This document shows, piece after piece, positions 1 through 64,000 of a stretch of 64,000 bases of DNA (positions are counted from its first letter, which is position 1; every line of letters starts with the position of its first letter). The notes beneath the pieces were generated by a model. That model saw only the letters and a program-made list of their open reading frames with translations, did no database searches and was not told the DNA's origin. A program made the translations under genes and the position numbers. Location of the stretch: the sequence record MK327947.1. The stretch is one strand, 5' to 3'. This stretch comes from Escherichia phage vB_EcoM_G5211.

Positions 1-373
1 CCGGCACTACGTTAGTTTTGTATGGTTGGAAGCGAACAAGCATCTGATTGCGTTTAGACCCTTCCTTAATCTTGATTTCCATCTGGATATTGTTGCCTAC
101 GTGAGCAACCGCAATTTCACCTTTATTCTCATAGACCCACTTGCTGGTAACGTCTCCAGCAAAAGCCTTAATAACTTGCAATGCTTCGTCGTATGCGGTA
201 GAGCTGTGAACTTTCAGAAGGCCAGCCGTAGCAAGACGGGAGCAGGTGATCGCCGGAGATTGCCAAACATCAACATTAATTTGCTCAATCAGAGTAACAC
301 CGCCCTGATCAACTGCTTTGAATGCTTCGAACATTGCCTTTTTCATTGCTACGTGGTTTTTACGGAATTTCAT
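1..373 (-). CDS. hypothetical protein, N-terminal part only (gene runs off window start)
   Basis: ATG at 373-371 with GAGGTGA RBS 7 nt upstream; frame open to window edge; track ORF 26..379(+) is its antisense shadow. Confidence 0.5.
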   Translation of the reverse strand, partial: MKFRKNHVAMKKAMFEAFKAVDQGGVTLIEQINVDVWQSPAITCSRLATAGLLKVHSSTAYDEALQVIKAFAGDVTSKWVYENKGEIAVAHVGNNIQMEIKIKEGSKRNQMLVRFQPYKTNVVP

Positions 374-419
374 AATTAGTCACCTCTATTGATTAGTTAT
401 TCAGAATATTAATTACAAA

Positions 420-695
420 TCAGGACATTGCCCGTTTGAATGCGTCCATTATAACAGTGTTATTTGGCTTGTCAACACGTTTTTGAACTTTATTTTTAAA
501 TTTTTTGTTGATGTGGTGTTTACGATAAACAACCTTTTCACGGTTGGCGTAAGCCTCGCGTGCATCTTTTACCATCAACCATGCCTTAGCCGCATCTTGT
601 CCGCTGATCCCGCCAATCTTTTTAGCAATATCAACAAAATTAAGACCGTGGTCTTCTCGTAGCATGTAAACCATTAACGCTGTTTTCTTGTCCAT
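420..695 (-). CDS. hypothetical protein (about 91 aa; track ORF extends to 803)
   Basis: ATG at 695-693 overlaps stop of upstream small ORF (ATGA coupling); longer track start would overlap neighbour in another frame. Confidence 0.45.
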   Translation of the reverse strand: MDKKTALMVYMLREDHGLNFVDIAKKIGGISGQDAAKAWLMVKDAREAYANREKVVYRKHHINKKFKNKVQKRVDKPNNTVIMDAFKRAMS

Positions 696-892
696 CACTT
701 CGCCCCATTGACGATTAACAGGATAGTGATCAGCACCGGAAACTGGATCATGATAGTGCCAATAAACCGGATAAACGCATTTTCTGACTTCCACACATGA
801 CATGCGACTAGCTGATATACCATTGTTGCCACCAAAGCCAGAAAATACATCTCGATTGGTGTTTCTTTGATCAATCGTACAATCTCATTCAT
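695..892 (-). CDS. small hydrophobic (membrane) protein
   Basis: GAGGTGA RBS upstream of ATG; hydrophobic stretches. Confidence 0.5.
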   Translation of the reverse strand: MNEIVRLIKETPIEMYFLALVATMVYQLVACHVWKSENAFIRFIGTIMIQFPVLITILLIVNGAK

Positions 893-1061
893 ACTTCACC
901 TCATACATTCATAAACACAACAACGAATAATACAGTAACAGTTATCAACGCCATTTTCAACCCCACATTCATAATATTTTCTTCGCCTCACTATGGACAG
1001 TAGCATGTCGATGTGTGCCATTATAGGCATCTAAATCGCTCTGTCAAGCACAAAAACAAAA

Positions 1062-1081
1062 AAGCCACCCCGAAGGATGGC
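1062..1081 (-). terminator. hairpin + U-run after hoc
   Basis: AGCCATCCTTCGGGGTGGCT followed by TTTTTTGTTTTT on minus strand. Confidence 0.6.
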
Positions 1082-1093
1082 TGATATATTTCA

Positions 1094-2308
1094 TTAAGCA
1101 GGATGCATTTCACGAATGCGTAGAACTCGCTCTAACGTCTCTCGGTCCAGTTTATGTAACTCTTTGGAATGATACATGAAACCATTGCGAGATTCCATGC
1201 AAGTGCAATCACTATATTTTTCTTCCGCTGCCGCGATTGTCTCCAGATCTTTGGCGTACTTGCTGGTTGAATAAACTTCTCGATCACGCCACTCTAACCC
1301 AGCCTCATTGAATTTAACAATCTCGTCAAATACCCACCATCCAATGTAGATAAATGAAGTTTTGCGCCACGGGATCGGGTGTACGTAACGAAACATTTTA
1401 ACAACTTCCATTGAACATTTTCGGCTTGTACTTGCTGCAACTTCTACTGTTTCATCTTCGATCTGTTGATATAGTTTAGCAACACACCAGAATTTGGCTG
1501 TGTCATCGTAAGTAGCACTCTCTTTGAACAGATGACCGTCTGGCATGATAGAAAATCCTTCCAGTGCTTCGCCGGCCTCACTACCGATTAGAGTCGGTGA
1601 CGGTTGCCCTTCGCGCTGCAAATACCAGTTATATTTGATCGTCAAATTAGGCATACCGCTAGAATCGCCTACAATGTCCTCTGACACAACATAATTAAGT
1701 GATATCTCATTACCTAGTGCCACGGTCTTTGATTCCACCACATCCTGATCTACGTTCATTGTTGCCAGCATGATTTTAGTCGATGCGCTAGCGGCTGAAT
1801 CTTCCGACTCACCCCACACTTTTACAGTATACAAGCCGTTTTTATCTGCTGTAAATTCTCGGATTGTAATATCCTGTTTTGTGTCTATAACGTCTTCGCC
1901 CTTACTCCAACTATAATGTAGTTCATAGTCGTCTGCTGGAGTCTTCCCACCAGAAAATTTTACTGTTGCATGTAATTCTACGTCTTTTTGTGATGATACG
2001 TAAAAATGCTGCGGTTCGGTGATATTTACGATTAATTCAGCTTCTTCCATGAGGAAAACTTCAGATTCTACTGATTCCGTCGTATCGGTATCTTGTACCG
2101 TTACTTTATAGCTACCCGCATTTTCACTTGTTGCGTCTGCTACAGTTAGCGTAGCTGTGTTATTTTCATGCGGTTGGTCGTCTTTTGTCCATGTATATGT
2201 CAAATTGCTGGGTAATGGTTCGTCACCCGCTACAGTCGCCGTTAAGGTGAAACCATCTCCAGCAAGAAAACATCTTTTGTTAGATTGTATTGATACTGTG
2301 AAAGCCAT
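1094..2308 (-). CDS. hoc: Hoc, outer capsid decoration protein
   Basis: N-terminal tandem Ig-like repeats; C-terminal capsid-binding region with GWWV...ESRNG motif as remembered from T4 Hoc; position upstream of inh/segD/uvsW. Confidence 0.8.
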   Translation of the reverse strand: MAFTVSIQSNKRCFLAGDGFTLTATVAGDEPLPSNLTYTWTKDDQPHENNTATLTVADATSENAGSYKVTVQDTDTTESVESEVFLMEEAELIVNITEPQHFYVSSQKDVELHATVKFSGGKTPADDYELHYSWSKGEDVIDTKQDITIREFTADKNGLYTVKVWGESEDSAASASTKIMLATMNVDQDVVESKTVALGNEISLNYVVSEDIVGDSSGMPNLTIKYNWYLQREGQPSPTLIGSEAGEALEGFSIMPDGHLFKESATYDDTAKFWCVAKLYQQIEDETVEVAASTSRKCSMEVVKMFRYVHPIPWRKTSFIYIGWWVFDEIVKFNEAGLEWRDREVYSTSKYAKDLETIAAAEEKYSDCTCMESRNGFMYHSKELHKLDRETLERVLRIREMHPA

Positions 2309-2477
2309 ATAAAGCCACTCCCATCGAAAATCCGAATTTAATTAATTGAAATAGTTGATTGTCATCAACCAGATAACCATTGCGAGATTCCAATACATGA
2401 GTATTAGAATAGTGATGCAACGAGGCCGAAATAGTATCGATCTCGTCTGGGTATTTGTTCTGTTTGATGTAATACAT
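2280..2477 (-). pseudogene. hoc C-terminal domain paralog fragment
   Basis: 65-aa ORF aligns to Hoc C-terminus (shared ESRNG motif; shared nucleotide string accattgcgagattcca); no RBS at its ATG, while a good RBS+ATG at 2493 opens a different frame. Confidence 0.4.
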
Positions 2478-2573
2478 TGATTTTGTTAGACATGTAGTAT
2501 CCTCTTTTTAATTGCATAACGGAACTACAATTAAAATTATAACAAATATTTCACAACTTTTATCACCCAAAAA

Positions 2574-3302
2574 TTACTTGAGTGTGTGGAATTGGCTATG
2601 TTTAGTCTCTCGCACCTTGACAGACCCATCGCGTTTGATATAATAGATCAGTGACTTGAGGGTGTCGTGTACATACGCGTGCGGGAAACGCTCTGGATAC
2701 TTCTTCCAATCTGGAGTATTAACGATCCAGTCGAAAATCCACCACGGGCAGGAGTAGTAACCACGACCGCCACCGATCAAGCAAATGGTTGGACGGAAGC
2801 CGGTAAGATCGCAAAATGAATCAGTGTCATGTGCTGGGGAACGATGTTCTGCTTCGTCAGATAAAATGTTGGCTACCTGAGATTCCACTTTAACTTCCGG
2901 TACAACCACAATTTCAACTGGTACTGTGTGTGGTTTGGCTTCTTCTACAACTGTAACTGTAACTGTAATTGGTTCTTCTTTTTGTTCTGGTTCTTTCATT
3001 GCTTCAACCAGAGACGGATCAACTTCGTCGAATACTACTTTATCATCTGCGGTATCTGCTGCCAGAATAAGATCGTTAATACTGGTTCCTTCTGCCGGAG
3101 TTTCTTCTTCCATTTCGGATGCCAGTTTAGTTAATTCTGTTTCTACGAACTCGATCATGTTCTCTAGTGATAGCGTCTTTTTGACCTTGATGTCAAATTG
3201 TTTTGCGTAGTCCGCTAATTCTGTTTTAGCGGCTTTCTGTGCTTCTTTGTCGTCGGACGCCGCAATAGCGCGGAGTTCTTCGAAATATTCTTTATCAAAC
3301 AT
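2574..3302 (-). CDS. acidic protein at the position of T4 inh (prohead protease inhibitor); assignment by synteny only
   Basis: 242 aa, AGGAG RBS; sits between hoc and segD-like as inh does in T4. Confidence 0.4.
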   Translation of the reverse strand: MFDKEYFEELRAIAASDDKEAQKAAKTELADYAKQFDIKVKKTLSLENMIEFVETELTKLASEMEEETPAEGTSINDLILAADTADDKVVFDEVDPSLVEAMKEPEQKEEPITVTVTVVEEAKPHTVPVEIVVVPEVKVESQVANILSDEAEHRSPAHDTDSFCDLTGFRPTICLIGGGRGYYSCPWWIFDWIVNTPDWKKYPERFPHAYVHDTLKSLIYYIKRDGSVKVRETKHSQFHTLK

Positions 3303-3328
3303 GTTATTCTCCTGATTGGGGGTGTTTG

Positions 3329-3336
3329 TATAAATA
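3329..3336 (+). promoter_or_regulatory. late promoter TATAAATA
   Basis: exact TATAAATA upstream of segD-like/uvsW. Confidence 0.5.
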
Positions 3337-3374
3337 TTTGTATACTGTATTTATTGCATACGGAGATTTTTACT

Positions 3375-4106
3375 ATGGCTAAAAGATTTCATTATGTTTA
3401 TGAGATAAAGAATCTTGTAAACGGCAAGCTGTATATAGGTAAACATTCTACTAACAATATGCATGATGGATATATGGGGTCTGGTGACCTTCTTCGTGCT
3501 GCATTTGAAAAATATGGCATTGAGAACTTCGAGAAGCGCATATTAAAAATGTTTGATACCGAGCAGGATGCTTACCTATACGAGAAAGAACTTGTCACTG
3601 TTGACATTGTAAAAGATCCCAATTATTATAATGTAGTTACTGGCGGTCGTTATGACGGAGACCAGGTATACTCAGACTCTGTACGCGCTAAAATGTCTTC
3701 TTCTGCCAAAGAGCGCGTAGAACGTGATATGAAAACTGGAAAACTAAAAAAAGCAATAGTAGGTATGCGAGAGAGTGTTTCCGGTAGCTCATGGTATAAT
3801 GACGGTGTTAAATCTATACGAGTTCGAGATGGAGAAACTCCACCTGACGGATTCGTCAAGGGTAATTTACATGCTGGGTGGGACCATATAGAATGGACGG
3901 AGGAACGCAAAGCCGCTAACAGGGAAATATGTCTAAGACAAGTCCAAAAGGATCGTGAGTCCGGTGCTCTCGCCGAGCGTGTAGCAAGGCTTAACGATTT
4001 TCATACTGGCAGTAAGTGGTATAACAACGGGGTAGTTAATAAGGTCGTGAAACGCGGTGACACCCCTCCTGATGGTTTTGTTCTTGGAAAACTTGTTAAA
4101 AGGTGA
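3375..4106 (+). mobile_element. GIY-YIG homing endonuclease, SegD-like
   Basis: N-terminal GIY-YIG motif (HYVYEIKN...KLYIGKH); two C-terminal WYNxGV...TPPDGFV repeats; position as T4 segD. Confidence 0.75.
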
Positions 4107-4110
4107 TGTG

Positions 4111-5613
4111 ATGCAAGATATTCATGTGCATTTTATGAATTATAGTTTTGTTAAAATTGAATGTTCTGATTCAATATCTATGGAATTACGAGACTATTTT
4201 TCTTTTGAGATTGAAGGTGCAAGATTTAATCCTCGTTATCGCTACGGGCAATGGGATGGGCGAATCCGGCTATTTACCTATGAAAACACTCTTCCTATCG
4301 GACTGATCAAAACTTTGGGTATCTTTGCTAAGAATATGAGCTATTCTGTTTGGATTGATCCCCGTCTTCTGGAAAAGGAGAAAATCACTAAAGAAGATAT
4401 TGATAGTTGGATCGGTTCGTTGGCGATATATTCTGGCGCTAATAAGATCACCCCTCATTGGTATCAAAGTGAAGCTGTATTTCAGGGTATACATAATCGT
4501 CGTAGAATGTTAGTTTTGCCTACTTCTGCTGGTAAAAGTTTGATTGCTTGTTTATTATCTCGATGGTATCTGGAAAACTACGAGGGAAAGGTACTAATCA
4601 TCGTTCCAACTACTTCTCTTGTTCTCCAGATGCGTGATGACTTTATTGATTATAGGCTATTCCCTTTTGAGGCTATCCATACAATGATGAGTGGTAGCCA
4701 AAAACATCCAGGGGAACGATTGATAACTGTTTCAACTTGGCAATCTGCGTGTAAGATGCCTAAAGAGTGGTTCCAGCAATACGGAATGGTTATTGTCGAT
4801 GAATGTCACAAAGCAACCGCCAAAAACCTTCAAAATATTGTAAATGATATGACTCATTGCCAATTTAAGATTGGTATGACTGGTTCACCTCGTGACGGTA
4901 AGTGTAATGCTTTACAATATGTTGGATTATTTGGCGATATATCTAGGATCGTAAGTATTGATCGTCTTATGGATGAAGGACAAGTTACAAAACTGAAAAT
5001 TAACTGTCTATTCCTAAAATATACTGACGATGAATGTACGTCGATTAAGGGGAAAGAATACGCGGAAGAGATCAAATATATAACTTCACACGGTAGACGG
5101 AATAAGTTTGTGTGTAATTTGGCACTAAAACTAGCTAAGAAGGGCGAAAACGTATTCCTGATGTTCCGCAATACTAAGCACGGAAAACTTATGTATGACG
5201 CGTTACAGAAGGTACACGACAAGGTTTATTATATTGACGGTGGAGTTAAGACAGAAGAACGTGATGAATTTAAGAAATTAGCGGAAGGGGAAACAGGGAT
5301 CATTTGTGTTGCTTCCTATGGTGTTTTCTCTACTGGTGTTTCAATTAAGAATTTGCACCATGTTATTTTCGGTCATCCCGTGAAGGAATCAACTATCGTT
5401 CGTCAGAGTATCGGTCGTGCATTGCGTAAACATGGTTCTAAGGATATTGCAACGGTCTGGGATCTTATAGATCATCTGGCGGTGAAGACAAAGAGCAATA
5501 ATGCTAAGAAACAGTTTAGCCACCTTAATTATGCTCTTAAACATGCGCTTGAAAGAATAAAAATTTACAACACCGATCGATTCGAATATGTCACGAAAAC
5601 AATCGAGATTTAA
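4111..5613 (+). CDS. uvsW: UvsW DNA/RNA helicase
   Basis: Colinear similarity to T4 UvsW incl. Walker A LPTSAGKS and DECH box; AGGTGA RBS before ATG 4111. Confidence 0.85.
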   Translation: MQDIHVHFMNYSFVKIECSDSISMELRDYFSFEIEGARFNPRYRYGQWDGRIRLFTYENTLPIGLIKTLGIFAKNMSYSVWIDPRLLEKEKITKEDIDSWIGSLAIYSGANKITPHWYQSEAVFQGIHNRRRMLVLPTSAGKSLIACLLSRWYLENYEGKVLIIVPTTSLVLQMRDDFIDYRLFPFEAIHTMMSGSQKHPGERLITVSTWQSACKMPKEWFQQYGMVIVDECHKATAKNLQNIVNDMTHCQFKIGMTGSPRDGKCNALQYVGLFGDISRIVSIDRLMDEGQVTKLKINCLFLKYTDDECTSIKGKEYAEEIKYITSHGRRNKFVCNLALKLAKKGENVFLMFRNTKHGKLMYDALQKVHDKVYYIDGGVKTEERDEFKKLAEGETGIICVASYGVFSTGVSIKNLHHVIFGHPVKESTIVRQSIGRALRKHGSKDIATVWDLIDHLAVKTKSNNAKKQFSHLNYALKHALERIKIYNTDRFEYVTKTIEI

Positions 5614-5656
5614 TAAATAGGGGCTTTAATGCCCCTTTATTCTACGGAGATTAAAA

Positions 5657-5893
5657 ATGATTAGCTTTAAACGTTTTTTGGTTGAGGCCGCTATTGACGG
5701 TTTCATGCGTAAGATTTATTCTTGTAATACTATCGAGGGATTAAATGAACTTGAGGCATATTATGAGAAGCGCAAGAAAGAAACAGAATTGAAACCTGCT
5801 GATGATATTTCGATCCGTGATGCCATCGCTGGACGCCGTAAGCAATTGGAAGCGGACAACGAGCCAGAAGAGGAGCCGGAAGAGGATTTTTAA
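5657..5893 (+). CDS. UvsW.1-like small acidic protein
   Basis: 78 aa directly after uvsW as in T4. Confidence 0.5.
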   Translation: MISFKRFLVEAAIDGFMRKIYSCNTIEGLNELEAYYEKRKKETELKPADDISIRDAIAGRRKQLEADNEPEEEPEEDF

Positions 5894-5904
5894 GATATAA
5901 AAAA

Positions 5905-5923
5905 GCCCCATCAATGATGGGGC
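5905..5923. terminator. hairpin between convergent uvsW.1 and uvsY-side genes
   Basis: GCCCCATCAATGATGGGGC flanked by A/T runs. Confidence 0.5.
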
Positions 5924-5956
5924 AAAATAAACCAATTAAAATCGGTTATCAACAAA

Positions 5957-6133
5957 TTACATTAACAGCATTGTTTGCTCTACGAGTTGTTCTTGTTCTT
6001 CGCCGTTCGCATCTTCACTAATCGAACGTTCTGTTACTAGCTGTAAGCAGTAGCCAGTGTGAACAACGCCGTTTTCTGTCTGGACGGATAACGCATCCTC
6101 GACAGGTTGTTTACAACAAATACAGATTTTCAT
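5957..6133 (-). CDS. small Cys-rich protein (58 aa)
   Basis: AGGAGG RBS; hand-translated MKICICCKQPVEDAL...; below track size cutoff. Confidence 0.5.
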   Translation of the reverse strand: MKICICCKQPVEDALSVQTENGVVHTGYCLQLVTERSISEDANGEEQEQLVEQTMLLM

Positions 6134-6154
6134 AAAAATTCCTCCTGCATGTAT

Positions 6155-6562
6155 TTAGCGACCAGATTCCAGCATACGCAATTCTATAGCATTCTTGATC
6201 GCAAATCCACGAGATTTAACGATATCAAGTGCGCGACCAGCGAAATCCATTACCATCTGGTAATATGCAATTTTCGTATCAAGCGGTAAGATCTCGTCGT
6301 CTGCTGCCATGACAACTTTCAATTCTGATTTCTCATATTCAGCACGACACCAGTCATCACTACGGTTAGTGTAAAAGTCAAGACGATTTTTCATAGCCTT
6401 TTTCTTTTTAGCCTCAAGAGCAATCGTCTCTCTTTTCGCCTCGCTGTAAATCCTTAACCACTTTGAGTATACTACCGGATTATTCAGCGCCTCCCATTGC
6501 AACTTAGTCGCATCGATCTTCATGTCAGCTTCTAATTGTTCTTTCAAATCGTTTAGGTCCAT
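6155..6562 (-). CDS. uvsY: UvsY recombination mediator
   Basis: Colinear similarity to T4 UvsY incl. C-terminal KSRGFAIK. Confidence 0.85.
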   Translation of the reverse strand: MDLNDLKEQLEADMKIDATKLQWEALNNPVVYSKWLRIYSEAKRETIALEAKKKKAMKNRLDFYTNRSDDWCRAEYEKSELKVVMAADDEILPLDTKIAYYQMVMDFAGRALDIVKSRGFAIKNAIELRMLESGR

Positions 6563-6609
6563 AATATCCCCTTATTCACACTAAGACCTATATCATATCA
6601 CACACAAAA

Positions 6610-7008
6610 TCACTTTGCAAGTCTTATGCGTAGTTGTTCAAGATCATCTGGGTTATCTATTACTGAAAAGTAGATTGATACTATGATTGAGTTATCGTCG
6701 TACTGCGGGGTTACTTCTACTGTCAGGTTTCGGACCCGTGGTTCATAGTTTCGGATCGCCTCATTGATGTTTTTTGATAAGGTATCCACTGTCAGTGGGT
6801 TCATGTTCTCAAACAGTGATTTATTGAGATCGCATCCAAACAGTGGATCAAATGGACGAGATCCCTTGCGAGTAGTCACGATCAGTAGAATAGAATCCTT
6901 AACCGCTTTAATCCCTATGTTCTTTTTAACGTCGTTATTCCACGATCTGGATATATTGAGATCCAAATCAGTATACATCTGATTAATAGTTGCCATGTTA
7001 TACCTCAA
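6610..7008 (-). CDS. 25: gp25 baseplate wedge protein
   Basis: TTRKGSRPFDPxFGCDL and SVIDNPDD motifs as in T4 gp25; same length (132 aa). Confidence 0.85.
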   Translation of the reverse strand: MRYNMATINQMYTDLDLNISRSWNNDVKKNIGIKAVKDSILLIVTTRKGSRPFDPLFGCDLNKSLFENMNPLTVDTLSKNINEAIRNYEPRVRNLTVEVTPQYDDNSIIVSIYFSVIDNPDDLEQLRIRLAK

Positions 7009-7634
7009 AGAATTTTAAGGAAACTGGATAGACCTGATAATGAATATACACCAGATTCCCCGCATTCGCACTTGATCGGTACTGCCAGTGTGATTTGATT
7101 TCTTGTTAGCTCGTCGATCACTTCTTCCACTTTATCCGTGGTAAGCATATCCAGCACGCGGTCAAAGTCCTGTGCGTTCAGGTCGTCTATATTGAATTGC
7201 TGATCGCCTATCACGATATATTCGATACATGCAATTACCATCTGCATAATATCAACATCTTCTGTAAACTTAGGTTGACGAAATTTGATTTTTACTTGCC
7301 CTAAGTCCAGAATATACGGTTCAACTTCTGGTATCTGTGTGCGTGAAACATCAAGAGAGTATACTTTCTCTTTATTGCATACACCACACACCCAAGTAGC
7401 ATCAATTTTCATCTTATTGAGGCTGTGACACCATAAGAGAAGAAAAATATATTCTGCTTCGCATTTCTCTAGCTCTAATGCATTGATCCCCGTACATTCA
7501 TGTATGATCTCTATAACAACCTCTGACAGCTTGCCAGTCTCTTTTGCTGCTACCAGTTTTTGAAATTCGCCGAAGGTGAAAGCACGGGCGTGTATCAACT
7601 TTTCGCCTAATTGGATCTTGAAAAAGTATTGCAT
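7005..7634 (-). CDS. 26: gp26 baseplate hub protein
   Basis: Size and position; paralogous to the divergently transcribed gp51. Confidence 0.65.
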   Translation of the reverse strand: MQYFFKIQLGEKLIHARAFTFGEFQKLVAAKETGKLSEVVIEIIHECTGINALELEKCEAEYIFLLLWCHSLNKMKIDATWVCGVCNKEKVYSLDVSRTQIPEVEPYILDLGQVKIKFRQPKFTEDVDIMQMVIACIEYIVIGDQQFNIDDLNAQDFDRVLDMLTTDKVEEVIDELTRNQITLAVPIKCECGESGVYSLSGLSSFLKIL

Positions 7635-7676
7635 AATAAAACACCCTTTATAAACACATAGAATTATTTAGTATTT

Positions 7677-7684
7677 TATAAATA
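7677..7684 (+). promoter_or_regulatory. late promoter TATAAATA for baseplate hub operon
   Basis: exact TATAAATA 20 nt upstream of gene 51 start. Confidence 0.55.
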
Positions 7685-7704
7685 CCCGAAAGGGGGATTA
7701 TACC

Positions 7705-8475
7705 ATGAATATTATCAGAATAAAACTACCGGAAGGTGTGCAGAGATTTAAACCATTCACGGTAAAAGATTATAGAGATTTCCTTCTGGTGTCAACTGAA
7801 ATTAAGATGAATCCAGAAGAAGAACAAACGATTCTTGATGAGCTATTAGAAGAAATATATCCAGACGTAGATCCGGCATTTCGTGAATATATTTTCCTGA
7901 ATGTCTTTACTAGTTCAATTGGTAAAACTAAAATACCTCTTTGTTTTACTTGCCCGACTTGCAACAAAGAAAGAAAAATGTTGCTTAACTTACAGGTTGA
8001 AGCACTAAAACCAATCGTTCTAGAGGCCGCAGGGCTTAAAATAACTTTCCGGTATGTTAAACCATCAACCGACTATGCAAAAACGTTTCTGGATGCGATA
8101 GAGCGTGTATCTGATGGTATTAATGATTATCTATGGACTGAATTACCGGAAGAAGTTAGAGAACAGGTTATCGATTCAATCTCATTTGCTGAATTTGAAG
8201 AAGTTGTTAAGCAGATGCACACAATCAAGATCGAACAAAAGATATCTTGTTGTGAAAGTCATGACCTGAAATACATAGGTCTTCTTCCATTATTCAAATT
8301 GTTGTTGAATCCAGATGAGTTATTCATCTTTTATCGAATAAACCATCTATTGGCAAAATCAAATTATTCTATCAGTGATCTTATGGATATGTTACCGGTC
8401 GAGAGAAACATTGCACTGACACTGGTCGAGAAAGACGTAAAAGAGGCAAATAATGCAAAGAACGGGGTTTCCTAA
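7705..8475 (+). CDS. 51: gp51 baseplate hub assembly protein
   Basis: Size and synteny. Confidence 0.65.
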   Translation: MNIIRIKLPEGVQRFKPFTVKDYRDFLLVSTEIKMNPEEEQTILDELLEEIYPDVDPAFREYIFLNVFTSSIGKTKIPLCFTCPTCNKERKMLLNLQVEALKPIVLEAAGLKITFRYVKPSTDYAKTFLDAIERVSDGINDYLWTELPEEVREQVIDSISFAEFEEVVKQMHTIKIEQKISCCESHDLKYIGLLPLFKLLLNPDELFIFYRINHLLAKSNYSISDLMDMLPVERNIALTLVEKDVKEANNAKNGVS

Positions 8476-9562
8476 TGTCTCAATAAAACTTTATCAGGAT
8501 TATGAGGCATTTCTAAATCATCGCTTTATAGAATTGGGTGCTACCTTTGTTACAATGACTCTGCGTGATTCGATTCGTGGGGTGAACGAAGGATTGTTGC
8601 AATTCTATGATAATAAGGCGATGCATACAAAATTAAACGGGAGAGAGATCATTCAGATTTCGCTATCAACTGCTAATACAGATGAAGTGTTTAACCGAAT
8701 CTATGGGATCTCTCATAGTAATGTAACAATTGACCAAAAATCCGACAACATTTTAACATTCCAGTTAAAGAGCTATCACGAAACACTAAACCTTAAATTT
8801 TCCCGCTCATTGACAAATAACGCTGTTAATAACGTAACTAGCATGATTGATGCCATCTATAAGGAAGTTCCTTTATGGAAACCTACTATAAAGGGTGATA
8901 ACGTTGTTATTCCTCGTTGTCCGTGGGTTAGTACCATAAATGACTATATGGATTTTGTGAGGGCATACGGGCAAAGCGTAGAAACAGAGTCTTTCGTGTA
9001 TTGCTGGGAAGATTTTGATGGTATAACGATCGCTGGACACGATACAATATTAAAAAATGAGCCAATACCAGCTATAATCTGTGAGCCTAGACTCATGGGG
9101 CAATTTATTGATATGTCGCCTAATCTGATGGTTTTTAATTTCGAGTGGAAGACTAAGAGCAATGCTAAAGTTAAAAATTCATTTAGCAATGTGACATACA
9201 CAACTATTGATTTTGTTACTAAGCAGTATAATAAAATTATTGTTGGTAATGGGGATAATATTGCACACTTTGCTCATGGTGGCGCTTATGGCGATTTAAC
9301 TTATAAGAATGCGTTTTTGGAAGGTTCTAAACTTGCCACAATAGAACAATATGATTCATATGCTACCGCCGTGTGTCACGGTAATTTTTCGTTGCGCCCC
9401 GGTATGGTTATTCGATTCTTTGATGAGAAGCAACAAGCACGCAATGATTTTATTGTTGACGAAGTGGTGCATGAAATTAGCCGAGAGCAATCATTAACTC
9501 ACCTGTATATGATCGGTAACAGCGAAGAATTACAGGAAGTCAAATTTGAAGGTAAGATATAA
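8453..9562 (+). CDS. 27: gp27 baseplate hub subunit
   Basis: Size and synteny (51-27-28-29-48-54). Confidence 0.7.
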   Translation: MQRTGFPNVSIKLYQDYEAFLNHRFIELGATFVTMTLRDSIRGVNEGLLQFYDNKAMHTKLNGREIIQISLSTANTDEVFNRIYGISHSNVTIDQKSDNILTFQLKSYHETLNLKFSRSLTNNAVNNVTSMIDAIYKEVPLWKPTIKGDNVVIPRCPWVSTINDYMDFVRAYGQSVETESFVYCWEDFDGITIAGHDTILKNEPIPAIICEPRLMGQFIDMSPNLMVFNFEWKTKSNAKVKNSFSNVTYTTIDFVTKQYNKIIVGNGDNIAHFAHGGAYGDLTYKNAFLEGSKLATIEQYDSYATAVCHGNFSLRPGMVIRFFDEKQQARNDFIVDEVVHEISREQSLTHLYMIGNSEELQEVKFEGKI

Positions 9563-10080
9563 TGACAGAAACTAAACCTATGTTAAAATTTGTTGTTCCT
9601 GTAAAAAAATTAGAGATAAACGGGAAACATATCAAGATCCCAAAAATGGGGATTAAGCAACATCGATTATTAAAAGATGTTCGTAGCTGTGATGAAACAT
9701 TAAAGATTCTTCTTGATTCAATCTGTCCTGGGTTAAACGCTGCCGAGTCTGAATTGGTTATGCTTAACCTTTGTGCGTTTAATGGTAAGTGTCTGGAAGA
9801 AAAAGATGGTCTTAAGCTGTCTGATGTGTATATTTGTACAGAGACTGAATTTACTTTAAATGGTAAAGTCTTTAAATTTAAAAATCCAATGTACACTTCT
9901 GACCCCATTATCGATGACGCTGATTTCTTGAGTCATCATTATCACGATCCTAGTGTAGACTTCCATGATTTCCCAGCTTTTATTATGGATTGGGCTACAG
10001 GATTAAGAAAAACTATTGCGCTGGATACACCGGAAGGTACTATCTATGGTGGAATTAACATATTGGATCGCCTATCATGA
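9562..10080 (+). CDS. 28: gp28 baseplate hub distal subunit
   Basis: Size and synteny. Confidence 0.65.
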   Translation: MTETKPMLKFVVPVKKLEINGKHIKIPKMGIKQHRLLKDVRSCDETLKILLDSICPGLNAAESELVMLNLCAFNGKCLEEKDGLKLSDVYICTETEFTLNGKVFKFKNPMYTSDPIIDDADFLSHHYHDPSVDFHDFPAFIMDWATGLRKTIALDTPEGTIYGGINILDRLS

Positions 10081-11810
10081 ATGACGCATTAACATCATTT
10101 CGCGGGATGCGCAAGGAAGCGGAAGAAAACCCGATTGATAAACTTAACAAATTAGATAAACTTGATTCTATTGATAATTTGCAAGCCGCTACCGAATTGG
10201 TGGCAGAGACAGTAGAACAAAAATCTAATGAAGTTGTTGGTGCGGTAGAGGATAACACCGCAGCCAATGAATTGACGGCAGAAAATACACAATCTACCGC
10301 TGGCAATACCCAAAAAACTTATGAAGAATTGCAAAAACTCAATAATTTCTCTTCTCAGATGAATGAGAAATTACGTGGTTTTGGTGTTATGATGGAACGT
10401 AGATTTGGTGTTGTCAGTAAAATGGCTAGCGGTATTGGTGCGATTGAAGAAGCACTGAAAAAACCGGAACAACCGCAAACAATGCCATCACCTCAGCCAG
10501 TTTTGCCTACTGTACCGGAACAGCCTAATAATGACAACTATCAAGGTCTTCCAAAGAAAAAACCGGATGTTGAGGAACGGAAGAAAAAGAACGCCGCAGA
10601 TAAGCGCAATGCAGATTCTATGGAAAATCTTCTTAAAGTTGTTCGTGGAGGATTTAAAGAAACCATAGGTATCTCTAATAAGGTCTTAGGGATGTTATTT
10701 AAGATCACCTTGACCGCTATGGCAGAAGCCGCAAAATGGGGCGCTATTTTGATGGGTATTGTTTTTGCCATTGATACCCTTATGATTCATTTCAGATATT
10801 GGAGTGATTTATTCGAAACAAAATTTGATGAATTTATGGATAAAGCCGGAGAATGGGCTGGACCAATTAGTGATATTCTAACAACTATTCGTCAAGTTCG
10901 AGATTATTGGTCTAAAGGCGAATATGGAGAGTTAATTAAATCTCTTGTTATGGGTATTGGTGATGCATTCTATAAAACCTTTATCCAACTTGATCGAATT
11001 ATCACTACTGGTATTGCTAAAATTCTTCGCATGATCCCTGGTATGGGTGATTATGCCGATAAGTTAGAATATGGTGCTTTAAAATCTGCTGTCGCTCAAG
11101 GCTATACGCCAAATGAAAGAGAACTCGAATTAATGGATAAGGTCGAGTCTGAACACGAAGAGGACAAATACGGGGAGCGTACTGGTTGGACCGGAAAAGC
11201 CCGTGATATTGGTGAGGCTATCGGTGACTCCATTAAAGATAAAGTTAACGAGGGTCTTGTTAGTCTGGGTTGGAGAGATCAAAAGGATGTTGACGCAGAG
11301 AAACGACAAGAAGAATTAAAACGCGGGGAATATAAGTCTGTTTCTGCTGAACAACGATCTGCTAGTCGTAAACTTAGAATTAAAAGCGAGGGCGCGATCA
11401 ATAATATTAATGAAGTTATGGAGAATTTGAGCGGTGACTATGACAAAGAAAGAATGGAAGAGTTGAAAAAGGATATTGATGTTTACCGTGAGCAAGTTCA
11501 AGATCCTACATTAGTTGAAAGTGATCGTTCTCAGTTAGAGCGTCTTATTGAAAAATTTGATGAGATGTATGCTGATAAAACTAAGGGTGCGGTTCCAACT
11601 AATCCTGTTCCTGCAACTGAAACGGAAACAGCAAAACAAGCGGAACGTACTGAACAAATGCAGAAACAAGCTGCAATCCAGCAACAAACGACAAATCAGA
11701 CCTCAAACGTAAATAATACACAAATTGTAACAAACAATAGAACTATTAAACAGGGTGCACCAACAACTAGAATTGATGCCCCCGGTACAATTAATATGGG
11801 GAACTTTTAA
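10077..11810 (+). CDS. 29: gp29 baseplate hub / tail length determinant
   Basis: Size and synteny; coiled-coil rich. Confidence 0.7.
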   Translation: MNDALTSFRGMRKEAEENPIDKLNKLDKLDSIDNLQAATELVAETVEQKSNEVVGAVEDNTAANELTAENTQSTAGNTQKTYEELQKLNNFSSQMNEKLRGFGVMMERRFGVVSKMASGIGAIEEALKKPEQPQTMPSPQPVLPTVPEQPNNDNYQGLPKKKPDVEERKKKNAADKRNADSMENLLKVVRGGFKETIGISNKVLGMLFKITLTAMAEAAKWGAILMGIVFAIDTLMIHFRYWSDLFETKFDEFMDKAGEWAGPISDILTTIRQVRDYWSKGEYGELIKSLVMGIGDAFYKTFIQLDRIITTGIAKILRMIPGMGDYADKLEYGALKSAVAQGYTPNERELELMDKVESEHEEDKYGERTGWTGKARDIGEAIGDSIKDKVNEGLVSLGWRDQKDVDAEKRQEELKRGEYKSVSAEQRSASRKLRIKSEGAINNINEVMENLSGDYDKERMEELKKDIDVYREQVQDPTLVESDRSQLERLIEKFDEMYADKTKGAVPTNPVPATETETAKQAERTEQMQKQAAIQQQTTNQTSNVNNTQIVTNNRTIKQGAPTTRIDAPGTINMGNF

Positions 11811-12868
11811 TGAAAATTAGTGTTATCAATGATGCCGTTGATAGCTTTAAAGCGGGGGTTAAAACCTCCGCTGGTTTTACCTCAAAAAATAAAGGGAAAA
11901 CATTAACCGCTCAATTCCCCGCTGAACGTGCTAGCGGTAATGATGCTAGCGGTTATTATATCAACGACTTATATAATAATGGTCTGTTATTCACTGCATA
12001 CGATTATACATCTCGTACTACCGGATCGTTGCGTGATTTCAGGAAAAAGAAAAATGTTGCTAGCGGTTTTGGTGGTAGCGTTAATATCGCTGGTTTTGAT
12101 TTAAATTTGGGTGGGAGAAATGCTGCATTTGACCGAGAGGCAATTGCTAATATTCTTCTTCCTCGTAGTCAATCTGACGTTGACGCTGCTAGCCATAAGT
12201 TTAATGATGTTGGTGAATCTGTCATTTCTCGCGGCGGTGGTACTTTAGGCGGTGCTCTTTCTAATATGGCATCTACTGCCGTTTTTGGTGGTATCGAAAG
12301 TATTACTGGTGGATACCTTGCCGACCACGGTGAACAGATTTATAATACTGCGCGAAGCATGTATGCGGGTGCTGACGCACGAACTAAAAACTACGTATGG
12401 CATTTAACCCCACGTAGTATTGAAGACCTTCGCAATATTCTGATCATATACGAAACGTTTTTAGAATTGTCTTATGGATCTAGTGGTATTTCCAGCACCG
12501 CAAAAGAATTAAAAGCGGAAGTTGATGCGTGGTATAAAAATACACTATTGAGAAAATCCACCCCAGAGGAAGCGAAGAGAAATGATACTCTGTTTGAAGG
12601 GATCACCGATTTTCTATCAAACGCAATTACTGTATCTAACCCGACAATATGGATGATCTCTAACTTCGGTAAGCGTACATCGTTTGAAGGGCGTAGCGAT
12701 GCATTTGGTCCCGCTCAGATCTCAAGTGTACGTCTGGACAAGTCGCCTGATGGTAAGTTTAATGGTCTTGCTATTTCTCCTAACTTGCCTAGTACATTTG
12801 TTCTGGAAGTATCATTTAGAGAGATCTTGACACTTTCCCGTGGTACTATATTTGGGAGTGCGGCATAA
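11810..12868 (+). CDS. 48: gp48 baseplate tail-tube junction protein
   Basis: Size and synteny. Confidence 0.7.
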   Translation: MKISVINDAVDSFKAGVKTSAGFTSKNKGKTLTAQFPAERASGNDASGYYINDLYNNGLLFTAYDYTSRTTGSLRDFRKKKNVASGFGGSVNIAGFDLNLGGRNAAFDREAIANILLPRSQSDVDAASHKFNDVGESVISRGGGTLGGALSNMASTAVFGGIESITGGYLADHGEQIYNTARSMYAGADARTKNYVWHLTPRSIEDLRNILIIYETFLELSYGSSGISSTAKELKAEVDAWYKNTLLRKSTPEEAKRNDTLFEGITDFLSNAITVSNPTIWMISNFGKRTSFEGRSDAFGPAQISSVRLDKSPDGKFNGLAISPNLPSTFVLEVSFREILTLSRGTIFGSAA

Positions 12869-13800
12869 TGTTTGATTTAAATGACTTTAACGAACAAGCC
12901 GCTAACCTTGACTTTCAGCGATCTAACTTATTCAGCGTGGCATTTGCCACCACTCCAAGTAATAAGACACAAGCGATCCTAGAAAGTATGGGCGGTGCGG
13001 TATATGATATTATACCAAATGCATTAAATGACTATTTCGGGATTACTCGTGGTGATTATACTGACGCATTAACAAATCTTGCTGTACAGGGTGTTAGGCG
13101 TGCTGTTGATTCATCCGGTGTCAAAAAGTATCTTTTAGGTGCAATGTCATCCCGCGTAGTTCAATCTCTTCTGGGGCAATTTGATGTTGGTACATATGCG
13201 CTTGACTGGTTCAATATGGCATATAAGACAAGCGGTCTTCTGGTGTATGCTGTTAAGGTTCCAGAAAACAGATTGAATTATGAAATGGACCGTAACCACA
13301 ATGCGCCAAACATTCGAATTACCGGACGTGATTTTGATCCGCTTGTATTGAGCTTTAGAATGGACTCTAGCGCATCAAACTATAGAGCAATGCAGGATTG
13401 GGTTAACTCAGTAGAAGACCCCGTGACAGGGCTTCGTGCGCTTCCTGTTGACGTTGAAGCAGATATTCAGGTTAACTTACATAACCGAATGGGAGTTCCT
13501 CACACAATCATGATGTTTAATGGTTGTGTTCCTGTTGGTGTGAGTGCACCGGAATTAACCTATGAAAACAACAACGAAATTACAACATTCGATGTTACTT
13601 TTGCGTATAGGACTATGCAAACTGGTGCTGTAGGAGAGCAAGCCGCGCGAGAATGGATTGAGGATAAGGCAATAAACGCAATAACAAACACTTTCGGCAA
13701 TAATTTACTTGATAGTGGGTTATCTGCTGCTGGTAATGCTTTATCGCGTCTAAATGGCGTTGGTGGGCGTGTGGTGAATACTGTCACTAACTGGTTCTGA
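12868..13800 (+). CDS. 54: gp54 baseplate tail-tube initiator
   Basis: Size and synteny. Confidence 0.7.
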   Translation: MFDLNDFNEQAANLDFQRSNLFSVAFATTPSNKTQAILESMGGAVYDIIPNALNDYFGITRGDYTDALTNLAVQGVRRAVDSSGVKKYLLGAMSSRVVQSLLGQFDVGTYALDWFNMAYKTSGLLVYAVKVPENRLNYEMDRNHNAPNIRITGRDFDPLVLSFRMDSSASNYRAMQDWVNSVEDPVTGLRALPVDVEADIQVNLHNRMGVPHTIMMFNGCVPVGVSAPELTYENNNEITTFDVTFAYRTMQTGAVGEQAAREWIEDKAINAITNTFGNNLLDSGLSAAGNALSRLNGVGGRVVNTVTNWF

Positions 13801-13809
13801 TAAGCGAAA

Positions 13810-13833
13810 GGCGGGGATTATCCCCGCCTTTTT
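13810..13833. terminator. bidirectional terminator between gene 54 and lipoprotein gene
   Basis: GGCGGGGATTATCCCCGCC + TTTTT. Confidence 0.6.
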
Positions 13834-14317
13834 ATTTTGCTAAATCATTGCAATATTTTAGTGCCTTAGTTTGAAATTCTGCGCTGTTAAGTTCTTCATA
13901 ACGGTCATAATCACCGTTTAATGCTGCTTTTCTTGCTTCTTGCTCTATCTGCATGTCAGACATGATAATACAGCGATCCCGCGCTTTCATCTTCTCAAGT
14001 TGTATAGACTCTTCTTTCTGCTTGCGCAATTCTTCTTGACGCTTCTTTTCTTCTTGTGCTTTCTCTTCCCGCGCTTCTTTGATTGCATCCTTGAACATCT
14101 GCGTTTGTGGTGCTAAACCAACTTTAACTCGATCTACGTCTCGACGTTCCATTTTAGAAATAAAGCATGATTCGATCTGATCATCACTTGCATATGCTGC
14201 TTTACATTCACGAAGCAAGAAAACCGGATCTGATTTAGCATTCATCATAGCTTCCATGTTGGCACAACCAGTAAGCATGAATGCAGCCGCAAGACCAATC
14301 AGTTTAATCATTTTCAT
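13832..14317 (-). CDS. predicted lipoprotein with coiled-coil region
   Basis: Signal peptide with lipobox LTGC; charged K/E-rich middle. Confidence 0.6.
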   Translation of the reverse strand: MKMIKLIGLAAAFMLTGCANMEAMMNAKSDPVFLLRECKAAYASDDQIESCFISKMERRDVDRVKVGLAPQTQMFKDAIKEAREEKAQEEKKRQEELRKQKEESIQLEKMKARDRCIIMSDMQIEQEARKAALNGDYDRYEELNSAEFQTKALKYCNDLAK

Positions 14318-15138
14318 TTAGTCACCTCACCGAAAATTGTAAATTGTCTACGATTCTCATCGCCGAAAGATTCTACTACGTCGTTTACCTTGACGCAAGT
14401 CCCGCGCGGTAAAATTACTTCACATTCGCAAGGGTTCCATGCAATGGACCCAACAACAAAACCTTTATGATCTTTTACATCAATCACCCATGATACATTA
14501 CAAGAATGTTGCATCTTTCCGGTCATGGATTCATATCGATTCTCACAATAAAGGCTAGTGCTGTTTGATAGCCAGCCTCCAAAGATGATCGGTGTCATGC
14601 TGGTCGATACAAAGTTTTTAAAGGTAAACTCCTTATCTTCAATGATACGCTCTATTGTCTGAATGTCAAGATGTTGACCGCGATAAAGAGTACCGTTTAA
14701 CTTTTCGGTTTTATCCATGACGCAATCCATCAAATCGACAATCTCTGATATCTCATCGGTCATGTCTTCTTCCCCTAAGAGAGCACCATTTACCCATTCG
14801 TATTGCTCAGACACATAATCACAGATTGCATTATATTCTGCTGGGGTTATGTTGTTATGTTTGTAATGTTTGAATACATTATCTCCAAAGTCTTCGGAGT
14901 GTACTTCATACATCACATTAATGATTTTCTTGACAAATCCATAATCTTGTGTCTCACGCTCAAGGAAGCGGATAACCTTCACATAATCATCAAAGTTAAT
15001 CTGATCGCTGATCATCTCAGTGATCATGTAACCATTAATACCCTCAATGTCATATGTTTCGATGTAATTATCCATACGTTCCATCATTGATTCGCGTGAT
15101 TCTTCTGAAAGACGAAAATCCTGTAATTTCTTGAACAT
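14314..15138 (-). CDS. ADP-ribosyltransferase, short Alt-like paralog (catalytic domain only)
   Basis: LYRG...FVSTS...CECEVILPRG (R, S-T-S, E-x-E motifs) aligning with the C-terminal part of the adjacent Alt. Confidence 0.75.
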   Translation of the reverse strand: MFKKLQDFRLSEESRESMMERMDNYIETYDIEGINGYMITEMISDQINFDDYVKVIRFLERETQDYGFVKKIINVMYEVHSEDFGDNVFKHYKHNNITPAEYNAICDYVSEQYEWVNGALLGEEDMTDEISEIVDLMDCVMDKTEKLNGTLYRGQHLDIQTIERIIEDKEFTFKNFVSTSMTPIIFGGWLSNSTSLYCENRYESMTGKMQHSCNVSWVIDVKDHKGFVVGSIAWNPCECEVILPRGTCVKVNDVVESFGDENRRQFTIFGEVTK

Positions 15139-15162
15139 TTTAAACCTCCCATATAACAGAAA

Positions 15163-15190
15163 ACGGGGCTAGTATAAAACTAGTCCCCGT
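15163..15190 (-). terminator. hairpin between alt and Alt-like gene
   Basis: ACGGGGACTAGTTTTATACTAGCCCCGT palindrome, U-rich tail on minus strand. Confidence 0.4.
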
Positions 15191-15216
15191 TTGAGTCAAC
15201 CATTATTTCTTAAAAA

Positions 15217-17268
15217 TTACATTTTAAATTTATCTGGCATTGCGTCTACAGATACCAGATCAGCGATAAGCTGACGTAGAGTTGCCTTATCTGCTTTCTT
15301 ACGTTCGGTTTTAGCTTCGCTAATGAAGCTGGAGAAAGACAGGTCAGAAGCAGGTTTAATAACACCTTCACGGATGAATGCATCACCGTCCGCGATCATC
15401 TCGCCAGATTCTTGTAATGCTGCCAGTTCATTTTTGTTCATAATATGTGCCTCAATGTAATAAGTTTCTTGTGAATCCGTCGATGCCGTAGCACGAGTTA
15501 CCGTATCAAAGGATAACACAACACCGCGAGGAAGTAAAATCTCGCATTCTTTGTAAGCAAATGCTTTGTTACCTACTGGCAATACAGGGATGTTTTCCGC
15601 GCCAGCAATGGAGAAAGCAACATTAGCGCCACCTTCACCGCGAGAGCCAGCCATAGAATCAACACCAGCAACGGCACTAGCCACGTTTGCATTCCAGCCG
15701 CCAAAAATGTTAGGTGCAAGGGAAGTGCTCACATAGTTTTTAAAGTAAAACGCTTTTTGCTTACGTGCAGTTTCCCACATTTGCGACCGGAAGTCCATAC
15801 CACGATACAGAATAGTACCCGGATCAAGTTTAACGCCATAGTTGGAGAAGGCATTATCCAGTGCATCGCACATCTTGACCAATTCTTCTGGATCTGCGAT
15901 GCCTTCAAACTCTTCCAGCTTACGGTCGGTTAGGAAGTTGTTCATATTGATGTATGCTGCATCGGCATATTCGCTCAACACAAAACCTTCCGCGCCCGGC
16001 AGATCAAGATCAATATCTGCCATCATTTCACCCATGTTGCTAGCAATTGCTTCAAACATACCGGAAGCAACATTACGTAGGGCATCGGTTTTAATCTGGG
16101 TGATGTGACTACGCAGCATTTCAGCTTTTACATCTGCTGGCATAGACTGGTCTACTCGATCCATTGCCAGGGCGGTGATCTTGTTTTCGAATACTTCCTC
16201 GCTCATGATTTCTTTTAAGCGTTTGATTGATGCTGCGATAACTTCCGCAGACAATGGATCATATTGATCCTGAACTTTTACCAGTTCGCTTACTGCGTAT
16301 TTTGCATCGGCTTCGCTTTCAAAAATAGTACGCATGAAACCATAGCGAGTGATAATATCACTTGTCCAGTCATTCAGAGAACGGGCGGTTGAACGTTCTA
16401 AGGCTTGACGATCAATCAGAGTATTAAACTGTTTCTTAGGTTCGGCTTCGGTGATATCTTCTTCCGGTTTAAGATTAATTTTTTCTGGATGATTCACATA
16501 GTCGCTGTTATAGGTCGCTTGAGTTTTCAGCATTTCTTCTTTAGTCAAACGAGATTTAGCCGCTACGCGTTGTTCTGCTTCCGCGTTTCGTTCTTCTTCT
16601 GACACAAGACTAGCCGCATATGCCTCATCTTTAGTCAGAGATTCACCAGTAGCCTTAGATACCCAGCGATCACCTAAATCACTTTCTACTTTAGTGAACA
16701 AGGATTCATCAAGTTTAATCCCTTTAATCTTATCAATCGCCATCCCGCGACGCTTGACAACAACTAAAGCGATCTTTTTGCTGGTCATTACTTCCTGCTG
16801 GAATACTTCAAACTTCGGTGTACGACGCACCAAACGCTCTATAACGCGCTTAACCAGTTCGGTCTTACCTTTCATGCGGGATACGTTAAAACGGAACATA
16901 ACAGCGTCTAATTGCGCTTTACGGGCTGTTTCCATAACCACATCAAAAGCACTTGACATAACTGCAATCGGGTTATCGCCTAGACCATTTTTAAGCTGTA
17001 CAATACGACCGCTTTTGTTCATTTCGCACAGTACAACATGTGCGGTCTTGTCACCCATACGAATGATTTTAGGTGTTTTGTTGGTGAAGTTACAAAGACG
17101 GACAATCACATCTTTATCGCGTGTCTGTACTGCAAAAAGCTGTTTAGGATTCTGCTTAGGCTTTAAGCACTGTACCGGAGCAATACTGCCAAAGTTTTCT
17201 TCCTCTTCCGTCAACAGCCATTTCTCGAAAGATTCAATCATTAGATCGTCGATTTCTAAGTTAAACAT
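15217..17268 (-). CDS. alt: Alt ADP-ribosyltransferase
   Basis: 683 aa; C-terminal ART motifs YRG, STS, ECEILLPRG; position after gene 54. Confidence 0.8.
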   Translation of the reverse strand: MFNLEIDDLMIESFEKWLLTEEEENFGSIAPVQCLKPKQNPKQLFAVQTRDKDVIVRLCNFTNKTPKIIRMGDKTAHVVLCEMNKSGRIVQLKNGLGDNPIAVMSSAFDVVMETARKAQLDAVMFRFNVSRMKGKTELVKRVIERLVRRTPKFEVFQQEVMTSKKIALVVVKRRGMAIDKIKGIKLDESLFTKVESDLGDRWVSKATGESLTKDEAYAASLVSEEERNAEAEQRVAAKSRLTKEEMLKTQATYNSDYVNHPEKINLKPEEDITEAEPKKQFNTLIDRQALERSTARSLNDWTSDIITRYGFMRTIFESEADAKYAVSELVKVQDQYDPLSAEVIAASIKRLKEIMSEEVFENKITALAMDRVDQSMPADVKAEMLRSHITQIKTDALRNVASGMFEAIASNMGEMMADIDLDLPGAEGFVLSEYADAAYINMNNFLTDRKLEEFEGIADPEELVKMCDALDNAFSNYGVKLDPGTILYRGMDFRSQMWETARKQKAFYFKNYVSTSLAPNIFGGWNANVASAVAGVDSMAGSRGEGGANVAFSIAGAENIPVLPVGNKAFAYKECEILLPRGVVLSFDTVTRATASTDSQETYYIEAHIMNKNELAALQESGEMIADGDAFIREGVIKPASDLSFSSFISEAKTERKKADKATLRQLIADLVSVDAMPDKFKM

Positions 17269-17334
17269 TTTATATCCTCTAGTTGATAACCTATAAACCT
17301 ATATTTATGAAAAGGGGGCTTAACGCCCCATTTA

Positions 17335-17547
17335 TTATAATGCACCATCGAGCAATTGCTCTAAGGTGTATCCTGAATAGTCTTTTTCAATCAGGATATA
17401 TTTTCCTACTCGTTTAATACAACCACGCATTTCAACGTATTCTGCGTAGTTGATGGTACGAGTTGTTCCATCTTCCAGTAATGCAGTACCGATTTCGTTA
17501 ATGCGGTCATAAGTTACGTCGGTAATGATGATTTCGATGTTAGCCAT
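17335..17547 (-). CDS. hypothetical early protein
   Basis: ORF preceded by early promoter/leader cassette. Confidence 0.5.
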   Translation of the reverse strand: MANIEIIITDVTYDRINEIGTALLEDGTTRTINYAEYVEMRGCIKRVGKYILIEKDYSGYTLEQLLDGAL

Positions 17548-17550
17548 TTG

Positions 17551-17615
17551 ATACTCCTTAGTAGTTCGTTTCGGTATGGGTGTATTATGATATACACCCT
17601 CTGTTATGTCAACAA
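17551..17615 (-). promoter_or_regulatory. early promoter/leader cassette
   Basis: TTGACA, ~17-nt spacer, CATAAT, conserved leader, GGAG SD. Confidence 0.55.
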
Positions 17616-17618
17616 CTT

Positions 17619-17798
17619 TTAGAACATTTTTGAAATTAATTCTGCTTTGATTTCGCAGAGAACATCTAAAGATTTCTCGTCACCCGCTTTTGCTGCTTCT
17701 GCTTGCATTTTTGAAATGGCTTCAATGTCAGTGCAATTATAAGCCGCTTGAACTTTAGCGATTGCGATGATTGCCGATTCGATGGTTAAGTGTTTCAT
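17619..17798 (-). CDS. hypothetical small early protein (59 aa)
   Basis: Hand-translated MKHLTIESAII...; preceded by cassette. Confidence 0.45.
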   Translation of the reverse strand: MKHLTIESAIIAIAKVQAAYNCTDIEAISKMQAEAAKAGDEKSLDVLCEIKAELISKMF

Positions 17799-17868
17799 GT
17801 TTGATTCTCCTTTCGTTTCGGTATGTGTGCATTATAGGGGATCTCCGACCCCCCTGTCAACAACTTTT
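17799..17868 (-). promoter_or_regulatory. early promoter/leader cassette with GC palindrome in spacer
   Basis: TTGACA 17855-17860, TATAAT 17831-17836, palindrome GGGGGGTCGGAGATCCCC between them, GGAGAATC SD. Confidence 0.55.
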
Positions 17869-18422
17869 TAGTTATTTTTTAATTGCTCATCTTGCAATAG
17901 GGCAATCACATGCTGGCGATGTTCTTCCGATTGAGGAACACCGAAAAAGTTTGTTTTGTAGAAATACTCTAATCGGTCTTCTCGTGTGCTCTCTTCCATC
18001 ATGATCGCGGGTAGTCCGAGATTTCGGAAACGTCGCTTTTCTGCTGGCGTAAAATCACTGTAATACAACATAGAATCATCATTACCAGCAATGCTAAACT
18101 CATCATTCATGAAGGAGAATATTGCGTTTAAACGCTGTTTACCGTCCACGATTTCGATCTCATAGCGAGAGCCATCATCAATCTTAGCCATTGCGATAGC
18201 ACCAACCGGAAAATCATTAATCAGGTTTTCGATAAACATACGTTTGTTTTCGGTGTCCCATACCAAAGGACGCTGATAATCTGGGTTCATGTTGATATAG
18301 CCATCTTCTAACCATGCATCATAAACAGAGATGACAAAGTTTTTAGTATTGGTATAGTAACGGCGTTTAGGCGTTAAACGGTTCATGTTATAGTCTCCTG
18401 AATGGATCATCACGTAAATCAA
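17868..18422 (-). CDS. DUF262 (ParB-like / GmrS N-terminal-like) domain protein
   Basis: PDYQRPLVWD ... FPVGAIAMA ... IVDGKQRLNAI matches the DUF262 signature (DGQQR-type motif). Confidence 0.6.
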   Translation of the reverse strand: MIYVMIHSGDYNMNRLTPKRRYYTNTKNFVISVYDAWLEDGYINMNPDYQRPLVWDTENKRMFIENLINDFPVGAIAMAKIDDGSRYEIEIVDGKQRLNAIFSFMNDEFSIAGNDDSMLYYSDFTPAEKRRFRNLGLPAIMMEESTREDRLEYFYKTNFFGVPQSEEHRQHVIALLQDEQLKNN

Positions 18423-18717
18423 TATCTTTTAAGAACTCATCCCATGAATGGCGGATATTGTTCTTAATTCTCCAGATAAGCGCAGGGATTGAACGCTCTC
18501 CCATCTGGAAGTAAGGATCATATGATCCGTATGCCCAATATGCTACTACAATTCCACAGTCAGCGCAATAGTATTCTATTTCACTTGCTGGCGACCAAAG
18601 TCCATCAATATGATCAGTGATCTTGCTTTCGATGTTATGACTATGACAATCAGGGCAACGGATGCAATGACCTTGTTTATCGTAATTTGACGTTAGAGAA
18701 TACTTAAACAATCTCAT
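18388..18717 (-). CDS. zinc-ribbon protein
   Basis: CIRCPDCH ... CADCG cysteine pairs; ATG overlaps upstream stop (TAATG). Confidence 0.5.
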   Translation of the reverse strand: MRLFKYSLTSNYDKQGHCIRCPDCHSHNIESKITDHIDGLWSPASEIEYYCADCGIVVAYWAYGSYDPYFQMGERSIPALIWRIKNNIRHSWDEFLKDIDLRDDPFRRL

Positions 18718-19433
18718 TATAGATCCTTATTGGCTTCAAATACTGCCTTTGCGAATCCTCGCGGGGTAAGTGACCTGATAGTCTTTGTTCTGGTTCCTTT
18801 CCCGCCTAGCTTAGAATGCTGTTTACTGTACCCTTTATTAATCTGCAACGGTTTCTTTTCTGGCATTATAAAGCCTTGTCCGGTCCATAAGCAAGTCTTT
18901 TTCGGGTACATATCACGGGCGGCAATATACTCAGGAAACGTAGGATGCTTATCATCTTCCGGCAAATAACCGCCATATTCCCACGGATGGAACATGTAAT
19001 CAGGCTTACGCCACATACTAGAGATAACGCTTACAGGATTCTCTATCATGTAGGGAACTCCTAGCCATTCACCCAAATAAGCGGTTATTTTAGCTGTCCG
19101 TACATCATGAACTTGAATCAATGGTCCTTGTTCTCGTTTCTTTCGTTCAAAGTGTGCAGCGCCACTAACAGCTAAATTGGTGCACGGTGGGAATGCAAAG
19201 ATAATATCCGGTTTCCCCCATTCAAGGTCCATTGCTCTTTCCAGCCAGTTCAAATCAATCCAGGTGTTTACATAAGTAATGTTTGGATGTTCAAATCTGG
19301 TATTATACTTTTTGTATGTACCGTGGTCGGCGTCATCCGCATTAAAGCAGACTACCTTATGACCTGCTTTAGCCCATTCTAGCCCCATTATCCCCGATCC
19401 GTCAAAGTTGCAGAATATTAATTTTTGTTTCAT
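18717..19433 (-). CDS. compact DNA C5-cytosine methyltransferase-like protein
   Basis: Motif I-like FCNFDGSGIMG, catalytic-type FAFPPC, ENP (ENV-like), C-terminal R-LTPR motif IX-like; only 238 aa. Confidence 0.5.
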   Translation of the reverse strand: MKQKLIFCNFDGSGIMGLEWAKAGHKVVCFNADDADHGTYKKYNTRFEHPNITYVNTWIDLNWLERAMDLEWGKPDIIFAFPPCTNLAVSGAAHFERKKREQGPLIQVHDVRTAKITAYLGEWLGVPYMIENPVSVISSMWRKPDYMFHPWEYGGYLPEDDKHPTFPEYIAARDMYPKKTCLWTGQGFIMPEKKPLQINKGYSKQHSKLGGKGTRTKTIRSLTPRGFAKAVFEANKDL

Positions 19434-19671
19434 ATACCACCCTTTAACCCAGCACAGATTTTAGTCGGTTCTTTACCGTGCCACATTAAGTAAAGTCCGT
19501 TAATGCGACCTTGTTTTGTGTGTGATTCTTTTCTAATCTTCTTATAGTGTCGTGCTTCCTCAACTTATTGTTTAGAATACCAATCATAAAGGAAGAGGCA
19601 CAAAGGCCAACCATTAGCGGCCTTAATGCAGTTATTAAGAAATTCCTTATTGCGTTTAATTAATTTTCTTT

Positions 19672-19923
19672 TCACGCTACCCCCATTGGTTTGATAGTAA
19701 CAGAATCTAAAAGACCTTTGTTAGCCAGTTCGCGGCAAGTTTTCAGATCCGCAACTTCCCAGCCAGCCGCAATCAGGTTATCAATCAGGCTGTTAGCAAC
19801 TTCTTCGCTCATGAAAGAGCACTGTTTGCCGATGGTGTAGCGCACACGCTGTAATTTCAGTTTACGGAAGCCTTTAACGTTCAGGTCTTTAGCGATTTTC
19901 TTTGCGGTTTCGATGTTAGCCAT
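19672..19923 (-). CDS. hypothetical early protein
   Basis: ORF preceded by cassette. Confidence 0.5.
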   Translation of the reverse strand: MANIETAKKIAKDLNVKGFRKLKLQRVRYTIGKQCSFMSEEVANSLIDNLIAAGWEVADLKTCRELANKGLLDSVTIKPMGVA

Positions 19924-19998
19924 TGTTTGATTCTCCTAAGTGGTATCTCGTCTTGATGGTTGTATTGTAGGGGAGTTATCCTCCCCTGTCAACACTTT
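19924..19998 (-). promoter_or_regulatory. early promoter/leader cassette with GC palindrome
   Basis: TTGACA 19987-19992, palindrome GGGGAGGATAACTCCCC, TACAAT, GGAGAATC. Confidence 0.55.
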
Positions 19999-20006
19999 TT
20001 ATAAAA

Positions 20007-20174
20007 TTATTTGTTAATTTCTGGTGCGTTGCTAGGATAGTAACCTTCTTTAACTCCGAGGTATTTCGCAACCATCCCTACAATCTTCTGTGCTACTACA
20101 ATGTCAAATTTCAGATAATCTTCGCCGTGGGTTTCAATGATATATGCTTCACATGCTGCTTTAGTCTCGAACAT
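20007..20174 (-). CDS. 55-aa conserved small protein, copy 1 of duplicated gene
   Basis: Hand-translated MFETKAACEAYIIETHGEDYLKFDIVVAQK...; near-identical to copy at 23273..23440. Confidence 0.55.
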   Translation of the reverse strand: MFETKAACEAYIIETHGEDYLKFDIVVAQKIVGMVAKYLGVKEGYYPSNAPEINK

Positions 20175-20242
20175 TTTGATTCTCCTATTTCGTTTCGGTA
20201 TGTGTGTAGTATAGGGGATCTCCCGATCCCCGTCAACAACTT
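20175..20242 (-). promoter_or_regulatory. early promoter/leader cassette with GC palindrome
   Basis: TTGACG, palindrome GGGGATCGGGAGATCCCC, TATACT, GGAGAATC. Confidence 0.5.
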
Positions 20243-20250
20243 TTTTAAAA

Positions 20251-20532
20251 TTATTCGTGATTAGTTTCGATATTGTGCATTTTGCACCAGTTCAGCCAAT
20301 CGCCCAGATCTTTATAGTTGATGCTTTTATCTGCTGCCATCGTTTTTGTCTTGATACCCATATGTGCGTTATGAGTAAGCATTTTTACAGTGAACTCAAT
20401 TTTATCGCCTTTAGCTTTAACATCAACCAGTTTGGTCCACTGGCTACCAGCGCCGCGAATGTTCATACCAACGATGTTTCCGATGTATGCTTCTTTGTTT
20501 TTCAGGATTTCGGTTGCTTTGATGAATTTCAT
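20251..20532 (-). CDS. hypothetical early protein
   Basis: ORF preceded by cassette. Confidence 0.5.
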   Translation of the reverse strand: MKFIKATEILKNKEAYIGNIVGMNIRGAGSQWTKLVDVKAKGDKIEFTVKMLTHNAHMGIKTKTMAADKSINYKDLGDWLNWCKMHNIETNHE

Positions 20533-20600
20533 TTTTGATTCTCCAGTTCGTTTCGGTATGGGTGTATTATGCTATGTTCTTACTTTGGTGTCAACAACTT
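20533..20600 (-). promoter_or_regulatory. early promoter/leader cassette
   Basis: TTGACA, CATAAT, conserved leader. Confidence 0.55.
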
Positions 20601-20602
20601 TT

Positions 20603-20872
20603 TTAGATATTTTCAGAAATAAATTTTAAAACTTGACGTAAATGTTTCTCATCTTTGATAGTCGCCGGAAGTTCTTCTTTTACTTCCTGTGCAAGATAGA
20701 TATTTCCGTTCCAAGTGAAAGATCCGTCTTTGTTTACGCGATAGCTGAACATCCACTCGCAATCATTTTCGATTTCATATACACACAGAAGGGTGTAATC
20801 GTTAAAGCTATTGATTTCAAGGTCGAAGCCGTGACGTTTTGCAAAGTTGGTAGTGGTTTTAGTCAGTGCCAT
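20603..20872 (-). CDS. hypothetical early protein
   Basis: ORF preceded by cassette. Confidence 0.5.
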   Translation of the reverse strand: MALTKTTTNFAKRHGFDLEINSFNDYTLLCVYEIENDCEWMFSYRVNKDGSFTWNGNIYLAQEVKEELPATIKDEKHLRQVLKFISENI

Positions 20873-20948
20873 TGTTTGATTCTCCTAAGTGGTATCTCGT
20901 TTCGATGGGTGTATTATGCTATAGGCTAGATCAGGTGTCAACAACTTT
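20873..20948 (-). promoter_or_regulatory. early promoter/leader cassette
   Basis: TTGACA 20936-20941, CATAAT, GGAGAATC. Confidence 0.55.
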
Positions 20949-20971
20949 TTTAATTTTTTGGAAATAAAAAA

Positions 20972-20991
20972 AGCCGACACTAAGGTCGGCT
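20972..20991 (-). terminator. hairpin + U-run
   Basis: AGCCGACCTTAGTGTCGGCT + TTTTTTT on minus strand. Confidence 0.6.
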
Positions 20992-20998
20992 AATAAAA

Positions 20999-21307
20999 TC
21001 ATTTAGACAAATAATCATTCTGTGCAATCCGGTCGGCGTATGCTGGTGTTATGTCAATCGCCAGCACTTTAACGCGTGCTTTCTTGCGACCTGTGTTTTC
21101 TCGTAACCAGTGCTCATGACCGTGAACATTTTTATACTGCGATGCTTCTTCGAAGGTACGGATCGGACCTGGATAATCTGCGTAAAGGATCTCTAGGTCT
21201 TCGGTGATGTAAAAATATACATCATAATTACTGTTCTCTAGTTTAAGCAGAGACTTTCGGAACATTGGGAGATTTTCGCGGGTAAATTCAAAGATATTAT
21301 CTTTCAT
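20999..21307 (-). CDS. small His-motif family protein, member 1
   Basis: Shares Y-x-Y...HxHxHW...(V)LA(I/V)D pattern with 21727..22005, 22020..22328, 22738..23016. Confidence 0.5.
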   Translation of the reverse strand: MKDNIFEFTRENLPMFRKSLLKLENSNYDVYFYITEDLEILYADYPGPIRTFEEASQYKNVHGHEHWLRENTGRKKARVKVLAIDITPAYADRIAQNDYLSK

Positions 21308-21335
21308 AGTATTATCCTCAATAGTTGGATGAAAA

Positions 21336-21352
21336 GGGGGCTTAACGCCCCC
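21336..21352 (-). terminator. hairpin + U-run
   Basis: GGGGGCGTTAAGCCCCC + TTTT; same hairpin as at 17314-17329. Confidence 0.5.
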
Positions 21353-21357
21353 ATATA

Positions 21358-21645
21358 TTAAAACAGACCTTCCTGTACACCGTAGTAGAGTTCATCGCTG
21401 ATAATTTCATTAATGCGACGGTGTGCATATTCCTGATTTGCGAAGTTGTCAGCAAGTTCTACTTTAGTTTCGCCGTCATGAGTCCATTTAGTGATAACTT
21501 TACCATCTGCAAATTTGAAGTTGAACTCTTTAGCTACCGCATCGCGTACCAGACGTGCAAACTTATTGTTGCGGATTGCATTGTCGGTTTCGTGTGCAGC
21601 GTGAGCGAATTTGTTAACTTTCAGAGTGATAGTAATGTATGCCAT
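21358..21645 (-). CDS. hypothetical early protein
   Basis: ORF preceded by cassette. Confidence 0.5.
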   Translation of the reverse strand: MAYITITLKVNKFAHAAHETDNAIRNNKFARLVRDAVAKEFNFKFADGKVITKWTHDGETKVELADNFANQEYAHRRINEIISDELYYGVQEGLF

Positions 21646-21728
21646 AATTTGATTCTCCTAGTTAGAAAGTGTATCTCGTTTCGATGGGTGTATTATGCTA
21701 TACACCCAACCTCATGTCAACACTTTTT
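21646..21728 (-). promoter_or_regulatory. early promoter/leader cassette
   Basis: TTGACA 21715-21720, CATAAT, GGAGAATC. Confidence 0.55.
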
Positions 21729-22005
21729 ATAAAATAATTTTTTGATATTTTTCTATGATGTTCGTGTAATTCACATCAACCGCTAGCACCGTTGCTTCGA
21801 ATCCACCGTTTAGCCAATGGCTATGATCGTGATCGTGAAAGAAACCTAGACCAGTACGAAGACCTTCTTTATATTCGGCGCGTACATTTAGATCATCATC
21901 GATAAACAGATAAAACCATGAATTTTTACTAGGATTGATGATACAACCTTTCAGATTCGGGAGAATATCACGACTAAGAATAAACTTATCACCTACTTTG
22001 AACAT
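21727..22005 (-). CDS. small His-motif family protein, member 2
   Basis: FHDHDHSHWL ... VLAVDV. Confidence 0.5.
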   Translation of the reverse strand: MFKVGDKFILSRDILPNLKGCIINPSKNSWFYLFIDDDLNVRAEYKEGLRTGLGFFHDHDHSHWLNGGFEATVLAVDVNYTNIIEKYQKIIL

Positions 22006-22019
22006 AATATTTTCCTCAC

Positions 22020-22328
22020 TTATAAAGTTTGACCGTTGTTTTTCGCATAATGCTTAATGCGTGCTTGATCTGCTTCCGCTGGTGATAGATTCCATGCAAC
22101 CACTACAACTTCTGACGCATCGTCATCCGTTTCTGATACCCAATGGTTGTGATTCATACAGTTATTTGCTATCGAGTGAGCAAATGATTTCATCACTGGA
22201 GACGTATAATCATAGTAACGGATTTTCAGATTTTCATCAACATACAAGTAGATCGTATAAGGTTTATATTCAGTAACCAGTAACAGACAGTTACGCAATT
22301 CTGGGAAAATCTTTTTAGTTAATTTCAT
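22020..22328 (-). CDS. small His-motif family protein, member 3 (track ORF extends to 22409)
   Basis: MNHNHWV ... VVVAWN; GAGGA RBS before internal ATG at 22328. Confidence 0.45.
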   Translation of the reverse strand: MKLTKKIFPELRNCLLLVTEYKPYTIYLYVDENLKIRYYDYTSPVMKSFAHSIANNCMNHNHWVSETDDDASEVVVVAWNLSPAEADQARIKHYAKNNGQTL

Positions 22329-22329
22329 T

Positions 22330-22551
22330 TTATAATCCTCGGTCGCGGCTATAGTACACGGTACGCCATACAATTTCATGTTTCGTGTCGCTCCAGCACA
22401 CGATCTCATTTACTCTTAAATCTTTGTTATCAACAAAAGATGAACATTGTGACGCTTCTTTCATCATTTTATCTGCTGTTTTCTCATCAAATACAGCACA
22501 GATTTCTTTATACACTCGATAATCTTTAAACTTGCTCATAATTAACACCAA
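22330..22551 (-). CDS. MSKFKDY-family small protein, copy 1
   Basis: Tandem paralog of 22542..22757. Confidence 0.5.
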   Translation of the reverse strand: MVLIMSKFKDYRVYKEICAVFDEKTADKMMKEASQCSSFVDNKDLRVNEIVCWSDTKHEIVWRTVYYSRDRGL

Positions 22552-22757
22552 TCAAGAGTTTTTGAGAAAACCTCTATCCATTGTTGAGTATATGCGGTTT
22601 CTTTCCATGATACAATACCAGTAGAATAATGGTTTTTGTTTCCAGAAAATGACGGGCATTTTGATGCATCTTCCATCATCTTTTCGGCGAACTCTGGTTC
22701 GTATACTCGCAAGATCTGTTGATATGCTTTATAATCTTTAAATTTGCTCATAATCAT
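22542..22757 (-). CDS. MSKFKDY-family small protein, copy 2
   Basis: Tandem paralog of 22330..22551. Confidence 0.5.
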   Translation of the reverse strand: MIMSKFKDYKAYQQILRVYEPEFAEKMMEDASKCPSFSGNKNHYSTGIVSWKETAYTQQWIEVFSKTLDWC

Positions 22758-23016
22758 TCACTACCTTATCAGCTTCTTTTGTTGTTTTTACATCAACTGC
22801 GATAACCCGTAAAGGTTCGTCATGGTTCCACCAATGATCGTGAATATCGGCTTGTGATTTATCACCAAAGGAATCACGAATATCATTTTTACTTTTATAG
22901 CTAATGTGACCGTCATAGTCAACATAAAGGTAATTATCGAAAATCGGCGTTTTTAAGATCATGCCGAAAAATCTTTCTTTGTGTGTCTTATCCAGCGTTG
23001 CAGTAATTCGCATCAT
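22738..23016 (-). CDS. small His-motif family protein, member 4
   Basis: IHDHWWNH ... VIAVDV. Confidence 0.5.
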   Translation of the reverse strand: MMRITATLDKTHKERFFGMILKTPIFDNYLYVDYDGHISYKSKNDIRDSFGDKSQADIHDHWWNHDEPLRVIAVDVKTTKEADKVVNDYEQI

Positions 23017-23028
23017 AATATATTCCTC

Positions 23029-23208
23029 TTAGAAAGGGATGGTCATTTCTTGAGCTTGTACATTCTCGTTAGGATTAAACTTCATCCAACCAATATTGTC
23101 TACCAGCATATGCACATTTTTATCATATCCTACGTGAGTAGTCAACACTAAATGTGATTTACCTTCAACGATGATTTCCATGTACTTCTGAACTTCGATA
23201 GCTTTCAT
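23029..23208 (-). CDS. hypothetical small early protein (59 aa)
   Basis: Hand-translated MKAIEVQKYMEIIVEG...; preceded by cassette. Confidence 0.45.
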   Translation of the reverse strand: MKAIEVQKYMEIIVEGKSHLVLTTHVGYDKNVHMLVDNIGWMKFNPNENVQAQEMTIPF

Positions 23209-23272
23209 TTTGATTCTCCGTTTGTTGTCTTGATGGGAGTATCTTACTACTCCCTTTAATCATTGTCAACTA
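23209..23272 (-). promoter_or_regulatory. early promoter/leader cassette
   Basis: TTGACA 23264-23269; GGGAGTAGTAAGATACTCCC palindrome spanning TAAGAT -10; GGAGAATC. Confidence 0.5.
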
Positions 23273-23440
23273 TTATTTGTTAATTTCTGGTGCGTTGCTT
23301 GGATAGTAACCTTCTTTAACACCCAGATATTTTGCAACCATTCCGGTGATCTTCTGTGCTACTACGATATCGAATTTCAGGTAGTCTTCACCGTGTTTTG
23401 CTACAATGTATGCTTCGCATTCTGCTTTAGTCTGGAACAT
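23273..23440 (-). CDS. 55-aa conserved small protein, copy 2 of duplicated gene
   Basis: Hand-translated MFQTKAECEAYIVAKHGEDYLKFDIVVAQK...; paralog of 20007..20174. Confidence 0.55.
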   Translation of the reverse strand: MFQTKAECEAYIVAKHGEDYLKFDIVVAQKITGMVAKYLGVKEGYYPSNAPEINK

Positions 23441-23520
23441 TTTTGATTCTCCTATATCTCGTTGGTATGTGTGTATTATAGGGGATCTCCCGATCCCCTG
23501 TCAACAACTTTTTTGAATTA
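23441..23520 (-). promoter_or_regulatory. early promoter/leader cassette with GC palindrome
   Basis: TTGACA 23509-23514, GGGGATCGGGAGATCCCC, TATAAT, GGAGAATC. Confidence 0.55.
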
Positions 23521-23994
23521 TTTTTCTTGATGCTCGCGCTCGTACTTTTCGAAATAAAATTCTACTGGCTGGTCATGAATTGACAGCAAGCCAAAGCGTT
23601 TAGCCGCTCGCAATCCCATATTGCGCTGAATGTACTTCTGGAAGTTCTCGCGTATACACTTACGCCAGTATTCTAAGCCCATACAGCTTTTATAAAGATT
23701 GCATTGTACACACGCCGGATTCATGTTATCAAGTATATCATGTTCCGGTTTATGCATTCCTACAACCTTATACTTCCACGACCCATCATCATTACGGGCA
23801 ATTCGTCCATTTTCATCATAGACTACCTTTGAGCGTCGCAATACTGGTTTGATATGGTCTGCGTGCCAGCGATCCCCTAGTTCCTCGCCACAATAGGCAC
23901 AACGCCCACCGTATTTCATTTTCAGGATCTGGCGTTGCTCTTTCTTTGACAATTTTTTAGGTTTAGGGGCTTTCGCCCCTTCATTATCACACAT
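23518..23994 (-). CDS. HNH endonuclease
   Basis: CAYCGEEL...HADHIKPV...NMNPACVQCN HNH/zinc-finger motif; overlaps 3' end of ligase gene. Confidence 0.65.
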   Translation of the reverse strand: MCDNEGAKAPKPKKLSKKEQRQILKMKYGGRCAYCGEELGDRWHADHIKPVLRRSKVVYDENGRIARNDDGSWKYKVVGMHKPEHDILDNMNPACVQCNLYKSCMGLEYWRKCIRENFQKYIQRNMGLRAAKRFGLLSIHDQPVEFYFEKYEREHQEK

Positions 23995-25483
23995 CGAATA
24001 CCTCTTTTACTGTATTTGCCGTGGTCTTGTCGTAGCGAATACGTTTGATGATTGGGAGAAATAAAGAGAACTCCGGTTCATCTTCTTTACGTGATTTGCT
24101 GCGGATATACCCGTTGCATGTCATCTCAATGACTTTTCCAATCAGGTTATGACGGTCAGCCCATAACATTTCTCGGTCGAGTTCATTTCGACGATCGAAC
24201 GGAATTACACGTTCGATACCATCATCACCTTTTTCGGTTGTGGTGTCGGTTAATCCCGATCCGGTGTTAGTCATCATTCGTCCGCACGCACTACGGACAG
24301 TAAAACCGCCTACCTTATTGGGGTCTTTACTATGCGGATATACATCAACAATTTCCGCGTCGAAGTCAATAACTTCTTTAAATTTAACCTGATCTTTACT
24401 GCGACGATCTTCAAATACACCATGTAAATTTTTAAGGATAATACCTTCTAAGCCCATGTTTACATAGCGATGATATACTTCGCGAGCTTCATCGATATTG
24501 TTAACTACAGTGTTTTCGATTATCTGAACACGAGGATCGTTAAGTTCTTCAACAATCTGTTTTAGTTCTTCGAATCGATCTTTATATTGCTTCGTTGCTT
24601 TCTCGTTTCCGTAATACACATCACGGTCGATAACATCCCAGACAGTGTAAACAATACATTGGGCTTCTTCTTTTGGAATAGTTCCTTTCAGTGATTTGTT
24701 GAGGATACCATTTCCGGTCTGACGATCTGCAACAACGGATTCTTTCACTGCTTCCGCTACTGGCGTTAATGGCATTTCATCTTCTTCAAATATCCATGAC
24801 AGAGTACCATCATAAACGCTCTCAACGAAGTTCTGCGCTGGTGTTTGCGAAAGGGTAGGCATATATACCAATTCGCCATCTAGAACAATTCCACGGCCTC
24901 GTAGACGCTCTAAAACCACAAACAAATCATCAAGCCCTTGATAGGTATTACCTGAACGGGTATAGATTGCTAATGTTTCCCCGTCAATATCAGCCATCCC
25001 ACGAGCGCCATCGCTTTTAAGTTGTGCATACGCCGGATATTTGATATTGGCAATGGTCTTATCAGAACATGACGATGCAAGGTGGCACGGCTGCTGAGGA
25101 ATCAGTTTCTTCCATACCTTGTTTGCGGTGGTAGCGGAACAACCGCATTCTAGGTCTCGATTCAGGACCATCATTGCAACTTTAGCATCGTCTTCCGACA
25201 AGCAAGTCAGAGTATCGGTAACTAGCTGTAATGCTGCATTACCAGTTATTTGACGCGTGGCAAGTTTATTTTTAAAGACCTGTAATGCGCCAGATAAAGA
25301 CAATACAGATGAATAACGCGACGGTTTATCGTATTTCTTTACGCCAAACGTAACCTGTTTGCAATATGCCAGATAAAAGCATTCTTTCAGCGTTTCATTG
25401 CTTGCAGATTCTTTCAGGATCTTTTCTTTCAGCGATGTTTTGTCTGTTGCTGCAAGCTGATTAATGATATTAAGAATTGACAT
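23987..25483 (-). CDS. 30: ATP-dependent DNA ligase gp30
   Basis: Colinear with T4 DNA ligase (FPAYAQLKSDGAR..., DGELVY, NKSLKGTI, EGIILKN); probable ATG at 25483 with GAGGTGA RBS (track start 25489 is GTG). Confidence 0.85.
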   Translation of the reverse strand: MSILNIINQLAATDKTSLKEKILKESASNETLKECFYLAYCKQVTFGVKKYDKPSRYSSVLSLSGALQVFKNKLATRQITGNAALQLVTDTLTCLSEDDAKVAMMVLNRDLECGCSATTANKVWKKLIPQQPCHLASSCSDKTIANIKYPAYAQLKSDGARGMADIDGETLAIYTRSGNTYQGLDDLFVVLERLRGRGIVLDGELVYMPTLSQTPAQNFVESVYDGTLSWIFEEDEMPLTPVAEAVKESVVADRQTGNGILNKSLKGTIPKEEAQCIVYTVWDVIDRDVYYGNEKATKQYKDRFEELKQIVEELNDPRVQIIENTVVNNIDEAREVYHRYVNMGLEGIILKNLHGVFEDRRSKDQVKFKEVIDFDAEIVDVYPHSKDPNKVGGFTVRSACGRMMTNTGSGLTDTTTEKGDDGIERVIPFDRRNELDREMLWADRHNLIGKVIEMTCNGYIRSKSRKEDEPEFSLFLPIIKRIRYDKTTANTVKEVFDV

Positions 25484-25949
25484 TTTCACCTCGTTTTGTT
25501 AAACGTTCACGAATATCATTGAGGATACTACAAAATTCCGATTCAGTCAATATAGTCTTTAACGGATCAGTTCCACCTATGCTATGACGTAATTTCTTAT
25601 TTCCGGTAGCGAGTAATGCTTTACAAAATTCTGGGTTATTCCGTGCCATCGTAACAAATGCCAGATGTACCAGTCTGTAATAATGCTCACTCATTCGATG
25701 AATAGGGCGACCCTGAAAATATAACATGTGATTCTCAATCTTTTCAGTTCTTCCGGTTCTTTTTGCTTTGCCACCGTGCATCAAAAAGATTTCTCTTTGT
25801 CTCTGAGGGTTCTTAAATCTTAGCCCCTGTAAAAATCCTTCTGTGCTGTTAATATCGCAACCAAATAGACGGAATGGTCTTTTATTGAAATTGCTCAATT
25901 CACCCGATGGATAAGGTCCACCCGCATAGATATCAATTTCAGAAGTCAT
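25470..25949 (-). CDS. NADAR (YbiA-like, DUF1768) domain protein
   Basis: Aligns by eye to E. coli YbiA: ELSNF...STEGFLQGLRF (cf. FSNF...TSEHYFQAQKF) and CKALLATGNKKLRHS (cf. LRALLLATAPAKLVEHT). Confidence 0.6.
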   Translation of the reverse strand: MTSEIDIYAGGPYPSGELSNFNKRPFRLFGCDINSTEGFLQGLRFKNPQRQREIFLMHGGKAKRTGRTEKIENHMLYFQGRPIHRMSEHYYRLVHLAFVTMARNNPEFCKALLATGNKKLRHSIGGTDPLKTILTESEFCSILNDIRERLTKRGENVNS

Positions 25950-26124
25950 TGAAACTAATCTCGCTAATCAGAGAGAACGGATCATAATCGTCATTAGGAA
26001 TATCGATAGTAATCGAATGAGGATTTACCCATACACCAAACTGGCCTTCTTCGGTGAATACTTCGGTATGGATTTCGTGGATGTTTACATTCATAGTTTT
26101 CATAATAAATTCCTTAATAATCAA
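25939..26124 (-). CDS. hypothetical protein
   Basis: ORF only. Confidence 0.4.
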   Translation of the reverse strand: MIIKEFIMKTMNVNIHEIHTEVFTEEGQFGVWVNPHSITIDIPNDDYDPFSLISEISFNDF

Positions 26125-26154
26125 TAACTTACAAAATCATATAGCCAAAATATA

Positions 26155-26173
26155 GGCGGGATTATTTCCCGCC
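26155..26173 (-). terminator. hairpin after gene 31
   Basis: GGCGGGAAATAATCCCGCC then U-rich. Confidence 0.5.
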
Positions 26174-26184
26174 GTTTAAAATCA

Positions 26185-26508
26185 TTAACCGTAAACTACC
26201 ACAATATTCTGTTTGTGTGTTACAGTCCATTTCAGGTCGATCTCTTCTTCCTTCTTAACGCCATTAATAACGTCTGGATGAGGAACTTTATTCATCTTGC
26301 CATGTGGCAGTAAAACAGTTTTACCCAGCAATTCTTTATCTACCGTTTCACCAATATCAATAATCTTACCTACCAGCGGAATCTCACCCATAGTGCGCTT
26401 TTGCTCAATAATGATCCCCATAGAGCTTTTTACTTCGGTCCCTGCGCTTTCTGCTTTAGCTTCGATAATTACATAATCACCAAGTGCTTTAGGAGTTTTA
26501 ACGGTCAT
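26185..26508 (-). CDS. 31: gp31 co-chaperonin (GroES-like)
   Basis: Size, VPHP motif, GEIPLVGK mobile-loop-like region, position near cd. Confidence 0.7.
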   Translation of the reverse strand: MTVKTPKALGDYVIIEAKAESAGTEVKSSMGIIIEQKRTMGEIPLVGKIIDIGETVDKELLGKTVLLPHGKMNKVPHPDVINGVKKEEEIDLKWTVTHKQNIVVVYG

Positions 26509-26549
26509 AATTTTATTACCTCTTCAAATCAATACAGTTTAATGATGAA

Positions 26550-26870
26550 TTATTTATAAATTTCGACGATCTGCTCTGTAGTCAGCCCGTCTACATTAAT
26601 CAGACTATCAAGCCCAAAACTACGGAAACCTTCAACTGCAATTTCATATACTGGCAAAGATGTTTCTGATTCTTTACGCGGTTTTTCAACATTCGGAACT
26701 AACCACTTTTCGTATGTTTCAAACGGCATCAGTGCCGGATCTCGCGTGGCGATCATCTCACAGACAGTACCATCTTTCTTAGTAAACTGCAAAGAGTGAG
26801 TACCGACCGAAAACATTTTCTTTAGTGCTTCACGAAGTGCGATATTATCAACTTGTTCAGTCATTATCAA
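26550..26870 (-). CDS. hypothetical protein
   Basis: ORF only. Confidence 0.45.
   Translation of the reverse strand: MIMTEQVDNIALREALKKMFSVGTHSLQFTKKDGTVCEMIATRDPALMPFETYEKWLVPNVEKPRKESETSLPVYEIAVEGFRSFGLDSLINVDGLTTEQIVEIYK
26551..26558 (-). promoter_or_regulatory. late promoter TATAAATA upstream of gene 31
   Basis: exact TATAAATA on minus strand about 40 nt upstream of ATG. Confidence 0.5.
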
Positions 26871-27363
26871 TACCCTTCAAATCAGTCAATAATGCTTTTG
26901 GAATACGCGTGATCGTAATATCTGCATTATTCAGAATATCAGCCCAATCACGCCCACCATTTCGATCATATGTGTCGCAATAGTATAGATGTTTAATACC
27001 ACTGTTTGCAATTGCTTTAGCGCAATCTGGACACGGTGAAGCAGTACACCACATACTAGCGCCTTCAATCGATACACCGCTACGGGCAGCAAACAAAATA
27101 GCATTTAATTCAGCATGGATCTCGTTTTTCTGTGACCATGCACTATGCTCTGGTCGTTTTTCTGGGATCATTTTGCCGTCATCATCCAGCCAACCGTTTT
27201 TATGTGCATGACAGCTACAATTTACTTGCCCTGCTGGAGTTCCGTTAAATCCAGTAGAAATGATTCGCCCGTCTTTTTCGATCAGTGCGCCTACCTTCCA
27301 CGAAACACATTTAGAGTTCTTTGCGATCAGATAGGCGATCTGCATGTAAGTTTGTGACAACAT
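26857..27363 (-). CDS. cd: dCMP deaminase
   Basis: Zinc-binding CHAE...PCxxC deaminase motifs (HAELNAI, SPCPDCAKAI). Confidence 0.85.
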   Translation of the reverse strand: MLSQTYMQIAYLIAKNSKCVSWKVGALIEKDGRIISTGFNGTPAGQVNCSCHAHKNGWLDDDGKMIPEKRPEHSAWSQKNEIHAELNAILFAARSGVSIEGASMWCTASPCPDCAKAIANSGIKHLYYCDTYDRNGGRDWADILNNADITITRIPKALLTDLKGIDND

Positions 27364-27384
27364 AATATAATCCTCACATAGTAA

Positions 27385-27588
27385 TTAACCGTATACGCGA
27401 AAGTATTCTACTGATCCGTCGCTATACTGTTTTACATTGAATGTATTCACACCATGATTATTTCTCATGATGACATATACACTGCGACGTTCATCGCTAA
27501 ACGGCATAACTGGCGCTGGTTCAATATCAACACTAAAACCACGTTTAGCAAGTGCTTCGCCTAATTGCTTGAGTTTATCGGTAAACAT
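27385..27588 (-). CDS. hypothetical protein
   Basis: ORF only. Confidence 0.4.
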   Translation of the reverse strand: MFTDKLKQLGEALAKRGFSVDIEPAPVMPFSDERRSVYVIMRNNHGVNTFNVKQYSDGSVEYFRVYG

Positions 27589-28487
27589 TAAAATTCTCCG
27601 TAGTTAACCTGAAAACATTCTACACCAATTGAGCGGTACATGTCAACCACTTGATCACGGTCATCTACCGCCAAAACAACATGATAACGCGGTGCAATTT
27701 CAGAGAAGAAGATCTCTTTCTTCACTTCATGATCAGGACGACGATCATTAGTTTCACGTTGAAAGTGATCACTAGGTTCAATACCCTGTTCACGCAACCA
27801 TTGCAGAGTATCTTCTTCGCAAACATCCTCACGCCCTGAGCATGTGATGATACGATAGCCATTATCACGATACAGTTTAAGCATTTCGACCACTTGCGGA
27901 CGCGGTTTATCTTCTTTGACCTTTGTCCAGTCAAACGGATGACGACCGCCCTTATCCGCTAATGTCCCATCAATATCAAAGATCACTGCCTTTGGCAGCA
28001 TGGTATTCGGTTTGTATACTTCTTGACCCATATATTCCTGCATCAGATAAAATTGGTTGCGCAAATGAGAAAGTGGAATTGCTTTCTCGCCGCGATAGAA
28101 ATTACGTTTCTTTAGTGTCTCAAATGATTCATTGAACACTTGTTCAGTATACACCGCGTTAAATTCTTTTGCAAGTTCTTTGTAGAATACACGATGTTTT
28201 TCTTTCAGGTTGGTATCGGAGATAATGATACTCAATCCGCGTGATAGAGTCTCACGAGCAATCATTCTCTGAATAGACTCTACCAGCTTTTCTTTTTCCT
28301 TAGTATACTTGTATTTCAAATGTGAGTCAACACCAAACAACATAAGACGAAGATCATCACGATTCACATTACGATAATTACTAAACCGTTTACACGTTTC
28401 CATAGCCCATGTAGTTTTACCGGACCCAGAACAACCAACGGTTAAAATCACTTCACATTTCGGCATTATTTCTCCTTCGGTTTGCAC
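27588..28487 (-). CDS. pseT: polynucleotide 5'-kinase / 3'-phosphatase
   Basis: N-terminal P-loop GCSGSGKTTWA; C-terminal HAD motif VIFDIDGTLA; colinear with T4 Pnk. Confidence 0.85.
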   Translation of the reverse strand: MQTEGEIMPKCEVILTVGCSGSGKTTWAMETCKRFSNYRNVNRDDLRLMLFGVDSHLKYKYTKEKEKLVESIQRMIARETLSRGLSIIISDTNLKEKHRVFYKELAKEFNAVYTEQVFNESFETLKKRNFYRGEKAIPLSHLRNQFYLMQEYMGQEVYKPNTMLPKAVIFDIDGTLADKGGRHPFDWTKVKEDKPRPQVVEMLKLYRDNGYRIITCSGREDVCEEDTLQWLREQGIEPSDHFQRETNDRRPDHEVKKEIFFSEIAPRYHVVLAVDDRDQVVDMYRSIGVECFQVNYGEF

Positions 28488-28918
28488 CGTTCCTCATTAA
28501 GTTCTTTTCGATAATAACACATGATCAACTTACTTTCAAGTGTATATCTCTTAATATCCGCAAGCCAGACTCTGAATTTTTGGGAGTCCTCCCACGACAT
28601 AGAAACTCTAGGTTTACCGTCTATTGTATCCACTTTCAGGTCAATGTCAACTTTTTCTATTGGTGCTGGTAGTTGAGGATGTAATTTCGGTTCCTGTGAA
28701 TACTGGTCCATTGTACACGAAGAAAGAGCAAATACAATAGGTACAGCGAAGACATGGATTATGGCGGTCTGAAAATTCTTATGTGCTTTCTTAAACATCC
28801 AGTGTATCACGAAAATTGAAAACACCATCAGGATAATAATGCTTGCACCTATCCCCAGATAATCAACCAGATTAAAATTGCTTATCTGCTCTTGCGTAGG
28901 CAATATTTCTATGCTCAT
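28466..28918 (-). CDS. membrane/lipobox protein, possible o-spanin (start ambiguous)
   Basis: Hydrophobic N-terminus, lipobox-like LSSC, Pro-rich mature part; coupled (ATGA) to upstream gene. Confidence 0.35.
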   Translation of the reverse strand: MSIEILPTQEQISNFNLVDYLGIGASIIILMVFSIFVIHWMFKKAHKNFQTAIIHVFAVPIVFALSSCTMDQYSQEPKLHPQLPAPIEKVDIDLKVDTIDGKPRVSMSWEDSQKFRVWLADIKRYTLESKLIMCYYRKELNEERCKPKEK

Positions 28919-29238
28919 TTAGTAGCCTCCTTTAATTCTTCGGTAAACTCCTTAAATGAATCATTAAGCTGTTTCTCTACCAACTTGGGTTTTTGTGCTA
29001 CTACATAGCCTCGTGTAGCGTCTTTCATTGCTTTGTTTTGTTCTTCTGCAAACTTAGTTCTTATTCCGTACATATCCTTTTGTAGTGAGTCTACGACCTT
29101 CATCTTTTCATCTGTCTTTTTCTTATACTCTGTAAATTCCTGATTCAGTCGGTCTACCTCCTTTTTATTTTCCCACCACATATTACCACCTACCCCTAGC
29201 AACACAGAGATGATAACAATGTATATCAGCTTTGACAT
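28915..29238 (-). CDS. N-terminal TM + coiled-coil protein, possible i-spanin
   Basis: MSKLIYIVIISVLLGVGG TM then charged coiled coil; track ORF extends to 29289. Confidence 0.35.
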   Translation of the reverse strand: MSKLIYIVIISVLLGVGGNMWWENKKEVDRLNQEFTEYKKKTDEKMKVVDSLQKDMYGIRTKFAEEQNKAMKDATRGYVVAQKPKLVEKQLNDSFKEFTEELKEATK

Positions 29239-29257
29239 ATTACCCCCAACGACAAAA

Positions 29258-29276
29258 GGCGGGGAACTAGCCCCGC
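29258..29276 (-). terminator. hairpin + U-run after rnlA
   Basis: GCGGGGCTAGTTCCCCGCC + TTTT. Confidence 0.55.
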
Positions 29277-29282
29277 TTATTA

Positions 29283-30452
29283 TTACCAATCAATCTTATC
29301 AGCCGGAATAAGTTTCTTATAATTCCGTAGATAGTAAGTTTTCATTGAATCCAGAATACGGTCATAATCAAGACCATCAAATGCAATCATCAGACACATG
29401 AAAATATATGCTTGTGCATCACCATGTTTACTTGATTCGATAGTCGCATTTGATGCATATGTCTTTCTGTCTTCTCCCGCGTGTGCGTTATAAAATTCTG
29501 TTGCTGTCGTGAAGGCATTGCGAAGAATAGACCTGAATGCTTCCTCGAATAGCTCGATTCGTTCCAGTGCTTCCGGTTCGCCTTCATATGCAGCACGCAA
29601 ATCATCGGTTTCGCTTTCTACGACATAGTAGATCAGGTTATTAGGAAACATCGATGTGTTTTTAATGTTATGCACACCAATATACCATTCACTCTTCACT
29701 TTGAACATTTGACCGTCTTTAGTGCGTGCAACAATTCCTTCGATACCTTCTGCGGTCCGAACTTCATCAAGAATATTGCTAAAACGCGCTGAATCAACCT
29801 GTAACGCATTTACCAGATGAGGACGTAGGATTGCGTCCGCAAATAGCATTTGATGCGGTACGTACTCTCCTGTGACGTTATGACGTACATTCAGAAGTGT
29901 TAGCGACGGTTCAGAATATTCTACAACAATTCGGTTGCTGGGCGCTGTATATTCAAAGTTGAAAGTATAATCAGACCCAATATCAGCAATCTTAGCGCGT
30001 AGATCCGCATACTTCTCTGAATACAGAAGACCGTTTGCTCTCTCTGCCTGGCTTGAGTACAAGGCCGCTTTAGACTTCAACTGAACATAGCCGTTATCAA
30101 TGTAGGTGCTTACTAGACTACCGTCCATTTTGTCCATGACCATTTCCACATCTTCCGGCTTAAAGCGAGCGCGATCATTCTCGCCTAAATTAAAAAACTT
30201 CTCCATAGGACGAGATGCAATGCGGACCGGACGACCTTTATCGTCAATTTCAAACATGATCCCGCGACACTCTAACGCATCTGGTTTATTCCACATTTCA
30301 GGTTTGCTCAAGTACAGATAACTAAAAATGCGCATACGGGTTTGCATCGCCGTAATTTCATCTTTGTAATAGAACGTATCAGATCCGTCACATAGTGCCA
30401 TCAGATTTTTGAACAATGCTAAAACTTTTTTGTTGTTTTCTTTTGTTGACAT
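29283..30452 (-). CDS. rnlA: RNA ligase 1
   Basis: Colinear with T4 Rnl1 (RIFSY, DALECRGIMFE, RIASRPMEKFFNL, KxDGSLVSTY). Confidence 0.85.
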   Translation of the reverse strand: MSTKENNKKVLALFKNLMALCDGSDTFYYKDEITAMQTRMRIFSYLYLSKPEMWNKPDALECRGIMFEIDDKGRPVRIASRPMEKFFNLGENDRARFKPEDVEMVMDKMDGSLVSTYIDNGYVQLKSKAALYSSQAERANGLLYSEKYADLRAKIADIGSDYTFNFEYTAPSNRIVVEYSEPSLTLLNVRHNVTGEYVPHQMLFADAILRPHLVNALQVDSARFSNILDEVRTAEGIEGIVARTKDGQMFKVKSEWYIGVHNIKNTSMFPNNLIYYVVESETDDLRAAYEGEPEALERIELFEEAFRSILRNAFTTATEFYNAHAGEDRKTYASNATIESSKHGDAQAYIFMCLMIAFDGLDYDRILDSMKTYYLRNYKKLIPADKIDW

Positions 30453-30849
30453 AATTTGTGTTCCATTCTGGTTTAAATTTGGTGATCAAAACAGGTTCTT
30501 CGATATCGGCAGTGCTTATAATATCTTTACCCGTTGGATTCTCAATATATAACTCAAAGCACTGGCGGTAATAGAATGTTACTGTCTTACCTTCCTCTAG
30601 CGCCTTATGAATATTCTTACTCTTGCGAGTATCCGCTGTTGGTGTTTGTCTGTTAATGCTAGTCCGGTAATAATTGATCCGCTTTCTGAGATTGACAGTC
30701 TGACCAATGTATACCAGTTCATCATCAACAACAATAGCGTAAAGAACATTTAAACGGTTCTTCTGAGGCGGCAGAATCACATCACCATCTTTACACTCTA
30801 AACATGAATATTTAACGAATCCATAGTTTTCTATTAGCTCATTAATCAT
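30388..30849 (-). CDS. denA: endonuclease II (GIY-YIG)
   Basis: NVLYAIVVDDELVYIGQT-NLRKRINYYRT matches T4 EndoII closely. Confidence 0.85.
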   Translation of the reverse strand: MINELIENYGFVKYSCLECKDGDVILPPQKNRLNVLYAIVVDDELVYIGQTVNLRKRINYYRTSINRQTPTADTRKSKNIHKALEEGKTVTFYYRQCFELYIENPTGKDIISTADIEEPVLITKFKPEWNTNYVNKRKQQKSFSIVQKSDGTM

Positions 30850-30874
30850 TATCCTTTCCTCACGTCACAACAAA

Positions 30875-30892
30875 GGCGGGATTTCTCCCGCC
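30875..30892 (-). terminator. hairpin
   Basis: GGCGGGAGAAATCCCGCC. Confidence 0.45.
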
Positions 30893-30899
30893 CACCTTA

Positions 30900-31298
30900 T
30901 TAACTTTCCAGAATATCGCGAGCTTCGTTACGCTCCTTGATGATTTTCAGGACAAATTCCAGTTTTTCTTTGTTTAGTGTTCCGTTTTCCATTGCTTCTT
31001 TGACGGTAAACACTCCGCCACCTTGCCCGTATACAGTGACAGTGATTTCACCTAACATCGTGGTGTGAAAACCGCCAATTTTCGGTGATTCGAAAGAAAC
31101 AATTACCTCGCGGACAGTATTACCGTCGTTGATTTCTGAGAGGGTAATGTCGTTTTTGTAGGCGGTTGCTTTAACCATACGGATCAGCATAGTCTGATCT
31201 GGGGAGATGGTCATTTTGTCCATTGCATGTTGCAATGCAGCGTAACCGAAAACTTTAACGAAGTCCAGAACGTCTTTGCGAGTTTGAAATTTAATCAT
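30900..31298 (-). CDS. hypothetical protein
   Basis: ORF preceded by cassette. Confidence 0.5.
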   Translation of the reverse strand: MIKFQTRKDVLDFVKVFGYAALQHAMDKMTISPDQTMLIRMVKATAYKNDITLSEINDGNTVREVIVSFESPKIGGFHTTMLGEITVTVYGQGGGVFTVKEAMENGTLNKEKLEFVLKIIKERNEARDILES

Positions 31299-31368
31299 CT
31301 TGATACTCCTTAGTTGTTTTGGTATGGGAGTATCTTACTACTCCCGTGATATGCTGTCAACTGCTTTT
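31299..31368 (-). promoter_or_regulatory. early promoter/leader cassette
   Basis: TTGACA 31355-31360; GGGAGTAGTAAGATACTCCC palindrome over -10. Confidence 0.5.
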
Positions 31369-31518
31369 TTATGCAACCGCAAACATCAACATTTGAACAT
31401 TCTTGGCTGTCTGGCTTTCAAAGTTCTGACATTCTTTGATAATGTCCTCTACTTTCTCGCCGGAGATCTCCGCGTAAGTTTCGATTGCCATTTTCAGTAC
31501 CGCGTCAAAGTTGTTCAT
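31369..31518 (-). CDS. hypothetical small protein (49 aa)
   Basis: Hand-translated MNNFDAVLKMAIETYAEISG...; preceded by cassette. Confidence 0.4.
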   Translation of the reverse strand: MNNFDAVLKMAIETYAEISGEKVEDIIKECQNFESQTAKNVQMLMFAVA

Positions 31519-31592
31519 TTGATTCTCCTTAAAGTGTATTTCGTTTCGATGGGGGTATATTACTACCCCCGTTTCATGCTGTCAACTACTTT
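31519..31592 (-). promoter_or_regulatory. early promoter/leader cassette
   Basis: TTGACA 31580-31585; GGGGGTAGTAATATACCCCC palindrome. Confidence 0.5.
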
Positions 31593-31804
31593 TTAATGAC
31601 AAGTTCGAATTTTGCTACCTTGCGTCCTCGTTTATTGAAAGCAACCCACGGACGGTTTTCAATGTAGAACAATTCTTCGCCAATAATGAATACTGGCTGA
31701 TTGTAAAGGCGACCCATCAGGTCACGCTGGCGAATGGTAGTAGATTCGTATACTTCGCCTACTACAAAGTGCTTGCTGATAGAGTCGGTGCAAGTAAATT
31801 TCAT
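31586..31804 (-). CDS. hypothetical early protein
   Basis: ORF preceded by cassette. Confidence 0.5.
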   Translation of the reverse strand: MKFTCTDSISKHFVVGEVYESTTIRQRDLMGRLYNQPVFIIGEELFYIENRPWVAFNKRGRKVAKFELVIKK

Positions 31805-31875
31805 TTTGATTCTCCTTTGTTTCGTTTCGATGGGGGTATATTACTACCCCCCCGTTATTCAGTGTCAACTACTTT
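31805..31875 (-). promoter_or_regulatory. early promoter/leader cassette
   Basis: TTGACA 31863-31868; palindrome over -10. Confidence 0.5.
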
Positions 31876-32094
31876 TTACTTGTTGTATTCATTCCACCAT
31901 TGGGTTAGCTTATCAATTATTTTTGTGTTTCTATCCAACTTCTCCCACCGTTTTCTAGGGTTTATCAACCGGAATAGGTAAGGTGTACTTGTTAAGTGAA
32001 CTCGGTCAATGTAGTGATTGATGTACTGCTTTTCGATTCTAAGTTTCATCTTTTTACGATGAAAATATGCAATGACTTGTTCTTCTGTTTCCAT
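31876..32094 (-). CDS. hypothetical early protein
   Basis: ORF preceded by cassette. Confidence 0.5.
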   Translation of the reverse strand: METEEQVIAYFHRKKMKLRIEKQYINHYIDRVHLTSTPYLFRLINPRKRWEKLDRNTKIIDKLTQWWNEYNK

Positions 32095-32152
32095 ATGTTC
32101 CTCCGTTTCGATGTGCGTATTATGCTATGGCAAGATCAGATTGTCAACACCC
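32095..32152 (-). promoter_or_regulatory. early promoter/leader cassette
   Basis: TTGACA 32142-32147, CATAAT. Confidence 0.5.
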
Positions 32153-32163
32153 AATAACAAAAA

Positions 32164-32183
32164 AGTCGCCACTATGGGCGACT
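32164..32183 (-). terminator. hairpin + U-run
   Basis: AGTCGCCCATAGTGGCGACT + TTTTT. Confidence 0.55.
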
Positions 32184-32194
32184 TTGAACAAACA

Positions 32195-32671
32195 TTAATC
32201 ATGACCGTGATTTGCAATATCCGCTCGCGTCTTATCTTTGTGATTTCCTACGTCAAAGACACGATAACCATTTTCACGCAAAACTTTAATCACTTCTGGG
32301 TTATCCTCAAAGACTCCGACAACTTCATCTTTATCAAAGGATTTAATTACCTCTAATTTGATGTGATAGTCTTTACGGGAATCGGTACGGCCTCTCATAA
32401 AGATTTTATCAAAACACACCCCGTTAGAAATTAACCAATCAATTGTTTCCATGTAAGCATGTGAACTTCGTCCGGTGAGGATGTAAATCAAATGCCCGTT
32501 GTCGGAAAGAGCATTAATAACACGAATTACATCGTAAATGGGGGAATCTCCCCCACATGCCTTGTTATATTCGATCCATGACTCGACTTTATCAAGATTT
32601 TCGGTTGGCATCTTTGCTAGTCGATGCGTTGGATCTGTGATCGTAAAATCTAAATCGACAAAATATATCAT
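32195..32671 (-). CDS. HAD-superfamily phosphatase (nucleotidase / 3'-phosphatase-like)
   Basis: Motif I FVDLDFTIT (DxDxT), motif II ILTGR, C-terminal acidic motif GVFEDN. Confidence 0.6.
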   Translation of the reverse strand: MIYFVDLDFTITDPTHRLAKMPTENLDKVESWIEYNKACGGDSPIYDVIRVINALSDNGHLIYILTGRSSHAYMETIDWLISNGVCFDKIFMRGRTDSRKDYHIKLEVIKSFDKDEVVGVFEDNPEVIKVLRENGYRVFDVGNHKDKTRADIANHGHD

Positions 32672-33855
32672 AGATATTTCCCGAATCGGTTGTAGTCTTC
32701 GTCTGTTAAATCGGTATTAACCTGAGATACCAGATACATGATCTCTACTTCTTGCGCCGCGTTTTGAACTTCGTCAGAGTTTAACCACTTACGCATCCAC
32801 GGTAAAGGATGACGACGAACACTAAACGGGCTTTTCAGTCCGGCAGCACGCATACGGGAATCTGCCAGGTATTCTACATAGGTTTTCAGAATTTCCGGTG
32901 ACAGGTTAGGAATTGCCCCCATTGCGAATAGGTGGTCTACCCATTCTTTTTCTTGCTCGACAACATCCAGAAAGATTTTCGTTGCTTCGCCTTCAAGTTC
33001 TTCCGCAATCTGTTTCCACTCATCACCATCAGCCCCCGTTTGCCATTGACGAATAATGTATTGTGTGCCTTTTAAGTGAAGTTGTTCATCACGCGCAATA
33101 AATTTCATGATCTTCGCGTTACCTTCCAGTAAACCACGTTCGGCAAAGCTGAAAGTACATGCAAAGGACACATAAAAACGGATTGCTTCCAGTGCATTGA
33201 CGCAGTGTACACACAGATAAATCGAAGCCATCAGATCTCGTTTTGTATCTTCAAAAAATCTTCTTGCATCATCTAATTCTGTCTGATCGTCTCGTTCTTC
33301 CCAATAGTGGTGGAGAACTTCTTCTTCCCAATAGCGGAGATCTTCTTTTGCATTCTCATACTTACGAATCCAATAGAGAACATCATCATAATATTGCCCG
33401 ATAGATTCCGCTCGCTTCATGATAGCAGGGTTATCGATGATCTGGTCAAACTCACTAGCCGGATCAATAAAACAGTTACGCATAATGTGTGTATAGCTTC
33501 TGCTATGAATCGTTTCGCTGAATGTCCATGTTTGCAACCATGTATCAAGAGTTGGATCAGATACAATTGGACCAAATACACGGGCTGGCGCTCTGCCTTG
33601 AATCGAATCTAGCAAAGTTTGATAACGTAAGTTCTCGGTGAAGAAACGCTTTTCAACATCGCTCATATTCAGATATTGAATGCGGTCAGTTGCAAGTGAA
33701 ATCTCTTCTGGACGCCAGAAAAATGACAACTGCTTCTCGATCAACTCTTCAAATACTTGATGACGCTGAATATCATAACGGGCAATCCCTAAATCACTAC
33801 CAAAAAACATCGGTTCGGTCATAATATCAACATGTTCACGATTAAATACGCTCAT
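32668..33855 (-). CDS. nrdB: ribonucleotide reductase small subunit (class Ia), uninterrupted
   Basis: Iron-centre and tyrosyl-radical regions (FSETIHSRSY, EAIRFYVSF, ARDEQLH); no intron. Confidence 0.85.
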   Translation of the reverse strand: MSVFNREHVDIMTEPMFFGSDLGIARYDIQRHQVFEELIEKQLSFFWRPEEISLATDRIQYLNMSDVEKRFFTENLRYQTLLDSIQGRAPARVFGPIVSDPTLDTWLQTWTFSETIHSRSYTHIMRNCFIDPASEFDQIIDNPAIMKRAESIGQYYDDVLYWIRKYENAKEDLRYWEEEVLHHYWEERDDQTELDDARRFFEDTKRDLMASIYLCVHCVNALEAIRFYVSFACTFSFAERGLLEGNAKIMKFIARDEQLHLKGTQYIIRQWQTGADGDEWKQIAEELEGEATKIFLDVVEQEKEWVDHLFAMGAIPNLSPEILKTYVEYLADSRMRAAGLKSPFSVRRHPLPWMRKWLNSDEVQNAAQEVEIMYLVSQVNTDLTDEDYNRFGKYL

Positions 33856-33857
33856 CA

Positions 33858-34397
33858 CTATTCTCCATCAATTTTGTTTATATTGTAGCCCATGTTGCCT
33901 TTTTCTATTTCTCTCAACGCAACTGAATTAAACGCTCTTGCCGCATCTTGTTCGCTATCAAATCTCCCTATATGAACACTCTTTCCTTGTATATTAATAT
34001 GAACTAGCCATCTATTTGTGTACTTACACCAACTTACCCCGTTATATTTTGATGATGCACCTTTAAATTTAGTTCTGTTTCTATTATTGACAGAATAATC
34101 AGTACCTCGTAAATTTTCTATATGATTGTTCAGCTTGTTTCGGTCGATGTGATCTATAACTTTAGGCTTATGCCCGTGAAACATATGATAAATCACATGA
34201 TGTATTAACTTCTTTCTATTGTCTACTGTTAGTTGAAGATATCCCCCATTATGTGGACTTCCAACCTCATCACCAACTTTAACTTTATTGCTTGTTGAAA
34301 CCTTTCTGAAAAGTTTACCATCTTCGTATTTAAATAGATAATGATACCTTTCGTAAAGTATTCGGTCCTCTTCCGTATAATGTATTACCTCATACAT
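33858..34397 (-). mobile_element. HNH homing endonuclease with AP2 DNA-binding domain, MobE-like
   Basis: HHVIYHMFHGHK...DHIDRNKLNNHIENLR HNH motif; C-terminal AP2-like domain; lies between nrdA and nrdB as T4 mobE. Confidence 0.7.
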
Positions 34398-34407
34398 AAT
34401 ATTTTAC

Positions 34408-34575
34408 TCACTTTTTAACACAAAATAACTTAGTATTTCTGTTTACTTCGCTATCCCGCTGCAATTCCTGCACAGCTTCAAAACAATTTTGATATGATGA
34501 AAACTCTACGCTGGTAACAGTTCCTTTATTATATACGCCTACGCTAACGGAAAGCAATAACCATAATGTAGCCAT
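34408..34575 (-). CDS. small protein (55 aa), paralog pair member
   Basis: Hand-translated MATLWLLLSVSVGVYNKG...; ATG overlaps upstream stop (TAATG). Confidence 0.4.
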   Translation of the reverse strand: MATLWLLLSVSVGVYNKGTVTSVEFSSYQNCFEAVQELQRDSEVNRNTKLFCVKK

Positions 34576-34748
34576 TAGTTCACCTTTTGTTTTTCAACGC
34601 AATATAGATTCATAAAGCGTTTATTGTCTTCGCTGATAATCTCGCGAGCTTTAACGCAATCCTGCTTTGTTGCAAACTCAATGCTTGACATATTTCCGTA
34701 ATTATACATTGAATTGCTTATTGCAATCAATAACCATACAGTAGCCAT
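34575..34748 (-). CDS. small protein (57 aa), paralog pair member
   Basis: Hand-translated MATVWLLIAISNSMYNYG...; TAATG coupling on both sides. Confidence 0.4.
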   Translation of the reverse strand: MATVWLLIAISNSMYNYGNMSSIEFATKQDCVKAREIISEDNKRFMNLYCVEKQKVN

Positions 34749-34915
34749 TATCCGACAACCTCAAAACATTTATCATCAGGAAGAATCGCCCATTCTACAC
34801 CGTATTCATCCTCGACGTAGTAGCAAGTCCCATCATGTCGAGCATCATATTCATCACCAACAACAAAGCTATCAGCTAGTTCAAAATCTACAGCAACACA
34901 TTTTAATTTGGTCAT
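34748..34915 (-). CDS. hypothetical small acidic protein (track ORF extends to 34978 from GTG)
   Basis: ATG at 34915 directly downstream of early cassette. Confidence 0.45.
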   Translation of the reverse strand: MTKLKCVAVDFELADSFVVGDEYDARHDGTCYYVEDEYGVEWAILPDDKCFEVVG

Positions 34916-34982
34916 AATAAAATCCTCACTTGTTTTTGATGGTTGTATTATAGCGGGGATTTCTCCCCGCGTCAACACTTAT
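34916..34982 (-). promoter_or_regulatory. early promoter/leader cassette with GC palindrome
   Basis: TTGACG, GCGGGGAGAAATCCCCGC, TATAAT. Confidence 0.5.
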
Positions 34983-34983
34983 T

Positions 34984-37227
34984 TTACAGCTTGCAAGATG
35001 AGCACTCGCTAGCGTCTTCCGTACCATCTGCACCGTCGCGAACGTTCGCATAATACAGGGTTTTCAGACCGTAATATTGAGCAAACAACATATCATCTAA
35101 TACATCAGCAATATCGACTTTACCAGTCTTATAAGTGCTTGGATCGTAGGATGTGTTGGAACTAATCGCCTGATCTACAAACTTCTGCATGATCGCTGCC
35201 AGTGTCAGATAAGGCTTGTTACCTTTCTTGATCAGTGTCCAAAGCAGGTCAATAACATCAGCATTATTCTCTACGTTCGGAATAACCTGATTAAATTGCC
35301 CTTCTTTCGATCCTTTAACCGATACAATACCGCGAGGCGGTTCAATACCGTTTGTGCTGTTAGATACCTGAGAAGACGACTCACAAGGCATCAGCGCCGA
35401 CAGTGTACTGTTACGAATGCCATATTTTTTCAGGTCTTCGCGCAGTTCTTCCCAATCCATCTCATACACCGGATCAACCAGTTCATCTACTGTCTTTTTG
35501 TACCAGTCGATAGGAAGTTCACCGCGACCATAGCGTGTTTCGTGCATCAGTTCGCAAGCACCCTTCTCTTTAGCCAGTCGCACACTAGCCTTAATCAGAG
35601 CATATTGCAAGCGTTCAAACGTTTTATGCGTAAACTCGTTAGCGTCTTCATATGTGAAGAAATTATCTGCTAGATATGATGCAAAGTTAGTAACACCAAC
35701 ACCCAGAGAGCGACGTTTTTTGGCTGTCAGAGCTTGTTCTACAGGATAATCCTGATAATCTAACAGGTTGTCAAGTGCACGCACCATAACCATAGCAATG
35801 CGTTCTACTTCTTCCATATTTTCGATATCGAAATTACCTAAAACATATGCTGCCAAAGTACATAGGCTAATTTCTGAATCATCACGCCCCATCGGTTTTG
35901 TTGGCAGAGCAATTTCACAACACAAGTTAGATTGTTTAATCGGTGCTACATTACGAATAAACGCCCCGTGATTGTTCATGTTGTCTGTGAACGTTGGGTA
36001 GATTCGACCAGTGTTAAAACGTTCAATTGCCACCGCTAAAAACAGGTCTTCGGCTTTAACACGAGTTTTACGAACACTCGGATCTTTTTCCAGTTTTTCG
36101 TAAAGCTGGCGGAAACCTTCCTCATCTCGGAAGTATAGATCCCACAACAAGCCACCCGCAACATCTGGACTAAACAGAGTAATGTAATCCCGTTTAAGGA
36201 ATCGCTCTACCATCAGGTTATTAATCTGTACGCCGTAGTCAAGATGGCGAATGCGGTTATCTTCCACGCCCTTATTGTTCTTTAACACAATCAGACTTTC
36301 AAACTCTAAATGCCACATTGGGTAATAGAGAGTCGCCGCCCCGCCACGAATGCCGCCTTGTGAGCATGACTTAACGGCAGTCTGAAAATGTTTCCAGAAT
36401 GGGATAACGCCAGTATGACGAACTTCACCATGCCCGATCTTAGATCCTTCCGCGCGAATCATGCCAGCGTTGATACCGATACCAGCACGCTTGCTAATAT
36501 ACTTGATGATTGCATTTGCTGTTTCGTTGATGCCCTGCAATGAGTCATCACTTTCAATCACCACACACGAACTAAATTGGCGTGTTGGGGTACGCACACC
36601 TGCCATAATCGGAGTAGGCAGAGAGATTTGCTTATTCGCAACAGCATTATAAAAATCAATCACATGTTCAAGTCGATTTTCTGTCTCTTCTTGATGCAAG
36701 CACATACCGATCAGCATATACGCAAATTGCGGTGTTTCGATGATTTTCTTAGTGCTGCGATCCTGAACAAGATATTTCTCTTTTAACTGCATCGCACCAG
36801 CATAGGTCATTTTAAAATCAAGTTTATGGTCGATGAATTTCTCCAGATATTCCACTTCTTCACGGGAATACTTTTGCAGAATTTCGCGATCATATTTTCC
36901 GGTTGCAATATTACGCTCAATATGGCTGTAAAAATCAATCGGTTGGAATTGACCGTATACTGATTTGCGAAGCGCGAACATTGCAAGGTTACTTGCTACA
37001 TATTGATAATCGGGCGTTTCTACCGTGATGTTATCTGCGGCGACCTTAATCAATACTTTCTGGATATCATTGGTAGACATACCTTCTGTCAGAAGTGGTT
37101 CAACCATATCAAACAATTCATATGGATCAACGTTATGACCTTCGGCTGCCGCTTCCAGAATTTTCATTACTTTTTCTTTTTCAAACGGAACAGTCAGACC
37201 GGAAGACTTAACAACATTTTTAATCAT
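34984..37227 (-). CDS. nrdA: ribonucleotide reductase large subunit (class Ia)
   Basis: N-terminal ATP-cone, catalytic Cys/Asn/Glu region (NLCCEI), C-terminal CxxC redox pair. Confidence 0.9.
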   Translation of the reverse strand: MIKNVVKSSGLTVPFEKEKVMKILEAAAEGHNVDPYELFDMVEPLLTEGMSTNDIQKVLIKVAADNITVETPDYQYVASNLAMFALRKSVYGQFQPIDFYSHIERNIATGKYDREILQKYSREEVEYLEKFIDHKLDFKMTYAGAMQLKEKYLVQDRSTKKIIETPQFAYMLIGMCLHQEETENRLEHVIDFYNAVANKQISLPTPIMAGVRTPTRQFSSCVVIESDDSLQGINETANAIIKYISKRAGIGINAGMIRAEGSKIGHGEVRHTGVIPFWKHFQTAVKSCSQGGIRGGAATLYYPMWHLEFESLIVLKNNKGVEDNRIRHLDYGVQINNLMVERFLKRDYITLFSPDVAGGLLWDLYFRDEEGFRQLYEKLEKDPSVRKTRVKAEDLFLAVAIERFNTGRIYPTFTDNMNNHGAFIRNVAPIKQSNLCCEIALPTKPMGRDDSEISLCTLAAYVLGNFDIENMEEVERIAMVMVRALDNLLDYQDYPVEQALTAKKRRSLGVGVTNFASYLADNFFTYEDANEFTHKTFERLQYALIKASVRLAKEKGACELMHETRYGRGELPIDWYKKTVDELVDPVYEMDWEELREDLKKYGIRNSTLSALMPCESSSQVSNSTNGIEPPRGIVSVKGSKEGQFNQVIPNVENNADVIDLLWTLIKKGNKPYLTLAAIMQKFVDQAISSNTSYDPSTYKTGKVDIADVLDDMLFAQYYGLKTLYYANVRDGADGTEDASECSSCKL

Positions 37228-37274
37228 ATTACCTCACTTCATATTTTAGCAGGAACAAGTTTATCCTCCATATT

Positions 37275-37299
37275 GGGGGCTTTCGCCCCCCTTTTTTTT
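37275..37299 (+). terminator. hairpin + T8 oriented for plus-strand (antisense) transcription, between td and nrdA
   Basis: GGGGGCTTTCGCCCCCC followed by TTTTTTTT on plus strand; U-run overlaps td stop codon. Confidence 0.45.
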
Positions 37300-38518
37300 A
37301 TACTGCCATTTGAGCGGTGATCGCTGGATGGCTTTGATAGTTGTGAATTTTAAAGTCTTTAGGAGTTTTTGTCAATACCTCATCTAAAGATTTAAATTCC
37401 GGCAACTCAATTGTTGGTTTATCAAACGGAACACGGCTTAACTGTTCCATAACTTGGTCAAAATGGTTTTTGTAAATGTGAGTATCTCCACCAGAGAAAA
37501 TCAGTTCTCCTACCTCAAGATCACACATTTTCGCTATGATGTGAGTTAACAGCGCATAGCTGGCGACGTTAAAGGGCAAGCCCAAAAAGCTGTCTACGCT
37601 TCGCTGAAACCACATACAAGACAATTTACCTTCATTGACATAGAATTGCACGAAAGGATGACATACACCTAATACAGCATTATGTGTTCCTTGTACGTTC
37701 CATGAGTCAATAATGATCCGGCGATCCGTTGGATTGTTTTTAATTTGTTCAATCACGTTTTGTAACTGGTCTTCCCAAATCTTCGGGCGATAGACATATT
37801 CTTCATCGTCTTTAGTGCTTGATGTGTCTACGTCCATACTAACAAACATCGTGGTATCCGGTGCTATAATATCCCCACCCAGATAATCACTATCAAGCAG
37901 ATAACCGAAATAACCATCATCTACCCATTCCTGGAATCCCCACAAGCAATATGCATCATTAACAAAATTAGATTGAGTCTTCCAGTGGTCTGCTACCAGA
38001 ATATAATCAAACTCTTCATAACGCATACCACGCCAGATAGCACATAAACGGTCTTCTGTGTCATTGGTTGGCGTAAAGTCTTCTACCCACGGGTGCTTAA
38101 ATGTATGTGTATATTTGCTCTTAACGCGCTTAATTTTGATTTCACCATGTGGATGAATCGGTTTGCGTCGCCACGCCATACCATACATATTGCCGACATT
38201 ATAACCATTGAATCGCAAGGGATTCTTTTCTTTCATATCAAGACAGTTGCCGCGCCAAATATCAAAGGCTTCCTCGTCAAACTTGCCTCGTGTAATTTCC
38301 TGTAAGCGACGGCGGTCAAGTGATCCCTCCATAAACCATAGCAATTCGCCAATTACAGAGGCTGTAGCCATCTTTTTAGTGGTAAGTAAGGGGAAACCCT
38401 TGCTTAAGTCAATTCGCATCTCTGCGCCGAATTTAGATAGCGTACCTACCCCCGTGCGGTCTTCACGAGGCCAGCCATTATCAAGAACATCATGCAACAG
38501 TTTCAAATATTCTTTCAT
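37298..38518 (-). CDS. td: thymidylate synthase with ~125-aa internal insertion, no intron
   Basis: TS N-terminus and core incl. catalytic-Cys region VCHPFVQFYV and RSVDSFLGLPFNVASYALL; insertion between WRRKP and IWEDQ vs E. coli/T4 TS. Confidence 0.8.
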   Translation of the reverse strand: MKEYLKLLHDVLDNGWPREDRTGVGTLSKFGAEMRIDLSKGFPLLTTKKMATASVIGELLWFMEGSLDRRRLQEITRGKFDEEAFDIWRGNCLDMKEKNPLRFNGYNVGNMYGMAWRRKPIHPHGEIKIKRVKSKYTHTFKHPWVEDFTPTNDTEDRLCAIWRGMRYEEFDYILVADHWKTQSNFVNDAYCLWGFQEWVDDGYFGYLLDSDYLGGDIIAPDTTMFVSMDVDTSSTKDDEEYVYRPKIWEDQLQNVIEQIKNNPTDRRIIIDSWNVQGTHNAVLGVCHPFVQFYVNEGKLSCMWFQRSVDSFLGLPFNVASYALLTHIIAKMCDLEVGELIFSGGDTHIYKNHFDQVMEQLSRVPFDKPTIELPEFKSLDEVLTKTPKDFKIHNYQSHPAITAQMAV

Positions 38519-38786
38519 CCCACATCACCTTTTTCTTATTGATTGCTTTCTTACGCAGTTTTGCTACTGTCTCGTCAATATCGATAAAGACAACTCCACG
38601 GTCGAATATAGTAGCAGGTCTTGAGATATCGCTATTTTCCTGTACTGGAAGCCATGATGCGCTCGCTTCATCATAGAGATATTGTAAACCGTAATAATCT
38701 ACGGCTACTGCGTAGTTTTCACTGGTAGCTGACCATAATTGAATAATACCGACTTTCATTATTGTTCCCGTCCGCAATGTAAACAC
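38490..38786 (-). CDS. hypothetical protein
   Basis: ORF only; overlaps td start by 29 nt. Confidence 0.4.
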   Translation of the reverse strand: MFTLRTGTIMKVGIIQLWSATSENYAVAVDYYGLQYLYDEASASWLPVQENSDISRPATIFDRGVVFIDIDETVAKLRKKAINKKKVMWDERIFETVA

Positions 38787-38852
38787 CGACTACCAGCAAA
38801 CATCAAAGATTCACCACAATGTTTGCACTCATAATCTGTCAGAATTTTCATG

Positions 38853-39422
38853 TTACGCCTTCTTACGTTCTAAAATTTGTTCGCTGATCAGGTAATCATC
38901 AAGGAAGTAATTATGTTCTTCTTTTGTTGCAAAGTCAAAATATAATTCCTGAATCATTTCCTTAGAGATGCCAACATCATATTCAAACGGATCATTAATT
39001 CCTGATCGTTGAACATACGTTAACACAATACGGTCCGCAAAGTCAACTGCTTTTTCAATCAGGGAAGGTCCGCCAATAACGCTTACCAAACCTTGCGTTT
39101 TCTCTAGGGCTTTTAACAGATCCTTCAATTCAATTCCAGTATACACATCAGGTTGGTCGCCGTTTTTAGCTTTCGGTTCTGGCTTGCTGGTATCGGTGCT
39201 AATAACCACATTCAAACGTCCCCAAAGTGCTTTAGGCAGACTTTCAAAGGTATTACGTCCCATTACTACCGCAGCAAAATCAACCTCGCCAATAGTGCGG
39301 ATTTTAAAGTTTTCCATATCTTTTTTGATTGGACGCCCCCACGGTAAACCGCCTTTAAAACCAAAAGCCCAATTTTCATCCGACATTTTAGTGTCACCAA
39401 TCGCAAATACACATTGAATCAT
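38853..39422 (-). CDS. frd: dihydrofolate reductase
   Basis: GLPWGRP...FKxRT...MGRNTFESLP DHFR motifs; position next to td. Confidence 0.8.
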   Translation of the reverse strand: MIQCVFAIGDTKMSDENWAFGFKGGLPWGRPIKKDMENFKIRTIGEVDFAAVVMGRNTFESLPKALWGRLNVVISTDTSKPEPKAKNGDQPDVYTGIELKDLLKALEKTQGLVSVIGGPSLIEKAVDFADRIVLTYVQRSGINDPFEYDVGISKEMIQELYFDFATKEEHNYFLDDYLISEQILERKKA

Positions 39423-39437
39423 AATATAAATCTCCTA

Positions 39438-39767
39438 TCAAATCAGTTTAAAGAAGTTTTCGTTTACATTTTCTTCTGTGATTGCTGTCTTAAATTCTTG
39501 ACCGTTATCCGGTGTGATGAAATAACGGTCAGAATAATCACGAAAACGTTTTAAGTGAGATACCCCAACATTAACACCATTTTCCCAAAAACGAAAGGTA
39601 ATCATTTTTGGTTCATATCGATAGTCGCTGGTTAACACAGTACCATCACCACGACGGGCTTCATAAACCGTAATACATTCACGATTAGCGGCTTTAAGGC
39701 ATTCTTCAATAGTGCCGCACGAGATAATACTTACTTTTTCATCTACGATTTGTTCTACAGTCCACAT
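39438..39767 (-). CDS. hypothetical protein
   Basis: ORF preceded by cassette. Confidence 0.5.
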   Translation of the reverse strand: MWTVEQIVDEKVSIISCGTIEECLKAANRECITVYEARRGDGTVLTSDYRYEPKMITFRFWENGVNVGVSHLKRFRDYSDRYFITPDNGQEFKTAITEENVNENFFKLI

Positions 39768-39832
39768 AATATAATCCTCTCTTTGTTTTGATGTTTGTAT
39801 TATACACTATTGCGTTACGCTGTCAACCTTTT
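39768..39832 (-). promoter_or_regulatory. early promoter/leader cassette
   Basis: TTGACA 39821-39826, TATAAT. Confidence 0.55.
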
Positions 39833-40152
39833 TGTTCCATGAAAAGCGGTGCTGTTTCTTCTTTCAGTTTAATAACTAGCGCGGAAACTTCATCAAGAAA
39901 ATCTTTTTCCATATGAGCAAGCATTGATTTAGAATCTTTGATGACTTTCAAAGAATATTCACTTAGATTTCCTTGTCCTAACAATAATGCAGGATACACA
40001 CTATGTGGGATCTCGATTTCATGATATTCGCTCATATTATAATATTTGTGAATTTTTAAATCTATATTTCTTCGTTGTACGTCCACATCAGCAATGACAT
40101 ACAGAAGTTCGATTTTATCACTTTTCTGGGAAAGGGTAGCATTCAAAAACAT
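39823..40152 (-). CDS. hypothetical protein
   Basis: ORF preceded by cassette. Confidence 0.5.
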   Translation of the reverse strand: MFLNATLSQKSDKIELLYVIADVDVQRRNIDLKIHKYYNMSEYHEIEIPHSVYPALLLGQGNLSEYSLKVIKDSKSMLAHMEKDFLDEVSALVIKLKEETAPLFMEQKG

Positions 40153-40215
40153 TGTTAATCCTCCGTTGTTTCGATGAGTTCATTATACATTACCTCGCCA
40201 ACATGTCAATACATT
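40153..40215 (-). promoter_or_regulatory. early promoter/leader cassette
   Basis: TTGACA 40204-40209, TATAAT. Confidence 0.55.
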
Positions 40216-40239
40216 TTCATAAAATTTTAGGCAATAAAA

Positions 40240-40261
40240 AAGCCTCCCCGAAGGAAGGCTT
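40240..40261 (-). terminator. hairpin + U-run after gene 32
   Basis: AAGCCTTCCTTCGGGGAGGCTT + TTTTATT. Confidence 0.65.
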
Positions 40262-40270
40262 TAAAATTCA

Positions 40271-41245
40271 TTACATCCCTAACAGAGCGTCAAGATCATC
40301 CAGATCAGAAGCGGAGGAAGTACCGCCACCCAGATCCAGCGATGCCATCAGGTCATCAGCGGAAGAATCTAACGCCGTGCTAGCTGCGTTAATACCAACT
40401 ACAGTGCTAGCTGCGTTAATACCAGAATCGAATGCATTCATCTGTGCGTCAAAATCGTCAAGCTGGCTGTTAATCGCTGCCGCAGCACTGGAAGCCGCAG
40501 CACCAGCTACCATAGAAACGCCCATAGTTTTCTTAAATTTGGTTTCCAGTTCATCGAACGGTTTAAACTGGCTAGGCGCTACAATCTCACTCAGGTCAAC
40601 CATGTTTTCCATCAGATATTTCTGATATGCTTCGTCTTCAATTTTCGGAAGCTGTGATTGCTGCATGAAACGAGAATCATCATAGTTCTGGTGTTTATCA
40701 ACCTTCTTAGCTTTCAGGAGGAAGTTAGCACCGGAGAACACACAAGTTACATCTACCGGAACTTCGCCCATGTCGGTATTCACGTTCACCATTGCAACGA
40801 TCTTATCATAAATTTTCTGACCGAAGCGGAATTTGAATACCTTACCTTCATTTTCTGGTGATTGAGGATCTTTCAGTACCAGAATATTTGCGTAGTAAGA
40901 CGCTTTACGCTTAATCAGTTGCCATTCGGTTTTATCGGTATTGTACAGGTCTTTTTCGTTAATATATTTGCACACAGGGCAAGAATCAAAATCACCGTGG
41001 GTGCTGGAGCAGTTTTCCCAATACCATTTGCCATTAACTTTGAAGGAATGGTTTACCAGTTTCACAATCGGCAGACCGTCTTCTGTCTTAGACGGCAGGA
41101 AGCGAATCAGGGCTTCACCGTTACCTGCTGCATCAGTCTTAATCTTCCACTCTTTTGGATCTTCTTTGGAGAAACCGTTGCCACCTTTCAGTGCGGCCAG
41201 TTGAGCTTGCAGTTTGGAAGAATCTTGGCGTTTAAACATATTCAC
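40271..41245 (-). CDS. 32: gp32 single-stranded DNA-binding protein
   Basis: Colinear with T4 gp32 ([38 protein letters not shown]); acidic C-terminus. Confidence 0.9.
40377..40430. repeat. 27-bp tandem direct repeat (2 copies) inside gene 32 C-terminal region
   Basis: GTGCTAGCTGCGTTAATACCA at 40377 and 40404; encodes duplicated INAAST. Confidence 0.7.
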
Positions 41246-41310
41246 TATTCCTTCTTTTGATTAATTTACTAGACTATTATACAGATTTAAGTTTACTTGT
41301 CAACTATTTG
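41246..41310 (-). promoter_or_regulatory. sigma70-type promoter upstream of gene 32
   Basis: TTGACA 41298-41303, 17-nt spacer, TATAAT 41276-41281. Confidence 0.55.
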
Positions 41311-41980
41311 TTTCGGATTTTAATTGAGATATTTCTTTACACTCTTTAACTACTTTAACAAATAATGCTCTTGCTTTTGCGGCGTCAATAACAAGTAGTT
41401 TCTTGTACGCCTTCATTTTAACACTATAAGTTTGCCAAATCAAGTCTTTGGCTACCTTGTCGTGTTCGTCGATTATATTTAGAAAGCTATCTAACAACAT
41501 AAACGACTCAAACGATATAATCCGATTTTGCAGTAGTTTAAAGATACCGCTAGTTTCGGTTGCGGGATTGTATGTAATTAGCTCTTTAAGAGTAACCCCG
41601 CGTTTCTCGGAGAAGTATACCAGACTTTTAATGTCATCGTCAAATCTTGTTGCTGCATCGGTTATCTTTCCTATGTATTCCATATAAAAGCCGTATGCGT
41701 CAACATCAGTGATTTCACCTACCCATGCATCGGTATTAGCTACCAGATTGCTTAGGAATAGGAAGTATAGTTCTCTTAGATTGTACTTTTCCGCTAATTT
41801 TGCGAAATAATACTTATCTCTGCGTTTATTGAATGCGGCATCAGACAACCGCATCCTCCAATTGTATTTTACGCAATCATAACGCCCGTTCATATGAGCT
41901 TTCATCATGCAATATAACATATACACAGATTTAGCATTAATTCGCATATCTGGATCTGGAGGAAGACGGTTTCTGATCAT
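41300..41980 (-). CDS. 59: gp59 helicase loader
   Basis: Colinear with T4 gp59 (KSVYxLY, HMNGxYD, KYNW, SDAAxxKRRDKY, LSNLVAN). Confidence 0.85.
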   Translation of the reverse strand: MIRNRLPPDPDMRINAKSVYMLYCMMKAHMNGRYDCVKYNWRMRLSDAAFNKRRDKYYFAKLAEKYNLRELYFLFLSNLVANTDAWVGEITDVDAYGFYMEYIGKITDAATRFDDDIKSLVYFSEKRGVTLKELITYNPATETSGIFKLLQNRIISFESFMLLDSFLNIIDEHDKVAKDLIWQTYSVKMKAYKKLLVIDAAKARALFVKVVKECKEISQLKSETNS

Positions 41981-41989
41981 ACATACCCC

Positions 41990-42259
41990 TTAAATATCGA
42001 GAGTGTTGGTCGGTTCGTCGATCACTCCCTTCCTGAGCGTTCTATTTACTATACATTCTTGTGTGATCTTGTCAATAATGGACACCGGAATATACTTCTG
42101 ATAGTGACCATATTCGATAGAGTTTTCCTCTACAAACTGCGTTGTCGCTTCAAGATAAGTCAATCCCTCTTCAACAACCAGTTTTTCGATTGCAAGACCG
42201 TTTGCTGTTTTGTTCGCGGCTTTTACCGCATGTTCATTAAGCATTGAACACCCGATCAT
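41990..42259 (-). CDS. 33: gp33 late transcription co-activator
   Basis: Similarity to T4 gp33 core (EKxVEExGxxYLEATTxFxEENSI); position. Confidence 0.7.
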   Translation of the reverse strand: MIGCSMLNEHAVKAANKTANGLAIEKLVVEEGLTYLEATTQFVEENSIEYGHYQKYIPVSIIDKITQECIVNRTLRKGVIDEPTNTLDI

Positions 42260-42512
42260 AGAGTTCTACCGCTTCATCGCGTTCTGCTTCGAAGGTTTCG
42301 CGCTGTTGCTGGTGATACAGTTTAAACAGAATGCCCCACATTTTACCATCTACGCCTAATTCTTCTTTAGCACGCTGTTTGATCTCTTTGATCTTATCGC
42401 CATATGCTTCTTGAATGGTTTTCTGATCGCTGGCTTCTTTAATCAGTTGTGCCAGGGTATTTCCGTGTACATTTTCGTCAAATACTACTTTTTCTTTTTT
42501 CTGTTCAGTCAT
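42237..42512 (-). CDS. dsbA: DsbA-like dsDNA-binding protein
   Basis: Size (91 aa) and position between 33 and rnh. Confidence 0.55.
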   Translation of the reverse strand: MTEQKKEKVVFDENVHGNTLAQLIKEASDQKTIQEAYGDKIKEIKQRAKEELGVDGKMWGILFKLYHQQQRETFEAERDEAVELYDRVFNA

Positions 42513-42516
42513 AATA

Positions 42517-43113
42517 TTAACCCTCTTTCGTCATTAATTGAAAACCACGTTCAGCTTTTGAAATTTCGCTAGGACTTAAATCGTCACCCACATATTCTAG
42601 CATCATTTCTCGGATAATGTCAAGTGCTTTTTCATCACCTGATTTTAACTCGAACTCAAGTTCATAGTGAGCATCTCCCATGACTTTGCCGACTTTGCAA
42701 TAATAGAAAGTGTCTTTGCACATTTCCACTATAGCACCCTCAAGGTCAAGTGTCAATGACTTGCGGTATGTCATTACTTGCAATAAAGGAACGATAAGGT
42801 CGGAGTTTACGCCTAGACTATCAACATAGTGATAGAAATCATCCATTGTTGAAAAAGTAATTTCTTCTCGGTTGAATAGTCCAGATTCACCATCACCTAT
42901 TTTGACCATGATCAATGATCTATTAACGTCAAGTCGAGCATAAATTCCTTTTCGACGCAGTGCATGATCTTCGGTATCATAATAAAATTCGTGTTTTAGA
43001 ATGTTATCTCGGTCTACGAGATTGTACCCGTCATACATTGCTACCCACAAATCACAGATGGTTTCGACGCCAATTTGTGAGTGTGCATAGTATTTTAATT
43101 CAAGTTCTTTCAT
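42517..43113 (-). CDS. CYTH-like (triphosphate tunnel metalloenzyme / CyaB-like) domain protein
   Basis: N-terminal ELELKY (ExExK), LRRKGIYARLD (R-x-R strand), C-terminal YELEFELK; 198 aa; no counterpart at this position in T4. Confidence 0.55.
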   Translation of the reverse strand: MKELELKYYAHSQIGVETICDLWVAMYDGYNLVDRDNILKHEFYYDTEDHALRRKGIYARLDVNRSLIMVKIGDGESGLFNREEITFSTMDDFYHYVDSLGVNSDLIVPLLQVMTYRKSLTLDLEGAIVEMCKDTFYYCKVGKVMGDAHYELEFELKSGDEKALDIIREMMLEYVGDDLSPSEISKAERGFQLMTKEG

Positions 43114-43123
43114 ATGTCAACCC

Positions 43124-44071
43124 TTAGAACTCACCAATTTTCTGCAACATTTTAACTAACGCATTTGTTACAAAATAGTTATAAATTTTACCGCGTGGTG
43201 CTGGTTTAGATTTTTCCCATGACGCCAGAATCTGATTCTGAATATTGTCTGGGATGTAATCGAAATCAATAAGTTCGCGGTTTTCGTCAAAACGTCGTGC
43301 TTCTTCCTCTGTCATCAAAGACTTTGGATCTTCGGCATCGAAAATTTGCTCTAACCATTTGGTTGCAATTGGTTTAGCTCGTTCCCCTTCCAGTCGAGAG
43401 ATAATGAAATCACTACGACACTTGACAGAAGCCACACCGTCTTTTGCGTCACCCTTAACACATTTTACCATAAGGTCTTTGTAAGGGCTACCATATTTGC
43501 ATTTCTTCCATGCTTTCTGTACTGGCGCCCACTGTTTCACATTTTTGTATTTGTGTAACTGTGTGTAGTCACCATCGCCGGAGTTGATTAGCACCTGACG
43601 ACCTTCTACAGAAAACTTTTTAGTTAACACAGCGATTATATCATCTGCCTCAACTTTGTCAACCTTAATAACGTGATAAGGCATGTTCTCTTTAAACTCT
43701 TCGGTGATCTTATTGATCGCAGCAAAGATCATCTCCCAATCACGCGGATCTGCGTCTCGTTTTTCCTTACGGTTGCGTTTATAGTAAGGGGCGATATCAC
43801 GTCGCCAGTAACCTTTGCTTGAATCGAATGCAAGTACCGTTATTGGGTATTGCTCTTTGAATTTTGTCATATTATAACGCATGGTGTCAAGAATAAGATG
43901 ACGGATCATGCCTTCATTAATAGGATCTTCCGGTTTAAATGTATGAGAGATAGTAGCAATCATAAGCTGTGACATATCAATCAAATGCACACCTTCCGGT
44001 AGTTTATCTTCTGGATCATCGAAGAAATCATTAAGTGTAGCGGTAGTTTTTGTAAACGGGTTATACGTCAT
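43124..44071 (-). CDS. rnh: RNase H / 5'-3' exonuclease
   Basis: Colinear with T4 RNase H (GYWRRD, YKxNR, MPYxV, EADDxIAVL, SxDGDxTQLHKYxNVKQW, IDFDYIPDNI, PRGKIY). Confidence 0.9.
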   Translation of the reverse strand: MTYNPFTKTTATLNDFFDDPEDKLPEGVHLIDMSQLMIATISHTFKPEDPINEGMIRHLILDTMRYNMTKFKEQYPITVLAFDSSKGYWRRDIAPYYKRNRKEKRDADPRDWEMIFAAINKITEEFKENMPYHVIKVDKVEADDIIAVLTKKFSVEGRQVLINSGDGDYTQLHKYKNVKQWAPVQKAWKKCKYGSPYKDLMVKCVKGDAKDGVASVKCRSDFIISRLEGERAKPIATKWLEQIFDAEDPKSLMTEEEARRFDENRELIDFDYIPDNIQNQILASWEKSKPAPRGKIYNYFVTNALVKMLQKIGEF

Positions 44072-44073
44072 AA

Positions 44074-44259
44074 TTAAGTTCTCTCCACTCTCACAACAAC
44101 ATATTCGCCAAACGAGTTAGATACTTCACGATCATACCCGTATTTCTCCATAACTCGCAGAATTGCATTGTTTAATTCGGCACGGAAATAATTGTAATCC
44201 TTATCAGGGATTCTGTCAACTACCCATTTTGCACCATCTGACAAATCAAATTTAACCAT
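44074..44259 (-). CDS. hypothetical small protein
   Basis: ORF only. Confidence 0.4.
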   Translation of the reverse strand: MVKFDLSDGAKWVVDRIPDKDYNYFRAELNNAILRVMEKYGYDREVSNSFGEYVVVRVERT

Positions 44260-44297
44260 AATATATCATCCTCTTTTGTTTCTATCAAGCCTTATTT

Positions 44298-44305
44298 TAT
44301 AAATA
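44298..44305 (+). promoter_or_regulatory. late promoter TATAAATA for gene 34
   Basis: exact TATAAATA about 30 nt upstream of ATG, followed by AAGGAG RBS. Confidence 0.6.
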
Positions 44306-44333
44306 TGAACATACTATAAAAGGAGACCCAATA

Positions 44334-47300
44334 ATGGCAGATTTTTCTCAACATTTCAAGGCCACATTTGGCTTTGACGCTGGTAATGAAAAGGTCGTCA
44401 ATGTAGCATTGGCTGATAAGAATGTCAACACCGATGCGGTCAACGTTGAATTTTTCAATTACCATAATGGTATTACTCAGTATGACGCAACTCGCGGTTA
44501 TGATCAATACGGCACTACAATCTATCAAAACCGTCCGTATTATGCAAAAGAAGATATCACAAAACCAGCAGGTGATTTTGACCCGACTAAATGGCAAGCA
44601 CTGCGCACGGACCCACGTTGGGATTATGTTGCAGCAACTTCCGGCGATACTCCTTTAAAGTCCGGTGATTATATCGCAGCGGACTGTCAGTTTGCAAACT
44701 TGACATTCTCAATGCCTACAAATCCGGTAGAGGGCGACAATATAACAGTAAAAGATATCGGTGGCAAGTGCGGTGTTAATGAGTTATCGTTCCTTTCGGT
44801 TGGTCATGAGTTCTATCATAATGGTGTGGTAAACAACCGCAAATGGTACTGTACTACCCCTTATGCAATGAACTACTTCATTTTTGTTCGCAATCGCTGG
44901 CACGTTTACCAGACGGGAACGGAGCCACGCGGGGTATATGCACAACCATCTATCGACCCGATCCAGATGCAAAACGGTGATCAGGTATTCCGCCGTAGTT
45001 CTTTGGGTAACATTGTTTTGATGCTTCCTAAGTTTGCTAATAACGGTGATATGATCCAGACTACCGATCTTGACGGATTGACTGCAACCAACCATGTTAC
45101 GGTAAAAGTGCATGAAGGTGCGCAAGAACAATCGATCGGTACTTTCGGGGTAAAAGAAATTGTTGGTAAGCGTAGCGGTCATGGTGTATTCATATTTGAC
45201 AAACCGGAAAACTTATGGCGTTTGTGGGATGGTGATCAGTCTGTTCGCTTGAATCCTATCATTAGTGATACTCGCTTGTCCCCCAATAGCTATGTTGCAG
45301 TATTTGGTGATCGTGATGTTACCTTGACTTTACCGACCAGCGTCGAGCATGGTGATCGTATCCAAATTTCTATGCAGTATATGCACGGAAACCAGAATTG
45401 CCGAATCGTTACCGCAGAAGAGGATACAAAAATCCTTATGCAGAAAAACATGGTTCAGTTTCCTAAGCGTAGCGAGTACCCGTTCAATGGGACCGATACA
45501 TGGAAGGAAGTGTCTGAATTGTCTTTCAACGCTGCAAATGATTATGTACCTTATCTGGAGTTCTCTTATTCAGAAGGTGATGATGGTAAGAAACACTGGT
45601 TGGTAGCACATGCTCACCCGATCGTAGAACGAGTAGATCCGACTCGTAAAGAGCGTGTTGGTGTTATTGCGCTTGCAACACAGGACGAAACCAACAAAAA
45701 CCATGAAGATAATCCTAGCGACGAAGTTGCAGTAACGCCAAAAATGCTTGCCAATAAGACTGCAAACGAAACGCGTCGAGGTATTGCTAGAATCGCTACT
45801 CAAGAAGAAACGCACCAACATACAGGGGCAAATTTTCTTGATGATGTGATCGTAACTCCTAAAAAACTAAATGCGTGTGTTGCTTCCGAAGAACATCGAG
45901 GCGTGTTGGAGATTGCAACTCAGGAAGAAACCAACGTAGGTTTAGACGATACACGCGCAATCACCCCTAAGAAATTAGAGGAACGTCGCGCGTCGGAAGA
46001 CCTTGCTGGTATCGCTGAAATTGTTCAGATGGGTGGTAGTGCTGCCGCTCGACGTGGCGAAGCTGGTACAGGGGTCTATAACATCAATGACCATGCTAAA
46101 ATCGTTACACCACAAAACATCAACGAAGTTAAGGCGACCGAAACTTCCCGTGGTGTTGGTTATCTGGCAACTGACGCGGAAGTGCAAGGGGCTACAGAAG
46201 CAACCCCGCAAGATGCAATGCTGATCACTACTCGCACGTTAACCAAGCGTACTGCTACCGAATCGCGTACTGGTATCGCTGAAATTGCTACGCAGGAAGA
46301 AACTAACTTAGGCCAGAGTGATAACCATATCATCACGCCTAAAAAGCTGCATACTCGCCGCGCAACTGAAACTTTACATGGTTTAGCAGAAATTGCAACT
46401 CAGCCGGAATTTGACGCAGGTCGTGACGATGCTCGCATTTCTACTCCATTGAAGATTAAAACCTTCTTTGAGAAAGCACAGCGTTTGAGAGTAGATCCGA
46501 ATCAGGGGCTTAACCTTACGGGTGATTTATGGCAAGGTATCACGATCAGCGGTCTTGATGCAACCGAAGATACAAAAGGTGTCGCGAAAGTTGCTACTAG
46601 TCAGCTTACCGATGTGGGAGAAGATGACGCCACGATCATTACTCCTAAAAAGCTGCAAGGCAAAAAGGCCACCGAAGATAAAGAAGGTATTATCAGAGTT
46701 GGTACTCAAGCCGAAACCGTCGCTGGTGCACTGGACAATGTAGCAATTTCTCCGAAGAATTTCAAATATGTTGTCCAGACAGAGGATACATGGAAAGCAA
46801 CCGAAGCGCGTCGTGGATTCTTGAAAGTTGCTACTCAGGAAAACTGTTTTGTTGGCGATAATCTGCAAGGTTCTACTCAAGAGCTTGATGAATATCAGCA
46901 TGATGGGATTGCGGTAACTCCGAAAGGATTAAACTACGCACTTGCTAATTTCTTACCTAAAATGGCAACCGCTCAGAATAGTTTGAAATTGGGTAACGTA
47001 GAGGCCGCTAAATGGGCGCGCAGAGACATTGACCAGACCATTGAGAGCAATTACACGTTTAATAAAAACGTTAACGTGAAGGGCGATTTAGAGTGCTTAA
47101 AATCCGGTTCCTTTGAAACTCTGTTTGTGACTAAGAACTCGACTGACGATCCGAGTAATGGTCATCTGGTATTGGGTGAGCGTGGAGTTGACGGTCACAC
47201 CGGAATTACTCTGCATGGCACAACCTTGTCAGAAGGTATGGAAAACTCATGGTCTATTATCGTTGGTGGCACTGGAACGGCGCAAGCAGTTAATAGTGAT

Positions 47301-48074
47301 GCTATCGCTTTCTGTAAGATTGACGATTCTGGATCTGTTGAACATTATGCCTTTGCTATGGAACGTGACGGCGATGCGTTAGCATATAGAGACTTCATAG
47401 CAGGTCGTAACCTGTATGCGAAGCAAGGCGGTTTATATATTGTAGACCACTCCAATCCGGCAATGACTCGCTCTCCAGACGGTATGTTGAATATCGGTCA
47501 CGGTGGAAGTGTTAACATCAAAGCAGGTTATCAGAATCTGACTACAGAGATCGCTGGGCAGAAATATCAGATCGTACACGCAGGAAACGCTGACGAAGTT
47601 CTTAACCGTCAGTTTGTTAAGAATGCTGGCGATACAATGGTCGGTAAGCTGATTATGGATAATGCGCCTATTGTTTCTGTTAAGCATGAAGCTAGCGCGG
47701 CAACCGCTCCGGCAATCGGTAACATCGGTTTCTGGAACATGCGAGTAACTACCCAAAACATCAAAGAAACCTATCCAGAGAAGAAAAACGGCACATTGAT
47801 GCAATGGGGTACTGATGAAAACGGCCTTACCCAAATCTGGTCACCTGATGGTACTCATAAGCATTATATCCGTTCCGGTACAGATGGTCAATGGACCGCA
47901 TGGGGCGAAATTTACACCAAACAGAACAAGCCTACCGCTCAGGAAATCGGGGCAGTGGTTGCCGAAGGTGGTTTGATGAACTCTATGACGGTTCGTGACT
48001 GGATCAAGGTTGGTAATGTTAAAATTATTGCCAATAATCTGACTCGTACCGTAGATTTTATCTGGGAAGACTAA
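44334..48074 (+). CDS. 34: gp34 long tail fiber proximal subunit
   Basis: Colinear with T4 gp34 (N-terminal RGY/NVALAD, repeated ATxExRRGIAxIATQxE motifs, C-terminal WIKVGNVKI). Confidence 0.9.
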   Translation: MADFSQHFKATFGFDAGNEKVVNVALADKNVNTDAVNVEFFNYHNGITQYDATRGYDQYGTTIYQNRPYYAKEDITKPAGDFDPTKWQALRTDPRWDYVAATSGDTPLKSGDYIAADCQFANLTFSMPTNPVEGDNITVKDIGGKCGVNELSFLSVGHEFYHNGVVNNRKWYCTTPYAMNYFIFVRNRWHVYQTGTEPRGVYAQPSIDPIQMQNGDQVFRRSSLGNIVLMLPKFANNGDMIQTTDLDGLTATNHVTVKVHEGAQEQSIGTFGVKEIVGKRSGHGVFIFDKPENLWRLWDGDQSVRLNPIISDTRLSPNSYVAVFGDRDVTLTLPTSVEHGDRIQISMQYMHGNQNCRIVTAEEDTKILMQKNMVQFPKRSEYPFNGTDTWKEVSELSFNAANDYVPYLEFSYSEGDDGKKHWLVAHAHPIVERVDPTRKERVGVIALATQDETNKNHEDNPSDEVAVTPKMLANKTANETRRGIARIATQEETHQHTGANFLDDVIVTPKKLNACVASEEHRGVLEIATQEETNVGLDDTRAITPKKLEERRASEDLAGIAEIVQMGGSAAARRGEAGTGVYNINDHAKIVTPQNINEVKATETSRGVGYLATDAEVQGATEATPQDAMLITTRTLTKRTATESRTGIAEIATQEETNLGQSDNHIITPKKLHTRRATETLHGLAEIATQPEFDAGRDDARISTPLKIKTFFEKAQRLRVDPNQGLNLTGDLWQGITISGLDATEDTKGVAKVATSQLTDVGEDDATIITPKKLQGKKATEDKEGIIRVGTQAETVAGALDNVAISPKNFKYVVQTEDTWKATEARRGFLKVATQENCFVGDNLQGSTQELDEYQHDGIAVTPKGLNYALANFLPKMATAQNSLKLGNVEAAKWARRDIDQTIESNYTFNKNVNVKGDLECLKSGSFETLFVTKNSTDDPSNGHLVLGERGVDGHTGITLHGTTLSEGMENSWSIIVGGTGTAQAVNSDAIAFCKIDDSGSVEHYAFAMERDGDALAYRDFIAGRNLYAKQGGLYIVDHSNPAMTRSPDGMLNIGHGGSVNIKAGYQNLTTEIAGQKYQIVHAGNADEVLNRQFVKNAGDTMVGKLIMDNAPIVSVKHEASAATAPAIGNIGFWNMRVTTQNIKETYPEKKNGTLMQWGTDENGLTQIWSPDGTHKHYIRSGTDGQWTAWGEIYTKQNKPTAQEIGAVVAEGGLMNSMTVRDWIKVGNVKIIANNLTRTVDFIWED

Positions 48075-48080
48075 TTAAAA

Positions 48081-48098
48081 GGGGGGCGAAAGCCCCCT
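48081..48098 (+). terminator. hairpin after gene 34 (weak U-tract)
   Basis: GGGGGGCGAAAGCCCCC. Confidence 0.35.
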
Positions 48099-48109
48099 AT
48101 GGGGTTATT

Positions 48110-49249
48110 ATGACACAAGAAATAGAATTACGCAATACTGGAATTAAGTTTGCGCATTTCGACGAAGACTCCGCGACATTTACAAGCATTTCAGAAAACA
48201 ACTCTGTGATGTATAAGCTGGAAGTGCGCGGATCTAATGCGGATTCTTCCAAACCAGCAAGGATTAGATTTAATGGAGTGGAGATCGTCGGGACTGGCTA
48301 TGAGACTGGCCTAAACTTTAAAGTTTTTACTCCAACTGGACAATTGCACGAAGAAAAGGTATTCTATGGTCGTGGTGCTGTATTGGCAATGCGTGATTAT
48401 CTTTATTTGCTGAAAGGCGACTATATCATTGCGATGGCAACGCATGGAGAATTGTTTGCAGATCCGATAAGTGATGATATATTTTCTAAGCTGGGATCTG
48501 TATCATTCCCGAATCACATTTTGTTACAGCAAATGCCTCGTGTGTCATATGCTGCAATTTATTCTACTAAAATGGGTAAAATTGTGTGCGAAGGGATGCA
48601 AGCAACGCACGGAGAAGGTCAAGATTCGTCTATACAAATTGAGAAGGTTTATGATACTATAGATGATCTTGCGGTCACAGGAACACCACAACGATTTTTA
48701 GATTATCCGGTTGAGTATGTTAGCGAAGATGCCGAACATTTCGAGCTAATACAATGGCCTCATGATGAGATCAGCGCACCACTTGAATATTTTAACATAA
48801 AGGCAGGTGACAAACTATCAATATCCTTTGAATTGTTCCGTGATAGTGCCGCAGCCGCAGCCAACGTAACAGCGCGTTTCTATCACAACTACTTCACTGA
48901 TGGACAATATCAAACTGGCGTTCGTTATAATGCCAGCCAGAAAGATCAATGGGAAAAGTTTGAAGCCGTCTATACCGTACCGGAAGGAGTTGATAGTGTA
49001 GTAACTGGTTGTATCAGATATCCAACCAACTCCAATGAAGGTGTTGTTAAGGTTAGAAACATACTAATAACGCCGATCAGTGGAGTCGTCAAAACTACTG
49101 GTCCTACTTCATTTGGTGTTAATGGTGTTAGAACAACTCATATTCAGGATAACGGTGATTTTACTAACCCTGTAATGAGTCTTCTTAAACTGCCTAGAGA
49201 TAATAAACACATCACATCCAACAACTTTAAAGAGTTCGATGTTGATTAA
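48110..49249 (+). CDS. 35: gp35 long tail fiber hinge
   Basis: Size and position between 34 and 36. Confidence 0.7.
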   Translation: MTQEIELRNTGIKFAHFDEDSATFTSISENNSVMYKLEVRGSNADSSKPARIRFNGVEIVGTGYETGLNFKVFTPTGQLHEEKVFYGRGAVLAMRDYLYLLKGDYIIAMATHGELFADPISDDIFSKLGSVSFPNHILLQQMPRVSYAAIYSTKMGKIVCEGMQATHGEGQDSSIQIEKVYDTIDDLAVTGTPQRFLDYPVEYVSEDAEHFELIQWPHDEISAPLEYFNIKAGDKLSISFELFRDSAAAAANVTARFYHNYFTDGQYQTGVRYNASQKDQWEKFEAVYTVPEGVDSVVTGCIRYPTNSNEGVVKVRNILITPISGVVKTTGPTSFGVNGVRTTHIQDNGDFTNPVMSLLKLPRDNKHITSNNFKEFDVD

Positions 49250-49260
49250 CATTTTTAACA

Positions 49261-49283
49261 AGCCGATCCATGTGGTCGGCTTT
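49261..49283 (+). terminator. hairpin + T-run after gene 35
   Basis: AAGCCGATCCATGTGGTCGGCTT + TATTTTT. Confidence 0.6.
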
Positions 49284-49410
49284 ATTTTTATACAGTTGGT
49301 TAAAACATAACCAAAACGAAGAAAGATCTTTAGAATAATAGAAAATTTGTTTCGGCTAAAAAATAGTCAGTGCCTACGGCACGTCGCGAAGCGATATTTT
49401 GTTAACATTC

Positions 49411-49418
49411 TATAAATA
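49411..49418 (+). promoter_or_regulatory. late promoter TATAAATA for genes 36-37
   Basis: exact TATAAATA 34 nt upstream of gene 36 ATG. Confidence 0.6.
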
Positions 49419-49451
49419 CTCGGAACTATAACTAATTTTTGAGGTTACTTT

Positions 49452-50942
49452 ATGGCAGATTTGAAACATGGATCTACTGTAGGCGGATCTCCCATTTGGA
49501 CGCAAGGAAACTTGACGATCCAGCCAGCGGGTGATCAGCTTTTCTACAAAGGTCATAAAATCTATACCGCTTTTGATAAACCTTCGGCTGCCGATTTTGA
49601 TGCTGTTAGTGCATCCGAAGGGGGTACATTTCAGAAACTGGTCCATTTTGAGGAAGGTTTAAGCGTAGGTAGCGCATCCGGTGGAGAAACCAAAAAGAAC
49701 GGGATCTTTAAAGGCAATAGTGATGCGGCTAACTTTGACGGTGTAAGTTGGGGTTTGCATTCGTGGAAATCTATTGGTTTTGTTAATGCTCGTGATGATG
49801 TTATCATGGCTTATATTGACACTACCACAGGTGATTTTAAAACTAAAGGGACCATCGAAGGGACAACCATTAAAGACACAGGTCAACGCGTCTATAGCCC
49901 TGTTAATAAACCAACGAATAATGATTTAGATTTGGTGTCTCGTCGCGGTGATACCCTCACAGGAACATATAATTTAAACACTGTCACTGTTAAACTATCG
50001 GTTGATTCGAAATTAATTGCAAGGGAACGTGATTTAATTAATTTTGATGCGACTAAGATCTATTATGGTAACGTTCTTGATACGTTGGTCTTCCGAAGTA
50101 AAGATGAGCCTACCATTTTTGTTAATGGCAGAGAAGGTCGTTTTTATCACACCAACAATAAACCAACTAAAGCCGATGTTGGGCTAGGCAATGTCACCAA
50201 TGATGCACAGGTTAAACGTGCTGGTGATATTATGGAAGGTAACTTGCAAGCGCCTAGAATGTTGGCGACAAACGATCCGGCTGGTCCTAATGAATTGGTT
50301 CGTTTGAGCTACTTTGAGAAAAAATCAATGGTAGCAAATCCAACCATCATAGGAAACGTTGATTGGAACACTCTTATTAATCGCGGTATCTATCGTGTGG
50401 AAAATGCTGGGTCAGGTACTAATAAACCGTCTGATAGCTATTATAACGGCGTTTTGATGGTATATCGCCCAGAAGATGCGGTCGGTACTCGTCGAATTGT
50501 TCAGGTATACTATCCTGAATCTATTGATCATCCGATGTGCTGGCGTTCTTGTTCTAATGAATCATGGACTGCATGGAACTATGTAGATCACCGTAAATTG
50601 GCTGATATTCGCTATGTTAACGTCACTGGCGATACCATGACAGGACCGTTAACTGTTCCGGCGGCAAATGGCGTTCATACCGCAGAAGCTAACTATAATG
50701 GTGATAATTGCTACGCTGGACTTAATAGCTTAAATGGCACAGCAATGATTCATCGTGTTAGTGATATTAAAGCGCACGAGAAACTAGGCATCACACATGA
50801 TTCTAAAATTATTTTCGTTAAATCACGCAACAATACTCAGGACACCGATACATTTGAATTATACCACGAAGGACACAAACCAACTCCTGATGATGTTGGC
50901 GCTGTTCCGCTTAATGCGGTAATTGATTTTGGTACTTTCTAA
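49452..50942 (+). CDS. 36: gp36 long tail fiber distal connector (enlarged, 496 aa)
   Basis: N-terminus MADLKxGSTxGGSxIWxQGN as in T4 gp36. Confidence 0.8.
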   Translation: MADLKHGSTVGGSPIWTQGNLTIQPAGDQLFYKGHKIYTAFDKPSAADFDAVSASEGGTFQKLVHFEEGLSVGSASGGETKKNGIFKGNSDAANFDGVSWGLHSWKSIGFVNARDDVIMAYIDTTTGDFKTKGTIEGTTIKDTGQRVYSPVNKPTNNDLDLVSRRGDTLTGTYNLNTVTVKLSVDSKLIARERDLINFDATKIYYGNVLDTLVFRSKDEPTIFVNGREGRFYHTNNKPTKADVGLGNVTNDAQVKRAGDIMEGNLQAPRMLATNDPAGPNELVRLSYFEKKSMVANPTIIGNVDWNTLINRGIYRVENAGSGTNKPSDSYYNGVLMVYRPEDAVGTRRIVQVYYPESIDHPMCWRSCSNESWTAWNYVDHRKLADIRYVNVTGDTMTGPLTVPAANGVHTAEANYNGDNCYAGLNSLNGTAMIHRVSDIKAHEKLGITHDSKIIFVKSRNNTQDTDTFELYHEGHKPTPDDVGAVPLNAVIDFGTF

Positions 50943-50946
50943 TTCT

Positions 50947-50965
50947 AGCGGGGATTATCCCCGCT
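50947..50965 (+). terminator. hairpin + T-run after gene 36
   Basis: AGCGGGGATTATCCCCGCT + TTTCT. Confidence 0.5.
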
Positions 50966-51009
50966 TTTCTAAATAATATTATTCTAACAACCGTTAAGGA
51001 TTTTATAAA

Positions 51010-53790
51010 ATGGCAGATTTACAGAGAATCCAATTTAAAAGAACAAGTACGGCAGGTCGCAAGCCGGATGCGAATATTCTAACTCCGGGTGAACTTGCTA
51101 TTAACCTAGCGGATCGAGAACTATATACAAAAGATGACAGCAATAATGTAATTACTTTGGGACACTTTCGCGGTGAGTTGCCATCTGATGCAAATTTAGA
51201 TAATTATGGACCTACTGGTAAATTTACTGGCGTTTGGTCTAAATCAACTTCAACAAATGCGCAGCCAGCAAATAAATTCCCAGAAGAGAATGCTGTAGGT
51301 GTATTAGAAGTATTTGTGGCTGGTCAATTTGCTGGCACTCAGCGTTATACTGTTCGGTCTGGTAACGTTTATATCCGTTCTTTGTCTGCGAAATGGAATG
51401 GCGTAGATGGTCCATGGGGTCCGTGGCGCAATATTCAAACTGGCACACGTCCACTATCAACTACACTAGACTTGAATACTTTAGGTGATGCTTCTCATTT
51501 TGGGTTATGGCGAAATAGTTCAAGTTCCATTGCATCATTTTCTCGAAATTACCCAGAAGAAGGTGGTCTCGCGCAAGGTCTTTTAGAAATTTATGAAGGT
51601 GGTAACTATTCTCGCACGCAACGTTATACTACCCGAATGGGTGTTGTATATGTTCGTTGTCTTGCTGGTGCATGGGATCCAGAAGCTCCGAATTGGGGAC
51701 CGTGGCAACAAGTAGGTATGGTTACTCCCAACACATTCTATGACGGGGATCTTAATAATTTTCGTTCTCCTGGCTTATATAATATTTTAGGCACTGATGC
51801 CGTTATTAACCGTCCAGTTGCAGAAGGTGTTCCGGTTGAGATGACCGGATTGCTTGAGGTTAAACAGCGTGCTTCCGGTGGCGCTATTTTCCAACGTTTC
51901 ACTACCGCAGGAACGGGATCTACTACCCGTGGTCGTGTTTTTGAACGTGCAATGACAAATAATATCTGGGGAAATTGGCATGAAGTATATACATCTTATT
52001 CTCTGCCAATTACTTTGGGTATGGGTGGTATTAAAACTCAATTAGCGGAGCTAGATTGGCAAACATTTGATTTTGTTCCTGGTAGTATGTTTAGCGTTCC
52101 TTTGAACAAAATAAAGAACATGCCAGCAAATATGGATTGGGGTGCGATTGACGGAAACTTGGTTATGTTTTCTGTCGGTCCTAGCGAACACACTAGCACA
52201 GGGCGTACTGTTCAGGTTTGGCGTGGTACTGTATCCCAGACAAACTACCGTTATTTTGTCGTTCGTGTGTTCGGTAATTCTGGAAATAGAACTTGTACAG
52301 TTCGCCGTGTTGTTCTTGAAGACGGATCACATACTTGGACTGCTAAACAAGATTTTAATGGTGCTGTCAACTTTGGTGGTTCGACAACTTTTAAGTCCAC
52401 TACAACTTTTAACACAGAAGTTAAATTCCGTTCATCCAATGCATTTAAAATGTATGGCGGTAATTTTGGCACAATTTTCCGTAATGATGGTGAAAGTCTT
52501 TATATTCTTTCCACCGACGAAAATGATCAAGATGGAAACTTTAATACAAATAGACCTTTCCGCTATCAATTAAAAACTGGCGATGTTACTTTGGGTGGCA
52601 CTAGCGGTGCTAACGCTTTAGTATTAAAAGGCGGTTCTCTTGCTGCTACCTTTAGCGGTGATGTTAATTTAAGTAAAGGTACGCTGACGTTTGAAGCGGG
52701 TGGTAAGCAATCACGCGATTATTTCCGGTTTAATCATTGGGGTGATAGCAATAACGCTCGTGATAACATTATTCAGTTAGAAGATAGTAAAGGCGCTCAT
52801 TTTTCCACTGAACGTACTTTAGCGACTGGTGCAATTAAAACTAAATTCTTTGGTGAAGTTGAATCAACTGGTCGATTGACTATTAAACGTCCGGGTGGTG
52901 CTATTGTATTATCGACTACAGCCAGCAACGCTTTGCATATTCGCGGTGACGTAGACGGGAATGGTAACTGGTATATTGGTAAAGGTGGTGCTGATAATTC
53001 GCTAGCATTTTATAGCTATGCTACTCAGGCGGCAGTACATATAACAAACAATGGTGAGATTGCGTTAAACCCGCAAAATACCTTAATGGTTAACGTTAAC
53101 CGCGATCGTATGTATATCAATGGTGCAAGTTGGGTTGCCAGACAACCAGGTGATTGGGGCAACCAATGGCGAGTAGAAGCTCCATTATTCGTTGATCATG
53201 GTTATGTTGGTCAAGATAGTTATTATCCTATTCTTAAAGCAAGAAGCGTTATAACCAATCAAGGATATAGCACCGCTGTTGACTTTGGTATGCGTCGTAT
53301 TCCATCACAGTGGGGGCAAGCAATCATTCGTGTCGGATCCACGGAGGCTTCTCCTGATGCTGGACACCCACAAGCTGTGTTTGAATTCCATCATGATGGG
53401 TTCTTTTATACACCAGGAAATGGTAGCTTTAGCGATGTGTATATTCGTTCTGACTCCCGTCTTAAGATTAATAAAGAAGAGTTAGAAAACGGAGCACTTG
53501 AAAAAGTATGCCGTCTGAAAGTTTATACTTACGATAAAGTTAAGTCTATTAAAGATCGTAGTGTGATTAAACGTGAAGCTGGTATTATTGCTCAGGATCT
53601 TGAAAAAGAATTGCCGGAAGCTGTATCTAAAGTTGAAGTTGATGGATCTGATGTTCTGACAATTTCTAACTCGGCAGTGAATGCTCTTTTAATTAAGGCT
53701 ATTCAGGAAATGAGTGAAGAAATTAAAGAATTGAAAACTCCTTTCTTTACTAAAATTGCTCGCAAAATTAGTAAATATTTTAAATTCTAA
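51010..53790 (+). CDS. 37: gp37 long tail fiber distal subunit with C-terminal intramolecular chaperone domain
   Basis: N-terminus MADLQRIQFKR..GELAINL..TKDDS like T4 gp37; C-terminal ~113 aa carries SDxRLK ... AGIIAQDLEKELPEAV (peptidase S74-type chaperone signature). Confidence 0.85.
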   Translation: MADLQRIQFKRTSTAGRKPDANILTPGELAINLADRELYTKDDSNNVITLGHFRGELPSDANLDNYGPTGKFTGVWSKSTSTNAQPANKFPEENAVGVLEVFVAGQFAGTQRYTVRSGNVYIRSLSAKWNGVDGPWGPWRNIQTGTRPLSTTLDLNTLGDASHFGLWRNSSSSIASFSRNYPEEGGLAQGLLEIYEGGNYSRTQRYTTRMGVVYVRCLAGAWDPEAPNWGPWQQVGMVTPNTFYDGDLNNFRSPGLYNILGTDAVINRPVAEGVPVEMTGLLEVKQRASGGAIFQRFTTAGTGSTTRGRVFERAMTNNIWGNWHEVYTSYSLPITLGMGGIKTQLAELDWQTFDFVPGSMFSVPLNKIKNMPANMDWGAIDGNLVMFSVGPSEHTSTGRTVQVWRGTVSQTNYRYFVVRVFGNSGNRTCTVRRVVLEDGSHTWTAKQDFNGAVNFGGSTTFKSTTTFNTEVKFRSSNAFKMYGGNFGTIFRNDGESLYILSTDENDQDGNFNTNRPFRYQLKTGDVTLGGTSGANALVLKGGSLAATFSGDVNLSKGTLTFEAGGKQSRDYFRFNHWGDSNNARDNIIQLEDSKGAHFSTERTLATGAIKTKFFGEVESTGRLTIKRPGGAIVLSTTASNALHIRGDVDGNGNWYIGKGGADNSLAFYSYATQAAVHITNNGEIALNPQNTLMVNVNRDRMYINGASWVARQPGDWGNQWRVEAPLFVDHGYVGQDSYYPILKARSVITNQGYSTAVDFGMRRIPSQWGQAIIRVGSTEASPDAGHPQAVFEFHHDGFFYTPGNGSFSDVYIRSDSRLKINKEELENGALEKVCRLKVYTYDKVKSIKDRSVIKREAGIIAQDLEKELPEAVSKVEVDGSDVLTISNSAVNALLIKAIQEMSEEIKELKTPFFTKIARKISKYFKF

Positions 53791-53794
53791 CAAC

Positions 53795-53813
53795 AAGGGG
53801 GCGTTGCCCCCTT
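53795..53813 (+). terminator. hairpin after gene 37
   Basis: AAGGGGGCGTTGCCCCCTT. Confidence 0.5.
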
Positions 53814-53826
53814 TGGAGTATAAATT

Positions 53827-53940
53827 ATGGCAGTAGTTGGTGTTCCTGGTTGGATTGGAAGTTCAGCCGCAAATGAAACAGGACAACGATGGATGAGTCA
53901 AGCGGCTGGTCAATTAAGATTGGTGTTCCTTGCTGGATGA
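53827..53940 (+). other. 38: out-of-frame N-terminal coding segment of gp38 (apparent -1 frameshift)
   Basis: GGAG RBS then ATG 53827 encoding [32 protein letters not shown], ending at TGA 53938; downstream gp38 body is in the -1 frame. Confidence 0.6.
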
Positions 53941-54626
53941 GTCAATTTGCAGGTCGCTCGCGAGAAATTATTCATACTGTAGGAGCAAACCACAATTTTA
54001 ATGGTCAGTGGTTCCGTGATAGATGCTTTGAAGCTGGCGGTGCACCTATTGTATTCAATATTGTTGGTGATATCGTTTCTTATTCTAAAGATGTACCGCT
54101 TTTCTTTATGTATGGTGACACTCCTAACGAATACGTTGTCCTTAATATTCATGGTGGTGTCCATATGTGGGGTCGAGGTGGTAATGGTGGATACACTCAC
54201 TCAGGTGGAGATGGTAACGGTACACAAGGCGGTCATGTTATTCAAAATGATATCGGTGGACGGCTTCGTATTTGGAACTACGGTGTTATAGCTGCTGGCG
54301 GTGGTGGCGGTGGTGGTATTGCATATCGTCCACACTCAGGGGCAAACTGGCAAGATATCGGTGGCGGTGGCGGTCGACCTTTCGGTGGTGCTGGCGGTGG
54401 CGGTTATTCCGGTGGTGCTGCTTCTTATGAAGGTCCGGGTGGTGGTTACAACTATGGTAACGCACACTCCGGCGCGGGTGGTAATGCTGGCGCTGCTGGT
54501 CAGAATGCATGGTCTGATGGCGGTAAAGTTCTTAAAGTTGGTGTTGGTGGTGCTTCTGGTCATGCCGTGTTTGGATCTTCTCCAACTTGGGGCGCTGTAG
54601 GGACAATTTATGGACCTTACATTTAA
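53889..54626 (+). CDS. 38: gp38 receptor-binding adhesin, T2-type (glycine-rich motifs); N-terminus as drawn is probably not native
   Basis: Multiple poly-Gly tracts ([21 protein letters not shown]) separated by variable segments; conserved [13 protein letters not shown]...[15 protein letters not shown] attachment region. Confidence 0.75.
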
Positions 54627-54685
54627 CCGTTAAAAAAGAATTAAGGAAAAATCCCAGGGAAGGGAACTACTAAGGAGAAACGGCT

Positions 54686-54925
54686 ATGGTCTATAATATC
54701 GTCATTGGTGCTTTGTCTAATTTCGGAATGAAATTATTGTCAAAGTTAATTAGTGAAAAGATGCTCACTAAAATTTTCTTCTATTGCGCTCGTCGTCTTG
54801 CGGCTTATACCAATACGCCAATTGATGATCGTTTTGTGGAAGAACTTTATAAGGAGTTTAATAAAGATCAGTCAGAAGATAGTAACGAGCAAGATAAACC
54901 TAGTGATAGTCAACTACCTAAATAA
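54686..54925 (+). CDS. hypothetical protein
   Basis: AAGGAGA RBS; 79 aa. Confidence 0.5.
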   Translation: MVYNIVIGALSNFGMKLLSKLISEKMLTKIFFYCARRLAAYTNTPIDDRFVEELYKEFNKDQSEDSNEQDKPSDSQLPK

Positions 54926-54958
54926 GAGTACACTGTCATAGTTATCTTAGGGCATTAT

Positions 54959-55615
54959 ATGCAAGTTTCTGAAAAAGGGAAAGACTTTGCTATCTCAAAT
55001 GTCCTGCGCGCTATTTTCACAACTAAAAGCACGGAGTTGCTCGTACTTCGTGTTTTTGCTGCCGTCGTGTTGTCCATATTAGCATTTGTCGTTTATAGTA
55101 AAAACGAGTTATTTGCGCTTTATAAAGAGACTCGTTATGAGACTTATGCTCACATTCTCCAGGTAGAGAAAGACCGCAATTTTGATAATGCAGCACAGGA
55201 GCAGTTACAGATAGTTCATGTGTCGGCTGATGCCGATTTTTCTGCTGTTTTTAGTTTTCGTCCGAAAAACCTAAACTATTTTGTTGATTTGGTGGCATAT
55301 GAAGGAAAGTTACCGCATACAATCGATGAAAAAAATTTAGGCGGATTCCCTATCAATAAAACGAGTGAAGAATATCGTAGGCATCTTTTAGGTAAATCAT
55401 ATTTTACCGATAAAGATTTCCAGTATATTCCATCAAGAGAAAAGAAATTAGAGAATATCGATATAGGGTTTATGTATTCTTGCCCTATATTCAATCTCGA
55501 TAATGTCTATTCTGGTAGTATCGCCATTGCATGGAAGAATAAACCGGATATTGACATTGAGAATTTAGATACTCTTTGCAATCAATCTGCCAGAATCCTC
55601 GGAAGGATTAGATAA
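54959..55615 (+). CDS. t: holin T
   Basis: Colinear with T4 holin T (single N-terminal TM, LQIVHxSADADFSAVxSFRPKNLNYFVDxxAYEGKLP, MYSCPxFNLDN, ARILGR). Confidence 0.9.
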   Translation: MQVSEKGKDFAISNVLRAIFTTKSTELLVLRVFAAVVLSILAFVVYSKNELFALYKETRYETYAHILQVEKDRNFDNAAQEQLQIVHVSADADFSAVFSFRPKNLNYFVDLVAYEGKLPHTIDEKNLGGFPINKTSEEYRRHLLGKSYFTDKDFQYIPSREKKLENIDIGFMYSCPIFNLDNVYSGSIAIAWKNKPDIDIENLDTLCNQSARILGRIR

Positions 55616-55620
55616 CTTAA

Positions 55621-55644
55621 AGGGGAAGCCTTTCGGCCTCCCCT
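55621..55644. terminator. bidirectional hairpin after t
   Basis: AGGGGAAGCCTTTCGGCCTCCCCT + CTTTTTATT. Confidence 0.55.
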
Positions 55645-55649
55645 TCTTT

Positions 55650-55898
55650 TTATTGGCGCATAGAAGCCCCTGAATCACATTTTGACGCTGTATGATGAAA
55701 ACAGGTAGCGTACCAGTCATCGGCTTGTTTGTCTTCGTCAGAAAACGCGTAATTGCGTTGTATGCCGTTTTCTACTTTGACCAGTGCAATAGCTGTTTCT
55801 GGAAGATCAATCAATCGGACAAAATCACCATCTTCCCACTCTACACGAGCAATATCATAGCCCATCTCAACGTATACAATCGCTTGTTCTAATTTCAT
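55650..55898 (-). CDS. hypothetical protein
   Basis: ATG overlaps upstream stop (ATGA). Confidence 0.45.
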   Translation of the reverse strand: MKLEQAIVYVEMGYDIARVEWEDGDFVRLIDLPETAIALVKVENGIQRNYAFSDEDKQADDWYATCFHHTASKCDSGASMRQ

Positions 55899-56218
55899 TC
55901 TGGAAACTTCCCGTAAACATTCTCTGCCAGCTTACGTGCATCTTTTACAATATCTTTCATGTAATGACTATAATTTTTAGCTAGATCAATGATACAATCA
56001 ACAAAGAAGTAATAGCGTCGCAGTGCTACCAGCCCAACATCTTCAAGATGACCATTTTCTCCAATCGCTGAAATGTGTTTAAATTCCTTTCGGATCGCGT
56101 CCATCGCTACATTAACTTCTTTTATAATATCTTTAGTATTATATGCACCTCGACTAATCAAAATTTTGGTTAGGTCTTCTGCTTTTTCGTGAAAGTTGTC
56201 AATTTCAAACTCGATCAT
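55895..56218 (-). CDS. hypothetical protein, tandem paralog A
   Basis: Similar to 56333..56665 (shared ...ENVYGKF / ...ENIFGKF C-termini); GAGGTGA RBS. Confidence 0.5.
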   Translation of the reverse strand: MIEFEIDNFHEKAEDLTKILISRGAYNTKDIIKEVNVAMDAIRKEFKHISAIGENGHLEDVGLVALRRYYFFVDCIIDLAKNYSHYMKDIVKDARKLAENVYGKFPE

Positions 56219-56332
56219 AATCACCTCTCATAATTTCACGCTGTTGTTTCAACATTTTTTCGTGGTTTGCTAATTCTATACCTTGTAATAGCATAACCAG
56301 TGCAATTTTCAATGATTCATCATCTTTCATAA

Positions 56333-56665
56333 TCAAAATTTACCGAAAATATTCTCTGTCATAATTCTTGCTTCGTCGATTATTTTCGTCATGTTCATGG
56401 TGTAGTTATGATCATTTAGTGCCTTAATGACAACGAGCAAGGAATCTAAAAACACTCGATACCGTGTATATTCTACGCTATTTGTGAATACCGATGTTTT
56501 CTCTACTTTATCGATCAGATAGCCTAAAACCGATAGCGCCTCGTTGACTTCCCTTGTTACTTTATCGGCGCTAAACAGCACCGGATAAAGACGCGGTGTG
56601 ATTAACCGCGCTGCCTCTTTCAATTCGGTCGCTTTCCATGATTCATATTTGTCATAGTTAAACAT
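56333..56665 (-). CDS. hypothetical protein, tandem paralog B
   Basis: Paralog of 55895..56218. Confidence 0.5.
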   Translation of the reverse strand: MFNYDKYESWKATELKEAARLITPRLYPVLFSADKVTREVNEALSVLGYLIDKVEKTSVFTNSVEYTRYRVFLDSLLVVIKALNDHNYTMNMTKIIDEARIMTENIFGKF

Positions 56666-56677
56666 TGTATAATCTCC

Positions 56678-57010
56678 TTACAGATGAAAACCTGTTACAA
56701 TAACCGCATCGATCATACCGCTAGGAATAAACGGTTCGCCCTCTTTTATTTCAACTTTGAATTGATGCCATTTCGCTAATACTTCTTCCGGTACACCCAG
56801 CGATTCGGCGTCTGCTTTAGTTTCATCCATAATCCAACTAGGCTGCATGAGAGCATAGTTTACATAGTCCATTTCTGGGGTCATGTCATCAATGTTAATA
56901 TATTTGCAGTTGACGCGTTTCAGAATTTCAAATTCTTTATTATCAACCTGTACCATGTATAATTCAGTAGTTTCTGGAATCAGTTCCCACACAATCAGTA
57001 CATTTTTCAT
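56678..57010 (-). CDS. hypothetical protein
   Basis: ORF only. Confidence 0.45.
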   Translation of the reverse strand: MKNVLIVWELIPETTELYMVQVDNKEFEILKRVNCKYINIDDMTPEMDYVNYALMQPSWIMDETKADAESLGVPEEVLAKWHQFKVEIKEGEPFIPSGMIDAVIVTGFHL

Positions 57011-57018
57011 AGTTCACC

Positions 57019-57387
57019 TCACTTAACAAAGATTTTCTTTAATGCTTTCAGGATCGTTGCTTCCGGCGCTTCTTCCGGTGGAGGGAGCAATTCTACCACT
57101 TCCTCTTCCAACTCGATATAGTCTACCAGATATTCTACATAGAATGCAAGTGCTTCCATGAAATTAGATGCTACATCCGATTCACCACACGCGCCTACAT
57201 GCATTGTATAAACATCACTGCGATCAAGTTTGTGGATGCTTCCCAGATAGTTCCGGTTATACCAGACTTCCCACACTTTCAGCTTTCCGGTTTTGGTTGA
57301 TGTTTTATAATCGGTTTCGTAATGATGCAATTGACGTTGCAGATCATTGATAATAACACATTTTTCGTAATTGTTTTGAATTTCCAT
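57019..57387 (-). CDS. hypothetical protein
   Basis: ORF only. Confidence 0.45.
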   Translation of the reverse strand: MEIQNNYEKCVIINDLQRQLHHYETDYKTSTKTGKLKVWEVWYNRNYLGSIHKLDRSDVYTMHVGACGESDVASNFMEALAFYVEYLVDYIELEEEVVELLPPPEEAPEATILKALKKIFVK

Positions 57388-57397
57388 GATGCAATCC

Positions 57398-57589
57398 TCA
57401 CTTATCGTTCAGAAGTTCTAAAACTTTCTGTCGTACTTTGTCAATATTAGTTGATTCAAAAACTGTACGGTATCCCCAGCTTTGACCGTATGAGCGGTTG
57501 CAATCTCCATATCCCCATTGTTCAACCTGATAGTATTCAAGGAATGGATGCTGTCGAACTATGATACCATCGCGATTAAAAATTACCAT
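57398..57589 (-). CDS. hypothetical protein
   Basis: ORF only. Confidence 0.4.
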   Translation of the reverse strand: MVIFNRDGIIVRQHPFLEYYQVEQWGYGDCNRSYGQSWGYRTVFESTNIDKVRQKVLELLNDK

Positions 57590-57612
57590 AATATAATCCT
57601 CACGTCAACAAC

Positions 57613-57900
57613 TTATTTTCGGTTGTGGTCACGATATGTTTTAAAATATCCCTCGTACCACGGTAAAACATCTGGATTTTTACCACTATACAGACCTTTA
57701 ACCATCATGTCAATAAGGCCATCCGGTGTTTGATAGTTTCCAGCTTTTATAAGCTCTCTGATTAAAATCTCTCTGTATATGTCTTTCGGATCTTCGTAAT
57801 CAACTTGTATTGTGGTTGTGGTCTCATTCAATTTGGTTTCTGGAGTATCTCGCATCACATCCCACCAATCTTTTGTGATCTTCATGTTATTGAATTGCAT
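57613..57900 (-). CDS. hypothetical protein
   Basis: ORF only. Confidence 0.45.
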   Translation of the reverse strand: MQFNNMKITKDWWDVMRDTPETKLNETTTTIQVDYEDPKDIYREILIRELIKAGNYQTPDGLIDMMVKGLYSGKNPDVLPWYEGYFKTYRDHNRK

Positions 57901-57911
57901 AATTTAACCTC

Positions 57912-58670
57912 TTACTTGCAAACGTATTGATCTACATCAATTGCGCCACCGAATGTAGGATGACGTTTTTCAAATCTAATAGTTCCGTCGTTTGGTTCGA
58001 AAACGGAGTATTCATATAGATCTTTCTTGCCAACATTCTTATAAAACCCGCCTTTAGTCATAACGGTTTCTTGTACGTTTGCTTTGTGTACGTTGTATTC
58101 GTCAATGTATACAAAATCAACCATCTTCCCATTTTTAATGGTTACTTTAAGATCTCCTGGTTGATTTCCATATTTTGCATACAGTGGCGCTTCTTTAATT
58201 TTTGTGGAAATTCCATCTTTCATACTCCACTCATAACGAACGGTGCATTGATAGGTAAAAGTTTCGACCTTCGGTTCTTCTACCACTTTTGCTTCCTGTT
58301 TCGGTTGTTCTTCTTCAACCTTCGCAGAAGTCTCTGAATCGCTTTCTGACGCGGTTTCTTCTTTAGGTAATACGTTCATCAAGTTTTGGATTTGAGCGTT
58401 GTATACAGCCTCCAGTGGCTGAATCTGCCCGATATTGATCATTGTATCACGAACAGTTTTATTCCAGTTTCGTTGCTCTTGTTTCAGAGACGGATCAATC
58501 TTAACAGCCTTAACATACACCTCATGAAGTTTAGAGTCCAGTGCGGAGATAGACTCATTAGCACAAATAAACTTCTCTGATTTGGTAGTAGCTTTAGCGC
58601 AATCAAAGGACGCAGCGTTAGCACCGAAAGCAGTAGCAGAAAGAACGATAGCAGCGATAATGTTTTTCAT
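57912..58670 (-). CDS. secreted DUF1311 (LprI-like) domain protein
   Basis: Signal peptide MKNIIAAIVLSATAFGANA; FDCAKATTKSEKFICANESISALDSKLHEVY...QRNWNK matches the DUF1311 pattern. Confidence 0.55.
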   Translation of the reverse strand: MKNIIAAIVLSATAFGANAASFDCAKATTKSEKFICANESISALDSKLHEVYVKAVKIDPSLKQEQRNWNKTVRDTMINIGQIQPLEAVYNAQIQNLMNVLPKEETASESDSETSAKVEEEQPKQEAKVVEEPKVETFTYQCTVRYEWSMKDGISTKIKEAPLYAKYGNQPGDLKVTIKNGKMVDFVYIDEYNVHKANVQETVMTKGGFYKNVGKKDLYEYSVFEPNDGTIRFEKRHPTFGGAIDVDQYVCK

Positions 58671-58740
58671 AATATATTCCTCAGTGTTTTGTCTTGATGG
58701 GAGTATCTTACTACTCCCTTAATCCGGTGTCAACTACTTT
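58671..58740 (-). promoter_or_regulatory. early promoter/leader cassette
   Basis: TTGACA 58728-58733; GGGAGTAGTAAGATACTCCC palindrome. Confidence 0.5.
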
Positions 58741-58896
58741 TTAAATTTCTTCTACAGTAAAGTCTTCAATGTTGTTGTGCTCGGCGAACGTTGCCAGACC
58801 AGCATTCCATGCATCATCCTCAGAGAAGAATACACCGTAACGTTCATATCCTTTAGCGCCTTCAAATTTAACCATTAATTTGTGAGTATGTTTCAT
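58741..58896 (-). CDS. hypothetical small protein (51 aa; track ORF extends to 58959)
   Basis: ATG 58896 directly downstream of cassette. Confidence 0.45.
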   Translation of the reverse strand: MKHTHKLMVKFEGAKGYERYGVFFSEDDAWNAGLATFAEHNNIEDFTVEEI

Positions 58897-58962
58897 TTTG
58901 ATTCTCCTTCGTTGTCTTGATGAGTTTAGTATAGGGGATCGCCGATCCCCTGTCAACAACTA
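58897..58962 (-). promoter_or_regulatory. early promoter/leader cassette with GC palindrome
   Basis: TTGACA 58951-58956, GGGGATCGGCGATCCCC, TATACT. Confidence 0.5.
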
Positions 58963-58966
58963 TTTT

Positions 58967-59179
58967 TTAATTTTTACCCGCTCGTGCATTAATACGCATT
59001 TTCTGCATAGCCATGATCTGGCTTACTGCTTCTTCTTTACGTTCTTGCGTGATAACGTGACCAGATTCCGCAAACTCTCCCGCAACTTCTTCTACGATCT
59101 CGCGAATTTGAGAACGTCCAAAGATGCGGTTTCCTTCGTAGCCCATAAACTCGGTTACTACTTGCTCGATAGATTTCAT
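58967..59179 (-). CDS. hypothetical small protein (70 aa)
   Basis: ATG 59179 downstream of cassette. Confidence 0.45.
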   Translation of the reverse strand: MKSIEQVVTEFMGYEGNRIFGRSQIREIVEEVAGEFAESGHVITQERKEEAVSQIMAMQKMRINARAGKN

Positions 59180-59243
59180 GTGATTCTCCTTTCGTTTGGT
59201 ATGGGAGTATGTTACTACTCCCATTTCTTTACGTCAACAACTA
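59180..59243 (-). promoter_or_regulatory. early promoter/leader cassette
   Basis: TTGACG 59232-59237; GGGAGTAGTAACATACTCCC palindrome. Confidence 0.5.
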
Positions 59244-59402
59244 TTTTAAATTATTTTCGACCTTCATCCATTCCGCGTATTCTTGCGCGGCTACTTTCGG
59301 ATTTAGTCCATCTTCGTACATTGCTTCAAGTAATTCTTTGTCGGTGGGCTTATACCCTAGATAAGCCTCCACCTGATTTTTCCAAATTTTATACCAGTTC
59401 AT
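59241..59402 (-). CDS. hypothetical small protein (53 aa)
   Basis: Internal ATG 59402 with GGTGA RBS; track ORF extends to 59471. Confidence 0.4.
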   Translation of the reverse strand: MNWYKIWKNQVEAYLGYKPTDKELLEAMYEDGLNPKVAAQEYAEWMKVENNLK

Positions 59403-59406
59403 ATTA

Positions 59407-59679
59407 TCACCAATCAAGAGCGCGTGTCTCTGCGTCTTCCCATGCTTGACCCATAACAGCCTTGAAAACATATTCTAGAGTATCATCTTTAGAGAATCCG
59501 AAGACCTTAGACGGGATATCTTCAATTGCTACTCCCGCAACTTCTGCATTGCGCGCTTGGCAGTAATGCAACTCTAAGTTATCGAGATAGCGACCGCCTA
59601 ATTTCTCCATATCATCCCAGCATTTCCAGTAACCTACTTTATCTGCAATTGCTAACACTTTGCTGTTTTTGTTGCTCAT
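59407..59679 (-). CDS. hypothetical protein (90 aa)
   Basis: ATG 59679 downstream of cassette. Confidence 0.45.
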   Translation of the reverse strand: MSNKNSKVLAIADKVGYWKCWDDMEKLGGRYLDNLELHYCQARNAEVAGVAIEDIPSKVFGFSKDDTLEYVFKAVMGQAWEDAETRALDW

Positions 59680-59752
59680 CTTTGATTCTCCTTTTGTTTG
59701 GTATGTGTGTATTATGCAATGATGGATTATGGAAGTCAACAACTTTTTAAAA
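59680..59752 (-). promoter_or_regulatory. early promoter/leader cassette
   Basis: TTGACT 59744-59749, CATAAT, GGAGAATC. Confidence 0.5.
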
Positions 59753-59757
59753 TAAAA

Positions 59758-59780
59758 AAGCCGACCACAAGGATCGGCTT
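59758..59780 (-). terminator. hairpin + U-run
   Basis: AAGCCGATCCTTGTGGTCGGCTT + TTTTATTT. Confidence 0.6.
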
Positions 59781-59789
59781 AATAATCAG

Positions 59790-60182
59790 TTACTTACTAA
59801 ATTTCTTTTTGGCTTCGTCTACTGCATGAGATGCCAGTACCGCTGCCGCATGTGCACTTTTATCTGTGTTGCAGAGAACACCCAGATAAACATCACGCCA
59901 AAGTTTAATCATCTCGTAGATCATATCAATATCATTTTCTTGTTTGTTGGTGATGCTATTCGTCGTTATCTGGTAAGGTAACGGCTTAATCTGTACTGGT
60001 TCCGCCATCGGGCTAAACGGTTTCTGATCAGTCATCGGATTAATTGGTGGCGATGTTTTCCATACGCCATTATTCCACGGTTTAACCGTTGTGTCGTAAA
60101 GTTTATAAGGATTTTTGTCTGGGTCAACCATCCATGCATGATGAGTACCCAAACCATTTGAAGTGATGCGTCGTTCAGTCAT
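59790..60182 (-). CDS. hypothetical protein
   Basis: ORF only. Confidence 0.45.
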   Translation of the reverse strand: MTERRITSNGLGTHHAWMVDPDKNPYKLYDTTVKPWNNGVWKTSPPINPMTDQKPFSPMAEPVQIKPLPYQITTNSITNKQENDIDMIYEMIKLWRDVYLGVLCNTDKSAHAAAVLASHAVDEAKKKFSK

Positions 60183-60185
60183 AAT

Positions 60186-60389
60186 TTATTTCCTCTCTGA
60201 AAATTCTTTCATCAAGCTGTCGATCTTTGCTCTGTGTTCTGGCGTGTTTGTCATCTCTGCTAATTTGCTCAGAGATTCACTGGTGATCCGGTTGGATTCT
60301 TCCAGTGTTTCAACGACAATTGGCACAATCTTTTTATTGTTGTACAGAAATGCAATATAACCGCCTTCTGGATATTCTTTCATAATCAA
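60186..60389 (-). CDS. hypothetical small protein
   Basis: ORF only. Confidence 0.4.
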   Translation of the reverse strand: MIMKEYPEGGYIAFLYNNKKIVPIVVETLEESNRITSESLSKLAEMTNTPEHRAKIDSLMKEFSERK

Positions 60390-61765
60390 CCCTTCTTAAG
60401 TTCTTTAAGATCTTTCTTATATTCCTTCATTGCGGTCGTCTTTGTCCAATACTCATATTCACTATGATGTTTCTCGGCATCTTTGACCAGTCGATCATAC
60501 TCTTCTTGAGTAACGCTATACAATGGCATAGAAACTAGCTTATCGGCGTATGGAAGCAGTTTTTCATGTCCATTGATGGATTGTATTACCTCGGCCTTTT
60601 TCTTTCCCTGTAGCTCGATTTCGCCCTTAATTACGCGATCGATAAATTCGGCTTTAGCCATTGCATAATTGTATGCTTCCAGCGTTTCCGCTTGCATCAA
60701 TTCAATGCGTTTATCGACATACCCTAATCGGATTTCGACGAATCGACGGATCAGATCGCTCGCTTTCTCGAATACTTCAACTAAACCACGTTCGTTAACT
60801 ACTACGATATTCTGGGCTACTAACTGTGTTAGTTTAAAATCCTTCATGATTTGCTCATGTCGAGCGGATTCATCTTCGCTTTTGAAATAATCGCGTTTCA
60901 GTGTTACTTCAAATCTGAATCCGTCCTTAGAGCAACGGTCATTATATGAGACAATCAGATCTTTTTCTTCCAGTGCATCCAGTACCGCTACATATTCTTC
61001 ACGGTCGAACTTATAAGGAACTTCTGATATTGTCAGTTTAGTCTTGCCGTTTAGTTCATATGTACCCTCAAGAATCACACCATCGCGATCATCTCGCGGG
61101 ATAACTTTACCCGTGAATTTCGGGAATTGAACACTAGGTTCTTTATCCAGTTTTCCGGCAAGTGCTAGCTCTGTGCATTCAATGAGGCTTTCCAGTGAAT
61201 GCGGTAAAATGTCAGTTTTATACCCTGTAGCAATACCACTAATACCATTAGCCAATACCATTGGCACAACTGGCAAGTAGAACGCTGGCGGGATGTGTTC
61301 CAGATCTTCGTGCTTGGGTGCGCAATTCATATCTTTATAGATTTTAAAGAAGTTTTCATGCACGCGAGCAAAGATATAACGTGCCGCACCTGCTTTCTGG
61401 ACTAAACGCGATCCGAAGTTACCTTGACCGTCAAGCAGTGGAGTATTATTGCTCCATGTATTCGCCATGAGTGATCCGGCTTCTACGGCATTAGTTTCCC
61501 CGTGGTGATAACCCAACTCAGCAACACCAGATCCAATATCTGCCATCTTACGGAATTTCTTACGGTCGCCTTTACTCTTTTGTAAAGCACATTCCATAAC
61601 AAAGCGTTGCACTGGTTTAAGCCCATCCACTAATTGAGGAATCCCGCGTTCCTCGGCAGAATAGATCGCATATTCCTTAGCTTCATTATGTACAATGCTT
61701 TCAAGGCTGCGGTAAGTAAATGTGTTTACAATTTGACTAATTTTATCCATCTTCACCTCATACAC
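60386..61765 (-). CDS. 52: gp52 DNA topoisomerase II medium subunit (GyrA-like)
   Basis: IPQLVDGLKPVQRFV and GxxGIATGY topoisomerase IIA motifs; size ~T4 gp52. Confidence 0.85.
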   Translation of the reverse strand: MYEVKMDKISQIVNTFTYRSLESIVHNEAKEYAIYSAEERGIPQLVDGLKPVQRFVMECALQKSKGDRKKFRKMADIGSGVAELGYHHGETNAVEAGSLMANTWSNNTPLLDGQGNFGSRLVQKAGAARYIFARVHENFFKIYKDMNCAPKHEDLEHIPPAFYLPVVPMVLANGISGIATGYKTDILPHSLESLIECTELALAGKLDKEPSVQFPKFTGKVIPRDDRDGVILEGTYELNGKTKLTISEVPYKFDREEYVAVLDALEEKDLIVSYNDRCSKDGFRFEVTLKRDYFKSEDESARHEQIMKDFKLTQLVAQNIVVVNERGLVEVFEKASDLIRRFVEIRLGYVDKRIELMQAETLEAYNYAMAKAEFIDRVIKGEIELQGKKKAEVIQSINGHEKLLPYADKLVSMPLYSVTQEEYDRLVKDAEKHHSEYEYWTKTTAMKEYKKDLKELKKG

Positions 61766-62120
61766 GCTTACAAATCACATTCTTTACTTTATCAGATTTA
61801 TCAGCCCAATCCAATAGCCATTTTAACGGAAGGATTGACACAATAAACGGGGCAGCAATCAAAGCAAACATGATACACCTGATAATCAGGAAAACGCAAG
61901 TGACAAAACTAGCGATAGTGATCCCGACAAAACAAAATACCATAGAAAACAGAGTAATGATATAGAAAGGCCAGAATACCCACTCCCGCATCTTAACGCC
62001 TTTGTATTCTCTGAATTGCTTAAAATCTACAAACAACTCTCGGATAGACGCGTACAGGACCGAAAAATCATCTTTCATTGCTCTGAATGAGCAATCTTCT
62101 ATTTTAGAATGACCTAGCAT
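61758..62120 (-). CDS. membrane protein
   Basis: Two long hydrophobic segments. Confidence 0.5.
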   Translation of the reverse strand: MLGHSKIEDCSFRAMKDDFSVLYASIRELFVDFKQFREYKGVKMREWVFWPFYIITLFSMVFCFVGITIASFVTCVFLIIRCIMFALIAAPFIVSILPLKWLLDWADKSDKVKNVICKRV

Positions 62121-62122
62121 TA

Positions 62123-62416
62123 TTAACCGCCTTTCATCATTGATACTGGAATTGTTTTCTGATTTGTGTATAACTGGCCTACTTCAATTTTTTCTTGAAT
62201 CACCACGACGTTACAATATCCACTGTCTTTAAGTTTTCTGATAATAACTCGCTTTTGTTCGTCGGTGATAGGATTGACTGTTCTCACCAATTCACCGCAA
62301 ATAATAGCACCATCTTTACAATTACCAGTAACTTTCATGCTACGACCGTGAACAACAACCACATCACCGTAAATCACATTTTCGTCGTCGTATTTGGTAA
62401 TAACCGTGACCGTCAT
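62123..62416 (-). CDS. hypothetical protein
   Basis: ORF only. Confidence 0.45.
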   Translation of the reverse strand: MTVTVITKYDDENVIYGDVVVVHGRSMKVTGNCKDGAIICGELVRTVNPITDEQKRVIIRKLKDSGYCNVVVIQEKIEVGQLYTNQKTIPVSMMKGG

Positions 62417-62462
62417 AATGTTATTCCCTCTAAGAAAGGCCGCGCAAAGCGGCCTATGTTTA

Positions 62463-62789
62463 TTATTGTTCTACAGTATAGCCGTTGTTTTCAAGCCATG
62501 CAATAACAATCTTTTCGCCAATTTCATCGAGCATTTCATCAGCGCCGTATTCTTTAATGAAAGTCGATGGATCATTATTGCTTACTACGTGCTGGATCAC
62601 AACATGTTCAGGAATTGCGTCTAGCAGTTCGCTATGATCATACTCATTAACGATATCTTCAACACTAACATTATTAACCAAATCAACATCATCCATAGTC
62701 ACAGTAACGCGACCGGACGGACGCAATGAATATTGGCTACTTTCAACTTCAACATGTGCACTTTCGCAAGTAACTTTCATATCAATCAT
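62463..62789 (-). CDS. hypothetical acidic protein
   Basis: ORF only. Confidence 0.45.
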   Translation of the reverse strand: MIDMKVTCESAHVEVESSQYSLRPSGRVTVTMDDVDLVNNVSVEDIVNEYDHSELLDAIPEHVVIQHVVSNNDPSTFIKEYGADEMLDEIGEKIVIAWLENNGYTVEQ

Positions 62790-62803
62790 AATTAATTCCT
62801 CTG

Positions 62804-63805
62804 TTAGTAATGGCTAAACCCTTCGGTTACATCTTCAATCACATAGTAACGATGACAGCGCATTTTGGCATTCGCATAATCTTTCGGGATACTTACAACG
62901 TGACGCGGATCAACTTTGCATTTAATGATTCGGCCTCGCCCACCGCCATAGTGCGGAATATAGTGTTTCGCTGCAACGTGGAGGCCATTAGAGCAAGTAC
63001 GGTCATCATCTGGGTCCACGTCTTTACGCTTCATTTTAACCGTGCGCCCTGGGCTATTATCAAACGTATGCGTAAAGAAATCTTTATAATCAACATCAAC
63101 ACGTTTCCATGCATAGAAACAACCATCTTCCCCGATCTCAATGTCGTTGTGCTCTAAGAAGTCAAATAGACGATCTACGGCCTTACGGCTAGGGTTTTTC
63201 TTGCACTTCTCAAAGAAGTTCAGATAGTGAGTATATGGCTTATTCTCTTTAATAGACTCAACAACTCGACGAGTCAGATTATTATCAAGAACAATATTAT
63301 GATAATACACAATACCATTTTCGATACGGAAAGCGCCGTGATAATATACTTCAACCGCTTTCTTAATGTCAATCAGCGTAATTGCTTTAATAAAATCATT
63401 CTGCTTAACTGCTTCCAGTGCTTCCTTAAAGTTAATATGTGATGGATCAGCAGTATAAACAATGTCACCGCATGTAATAGTAATAAACTTAGTTGAGGCT
63501 ATGGCTACGATTTTTGAGGTAGTAGTCACGGGCTTTTTTGCGCGTTCACCGCCTTTTCCTTTACTGGTTTTACGGCGTGCTTTACGTTTTTCTAGTGCCT
63601 TGCGACCTTCCGCTACTGCGTCTTTCTGAATCAGTAATACACGGGAGGCAGTACGACGAGATACCCCAAATGCTGCCGCAAGTGCTTCGCGGGTAGTAAA
63701 CTTACCTTCGCCCCACTGTTTAGCCAGTTTGATTTGTTTTGCAGAATCCAGGCATTGAACGTTACGGTCAGAGACGGTGATTTTTGCTTTAGTCATAGTA
63801 TTCAT
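62804..63805 (-). CDS. rIIB: rIIB protein
   Basis: Colinear with remembered T4 rIIB (NSPGxxVxMxR, CSxGLHV, PRxVVSIPxDYxxAKMR, EDVTExF); N-terminal HTH. Confidence 0.7.
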   Translation of the reverse strand: MNTMTKAKITVSDRNVQCLDSAKQIKLAKQWGEGKFTTREALAAAFGVSRRTASRVLLIQKDAVAEGRKALEKRKARRKTSKGKGGERAKKPVTTTSKIVAIASTKFITITCGDIVYTADPSHINFKEALEAVKQNDFIKAITLIDIKKAVEVYYHGAFRIENGIVYYHNIVLDNNLTRRVVESIKENKPYTHYLNFFEKCKKNPSRKAVDRLFDFLEHNDIEIGEDGCFYAWKRVDVDYKDFFTHTFDNSPGRTVKMKRKDVDPDDDRTCSNGLHVAAKHYIPHYGGGRGRIIKCKVDPRHVVSIPKDYANAKMRCHRYYVIEDVTEGFSHY

Positions 63806-63857
63806 TCCTCTGTTAGTGGGCGACTAACGCCGCCCGATTCACATCATTATACCAGAA

Positions 63858-63989
63858 TTATTTTGCTTCGACAACCTTGCGGATTGTGCGGTCTGATACA
63901 TTATAGATTCGTGCCAGTTCGCCTTTAGTCAAGCCGCGAGCGTATTGTTTACGGATGGTTTCTTTCTGGGTAGCGGTCAGTTTAGTCAT
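63858..63989 (-). CDS. small HTH protein (43 aa)
   Basis: GAGGTGA RBS + ATG; hand-translated MTKLTATQKETIRKQYARGLTKGELARIYNVSDRTIRKVVEAK. Confidence 0.4.
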   Translation of the reverse strand: MTKLTATQKETIRKQYARGLTKGELARIYNVSDRTIRKVVEAK

Positions 63990-64000
63990 AATATCACCTC

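Follow-up and report, generated by a model that had tools for sequence, protein, structure and literature searches.

A conserved catalytic-core paralog of Alt and a lipoprotein gene behind a PeSL-type element in a Krischvirus genome

We analysed a 64,000-nucleotide stretch of the genome of Escherichia phage vB_EcoM_G5211 (MK327947.1; hereafter the window), which belongs to a Krischvirus (RB49-like) genome. Between positions 13832 and 17268 it carries, all on the minus strand, the three open reading frames (ORFs) that the initial annotation had placed there: alt, a shorter ADP-ribosyltransferase (ART) gene, and a lipoprotein gene (Table 1). The stop codon of the short ART overlaps the start of the lipoprotein gene (ATGA). 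The terminator common to the lipoprotein gene and the convergent gene 54 was predicted in RB49 by TransTerm as '54-><-RB49ORF182c' (Nolan et al., 2006, supplement). The order alt, short ART, lipoprotein beside gene 54 is kept, with tight stop/start junctions, in three further loci (L008, L017, L018); in a fourth (L015), the short ART comes after alt and the contig then stops. The short ART and lipoprotein genes form a genuine pair that is probably functional and that has been public since 2003-2006, when the locus was annotated and discussed: GenBank (2003) and Nolan et al. (2006) give RB49ORF183c as a partial alt paralog, with an early promoter and a signal peptide predicted for RB49ORF183c/182c.

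Table 1. Positions of the genes and signals at the alt locus of the window
Feature	Position	Strand	Description
Bidirectional terminator	13806-13832	.	common to lipoprotein gene and convergent gene 54
Lipoprotein gene (RB49ORF182c)	13832-14317	minus	161 aa; start overlaps short-ART stop
Short ART gene (RB49ORF183c)	14314-15138	minus	274 aa, 32 kDa, pI 4.6
Short ART ExE codons	14419-14427	minus	catalytic
Short ART STS codons	14599-14607	minus	catalytic
Short ART R153 codon	14680-14682	minus	catalytic
SD of short ART	15145-15150	minus	GGGAGG
PeSL-type composite element	15158-15199	minus	-35, -10, stem-loop, then TTTTCT
PeSL stem-loop	15161-15192	minus	G4...C4
PeSL -10	15171-15176	minus	TATACT, in hairpin loop
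PeSL -35	15194-15199	minus	TTGACT
alt	15217-17268	minus	683 aa, full-length Alt ADP-ribosyltransferase
Late-promoter-like motif	17302-17309	minus	CATAAATA; 33 nt 5' of alt ATG; consensus TATAAATA
Terminator hairpin	17315-17329	minus	GGGGCGTTAAGCCCC + CTTTTC; separates alt from upstream early ORF

The Alt protein of the window matches Pfam PF03496 and the PHROGs family phrog_802 ('Alt-like'), and an identical protein (P0009) carries PF26846 together with PF03496. In a MAFFT alignment with T4 Alt, ModA and ModB, its motifs are R489, S514-T515-S516 and E574-C-E576. T4 Alt is trimmed by gp21 at ITE-6 and LTE-619, the role of the two propeptides having been left open (PMC5694885). L-Q-E-620 of the window Alt, with 63 residues after it, aligns with LTE-619, and every Alt in the alignment has an (L/I)xE-S column at this position. 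The RB49 annotation describes alt as 'packaged in head'.

The terminator upstream of alt, predicted in RB49 by TransTerm as 'alt<--RB49ORF185c' (Nolan et al., 2006, supplement), is also kept in the divergent locus L008. Just 8 ATAAATA cores in the window precede an ORF of 60 aa or longer by no more than 120 nt, and the motif CATAAATA is one of them; its spacing resembles that of tail and fibre genes, and L008 carries AATAAATA at the equivalent position. Although absent from the 17 RB49 late promoters listed by Nolan et al. (2006), CATAAATA is a candidate late promoter of alt.

The short ART likewise matches PF03496 (the E values of the two ARTs are 2e-9 and 4e-16) and, over its full length, phrog_15144 ('ADP-ribosyltransferase', E 3e-198). 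Its motifs in the MAFFT alignment are R153 (LYRG), S178-T179-S180 and E238-C-E240; the Arg column (LYRG) is invariant across sets of 10 and 22 sequences, and S-T-S is invariant as well. The initial annotation had described the two genes as tandem ART paralogs with R, S-T-S and E-x-E intact, and the aligned motifs agree with this description. Over the core, the short ART and the Alt of the window are 37% identical. The short ART aligns to positions 330-602 of the 674 in the PHROGs Alt profile, so that the N-terminal ~330 residues of Alt are missing; PF26846 is recorded solely for Alt proteins, and short ARTs carry PF03496 alone. The protein can thus be regarded, as had been proposed, as the Alt catalytic core without the N-terminal domain.

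The shortening extends to the other end of the protein, beyond what had been noted before: the C-terminal ~85 residues of Alt, including the 63-residue propeptide, are also missing, and the short ART ends ~12 residues short of the conserved (L/I)xE-S column.

An AlphaFold model of the short ART (pLDDT 86, pTM 0.84) comprises an N-terminal helical region and a C3-like R-S-ExE catalytic domain. Foldseek matched the model to Vis, C3bot, CDTa, iota and Tre1 (E 1e-11 to 1e-8, probability 1.0). A sequence search of solved structures gave marginal matches only (Tre1, E 0.07), and NCBIfam and PADLOC gave no useful matches. By its Arg, S-T-S and E-x-E motifs and its modelled fold, the short ART is predicted to be a mono-ADP-ribosyltransferase of the R-S-E clade; from what is known of the family, the E-x-E form of its ARTT motif suggests that it is arginine-specific. 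In a neighbour-joining tree computed without the Mods (distances were saturated, and the tree invalid, with the Mods included), the short-ART lineages form one clade with 100% support. With 76% bootstrap this clade joins the Alts of Krischvirus type, a placement that suggests a separate, independent duplication branching with the Krischvirus Alts.

The terminator-like hairpin that the initial annotation had seen between the two ART genes is real, at -18.9 kcal/mol (z = -6.1 against shuffles) and followed by UUUUCU. Corresponding hairpins across lineages have energies of -17.8 to -19.3 kcal/mol (z about -6). The composite element is kept in five divergent lineages whose proteins are just 44-63% identical; the -35, the -10 and their 17-nt spacing are invariant, and the stem positions covary through compensatory changes. 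Set against other early promoters of RB49, it falls into register with them, and in several of these, too, a hairpin surrounds the -10. A search for its pattern gave a single occurrence in the window and one IMG/VR contig. Nolan et al. (2006) predict an early promoter at this site (Pe:112388), with a low HMM score (9.3 versus 23-39 at strong sites). By sequence, the element fits the definition of the PeSL class (-35/-10 at N17, AT-rich upstream, G-run/C-run stem-loop, SD, ATG), which has been described and tested experimentally (PMC2839356, PMC4122927; Arbiol 2010; Comeau 2014). Representative PeSLs had both promoter and terminator activity: PeSL 206/205 gave high lacZ expression, all clones of PeSL 193/192 had picked up point mutations in the -35/-10, and transcription ended at the 211/210 stem-loop (PMC2839356). 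Late read-through of the hairpin in the window is possible. The late promoter listed by Nolan et al. inside ORF183c (Pl:112065) was rejected, the site (CATTACAAACATA) being without TATAAATA, unlike nine other listed sites checked.

The product of the third gene begins MKMIKLIGLAAAFMLTGC. Its signal peptide, with a K-rich n-region, a hydrophobic core and the lipobox L15-T16-G17-C18, is invariant in 14 sequences, in keeping with the earlier prediction of an LTGC lipoprotein next to the ARTs. Nolan et al. (2006) predicted a signal peptide at residues 1-20 of RB49ORF182c, and both W115 and UniRef label the RB49ORF182c type of protein as a lipoprotein. Under the E. coli rule, the Ala at +2 suggests sorting to the outer membrane. 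Besides Cys18, the mature protein has four invariant Cys (C38, C51, C116, C156), and two disulfides are probable. The structural model is all-alpha with a 62-residue helix, for which fold searches returned non-specific helical bundles only (E above 0.4); a pattern-limited scan of bacterial genomes found no member of the family. T4 Alt.-3 was considered as a homolog and discarded, there being no similarity. The lipoprotein and short ART genes are strictly linked, and probably translationally coupled, in 4/4 lineages for which the downstream region is available (the window type, L008, L017 and L018).

When RB49 1-100 kb and the window were scanned with HMMs, Alt, the short ART and Mod were the only ARTs to appear; for RB49 ~161.2-164.0 kb, outside the scan, the annotation was read. 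RB49 Mod is nearer to ModB (1e-9) than to ModA (6e-4), and by sequence the Krischvirus set is Alt, the short ART and one ModB-like Mod, with no ModA. Membership of the short ART in the ModA/ModB family was rejected, given 15-21% identity to the Mods over the domain (BLASTP E 0.17 to RB49 Mod) and the separate ModB-like gene of RB49. By gene counting only, the short ART may substitute for ModA.

We favour, with some reservation, a reading in which the locus comprises two transcription units that use one enzyme scaffold at two times of infection. Behind a terminator and the late-type CATAAATA, alt would be expressed late and its product packaged. By homology to T4, Alt would become part of the prohead core, be cut by the gp21 protease, probably at M-I-E-12 and L-Q-E-620, and enter the next cell with the DNA, where it would ADP-ribosylate host RNA polymerase and other proteins. 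Directly after alt, the G4/C4 stem-loop and U-run of the PeSL would end alt transcripts, and the sigma-70 promoter inside it (TTGACT-17-TATACT) would start a new early transcript downstream of the stem. This transcript would encode the short ART, an Alt-derived catalytic core, and, by translational coupling, an outer-membrane-anchored, periplasmic helical lipoprotein. The short ART would most likely be made de novo early in infection and act in the cytoplasm on host proteins. It would then do the work of a Mod in a phage that has Alt and a single ModB-like Mod but lacks ModA. For the lipoprotein, a change to the infected cell's envelope is the most likely effect; exclusion or protection as its role is a low-confidence guess. 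Expression, virion-proteome, transcriptome or enzymatic data for Krischvirus were not found in the searchable literature. A more speculative and rather unlikely proposal is that the duplicated Alt core was re-tooled behind the PeSL as an early cytoplasmic ART that replaces ModA or hits a new host target (a defence or translation factor) and is functionally paired with the outer-membrane lipoprotein.

A rival reading takes the short ORF for a decaying remnant of an alt duplication, without function of its own, like T4 alt.-1/alt.-2. A GenBank note records degraded N-terminal pieces of another alt at this position in T4, and in a T4-like metagenomic contig the second alt is split into ORFs of 273 aa and 415 aa. 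The short ART is nevertheless under strong purifying selection (dN/dS 0.04-0.06), which argues that it is not a decaying copy: the window differs from RB49 by 15 synonymous and 0 non-synonymous changes and from SSG23 by 31 and 10, the protein is at least 97% identical in 58/58 Krischvirus records, and the ORF is unbroken in 58/58 cultured Krischvirus genomes. Six lineages at 44-100% identity keep both the length (272-288 aa) and R/STS/ExE. With a confident fold prediction and a conserved promoter and SD of its own besides, decay, which the initial annotation had named as one outcome that would undo its interpretation, is effectively refuted by the selection data and is extremely improbable. 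A different question is where the enzyme acts. T4 internal proteins are produced early as well as late, so an early promoter alone does not exclude packaging. The short ART could instead be packaged in the capsid and injected, as a second enzyme of this kind; neither the N-terminal domain nor the C-terminal propeptide would then be needed for packaging. An (L/I)xE motif stands at residues 8-13 in 5/6 short-ART lineages, aligned with each other by eye; in the window it is L-S-E-12, against M-I-E-12 in Alt, and both proteins begin MF. L-S-E-12 could be a gp21 site or part of a CTS-like leader, the first 10 residues of the model are of lower confidence (pLDDT 67), and a CTS of ~10 residues is enough in T4 (PMC9026906). 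The gene lies between alt and baseplate genes, and ~44% of phage ARTs are in packaging-suggestive contexts (PMC9503650). The motif is short, however, and at chance level (~3.7 expected per protein, 5 seen), and the leader is poorly conserved, M1 being the sole invariant residue. Among all M-start ORFs of RB49 1-100 kb and the window, neither a T4-type CTS (MKTYQEFIAE) nor another ORF with the short-ART leader was found. The short ART also has a conserved sigma-70 promoter, no TATAAATA, a terminator between it and alt, and no C-terminal propeptide, which every Alt has. The initial annotation had based an intracellular role on loss of an N-terminal part tied to packaging. The literature does not assign packaging to that domain. 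The target may differ from that of Alt, as had also been proposed; the intracellular role itself fits the conserved sigma-70 early promoter in the hairpin, and the L-S-E-12 motif leaves packaging an improbable alternative.

For the lipoprotein, the initial annotation had suggested superinfection exclusion. In its stronger form, an exclusion or receptor-masking factor of the Llp/Cor type would be the main adaptive role of the cassette. The protein is predicted to be expressed early and anchored in the outer membrane. Two alleles ~30% identical stand behind a near-identical signal peptide, which is unchanged in four metagenomic variants and has ~11 N-terminal residues in common with E26 and JK32, and beside ART genes 97.8-100% identical; such a pattern would be expected of a protein in an arms race. 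The match to Cor (phrog_1119, E 0.007), however, covers residues 1-45 only, the signal peptide; the model has no structural relative in the PDB; and allele A is conservative (dN/dS ~0.06). A test of receptor masking found no correlation between lipoprotein allele and gp38 adhesin type: in Whisky, allele B occurs with an RB49-type gp38, and in GEC-3S the other gp38 type accompanies allele A. With likeness to Cor in the signal peptide only, no fold match and no link to gp38, we regard the exclusion role as doubtful.

The locus changes no current concepts. With RB49ORF183c, a coliphage group that has been studied well has a third ART under strong conservation, at a time when phage ARTs are topical for host takeover, RNAylation by ModB and anti-defence. 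Compared across T2, JS98 and T4, the second alt copy is a labile gene: depending on the phage, it is complete, split, reduced to an N-terminal remnant or reduced to the catalytic core. If the early cytoplasmic reading is true, target mapping gains a convenient, compact enzyme of the Alt type, and the gene shows PeSL cassettes shifting the timing of gene expression; if the re-tooling proposal is true, the ART-lipoprotein linkage reflects a functional pairing in cytoplasmic and envelope takeover.

The 683-aa Alt of the window is the ortholog of T4 Alt, having the same length, position beside genes 54 and 48, R-S-ExE motifs, PF26846 + PF03496 architecture and gp21 site (LTE-619 in T4, LQE-620 here). 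The short ART is 29-36% identical to Alt catalytic domains and differs from T4 Alt in lacking residues 1-~330 and the 63-residue C-terminal propeptide and in having its own sigma-70 promoter. Second alt copies in T2 ('alt2'), JS98 (altb), Moonvirus, T4 (alt.-1/alt.-2) and 44RR (ORF187c/188c) lie, like RB49ORF183c, in tandem between alt and gene 54, and Nolan et al. (2006) group RB49ORF183c with them. Those copies are full-length (685-708 aa) with both propeptide sites kept, except in T4, where only N-terminal remnants survive, whereas the Krischvirus copy is a catalytic core behind a PeSL. The T2 and JS98 copies abut alt (gap 0-3 nt; 35 nt in Moonvirus), and a PeSL-like element is absent in T2 and JS98. 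The fold of the short ART matches those of the C3-like, Vis, binary-toxin and Tre1 R-S-E ARTs (TM-score normalised to target 0.6-0.7), although sequence identity is 15-21% and the short ART has extra N-terminal helices (residues 1-95), which are homologous to the central part of Alt. With ModA and ModB it has in common that it is a small R-S-ExE ART predicted to be early and cytoplasmic, and Krischvirus has three ARTs per genome, as does T4; the RB49 ModB-like gene adjoins srd, separate from the short ART. The window element resembles the PeSLs of RB49/phi1 in its AT-rich upstream sequence, near-consensus -35/-10 at N17 (each hexamer one base from consensus), GN-loop-CN stem overlapping the -10, and SD + ATG, but lies at the edge of the virion module and not in a hyperplastic region. 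The lipoprotein, finally, is phage-encoded and has a lipobox, as do Cor and Llp, and differs from them in showing no likeness beyond the signal peptide and in its all-alpha model without a structural match.

The three open reading frames of the alt block have exactly the layout proposed in the initial annotation. A 3.7-kb query across the locus matched 58 phage records at 95–99.4% nucleotide identity, all of them RB49-like coliphages of the genus Krischvirus (RB49, phi1, JSE, GEC-3S, GoldenSnicker and others). Existing records already annotate the feature, and the literature discussed it between 2003 and 2010. The GenBank note for RB49ORF183c, the RB49 form of the short ADP-ribosyltransferase (ART), reads 'similar to C-terminal part of T4 Alt protein', and Nolan et al. 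(2006) listed RB49ORF183c, 44RRORF188c and T4 alt.-1/alt.-2 as paralogues arising from duplication of alt (PMC1524935). The supplements to that paper predict an early promoter (Pe:112388) in the alt/ORF183c spacer and a signal peptide (residues 1–20) in ORF182c, the RB49 lipoprotein (PMC1524935). Later records carry the annotations 'ADP-ribosyltransferase (x2)' and 'putative lipoprotein'.

Coordinates of the alt block, its neighbours and compared sites (window positions unless another sequence is named)
Feature	Coordinates	Strand	Remark
alt	15217–17268	minus	683 aa
Alt residues 621–683, C-terminal propeptide	15217–15417	minus	equivalent region cut off by gp21 in T4
Short ART	14314–15138	minus	274 aa
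Late-promoter site of Nolan et al. in the short ART gene	14849–14891 (RB49 112023–112065)	minus	
Lipoprotein gene (lipoprotein slot)	13832–14317	minus	161 aa
Lipoprotein slot, comparison locus L013	4001–4513		
Lipoprotein slot, comparison locus L025	3822–4334		
gp48 (baseplate tail-tube cap) and gp54 (baseplate initiator)		plus	neighbours of the block
Small early ORFs		minus	neighbours of the block

Both Alt and the short ART match PF03496. Among PHROGs, Alt falls in phrog_802 (Alt-like) and the short ART matches phrog_15144 (ADP-ribosyltransferase) over its full length (E 3e-198); its alignment to the Alt profile extends over positions 330–602 of 674. In an alignment that included T4 Alt, ModA, ModB and other Alts, all catalytic columns match, in keeping with the claim that both enzymes have intact motifs: R153 (LYRG), S178–S180 (S-T-S) and E238/E240 (E-x-E) in the short ART, and R489, S514–S516 and E574/E576 in the window Alt. 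The AlphaFold model of the short ART (pLDDT 86, pTM 0.84) matched Vis, C3 exoenzymes, CDTa, iota toxin and Tre1 in Foldseek (E 1e-11 to 1e-8). Residues 61–254 also matched weakly (E 3e-5) to the C-terminal portion of the phrog_595 ('head maturation protease') profile, implying that some phages may fuse an Alt-type ART domain to a prohead protease.

The short open reading frame might have been a degraded alt duplicate, a possibility that the initial annotation had raised. The evidence argues against this: the frame is intact and at least 97% identical in all 58 cultured Krischvirus genomes, dN/dS relative to SSG23, JK32 and W115 is 0.035–0.064, and the window and RB49 genes differ by 15 synonymous and 0 non-synonymous changes. 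Metagenomes supplied five further divergent lineages (83, 63, 48, 45 and 44% identity to the short ART), all 272–288 aa long with intact motifs. As judged from these sequences, the short ART is not a decaying copy of alt. In the tree, the short ARTs form one clade (100% support) that groups with Krischvirus-type Alts (76% bootstrap) and not with the Tevenvirinae Alt or Alt2 groups. Synonymous divergence from RB49 across window positions 14314–17268 is uneven (dS 0.10 for the short ART, 0.03 for alt and 0.01 for the lipoprotein), indicating mosaic recombination inside the three-gene block.

The short ART lacks both ends of Alt: the N-terminal ~330 residues (PF26846), as had been proposed, and the C-terminal tail. 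By mass spectrometry, Ali et al. (2017; PMC5694885) located two gp21 cleavage sites in T4 Alt, ITE-6 and LTE-619; the second cut removes 63 C-terminal residues, and the authors left the role of both propeptides open (PMC5694885). The window Alt has L-Q-E-620 followed by exactly 63 residues. Every aligned Alt has (L/I)xE-S at the LTE-619 column and retains (M/L)Px(K/R)F at its extreme C-terminus, followed by 1–3 residues. The propeptide also holds a conserved YDGDxxxE(T)GE block. The conservation of the propeptide motifs suggests that they may have a specific role, e.g. in core tethering or activity control. The short ART ends ~12 residues short of the (L/I)xE-S column. Near its N-terminus it has L-S-E-12 (M-I-E-12 in Alt), a short motif that is near chance expectation and poorly conserved, and no family of T4-type capsid-targeting sequences was found among the ORFs of the window and RB49 1–100 kb. 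On this evidence, packaging of the short ART into the capsid appears unlikely.

The 78-nt spacer between alt and the short ART reads AATAATGGTTGACTCAAACGGGGACTAGTTTTATACTAGCCCCGTTTTCT...GGGAGG...ATG. The terminator-like hairpin expected here is present, with a conserved U-run and a folding energy of −18.9 kcal/mol (z = −6), and it contains TTGACT-17-TATACT with the −10 element in the loop. Across five lineages with protein identities of only 44–63%, the −35 and −10 elements and the distance between them do not vary, nor do the G4/C4 stem ends or the U-run; inner stem positions covary (C-G to A-T or T-A; T-A to C-G). Other RB49 early promoters align with the element in register, and several of them likewise have a G-run/C-run hairpin around the −10. 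By these sequence features, we assign the spacer hairpin to the promoter-early stem-loop (PeSL) class of composite promoter-terminators. This class was described in RB49 and phi1, with ~51 per genome; among the representative members tested, one intact clone (206/205) had high promoter activity, all clones of PeSL 193/192 had acquired point mutations in the −35/−10, and the stem-loop of PeSL 211/210 matched a strong terminator in its termination (PMC2839356, PMC4122927). A transcript starting ~7 nt past the −10 would begin where the stem ends or immediately 3′ of that point, so the hairpin would stop alt transcripts and leave its own transcript unaffected. In the metagenomic Krischvirus L030, an inserted 49-aa hydrophobic ORF (2390–2539) separates alt from the PeSL, which remains with the short ART. 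Inverted G-run/C-run repeats of the same architecture surround the −10 of other nearby early promoters (window 17584–17612 and 17831–17860, minus strand) and occur at RB49 2846, 33349 and 115047; GGGTGTAT-ATCATAAT-ACACCC is one example, upstream of a 70-aa ORF preceding alt.

A terminator precedes alt and is followed, 33 nt ahead of the ATG, by CATAAATA, with AATAAATA at the equivalent site in the divergent relative L008. The motif is one of only 8 ATAAATA cores in the window positioned like late promoters, and is absent from the conservative late-promoter list of Nolan et al. The supplement to that study places the top-scoring RB49 late promoter (15.9) inside the short ART gene (PMC1524935). 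That site reads CATTACAAACATA and lacks TATAAATA, which the nine other listed sites checked do have; the entry may be a coordinate error.

The third gene encodes a lipoprotein, as predicted from its lipobox: the signal peptide and its LTGC do not vary, the lipidated Cys is followed by Ala, and four other Cys residues are likewise invariant. In every lineage whose sequence extends far enough downstream, the start of the gene overlaps or abuts the short ART stop. The predicted structure of the protein (pLDDT 87) is all-alpha and includes a helix of 62 residues; a fold search found no PDB match. Among the relatives and bacterial genomes searched, the latter by a pattern-limited scan, the family is confined to Krischvirus-like phages. 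A second allele, ~30% identical in the mature part, lies beside ART genes 97.8–100% identical to those of the window; recombination in the flanking sequences appears to have replaced the lipoprotein cassette. Four metagenomic variants of this allele have exactly the window signal peptide; in E26 and JK32 only approximately the first 11 residues are shared. Allele type did not track with gp38 adhesin type. As for the suggested role in superinfection exclusion, the likeness to Cor does not extend beyond the signal peptide.

Both the short ART and the lipoprotein are probably functional. On balance we lean towards a model in which alt would be expressed late and its product packaged, and the PeSL would drive an early operon downstream of alt, delivering an Alt-core ART to the cytoplasm and a lipoprotein to the outer membrane. 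Nearby, a 184-aa protein (window 17868–18422, minus strand) consists solely of the GmrSD N-terminal domain (DUF262; Pfam E 6e-20) without the nuclease half; it matches NsnA and PD-T4-2_A in PADLOC, is kept in the relatives L028 and L032, and could be a decoy or anti-defence factor.

Tandem alt copies take other forms elsewhere. T2, JS98 and a Moonvirus each carry a tandem pair of full-length alts (0–3 nt apart in the first two, 35 nt apart in the Moonvirus), unlike the core-only second copy of Krischvirus, and in T4 the second alt survives only as N-terminal remnants. In a T4-like metagenomic genome (L010, 5183–7248) the second alt is divided between two ORFs that overlap by 4 nt, one N-terminal (273 aa) and one catalytic (415 aa). 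This arrangement resembles a stage between the full-length copy of T2 and the T4 or Krischvirus forms, or it may be a frameshift. In RB49 (1–100 kb) and the window, a catalytic-domain HMM detected nothing besides Alt, the short ART and Mod. RB49 has a single mod gene, adjoining srd, whose product matches ModB better (phmmer 1.3e-9) than ModA (6e-4). Krischvirus thus has three ARTs, as does T4, but with an Alt-derived core where T4 has ModA; one may speculate that the short ART substitutes functionally for ModA.

Follow-up and report, generated by a model that had tools for sequence, protein, structure and literature searches.

Promoter cassettes in a Krischvirus genome

The stretch analyzed here (the window; 64,000 nucleotides of phage vB_EcoM_G5211) belongs to a Krischvirus (RB49-like) genome, with 96-97% identity to Krischvirus genomes. 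Its positions 17551-23520 are collinear with phi1 ORF185-205, the locus at which promoter-early stem-loop (PeSL) cassettes were originally defined (PMC2839356). The repeated units in the window are PeSL cassettes of RB49-like T4-type coliphages, in which small accessory genes are preceded by a strong early promoter with an integral hairpin and by a standard leader. A profile trained on the nine copies in 17551-23520 and run over the window with nhmmer identified 20 family members at E ≤ 0.016, all on the minus strand: nine in 17551-23520, four in 31299-32152, one at 34916-34982, two weaker ones at 39768-40215, and four in 58671-59752 (Table 1). The initial annotation had placed minus-strand cassettes in these same intervals, as well as at 41246-41310, where the search found simply the promoter of gene 32. 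Its count of "more than 20" copies was an overstatement, the number being about 20, and its statement that they precede most small genes was too strong, as 9 of the ∼21 genes in 17551-23520 lie directly behind a cassette and the others in short operons. A hairpin-bearing early promoter at 15139..15221, unlisted in that annotation, lay beyond the reach of the profile. The tallies of -35 elements and hairpins below cover 22 sites, namely the 20 family members, 41240..41325, and 15139..15221.

Table 1. Cassettes and related promoters in the window (promoter given as -35, spacer length in nt, and -10; E, nhmmer).
Coordinates	Strand	Assignment	Downstream gene	Promoter	Hairpin and leader features
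15139..15221	-	PeSL-like hairpin-bearing early promoter, downstream of alt; E = 1.8		TTGACT-17-TATACT	13-bp bulged hairpin at 15161-15192, -10 in loop, T-rich tail; -18 to -20 kcal/mol, z = -4.5
17548..17634	-	class II	70-aa ORF	TTGACA-17-CATAAT	GGGTGTAT-atcata-ATACACCC at 17578-17599; SD AGGAGTATCAA
17799..17882	-	class I with G·T wobble	59-aa ORF	TTGACA-18-TATAAT	GGGGGTC-gga-GATCCCC at 17836-17854
19924..20014	-	class I	83-aa ORF leading 5-gene operon	TTGACA-17-TACAAT	AGGGGAG-gataa-CTCCCCT at 19969-19987, z = -4.7
20175..20258	-	class I	55-aa ORF (phi1 ORF191 orthologue; paralogue of 23273-23440)	TTGACG-17-TATACT	GGGGATC-ggga-GATCCCC at 20214-20231; G·T variant in phi1
20533..20616	-	PeSL without any hairpin	93-aa ORF	TTGACA-17-CATAAT	leader ATACCGAAACGAACT, SD GGAGAATCAAAA; MFE -2 kcal/mol, z = +0.2
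20873..20991	-	class III, without core hairpin	89-aa ORF	TTGACA-17-CATAAT	canonical terminator AGCCGAC..GTCGGCT at 20972-20991, then T7
21646..21742	-	class II	95-aa ORF (phi1 ORF198 orthologue)	TTGACA-17-CATAAT	TGGGTGTAT-agcata-ATACACCCA at 21685-21708
23209..23291	-	class II	first gene of 6-ORF operon	TTGACA-17-TAAGAT	GGGAGTA/TACTCCC at 23235-23254, z = -4.4
23441..23526	-	class I, chimeric	55-aa ORF (phi1 ORF205 orthologue)	TTGACA-18-TATAAT	AGGGGATC-ggga-GATCCCCT at 23480-23499
31299..31382	-	class II	132-aa ORF	TTGACA-17-TAAGAT	GGGAGTA/TACTCCC at 31326-31345, z = -3.7
31519..31607	-	class II	49-aa ORF		GGGGGTA/TACCCCC at 31551-31570
31805..31890	-	class II	72-aa ORF	TTGACA-19-TAATAT	GGGGGTA-gtaata-TACCCCC within 31828-31854
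32095..32185	-	class III	72-aa ORF	TTGACA-17-CATAAT	canonical terminator AAAGTCGCC..GGCGACTTT at 32162-32185, then 6 T in 8 nt
34916..34997	-	class I	55-aa ORF between nrdA and nrdB	TTGACG-17-TATAAT	GCGGGGA-gaaa-TCCCCGC at 34953-34970, z = -5.2
39768..39848	-	weak PeSL without hairpin; E = 0.016	109-aa ORF	TTGACA-16-TATAAT	leader ATCAAAACAAAGA, SD GAGGATT; no stable fold
40153..40262	-	weak class III	109-aa ORF	TTGACA-16-TATAAT	leader ATCGAAACAAC, SD GGAGGATT; canonical terminator AAAGCCTTCC..GGAGGCTTT at 40239-40262, then T run
41240..41325	-	generic early promoter of gene 32, outside cassette family; E = 5.4	322-aa ORF, gp32 by collinearity with phi1	TTGACA-16-TATAAT	no hairpin, conserved leader or SD
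58671..58755	-	class II	252-aa ORF	TTGACA-17-TAAGAT	GGGAGTA-gtaaga-TACTCCC at 58699-58718; SD GAGGAA, not GGAG
58897..58978	-	class I	51-aa ORF	TTGACA-17-TATACT	AGGGGATC-ggc-GATCCCCT at 58933-58951
59180..59259	-	class II	70-aa ORF	TTGACG-17-TAACAT	ATGGGAGTA/TACTCCCAT at 59201-59224, -13 kcal/mol, without T tail
59680..59780	-	class III; E = 3e-5	90-aa ORF, ATG 59679	TTGACT (at 59739)-17-CATAAT	hairpin AAGCCGA..TCGGCTT at 59758-59780, then 7 T in 8 nt; SD AGGAGAATCAAAG

Each cassette runs from an A-rich tract through TTGACA, a 16-19 nt spacer, a TATAAT-like -10, and an A-rich unstructured leader to GGAGAATCAAA and ATG. Among the -35 elements, TTGACA (17 copies) predominates over TTGACG (3) and TTGACT (2); spacers measure 17 nt (14 copies), 16 nt (3), 18 nt (2), or 19 nt (1); and the -10 variants include TATAAT, TATACT, TACAAT, CATAAT, and TAAGAT. 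ACACCC, previously assigned to the leader, belongs to the discriminator (-6 to -1). Allowing up to one mismatch, there are 14 occurrences of GGAGAATCAAA (1.9 expected), each on the minus strand. The best σ70 matches in 15000-24000 are the cassettes (10-12 of 12 positions), and the GEC-3S annotation puts promoters at identical sites. Their earlier reading as early σ70 promoters with a conserved leader and Shine-Dalgarno (SD) sequence is borne out by phi1 orthologues, for which ∼13,000 Miller units of lacZ were measured with PeSL206/205, the orthologue of the 23504 copy (PMC2839356), and by the RB49 early-promoter consensus, which reportedly agrees with 5'-end mapping (PMC1524935).

The T4 RegB/S1 consensus is GGAGRAYARAA, with which GGAGAATCAAA agrees at 10 of 11 positions; the exception is position 8, a fixed C where T4 has an A that is among the best-conserved positions of its consensus. 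Of the 13 minus-strand occurrences of GGAGRAYNRAA (0.8 expected), 12 fall within cassettes. Moreover, GGAG lies within the SD of 18/22 cassette genes versus 18/51 other genes (p = 3e-4). The candidate site sits in the unstructured leader, and RB49 reportedly encodes a diverged RegB. Cleavage by RegB, as suggested in the initial annotation, is plausible from sequence; regB is absent from the window.

Hairpins at the cassette promoters

The hairpin fills the spacer in 6 copies (class I) and spans the -10 in 9 (class II), and 7 of the 22 sites have none in the core; class III sites carry a canonical terminator upstream of the promoter. A stable GC-rich hairpin is present in 15/22, and the four palindromes quoted as examples in the initial annotation all occur. 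Folding energies are -10 to -20 kcal/mol for these 15 copies and -0.8 to -5 kcal/mol for hairpin-less copies, and hairpin z scores against shuffles range from -1.1 to -5.2.

The stems are under structural selection. At least eight different stem sequences occur, with pairing kept through compensatory substitutions, as in orthologues of 21646..21742, which carry GGGGATAT/ATATCCCC or GGGGGTAT/ATATCCCC; the phi1 orthologue of 31805..31890, GGGGGTA/TACTCCC, is a G·T intermediate. In one subclass, a single pair is found as AU (12), GC (5), and GU (2), and in the other, double changes affect three pairs; in both, 0/500 shuffles reached the observed score. Krischvirus loci yielded 74 unique hairpin cores. 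Of these, 66 pair perfectly and 8 contain a single internal mismatch, which is G·T or T·G on the sense strand in 8/8 and never A·C, with ∼6 independent loci underlying this asymmetry. These tests favor a hairpin formed in one strand over an operator.

The hairpin is located 20-40 nt past the stop codon of the upstream gene. As it ends before the start site of its own cassette, it is never part of the mRNA of that cassette. A canonical hairpin with a T-run lies ≤55 nt upstream of 4/7 cassettes without a core hairpin versus 0/15 with one (Fisher p ∼0.005). The 8 nt after the hairpin contain 0-3 T for the spacer-type and -10-spanning forms versus 5-7 for canonical terminators, and a terminator scan called neither of these two forms, which miss the U-tract of intrinsic terminators. 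The one stem-loop assayed in the literature, that of phi1 PeSL211/210, is of the spacer type and, outside its own promoter context, matched rrnB T1 in lowering downstream lacZ (PMC2839356); for -10-spanning hairpins, we infer termination. Both hairpin and upstream terminator are missing from three cassettes (20594, 39826, and 41303), and insulation is therefore not obligatory.

Recombination junctions in the cassettes

Comparison with six genomes (phi1, RB49, FL37, JK32, UPWr_E1, and Cognac) placed the junctions of 9 of ∼16 indels or replacements inside cassettes, which make up ∼3.5% of the window. PeSL 23504 is a chimera, with an upstream half resembling phi1 PeSL212/210 and a leader resembling PeSL206/205, and phi1 ORF206-210 are missing at this locus (23441..23526). 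The 109-aa ORF of cassette 40153..40262 replaces phi1 ORF240 (junctions 39833 and 40150), and phi1 has an extra ORF263.1 (junction 58957-58977, in cassette 58897..58978). RB49 carries ORF192 inserted at 20251-20255, in cassette 20175..20258, a unit wholly missing in JK32 and UPWr_E1, and RB49, JK32, and UPWr_E1 have ∼400 extra bp (ORF195/196) at cassette 20873..20991. Likewise, JK32 and UPWr_E1 lack the PeSL+ORF unit 31376-31515, the junctions being in the flanking PeSLs, and JK32 and Cognac lack the 17799..17882 unit, whose junctions are in PeSLs 17612 and 17860. Furthermore, nucleotide identity is 85%, cassette included, between the two paralogues of 55 aa (20007-20174 and 23273-23440). PeSL repeats thus double as crossover points in the gain and loss of small accessory genes; this role as recombination linker, missed by the initial annotation, is the best documented for PeSLs.

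Proposed working of a cassette

The initial annotation suggested that the palindrome is an operator, whose half-sites a dimeric phage or host protein reads in duplex DNA, repressing or activating early promoters. The palindromes do overlap the promoter core, the usual place of repressor action, GGGGA..TCCCC is confined to cassettes within the window (4 matches versus 0.08 expected), and MotA and middle promoters are missing from RB49-like phages (PMC1524935). However, loops of 3, 4, 5, or 6 nt change half-site spacing and phase, the hairpin register varies (+5..+23 or +13..+36 from the -35, or upstream of it), the many stem sequences share compensated pairing, and strand-asymmetric G·T mismatches have no meaning for duplex recognition. 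Seven cassettes function without the palindrome, canonical terminators stand in for it, and a published experiment shows terminator activity for one of these stem-loops (PMC2839356), making an operator very improbable. That the repeats are recently duplicated DNA with palindromes as functionless passengers fits cassettes clearly copied with their gene (20007-20174 and 23273-23440), but is scarcely credible given that double substitutions at orthologous sites preserve pairing, loops are free to vary but stems are not, most cores are perfect, and the design recurs with different leaders in a diverged 150-kb IMG/VR contig. GNRA loops stabilize RNA hairpins, and several cassette loops are GNRA-like (GGGA, GAAA). 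Together with the missing U-tracts, the G·U-only mismatches that indicate RNA, and a position always just beyond the upstream stop codon, they would suit a hairpin that acts on RNA otherwise than as a terminator, whether by capping and protecting the 3' end of the upstream mRNA, by directing the processing of that mRNA, or by releasing polymerase only at a roadblock of promoter-bound polymerase. We consider this unlikely, as the isolated PeSL211/210 stem-loop cut lacZ about as much as rrnB T1 (PMC2839356), a drop unexpected from a 3' cap alone unless processing also inactivates the downstream message.

A hairpin could also be a structure-specific recombination signal, a cruciform or single-stranded target of a nuclease or recombinase likened to integron attC sites, giving site-specific mobility instead of general homologous recombination. 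Arbiol et al. speculate that GGGG...CCCC binds a recombination protein and compare the cassettes with integrons (PMC2839356); the clustering of indel junctions at cassettes agrees with this, and strand-specific pairing is also compatible with a single-stranded DNA substrate. Yet some junctions map to the A-rich tract ahead of the -35 (20251-20255, 58957-58977, and 39833), one between hairpin and leader (the 23504 chimera), one at a start codon (40150), and others anywhere within a 70-97-nt overlap; this scatter is characteristic of homologous exchange rather than of cleavage at a fixed site. Cassettes 20941, 39826, and 40209 have junctions as well, although they lack a core hairpin, and no integrase or recombinase is reported for these genomes (PMC2839356), so that we regard such a signal as improbable.

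The cassettes are most probably compact, self-contained expression units that combine an early σ70 promoter, a hairpin acting on upstream read-through RNA, and a recombination linker. In such a unit, the A-tract, near-consensus -35 and -10, and C-rich discriminator would recruit unmodified host σ70 RNA polymerase immediately after infection, with the A in the conserved CAT as the predicted transcription start, and the A-rich, unstructured leader of 18-40 nt would display a ribosome-binding site of the GGAG type. Ending near -13 or -1, the GC-rich hairpin would form only in read-through RNA of the upstream gene; there it may (i) attenuate or terminate the transcript or (ii) cap its 3' end, thereby insulating each small gene. 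The phage homologous recombination machinery would cross over between the ∼20 repeats of this ∼90-nt unit, all in a single orientation, and so delete, insert, or swap promoter+ORF modules. Cutting of the GGAGAAUCAAA site by the phage RegB nuclease may then shut off the early genes.

The cassettes are real, functional, and already known. Arbiol et al. (2010) described them as PeSLs in this region of phi1 and RB49 and supported both promoter and terminator activity with reporter assays (PMC2839356), and the finding in this genome is accordingly real but not novel.

A repeated early promoter ahead of small minus-strand genes

A search profile built from nine copies in 17551-23520 picked up 20 members of the family across the window at E <= 0.016. 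Every one lies on the minus strand: nine in 17551-23520, four in 31299-32152, one at 34916-34982, two weaker ones at 39768-40215, and four in 58671-59752. The repeated minus-strand promoter and leader unit described in the initial annotation is thus real, and the best sigma-70 matches within 15000-24000 are these cassettes, at 10-12 of 12 consensus positions. The stretch at 41246-41310, also listed as a copy, proved to be the ordinary gene 32 promoter (TTGACA-16-TATAAT), which does not share the family's leader, Shine-Dalgarno (SD) sequence, or hairpin (E = 5.4). Left off the list was a promoter at 15139-15221 that does carry a hairpin. Further, the statement that cassettes precede most small genes was too broad, since only nine of the ~21 genes of the region have a cassette of their own.

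The sequence from 17400 to 23700 was matched by 63 phage records, the best of them Krischvirus, a genus of RB49-like coliphages of the T4 type, at 96-97% identity (megablast). The window is collinear with phi1 from ~99 kb to the record end (gene 24/hoc to rIIB), and 17551-23520, whose phi1 counterpart is ORF185-ORF205, holds small unknown genes flanked by alt (15217-17268) and DNA ligase gene 30 (23987-25489); phi1 and RB49 each align collinearly with the window across this region at 95-98%. The cassette loci correspond to the ORFan regions of phi1, and the annotation of GEC-3S marks promoters at the same sites. Rfam returned no family for 15000-24000, its sole match being a chance snoRNA (E = 0.3).

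The vB_EcoM_G5211 cassettes are the known promoter-early stem-loop (PeSL) element, at the same locus where PeSLs were first defined: they show a consensus promoter, an AT-rich tract, a stem-loop, an SD and start codon, an ORFan locus, phi1/RB49 orthology, and indel junctions. The name was coined by Arbiol et al. (2010) for phi1 and RB49, with 52 and 51 PeSLs, respectively, which were sorted into five subclasses by stem-loop position and noted to contain G-T pairs in their stems (PMC2839356).

Each cassette begins with an A-tract, AAAAAAGTTG, ahead of the -35 (the upstream 20 nt being A/T-rich in family members), and the stop codon of the preceding gene lies 10-20 nt upstream of the -35. All 22 sites carry a sigma-70 consensus early promoter, comprising (i) a -35 of the form TTGAC(A/G/T), (ii) a spacer mostly of 17 nt (range, 16-19 nt), and (iii) a TATAAT-like -10 (TATAAT, TATACT, TACAAT, CATAAT, or TAAGAT), which is followed by a C-rich discriminator (ACACCC, ACACAC, or ACTCCC). 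ACACCC, previously taken for leader sequence, is assigned by this anatomy to the promoter discriminator. The leader starts with AT(AC)CGAAACGA or ATCAAGACAAC and ends with (A)GGAGAATCAAA followed by ATG; it measures 18-40 nt, with A making up 50%, and has essentially no structure (minimum free energy, 0 to -3 kcal/mol). An SD and ATG are present at all sites, 18-40 nt past the predicted start, and GGAGAATCAAA with at most one mismatch occurs 14 times, against 1.9 expected. The downstream ORFs are mostly 49-132 aa and have no Pfam hit.

The initial annotation was right to read these sites as early promoters, given the sigma-70 consensus at all of them and the ~13,000 Miller units of lacZ activity driven by the orthologue PeSL206/205 (PMC2839356). 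For two PeSLs, most clones gained -35 or -10 mutations, which the authors ascribed to promoters too strong to clone (PMC2839356). According to Nolan et al. (2006), the RB49 early-promoter consensus agrees with the 5'-end mapping of Desplats et al. (2002), and RB49 has neither MotA nor middle promoters (PMC1524935). The cassettes are real, far beyond chance, and functional.

Cassette classes, gene-content differences, and neighbouring features (cassettes are named by the coordinate of their -35)
Feature	Location	Description
Class I cassettes	58956, 34975, 23504, 20236, 19992, 17860	Hairpin fills spacer, +5 to about +23 from -35; stems GGGGATC/GATCCCC, GGGGAG/CTCCCC, GCGGGGA/TCCCCGC
Class II cassettes	59237, 58733, 31868, 31585, 31360, 23269, 21720, 17612, 15199	Hairpin spans -10, hexamer mostly in loop, 3' arm ends at -1; stems GGGAGTA/TACTCCC, GGGGGTA/TACCCCC, GGGTGTAT/ATACACCC
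Class III cassettes	59739, 40209, 32147, 20941	No core hairpin; canonical hairpin and T-run <=55 nt upstream of -35; stems AAGCCGA..TCGGCTT and similar
Cassettes of no class	20594, 39826, 41303	Neither hairpin nor upstream terminator
ORF186 unit	17588-17812	Absent from JK32 and Cognac
ORF191 unit	20011-20175	Absent from JK32 and UPWr_E1
RB49 ORF192	20251-20255	Insertion; published example, recovered here
ORF195/196	20941 cassette	Insertion in RB49, JK32, UPWr_E1
ORF206-210	23504 cassette	Missing from window; other genomes carry 1.1-1.9 kb there
Cognac replacement	20243-23534	Bounded by cassettes of two paralogous 55-aa genes
49-aa unit	31376-31515	Absent from JK32 and UPWr_E1
phi1 ORF240	Between 39826 and 40209 cassettes	109-aa ORF instead
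phi1 ORF263.1	58957-58977	Insertion
GIY-YIG SegE-like gene	3354-4106 (+)	Non-cassette insertion, just upstream of uvsW
HNH_3+AP2 gene	33858-34397 (-)	Non-cassette insertion, interval between nrdB and next small ORF
158-aa ORF	23518-23994 (-)	Directly upstream of 23504 cassette; HNH motif (Pfam E = 5e-6); HNH endonuclease in JK32 annotation; overlaps ligase gene start
55-aa paralogues	20007-20174, 23273-23440	89% identical; same spacer-hairpin cassette each
Four-member ORF family	20999-21307, 21727-22005, 22020-22328, 22738-23016	27-34% identity
Tandem ORF pair	22330-22551, 22542-22757	44% identity
Operon	17868-18386, 18388-18717, 18717-19433 (all -)	Region's one multi-gene operon with recognisable domains
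Cassette-free canonical terminator	21336-21352 (-)	Between ORF198 and ORF197 homologues
Cassette-free terminator	17315-17329 (both strands)	Bidirectional-looking; interval between ORF185 homologue and alt
Motif GAGGAWWWTAWTATG, without GGAG	58682, 57601, 39779, 34927, 27375, 23028, 22017 (-)	Second initiation motif
IMG/VR spacer-hairpin loci	L120, L037, L123, L027, L118, L066, L122, L064, L071, L132, L042, L121 and others	

Hairpins in and near the promoter core

Stable hairpins were found in 15 cassettes (-10 to -20 kcal/mol; z, -1.1 to -5.2 for 51-nt cores against dinucleotide shuffles), and five 51-nt cores had no stable fold (-0.8 to -5 kcal/mol, z >= 0). By position, six hairpins lie in the spacer (class I), nine lie over the -10 (class II), and four lie upstream with a T-run (class III), with three cassettes having none. 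The class I and class II hairpins end before the predicted start site and are therefore absent from the cassette's own mRNA; they can form only in read-through RNA from upstream or in single-stranded DNA.

The palindrome had been proposed to be an operator for a regulator, a reading that would call for half-sites of fixed spacing, position, and sequence. We compared 107 unique cassette cores, drawn from IMG/VR fragments and six Krischvirus genomes as well as from the window, counting pairs of the spacer type with a structure-aware procedure (Python), as MAFFT placed its gaps at the 5' end and not in the loop. In the class of stems with the 5' arm GGGNGTA, 99% of the cells are paired, compared to 47-75% after a shift of the 3' partners by 1-3 columns; the fourth pair occurs as AU (12), GC (5), and GU (2), and the covariation score of the class was reached by 0 of 500 shuffles. 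The GGGTGTAT class shows changes on both sides at three pairs. For instance, at the site upstream of the ORF198 homologue, the window has the stem GGGTGTAT/ATACACCC, and phi1 and GEC-3S have GGGGATAT/ATATCCCC; an intermediate, GGGGGTAT/ATATCCCC, is carried by an IMG/VR fragment. Spacer-type loops (ggga, ggt, ggc, acc, gcga, gga, gataa, gaaa, cacgt, and gaaca) are 3-5 nt long and have no conserved sequence. Among 74 hairpin-bearing cores, 66 are perfect and eight have one internal mismatch, in a census that penalized every mismatch type equally and required at least two Watson-Crick pairs on each side; read on the sense strand, every one of the eight is G·T or T·G, with no A·C among them. These eight come from ~6 independent loci, for which a simple sign test gives ~0.02, and the asymmetry is thus suggestive, not conclusive, in favouring sense-strand pairing (as RNA or non-template DNA) over recognition of a duplex palindrome. 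Taken with loops of 3-6 nt across the cassettes, three positional classes, at least eight stem sequences with compensatory double changes, and the exchange with canonical terminators described below, these results do not support an operator.

The cassettes place a GC-rich hairpin downstream of a stop codon, as terminators do. A canonical terminator (GC hairpin with T-run) lies just upstream of four of the seven cassettes that have no core hairpin and of none of the 15 that have one (Fisher p ~0.005), and this complementary distribution indicates that canonical and core hairpins share a function. The covariation, the freedom of the loop, the strand asymmetry, and the complementary distribution jointly argue against an operator; they favour a terminator or insulator whose target would be read-through transcripts. 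The phi1 stem-loop of PeSL211/210 cuts downstream lacZ as much as rrnB T1 (PMC2839356), and our check of the phi1 sequence showed that this tested stem-loop is of the spacer type (GGGGATC-ggt-GATCCCC). The main weakness of the terminator reading is the U-tract: it is present after the four class III hairpins (5-7 T), but hairpins in the spacer or over the -10 are followed within 8 nt by only 0-3 T (except at 15199), and our terminator scan called none of them; those over the -10 are putative terminators. The cassette hairpins resemble intrinsic terminators in having a GC-rich hairpin of 7-9 bp just past a stop codon and an orthologous stem-loop that lowers downstream expression as much as rrnB T1, but after the spacer-type and -10-spanning ones the U-tract gives way to the -10 hexamer or to the beginning of the next transcript.

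Two canonical terminators of the 17551-23520 neighbourhood, each a GC hairpin with a T-run, stand apart from any cassette (see table). Given the one at 21336-21352, the downstream 102-aa ORF (20999-21307) has an SD and no visible promoter.

A scan of IMG/VR with the pattern TTGACR-GGGG-N8-11-CCCC-TA gave 92 unique sites, 54 of which place a stem of 6 bp or more within the spacer of the promoter; these are raw, uncontrolled counts. The sites fall into at least seven unrelated sequence families of uncultured phages, for which the phage collection contains no close relative, and in many of them an SD and ATG follow at 20-40 nt. Hairpins embedded in spacers may thus be frequent far beyond the T4-like phages. 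One could go further and suppose that the hairpins without a U-tract, lying outside their own transcripts, form a distinct terminator inside a promoter, which would release polymerase held against a promoter-bound polymerase or act through a strand-specific single-stranded structure, in a design widespread beyond T4-like phages; we consider this unlikely.

Unrelated viral contigs, too, contain the sequence GGGNGTAGTAANATACNCCC of the -10-spanning hairpin, there with no surrounding sigma-70 promoter. At six such loci (L008, L012, L014, L015, L023, and L024), the variable position is paired in all six (G-C, C-G, or G·T), and some have a T-run. About seven chance matches are expected, on a rough guess of the collection size, and the consistent pairing is unlike chance.

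Leaders and ribosome-binding regions

The leader had also been suggested to suit the T4 RegB endoribonuclease. The target of T4 RegB with S1 is a single-stranded GGAGRAYARAA, most often GGAGAAUAAAA (Durand et al., 2006; PMC1702504). As in T4, the cassettes have GGAG in an early-gene SD followed by an A-rich single-stranded stretch, and GGAGAAUCAAA fits 10 of the 11 positions; position 8, in contrast, is always C in the cassettes, whereas T4 sites prefer A. The window has no exact GGAGRAYARAA; its minus strand has 13 matches to the relaxed GGAGRAYNRAA (0.8 expected), of which 12 fall in cassettes and all have C at position 8. With a crude gene call, 18 of 22 cassette genes have GGAG as part of their SD, compared to 18 of 51 other genes (p = 3e-4), and the mean unpaired probability of the RegB-type 11-mer is mostly 0.55-0.9. 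Both regB and asiA lie outside the window, and in its phi1 counterpart (98-164 kb) no annotated gene bears the name regB. According to a review, the regB of RB49 has diverged substantially, and its own GGAU site is cut in vivo (PMC3014915). This divergent regB, together with the unstructured GGAG leaders, makes RegB targeting of the leader a reasonable hypothesis, and we put the chances that the standard leader is a RegB target at about even; the conservation of the SD could equally be explained by inheritance along with the rest of the cassette.

A second initiation motif, GAGGAWWWTAWTATG, is used mostly by internal operon genes instead of the GGAG type, and the phage thus seems, from its sequence, to have two stereotyped ribosome-binding regions. 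The one multi-gene operon of the region with recognisable domains (17868-19433) encodes an ORF with GmrSD_N (DUF262), a zinc-ribbon-like ORF (weak, below the Pfam cut-off), and a 238-aa ORF that relatives' annotation names a DNA (C-5 cytosine) methyltransferase and that has no Pfam hit.

Gene exchange at cassettes and known systems

A role of the cassettes in recombination was overlooked in the initial annotation. We scored indels and replacements against phi1, RB49, FL37, JK32, UPWr_E1, and Cognac, and found junctions inside cassettes in nine of ~16 events, which is a very strong enrichment, as cassettes make up ~3.5% of the window. Two insertions with junctions off the cassettes are accounted for by free-standing homing-endonuclease-like genes (the SegE-like and HNH_3+AP2 genes), which are absent from phi1, JK32, UPWr_E1, and Cognac; two further off-cassette events lie in the variable hoc and gp37 genes, and the remaining ones are a JK32 insertion near uvsW, ORF189.1, and a divergent patch at 57626-58269. 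The 23504 cassette is chimeric, with the upstream gene end, A-tract, -35, and 5' arm of phi1 PeSL212/210 and the leader and gene of PeSL206/205. Junction sites vary by event, several being in the A-tract, one in the core, and one at the start codon, which fits homologous exchange and not a site-specific cut.

Few concrete mechanisms have been put forward for the exchange of accessory genes by large virulent phages without damage to their regulation, and PeSLs are among them, with a single repeated promoter serving as expression signal, insulator, and recombination linker together. The cassettes explain most of the gene-content differences among Krischvirus isolates in the region, and for annotation they mark the transcription-unit boundaries of ~20 small early genes. 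For engineering, they are strong natural promoter modules that come already insulated, and they mark predictable positions at which to insert payloads.

None of this promoter, insulator, and linker picture is new for RB49-like phages. Arbiol et al. proposed that ORFan modules are shuffled by PeSL x PeSL recombination and detected mini-circles (PMC2839356), and Comeau et al. (2014) carried the PeSL idea to T4/PST and KVP40/nt-1 (PMC4122927); our literature search found no later mechanistic work on PeSLs, and the Petrov 2010 review mentions neither asiA nor PeSL. What we add is a G·T bias of the sense strand, the complementary distribution with respect to canonical terminators, and a confirmation of the junction enrichment in the newer genomes FL37, JK32, UPWr_E1, and Cognac.

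The vB_EcoM_G5211 cassettes match the PeSLs of phi1 and RB49 (i) in genus and loci, being collinear with phi1 ORF185-205, (ii) in architecture, with an AT-rich tract, a sigma-70 promoter, a polyG/polyC stem-loop (in the spacer, at the -10, or upstream), and an SD and start codon, and (iii) in their tie to ORFans in hyperplastic regions and their indel behaviour. They differ in nothing essential; the differences are in module content, as vB_EcoM_G5211 lacks ORF206-210 and ORF263.1, has the 109-aa ORF in place of ORF240, and carries the chimeric PeSL at 23504. Beyond these phages, PeSL units resemble integron cassettes and lambdoid morons, a comparison made by Arbiol et al. themselves (PMC2839356), in that small accessory genes are mobile with their own expression signals. 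Unlike integrons, PeSLs have no integrase or fixed crossover point, homology being provided by the repeated promoter, and unlike PeSL units, lambdoid morons have no flanking conserved repeat.

Follow-up and report, generated by a model that had tools for sequence, protein, structure and literature searches.

Known systems related to the locus

Dcm-like cytosine methyltransferases of the K42/KarlJaspers type, encoded by phages of the family Drexlerviridae, are known as triggers of the retron Ec86/Eco1. Expression of the phage K42 Dcm alone increases the 5mC content of the msDNA, as measured by LC-MS, and triggers the retron Ec86; escaper phages have lost the Dcm gene, and the residues C82, E128, K175 and K176 have been targeted by mutation in this protein (bioRxiv 10.1101/2023.08.16.553469). 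The CCWGG specificity of this family has been assumed by analogy, with mutation of the msDNA site as its sole support. The DUF262 domain, the second subject of this work, has been described as a sensor of modified DNA and, in NsnA, GmrSD, SspE and DndB, is followed by a ParB-associated DNA-binding domain. BrxU cuts DNA containing 5-mdC as well, and in natural type IV systems a GmrSD protein is combined with a GmrS-like protein that lacks the nuclease, which shows that hetero-assemblies of DUF262 proteins can be functional. Phage 5-methylpyrimidine dioxygenases can be activated by ParB-like proteins, in which a canonical ParB N-domain is joined to a C-terminal dimerisation domain and which depend on cognate pairing with the enzyme (PMC13229309). 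Finally, promoter cassettes of the PeSL type have been reported for the phages RB49 and phi1 (PMC2839356), where the shuffling of ORFans in hyperplastic regions is associated with cassettes that mostly flank one or two ORFans (PMC2839356, PMC4122927).

Organization of the early transcription unit

We analyzed a window of 64,000 nucleotides, the whole available stretch of DNA from Escherichia phage vB_EcoM_G5211 (MK327947.1), which is a Krischvirus, that is, an RB49/Phi1-like T4-type phage. The original prediction singled out three minus-strand genes in the early region, coding for a C5-methyltransferase-like, a zinc-ribbon and a DUF262 protein, as a translationally coupled trio with a possible role in modification or anti-restriction. 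All three open reading frames are real, and belong to a longer unit with the following features:

19964 to 19992, minus strand: early sigma-70-type promoter cassette of the PeSL type (TTGACA-17-TACAAT, with an internal GGGGAGG...CTCCCC stem), at the head of the five-gene unit
19672 to 19923, minus strand: first gene of the unit, 83 aa (open reading frame with a match to phrog_14908)
19430 to 19675, minus strand: 81-codon gene of phrog_7065, interrupted by a TAA codon (comparison with relatives)
18717 to 19433, minus strand: predicted Dcm-like C5-cytosine DNA methyltransferase, 238 aa (phrog_757, fold, motifs and homology)
18388 to 18717, minus strand: zinc-ribbon protein, 109 aa (CxxC motifs and a match to phrog_2993)
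17868 to 18386, minus strand: standalone ParB-type DUF262 (GmrSD_N) core, 172 aa (Pfam, motifs and structural model)
17831 to 17860, minus strand: next early promoter cassette (TTGACA-18-TATAAT, 12/12, with an internal GGGGGGTC...GATCCCC stem)

The transcription unit thus consists of five genes and runs between two promoters, one at 19992-19964 and the other at 17860-17831, the latter marking its end and driving the subsequent 59-aa gene; in the annotation of phage GEC-3S, promoters are placed at the positions equivalent to both cassettes. The boundaries are of the kind seen in the hyperplastic regions of RB49 and phi1, the five genes enclosed between the two cassettes contrasting with the one or two ORFans that are typical there. 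The unit lies in the variable (hyperplastic) region between the alt and ligase genes. In T4, only the small open reading frame alt.1 separates these two genes, in agreement with the earlier statement that the trio has no T4 counterpart at this position.

The approximately 240 nt upstream of the methylase gene (19434-19671) had been taken for a gap devoid of the early promoter cassette. This stretch is instead occupied by the 81-codon gene, which is broken in this phage by a single TCA to TAA change in codon 37 (19565-19567) and is intact in GEC-3S, TB34, SAP, MIZ6 and an IMG/VR Krischvirus contig. In the relatives, it overlaps each of its two neighbors by 4 nt, with ATGA overlaps at both ends. 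The promoter-less segment is therefore a broken gene rather than a regulatory peculiarity.

The three genes had further been described as chained by TAATG overlaps. This holds for the junction between the methylase and zinc-ribbon genes, where the start and stop codons overlap by 1 nt at 18717, but not for the junction between the zinc-ribbon and DUF262 genes, which reads TAAcATG (18386-18390), with the ATG located one base past the TAA stop codon. At both junctions the start codon overlaps or nearly abuts the upstream stop codon, as expected under translational coupling; because neighboring genes of this region as a rule overlap by 1 or 4 nt, such coupling does not single out the trio. The ATG at 18386 is preceded, 9 nt upstream, by GGAG and is the start annotated in the relatives; it yields a DUF262 protein of 172 aa. 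The longer reading of 184 aa, which begins at a TTG codon at 18422, 35 nt inside the zinc-ribbon gene, was accordingly rejected.

The region of the trio is retained in about 56 sequenced Krischvirus records with nucleotide identity of 97-99%, and the three genes are together and intact in all of the approximately 56 relatives that carry them. Given that the genomes of these relatives are only 1-3% diverged, this conservation is weak evidence either way. Taking together the data presented here and below, we favor, with moderate confidence, the interpretation that the unit is a lineage-assembled string of accessory genes rather than one machine, in which an early Dcm-like methylase is accompanied by independent small genes.

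A compact Dcm-like cytosine methyltransferase

The 238-aa protein matches phrog_757 in a profile search over residues 1-237 (3.4e-91) and has 7321 homologues of the class of about 230 aa; the phrog_757 family itself comprises 1585 phage records from several groups of virulent phages including Drexlerviridae and T4-like phages. The motifs on which the original assignment was based are all present. Motif I has the form FDGSG (residues 10-14), and P82, P83 and C84 of motif IV as well as E131, N132 and P133 of motif VI are invariant in an alignment of 41 sequences; K178, which is adjoined by K179, is invariant too, and the segment RSLTPRGFA resembles motif IX. The AlphaFold model of the protein (pLDDT 90.4) retrieves, in a Foldseek search of the PDB, catalytic domains of DNMT3A and DNMT3B as the top 33 matches, with E-values down to 2.6e-7. 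A sequence search of the PDB gave no match for the methylase, and searches of NCBIfam gave nothing useful. In Pfam, the match to PF00145 is weak (15.2 bits, below the cut-off of 22, with only residues 10-100, that is, motifs I-IV, aligned), which counts against the favored interpretation; the support for the family comes from the phrog_757 profile, the DNMT3A/3B-like model and a close relationship with an experimentally studied family.

Indeed, the protein is 55% identical to the Dcm-like protein of phage FritzSarasin (238 versus 236 aa), an orthologue of the K42 Dcm, and its residues C84, E131, K178 and K179 align with C82, E128, K175 and K176 of FritzSarasin, the positions mutated in K42. 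The enzymes of the K42/KarlJaspers type and the methylase described here accordingly share family, length class, catalytic cysteine, glutamate and lysine-lysine positions and a predicted DNMT3A-like fold. They differ in that the former come from Drexlerviridae, whereas the present copy belongs to a Krischvirus of the family Straboviridae, is located in an early operon bounded by PeSL cassettes and has a predicted activity, target site and ability to trigger the retron. The comparison with the E. coli Dcm/M.EcoRII-type enzymes (PF00145) shows a Rossmann-type fold and the customary succession of FxGxG, PC and ENV-type motifs; unlike these enzymes, the phage protein is approximately 100-240 aa shorter, has a very small recognition region and scores below the PF00145 cut-off. 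Thus, the sequence and the model allow us to assign the 238-aa protein with confidence to the Dcm-like C5 DNA methyltransferases of the family that triggers the retron Ec86/Eco1, its activity being predicted.

Between motifs VIII and IX, where target recognition presumably resides, the identity with the FritzSarasin protein is about 75%, which suggests the same target site; by analogy with the K42 relative, this site is probably CCWGG. The window contains 21 CCWGG sites, a 2.5-fold under-representation. Such a deficit would not be expected with fully protective methylation and, again, counts against the favored interpretation. With 21 sites in 64 kb, the cytosines reached by site-specific methylation would make up well below 1% of the total, a level that would escape bulk HPLC. 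This low level fits the report that the virion DNA of TB34, a phage that carries the intact methylase gene, contains no detectable modified nucleosides, and also the observation that RB49 DNA is cut by HpaII and NheI and behaves as unmodified. The same data on TB34 and RB49, along with the sub-threshold Pfam score, might be taken to indicate that, in this phage, the protein is not a DNA methylase, being either inactive or active on RNA in the manner of DNMT2. We consider this highly improbable, considering that the catalytic motifs are all invariant, that the protein is 55% identical to the orthologue of a family member that gave 5mC in DNA, and that methylation at rare sites would be missed by bulk HPLC.

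The protein most likely is an orphan, compact, SAM-dependent DNA cytosine-C5 methyltransferase, DNMT3-like and with a small target-recognition region. We infer that, being made early, it would most likely methylate a short site on the replicating phage DNA and on the host DNA, and that this would guard the phage, above all in a dcm-negative host such as E. coli B, from restriction enzymes that cut the site in question. The likely cost is that the phage would become detectable by the retron Ec86/Eco1. The identity of the methylase thus leads to the prediction that RB49-like phages are sensed by this retron, which is present in BL21, and that they may gain protection from CCWGG-type restriction when the host is dcm-negative.

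A zinc-ribbon protein and a standalone DUF262 core

The product of the gene downstream of the methylase contains the predicted two CxxC knuckles (C21xxC24 and C51xxC54) and an additional cysteine, C18. It belongs to phrog_2993 (5.1e-34), and its similarity to the TFIIB-type profile PF08271 is below the cut-off (19.8 bits versus 29). Homologues in one Nonagvirus and one Felixounavirus are found in unrelated gene contexts, and the protein appears to be an independent small early protein. A 109-aa open reading frame that precedes the DUF262 gene in phage Lw1 was considered as a counterpart and rejected: it is of equal length but unrelated (E 12; phrog_7472).

The DUF262 assignment of the third protein is borne out by the Pfam search, with 72.8 bits against PF03235 (GmrSD_N; cut-off 33.2, E 5.2e-20), and by the presence of the two signature motifs that had been noticed, PDYQRPLVW and DGKQRL. 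The protein keeps all three motifs of the domain, YQRPLVW, DGKQR and FYKTNFFGVPQSEEH. The strictly conserved NTP-binding motifs involve Y37, Q38, R39 and W43, which are invariant, followed by D81, G82, Q84 and R85 and by F142, N146 and G149. The structural model (pLDDT 95.6) matches ParB, PadC, Noc, BrxU and sulfiredoxin, that is, the ParB/Srx N-domain fold. A PDB sequence search produced chance matches only. No further Pfam domain, and in particular no DUF1524/HNH nuclease, was detected up to the end of the protein at residue 172, the model contains only two helices after the core and no ParB-associated DNA-binding domain, and no GmrD-like gene adjoins the DUF262 gene, the next features downstream being the promoter and the 59-aa open reading frame. 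The protein therefore shares with GmrSD, BrxU and SspE the N-terminal ParB-type NTPase core with its QRxxxW, DGQQR-type and FxxxNxxG motifs but, unlike them, is devoid of the nuclease, the middle DNA-binding domain and the adjoining GmrD-like gene; it cannot by itself be a restriction enzyme.

A word-indexed protein search found nine relatives of this protein, and an exhaustive search was needed. The family of standalone ParB/DUF262 cores includes 319 phage records, in which these are early genes of T4-like, P22/lambda-like and jumbo phages; it is a family with strictly conserved NTP-binding motifs and no effector. About half of the closest homologues are about 270 aa long and carry an N-terminal extension of about 120 aa. 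The possibility that these extended proteins are fusions with the zinc ribbon was dismissed after inspection of 8 of the 11 sequences retrieved, which contain no CxxC and are unlike the zinc ribbon.

In the PADLOC collection, the best match is to NsnA (1.1e-20, profile positions 48-188 of 385), followed by PD-T4-2_A (3.7e-12). Like the protein described here, Menshen NsnA, PD-T4-2_A and the GmrS1 of two-gene type IV systems are DUF262 subunits without a nuclease; they differ in being 350-400 aa long, with an extra DNA-binding domain and adjoining ATPase or nuclease partners, compared with 172 aa and no such neighbors here. The phage protein could be thought of as a sensor that targets either competing phages or the genome of the host, recognizing modified DNA such as the glucosyl-hmC DNA of T-even phages and bringing in a nuclease whose gene lies elsewhere. 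Its best matches are to sensor subunits, sensing of modified DNA is the role described for DUF262, and homologues are found in prophages. Nevertheless, the missing ParB-associated DNA-binding domain and the lack of a conserved nuclease or ATPase neighbor make this role very unlikely.

The data argue neither for nor against the original suggestion of a decoy for DUF262-containing host defences. A different proposal would cast the DUF262 protein as a counter-defence mimic lacking the nuclease, which would poison the host GmrSD/BrxU, SspE or Menshen NsnA by binding to them or assembling with them, and would so shield the 5mC-marked phage DNA made by the neighboring methylase. The core is complete and lacks any effector, its gene is predicted to be expressed from an early promoter, a homologue in a P22-like prophage adjoins the anti-RecBCD gene abc2 in an early accessory region, and both the activity of BrxU on 5-mdC DNA and the pairing of GmrS-like with GmrSD proteins are compatible with such a scheme. 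We nevertheless regard it as unlikely: many phages have DUF262 homologues with no C5 methylase nearby, the DNA of TB34, which shows no detectable modification and is not cut by BrxU, implies that there may be little to shield, and the strict conservation of the NTP-binding motifs suggests an enzymatic or switch function over passive mimicry. The related formulation, in which counter-defence is exerted by the bare DUF262 protein through co-assembly with, or titration of, host GmrSD/BrxU, SspE or Menshen, and its gene lies beside that of the methylase as 5mC attracts these systems, seems to us quite unlikely as well. If such a role were confirmed, the methylase and the DUF262 protein would make up a 'modify and shield' cassette, and a first function would be available for several hundred standalone phage DUF262 genes. 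Our best guess, derived by inference, is that this bare ParB-type NTP-binding core is an NTP-dependent switch or dimerisation protein which, rather than partnering the methylase, would act independently in host takeover or counter-defence.

Genomic context in other phages

The three genes could, in principle, encode one modification machinery, with the methylase requiring the zinc ribbon for the recognition of DNA or of its site and the DUF262 protein serving as an NTP-dependent loader or activator on dsDNA. Such an arrangement would be in line with a trio that is tightly packed and, within the genus, conserved, with the small recognition region of the methylase and with the precedent of the ParB-dependent thymine dioxygenases, where a ParB-like protein activates a phage DNA-modifying enzyme on dsDNA. 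The genomic contexts in other phages do not favor it. At 79 methylase loci of other phages, neither the zinc ribbon nor any DUF262 gene was found within 6 kb; the downstream neighbors of the methylase are diverse, falling into 24 different clusters, and include no conserved small partner, the only small zinc-ribbon-like neighbor being that of Krischvirus. Conversely, neither the methylase family nor the zinc ribbon was found within 5 kb of the DUF262 gene at 78 loci of other phages. A Pfam scan of the neighbors at 35 non-redundant DUF262 loci (126 open reading frames of at least 185 aa within about 3 kb) revealed no enrichment of methylases and no conserved nuclease or ATPase. Altogether, no two of the three genes adjoin at the approximately 160 loci from other phages, and the linkage of the trio was found only in Krischvirus loci, not in unrelated genomes.

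At a single lambdoid prophage locus (L099), the DUF262 gene is flanked on both sides by methylases, one of the Dam type and the other a C5 enzyme. A general linkage of DUF262 with methylases was discarded, flanking methylases being present in none (0/16) of the cluster mates of this locus; combined with the ParB-like activators of phage DNA-modifying enzymes, the arrangement means that a functional link is still conceivable. The ParB proteins associated with the dioxygenases, however, are canonical ones with a C-terminal dimerisation domain and not DUF262, and, in contrast to those cognate pairs, the genes considered here are linked in a single genus only, and the methylase family acts by itself, as shown by the K42 Dcm. 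A three-part module accordingly appears rather improbable, and there is no evidence for it. The notion of a phage-borne modification or anti-restriction device is reasonable for the methylase alone but not for the trio, which looks like an ordinary early accessory operon in which the zinc ribbon and the DUF262 protein are unrelated and travel independently in other phages. Neither the three-gene system nor the promoter-less gap should be carried forward as a finding.

Two smaller observations concern the ends of the unit. Across this region, SAP and TB34 differ solely by one tandem duplication (79 bp) of the promoter cassette that follows the DUF262 gene; as it alters none of the three proteins, it was not taken as a cause of the published difference in cytosine modification between the two phages. 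At the opposite end, the 83-aa product of the first gene shows a weak PADLOC match to the C-terminus of RT_UG35 (2.6e-5).

Organization of the predicted early operon

The three genes at the center of the original prediction are all present as minus-strand open reading frames (ORFs) but do not stand alone. Consensus promoters are located at 19992-19964 and 17860-17831, and a search between 19964 and 17860 detected nothing resembling this cassette type, so that the unit consists of a promoter, an 83-aa gene, a broken 81-codon gene, the methylase, zinc-ribbon and DUF262 genes, and the next promoter:

19672-19923, minus strand, first gene of the unit, 83 aa
19430-19675, minus strand, 81-codon gene (phrog_7065), overlapping each neighbor by 4 nt
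18717-19433, minus strand, methylase ORF, 238 aa
18388-18717, minus strand, zinc-ribbon ORF, 109 aa
17868-18422, minus strand, DUF262 ORF in its TTG-start reading, 184 aa
15217-17268, minus strand, Alt-like ADP-ribosyltransferase gene, just downstream of the five-gene unit

The supposed promoter-less gap of about 240 nt (19434-19671) is instead the 81-codon gene, here a pseudogene: a single TCA to TAA change at codon 37 (19565-19567) truncates it, with the remainder still in frame. The gene is otherwise conserved, and GEC-3S, TB34, SAP, an IMG/VR Krischvirus contig (L003) and MIZ6 each carry an intact copy. The TAA, which may be natural or an artifact of sequencing, uncouples translation of the methylase gene from that of the gene upstream. 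The proposed chain of TAATG overlaps holds for the methylase/zinc-ribbon junction, a true 1-nt overlap, but not for the zinc-ribbon/DUF262 junction. In relatives, the annotated DUF262 start is the ATG at 18386, one base past the zinc-ribbon stop (TAAcATG) and with GGAG 9 nt upstream, yielding a protein of 172 aa rather than the 184 aa obtained from a TTG 35 nt within the zinc-ribbon gene. The coupling of the three genes is generic because 1- or 4-nt overlaps of adjacent genes are common throughout the region. In PADLOC, the 83-aa protein weakly matches positions 722-785 of the defence-associated reverse transcriptase RT_UG35 (2.6e-5), a similarity that could reflect a shared small domain or chance.

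A nucleotide search with the 2.35-kb region matched 63 phage records, all from Krischvirus, the RB49/Phi1/GEC-3S group of E. coli T4-like phages; in 56 of these, the match covers 80% or more of the region with 97-99% identity. Annotated relatives place the region in the interval from the alt ADP-ribosyltransferase gene to the DNA ligase gene, which in Krischvirus spans about 8 kb and holds some 30 small early genes with interspersed sigma-70-type promoters. In T4 (locus L170), this interval contains one small ORF, alt.1, so the absence of a T4 counterpart was correctly anticipated. Holding some 30 small ORFs in Krischvirus vs one in T4, the interval is a clear hyperplastic region; its promoters are promoter-plus-stem-loop cassettes (PeSLs), and PeSLs and PeSL-mediated gene shuffling have been described for RB49 and phi1 (PMC2839356, PMC4122927).

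Genomic context of the three genes in other phages

About 56 Krischvirus genomes carry all three genes, with at least 95% identity for each protein, but this synteny says little because these genomes differ by only 1-3%. Linkage was tested outward from each gene. Of 79 viral contigs belonging to other groups of phages, none has the zinc ribbon (by tblastn) or any DUF262 (by subfamily HMM) within 6 kb of the methylase, and the ORFs immediately downstream of the methylase in other phages fall into 24 unrelated clusters. Conversely, none of 78 DUF262 loci from other phages contained the methylase family or the zinc ribbon within 5 kb, and a Pfam scan of 126 neighbor ORFs of at least 185 aa, located up to about 3 kb from DUF262 in 35 non-redundant loci, revealed no methylase among the recurrent families. 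Homologs of the zinc-ribbon protein (C21xxC24 and C51xxC54; phrog_2993; all Pfam zinc-ribbon matches under the cut-off) are found in a Nonagvirus and a Felixounavirus among unrelated early genes. Furthermore, the related K42 Dcm methylase is functional without partners (bioRxiv 10.1101/2023.08.16.553469). The individual domain calls are correct, whereas the interpretation of the three genes as one module is not supported; the zinc-ribbon and DUF262 genes would be independent passengers on the same early transcript as the methylase.

The DUF262 homologs have other neighbors. In the T4-like phages Lw1 (Pseudotevenvirus) and Klebsiella phage phi1_146007, the gene follows a nudix hydrolase cluster and precedes an ORF of about 310 aa:

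L083 (Lw1 locus) 3504-4463, ORF after the DUF262 homolog, 4-nt overlap, phrog_10932
L084 (Klebsiella phage locus) 3504-4418, ORF after the DUF262 homolog, 4-nt overlap, phrog_10932

These 304-319-aa proteins, which have no Pfam match and are absent from Krischvirus, are possible DUF262 partners in the Lw1 and Klebsiella phage lineages. In a P22-like prophage, the DUF262 homolog is located between recombinase/anti-RecBCD genes and an Ead/Ea22-like gene. In a lambdoid prophage (L099 3911-7251), just upstream of the small terminase gene, it is flanked by a D12-class N6-adenine (Dam-type) methylase and a canonical C5 methylase (PF00145 at 3e-20), an arrangement found in none of the 16 closest relatives in its cluster. 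A zinc ribbon-DUF262 fusion was also considered and rejected: the N-terminal extensions of eight of the longer DUF262 proteins, out of 11 retrieved, contain no CxxC motifs.

The methylase

The assignment of the first protein to the C5-methyltransferases held up. It belongs to phrog_757, "DNA methyltransferase" (PHROGs, 3.4e-91); the top PDB matches of its AlphaFold model (pLDDT 90.4) are the DNMT3A/3B catalytic domains; and FDGSG (motif I), PPC84 (motif IV), E131-N-P (motif VI), K178 and RSLTPRGFA are invariant or nearly so in a 41-sequence alignment. The Pfam DNA_methylase profile (PF00145) matched as well, but below the cut-off (15.2 vs 22 bits) and over motifs I-IV only. A database search retrieved 7321 homologs, almost all of 225-250 aa, and tblastn located the family in 1585 phage records from several virulent-phage groups, with "Dcm-like C5 cytosine methyltransferase" a frequent annotation. 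Records and annotations confirm the family in Drexlerviridae (FritzSarasin) and T4-like phages, and it also appears to be present in Dhillonvirus, rV5-like, Phapecoctavirus and Klebsiella Webervirus phages.

A direct precedent comes from K42, a KarlJaspers-type Drexlerviridae phage: retron Ec86 is triggered by its 711-bp "Dcm" gene, which is missing from Ec86-escaper phages. Expressed alone, the gene increases 5mC in msDNA (LC-MS), and a C82A/E128A/K175A/K176A mutant is inactive; the authors of that study likewise used DNMT3A to model the protein (bioRxiv 10.1101/2023.08.16.553469). The FritzSarasin ortholog (236 aa from an internal ATG) has Cys82, Glu128, Lys175 and Lys176, in numbering identical to that of the mutant, and the window methylase, 55% identical to this ortholog, has C84, E131, K178 and K179 at these positions. 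The family is known and experimentally anchored, and the window protein is a new addition to it. The motif VIII-IX stretch, the sole candidate recognition region, is about 75% identical to that of FritzSarasin, suggesting the same target site. For K42 Dcm, specificity for CCWGG was an assumption modelled on the host Dcm, with an msDNA site mutation in support (bioRxiv 10.1101/2023.08.16.553469), so CCWGG is a candidate site.

RB49 DNA is cut by methylation-sensitive HpaII and NheI and was treated as unmodified (PMC4041780), and HPLC/MS detected no modified nucleosides in the DNA of TB34 (PMC13390438), in which the methylase gene is intact. These data argue against global but not site-specific cytosine methylation; with just 21 CCWGG sites in the 64-kb window, methylation of all of them would mark far less than 1% of cytosines. 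Most likely, the methylase would be an orphan early enzyme that marks a short site in the DNA of both phage and host. Such marking would provide a shield from restriction enzymes that cut this site and would be of greatest use in dcm-negative hosts; E. coli B is dcm-negative. The known cost would be detection by retron Ec86.

The whole window contains about 2.5-fold fewer CCWGG (Dcm/EcoRII) sites than its dinucleotide-preserving shuffles (21 vs 52.9 ± 7.1; at least 21 in 100 of 100 shuffles), which is curious in a phage with a Dcm-like methylase. SAP is reported to be 99.96% identical to TB34 yet to differ from it in cytosine modification, and no genetic lead emerged; its modifications are the same as those of a Tequatrovirus from the same collection, yet BrxU cuts its DNA more weakly (PMC13390438). 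In SAP, a 79-bp stretch comprising the promoter/stem-loop cassette and the DUF262 3' end is tandemly duplicated directly downstream of the DUF262 gene (L085 ~1700-1850), a duplication that is absent from TB34 (L002) and from the window (17780-17900) and leaves all three proteins unaltered.

The DUF262 protein

The third protein matches the Pfam GmrSD_N profile (PF03235) at 5.2e-20, above the cut-off (72.8 vs 33.2 bits), in agreement with the original prediction; in PADLOC, it matches best to two sensor subunits, NsnA (Menshen, 1.1e-20) and PD-T4-2_A (3.7e-12). The model (pLDDT 95.6) adopts the ParB/Srx N-domain fold and matches ParB, PadC, Noc, BrxU and sulfiredoxin. In NsnA, GmrSD, SspE and DndB, DUF262 is followed by a helical DNA-binding domain, whereas the window protein ends after the core, without this domain or a nuclease, and thus belongs to the DUF262 domain family but is not a GmrSD-type enzyme. 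Exhaustive searching retrieved 6356 homologs, the closest being standalone proteins of 160-190 aa or proteins of about 270 aa with an N-terminal extension; the motifs YQRxxVW, DGKQR and FxxxNxxGVPQSxEH are conserved in 39 standalone relatives.

On the favored reading, the core would be an NTP-dependent ParB-type switch acting alone in takeover or counter-defence. A putative counter-defence role, which we consider quite improbable, derives its plausibility from the facts that BrxU cuts 5-mdC DNA, that a nuclease-less GmrS-like subunit and a GmrSD protein are paired in natural type IV systems, and that prophage homologs accompany anti-RecBCD genes. The standalone phage DUF262 family is the only part of this region that deserves follow-up. 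In a large sister group of proteins of about 260-330 aa (retrieved homologs P0147, P0152, P0156, P0160, P0170, P0175, P0205 and P0224), the same DUF262 core is C-terminal and is preceded by an extension of at least about 120 aa with a conserved, beta-rich F-x-V-G-D/E-x-V segment and no cysteine pairs.
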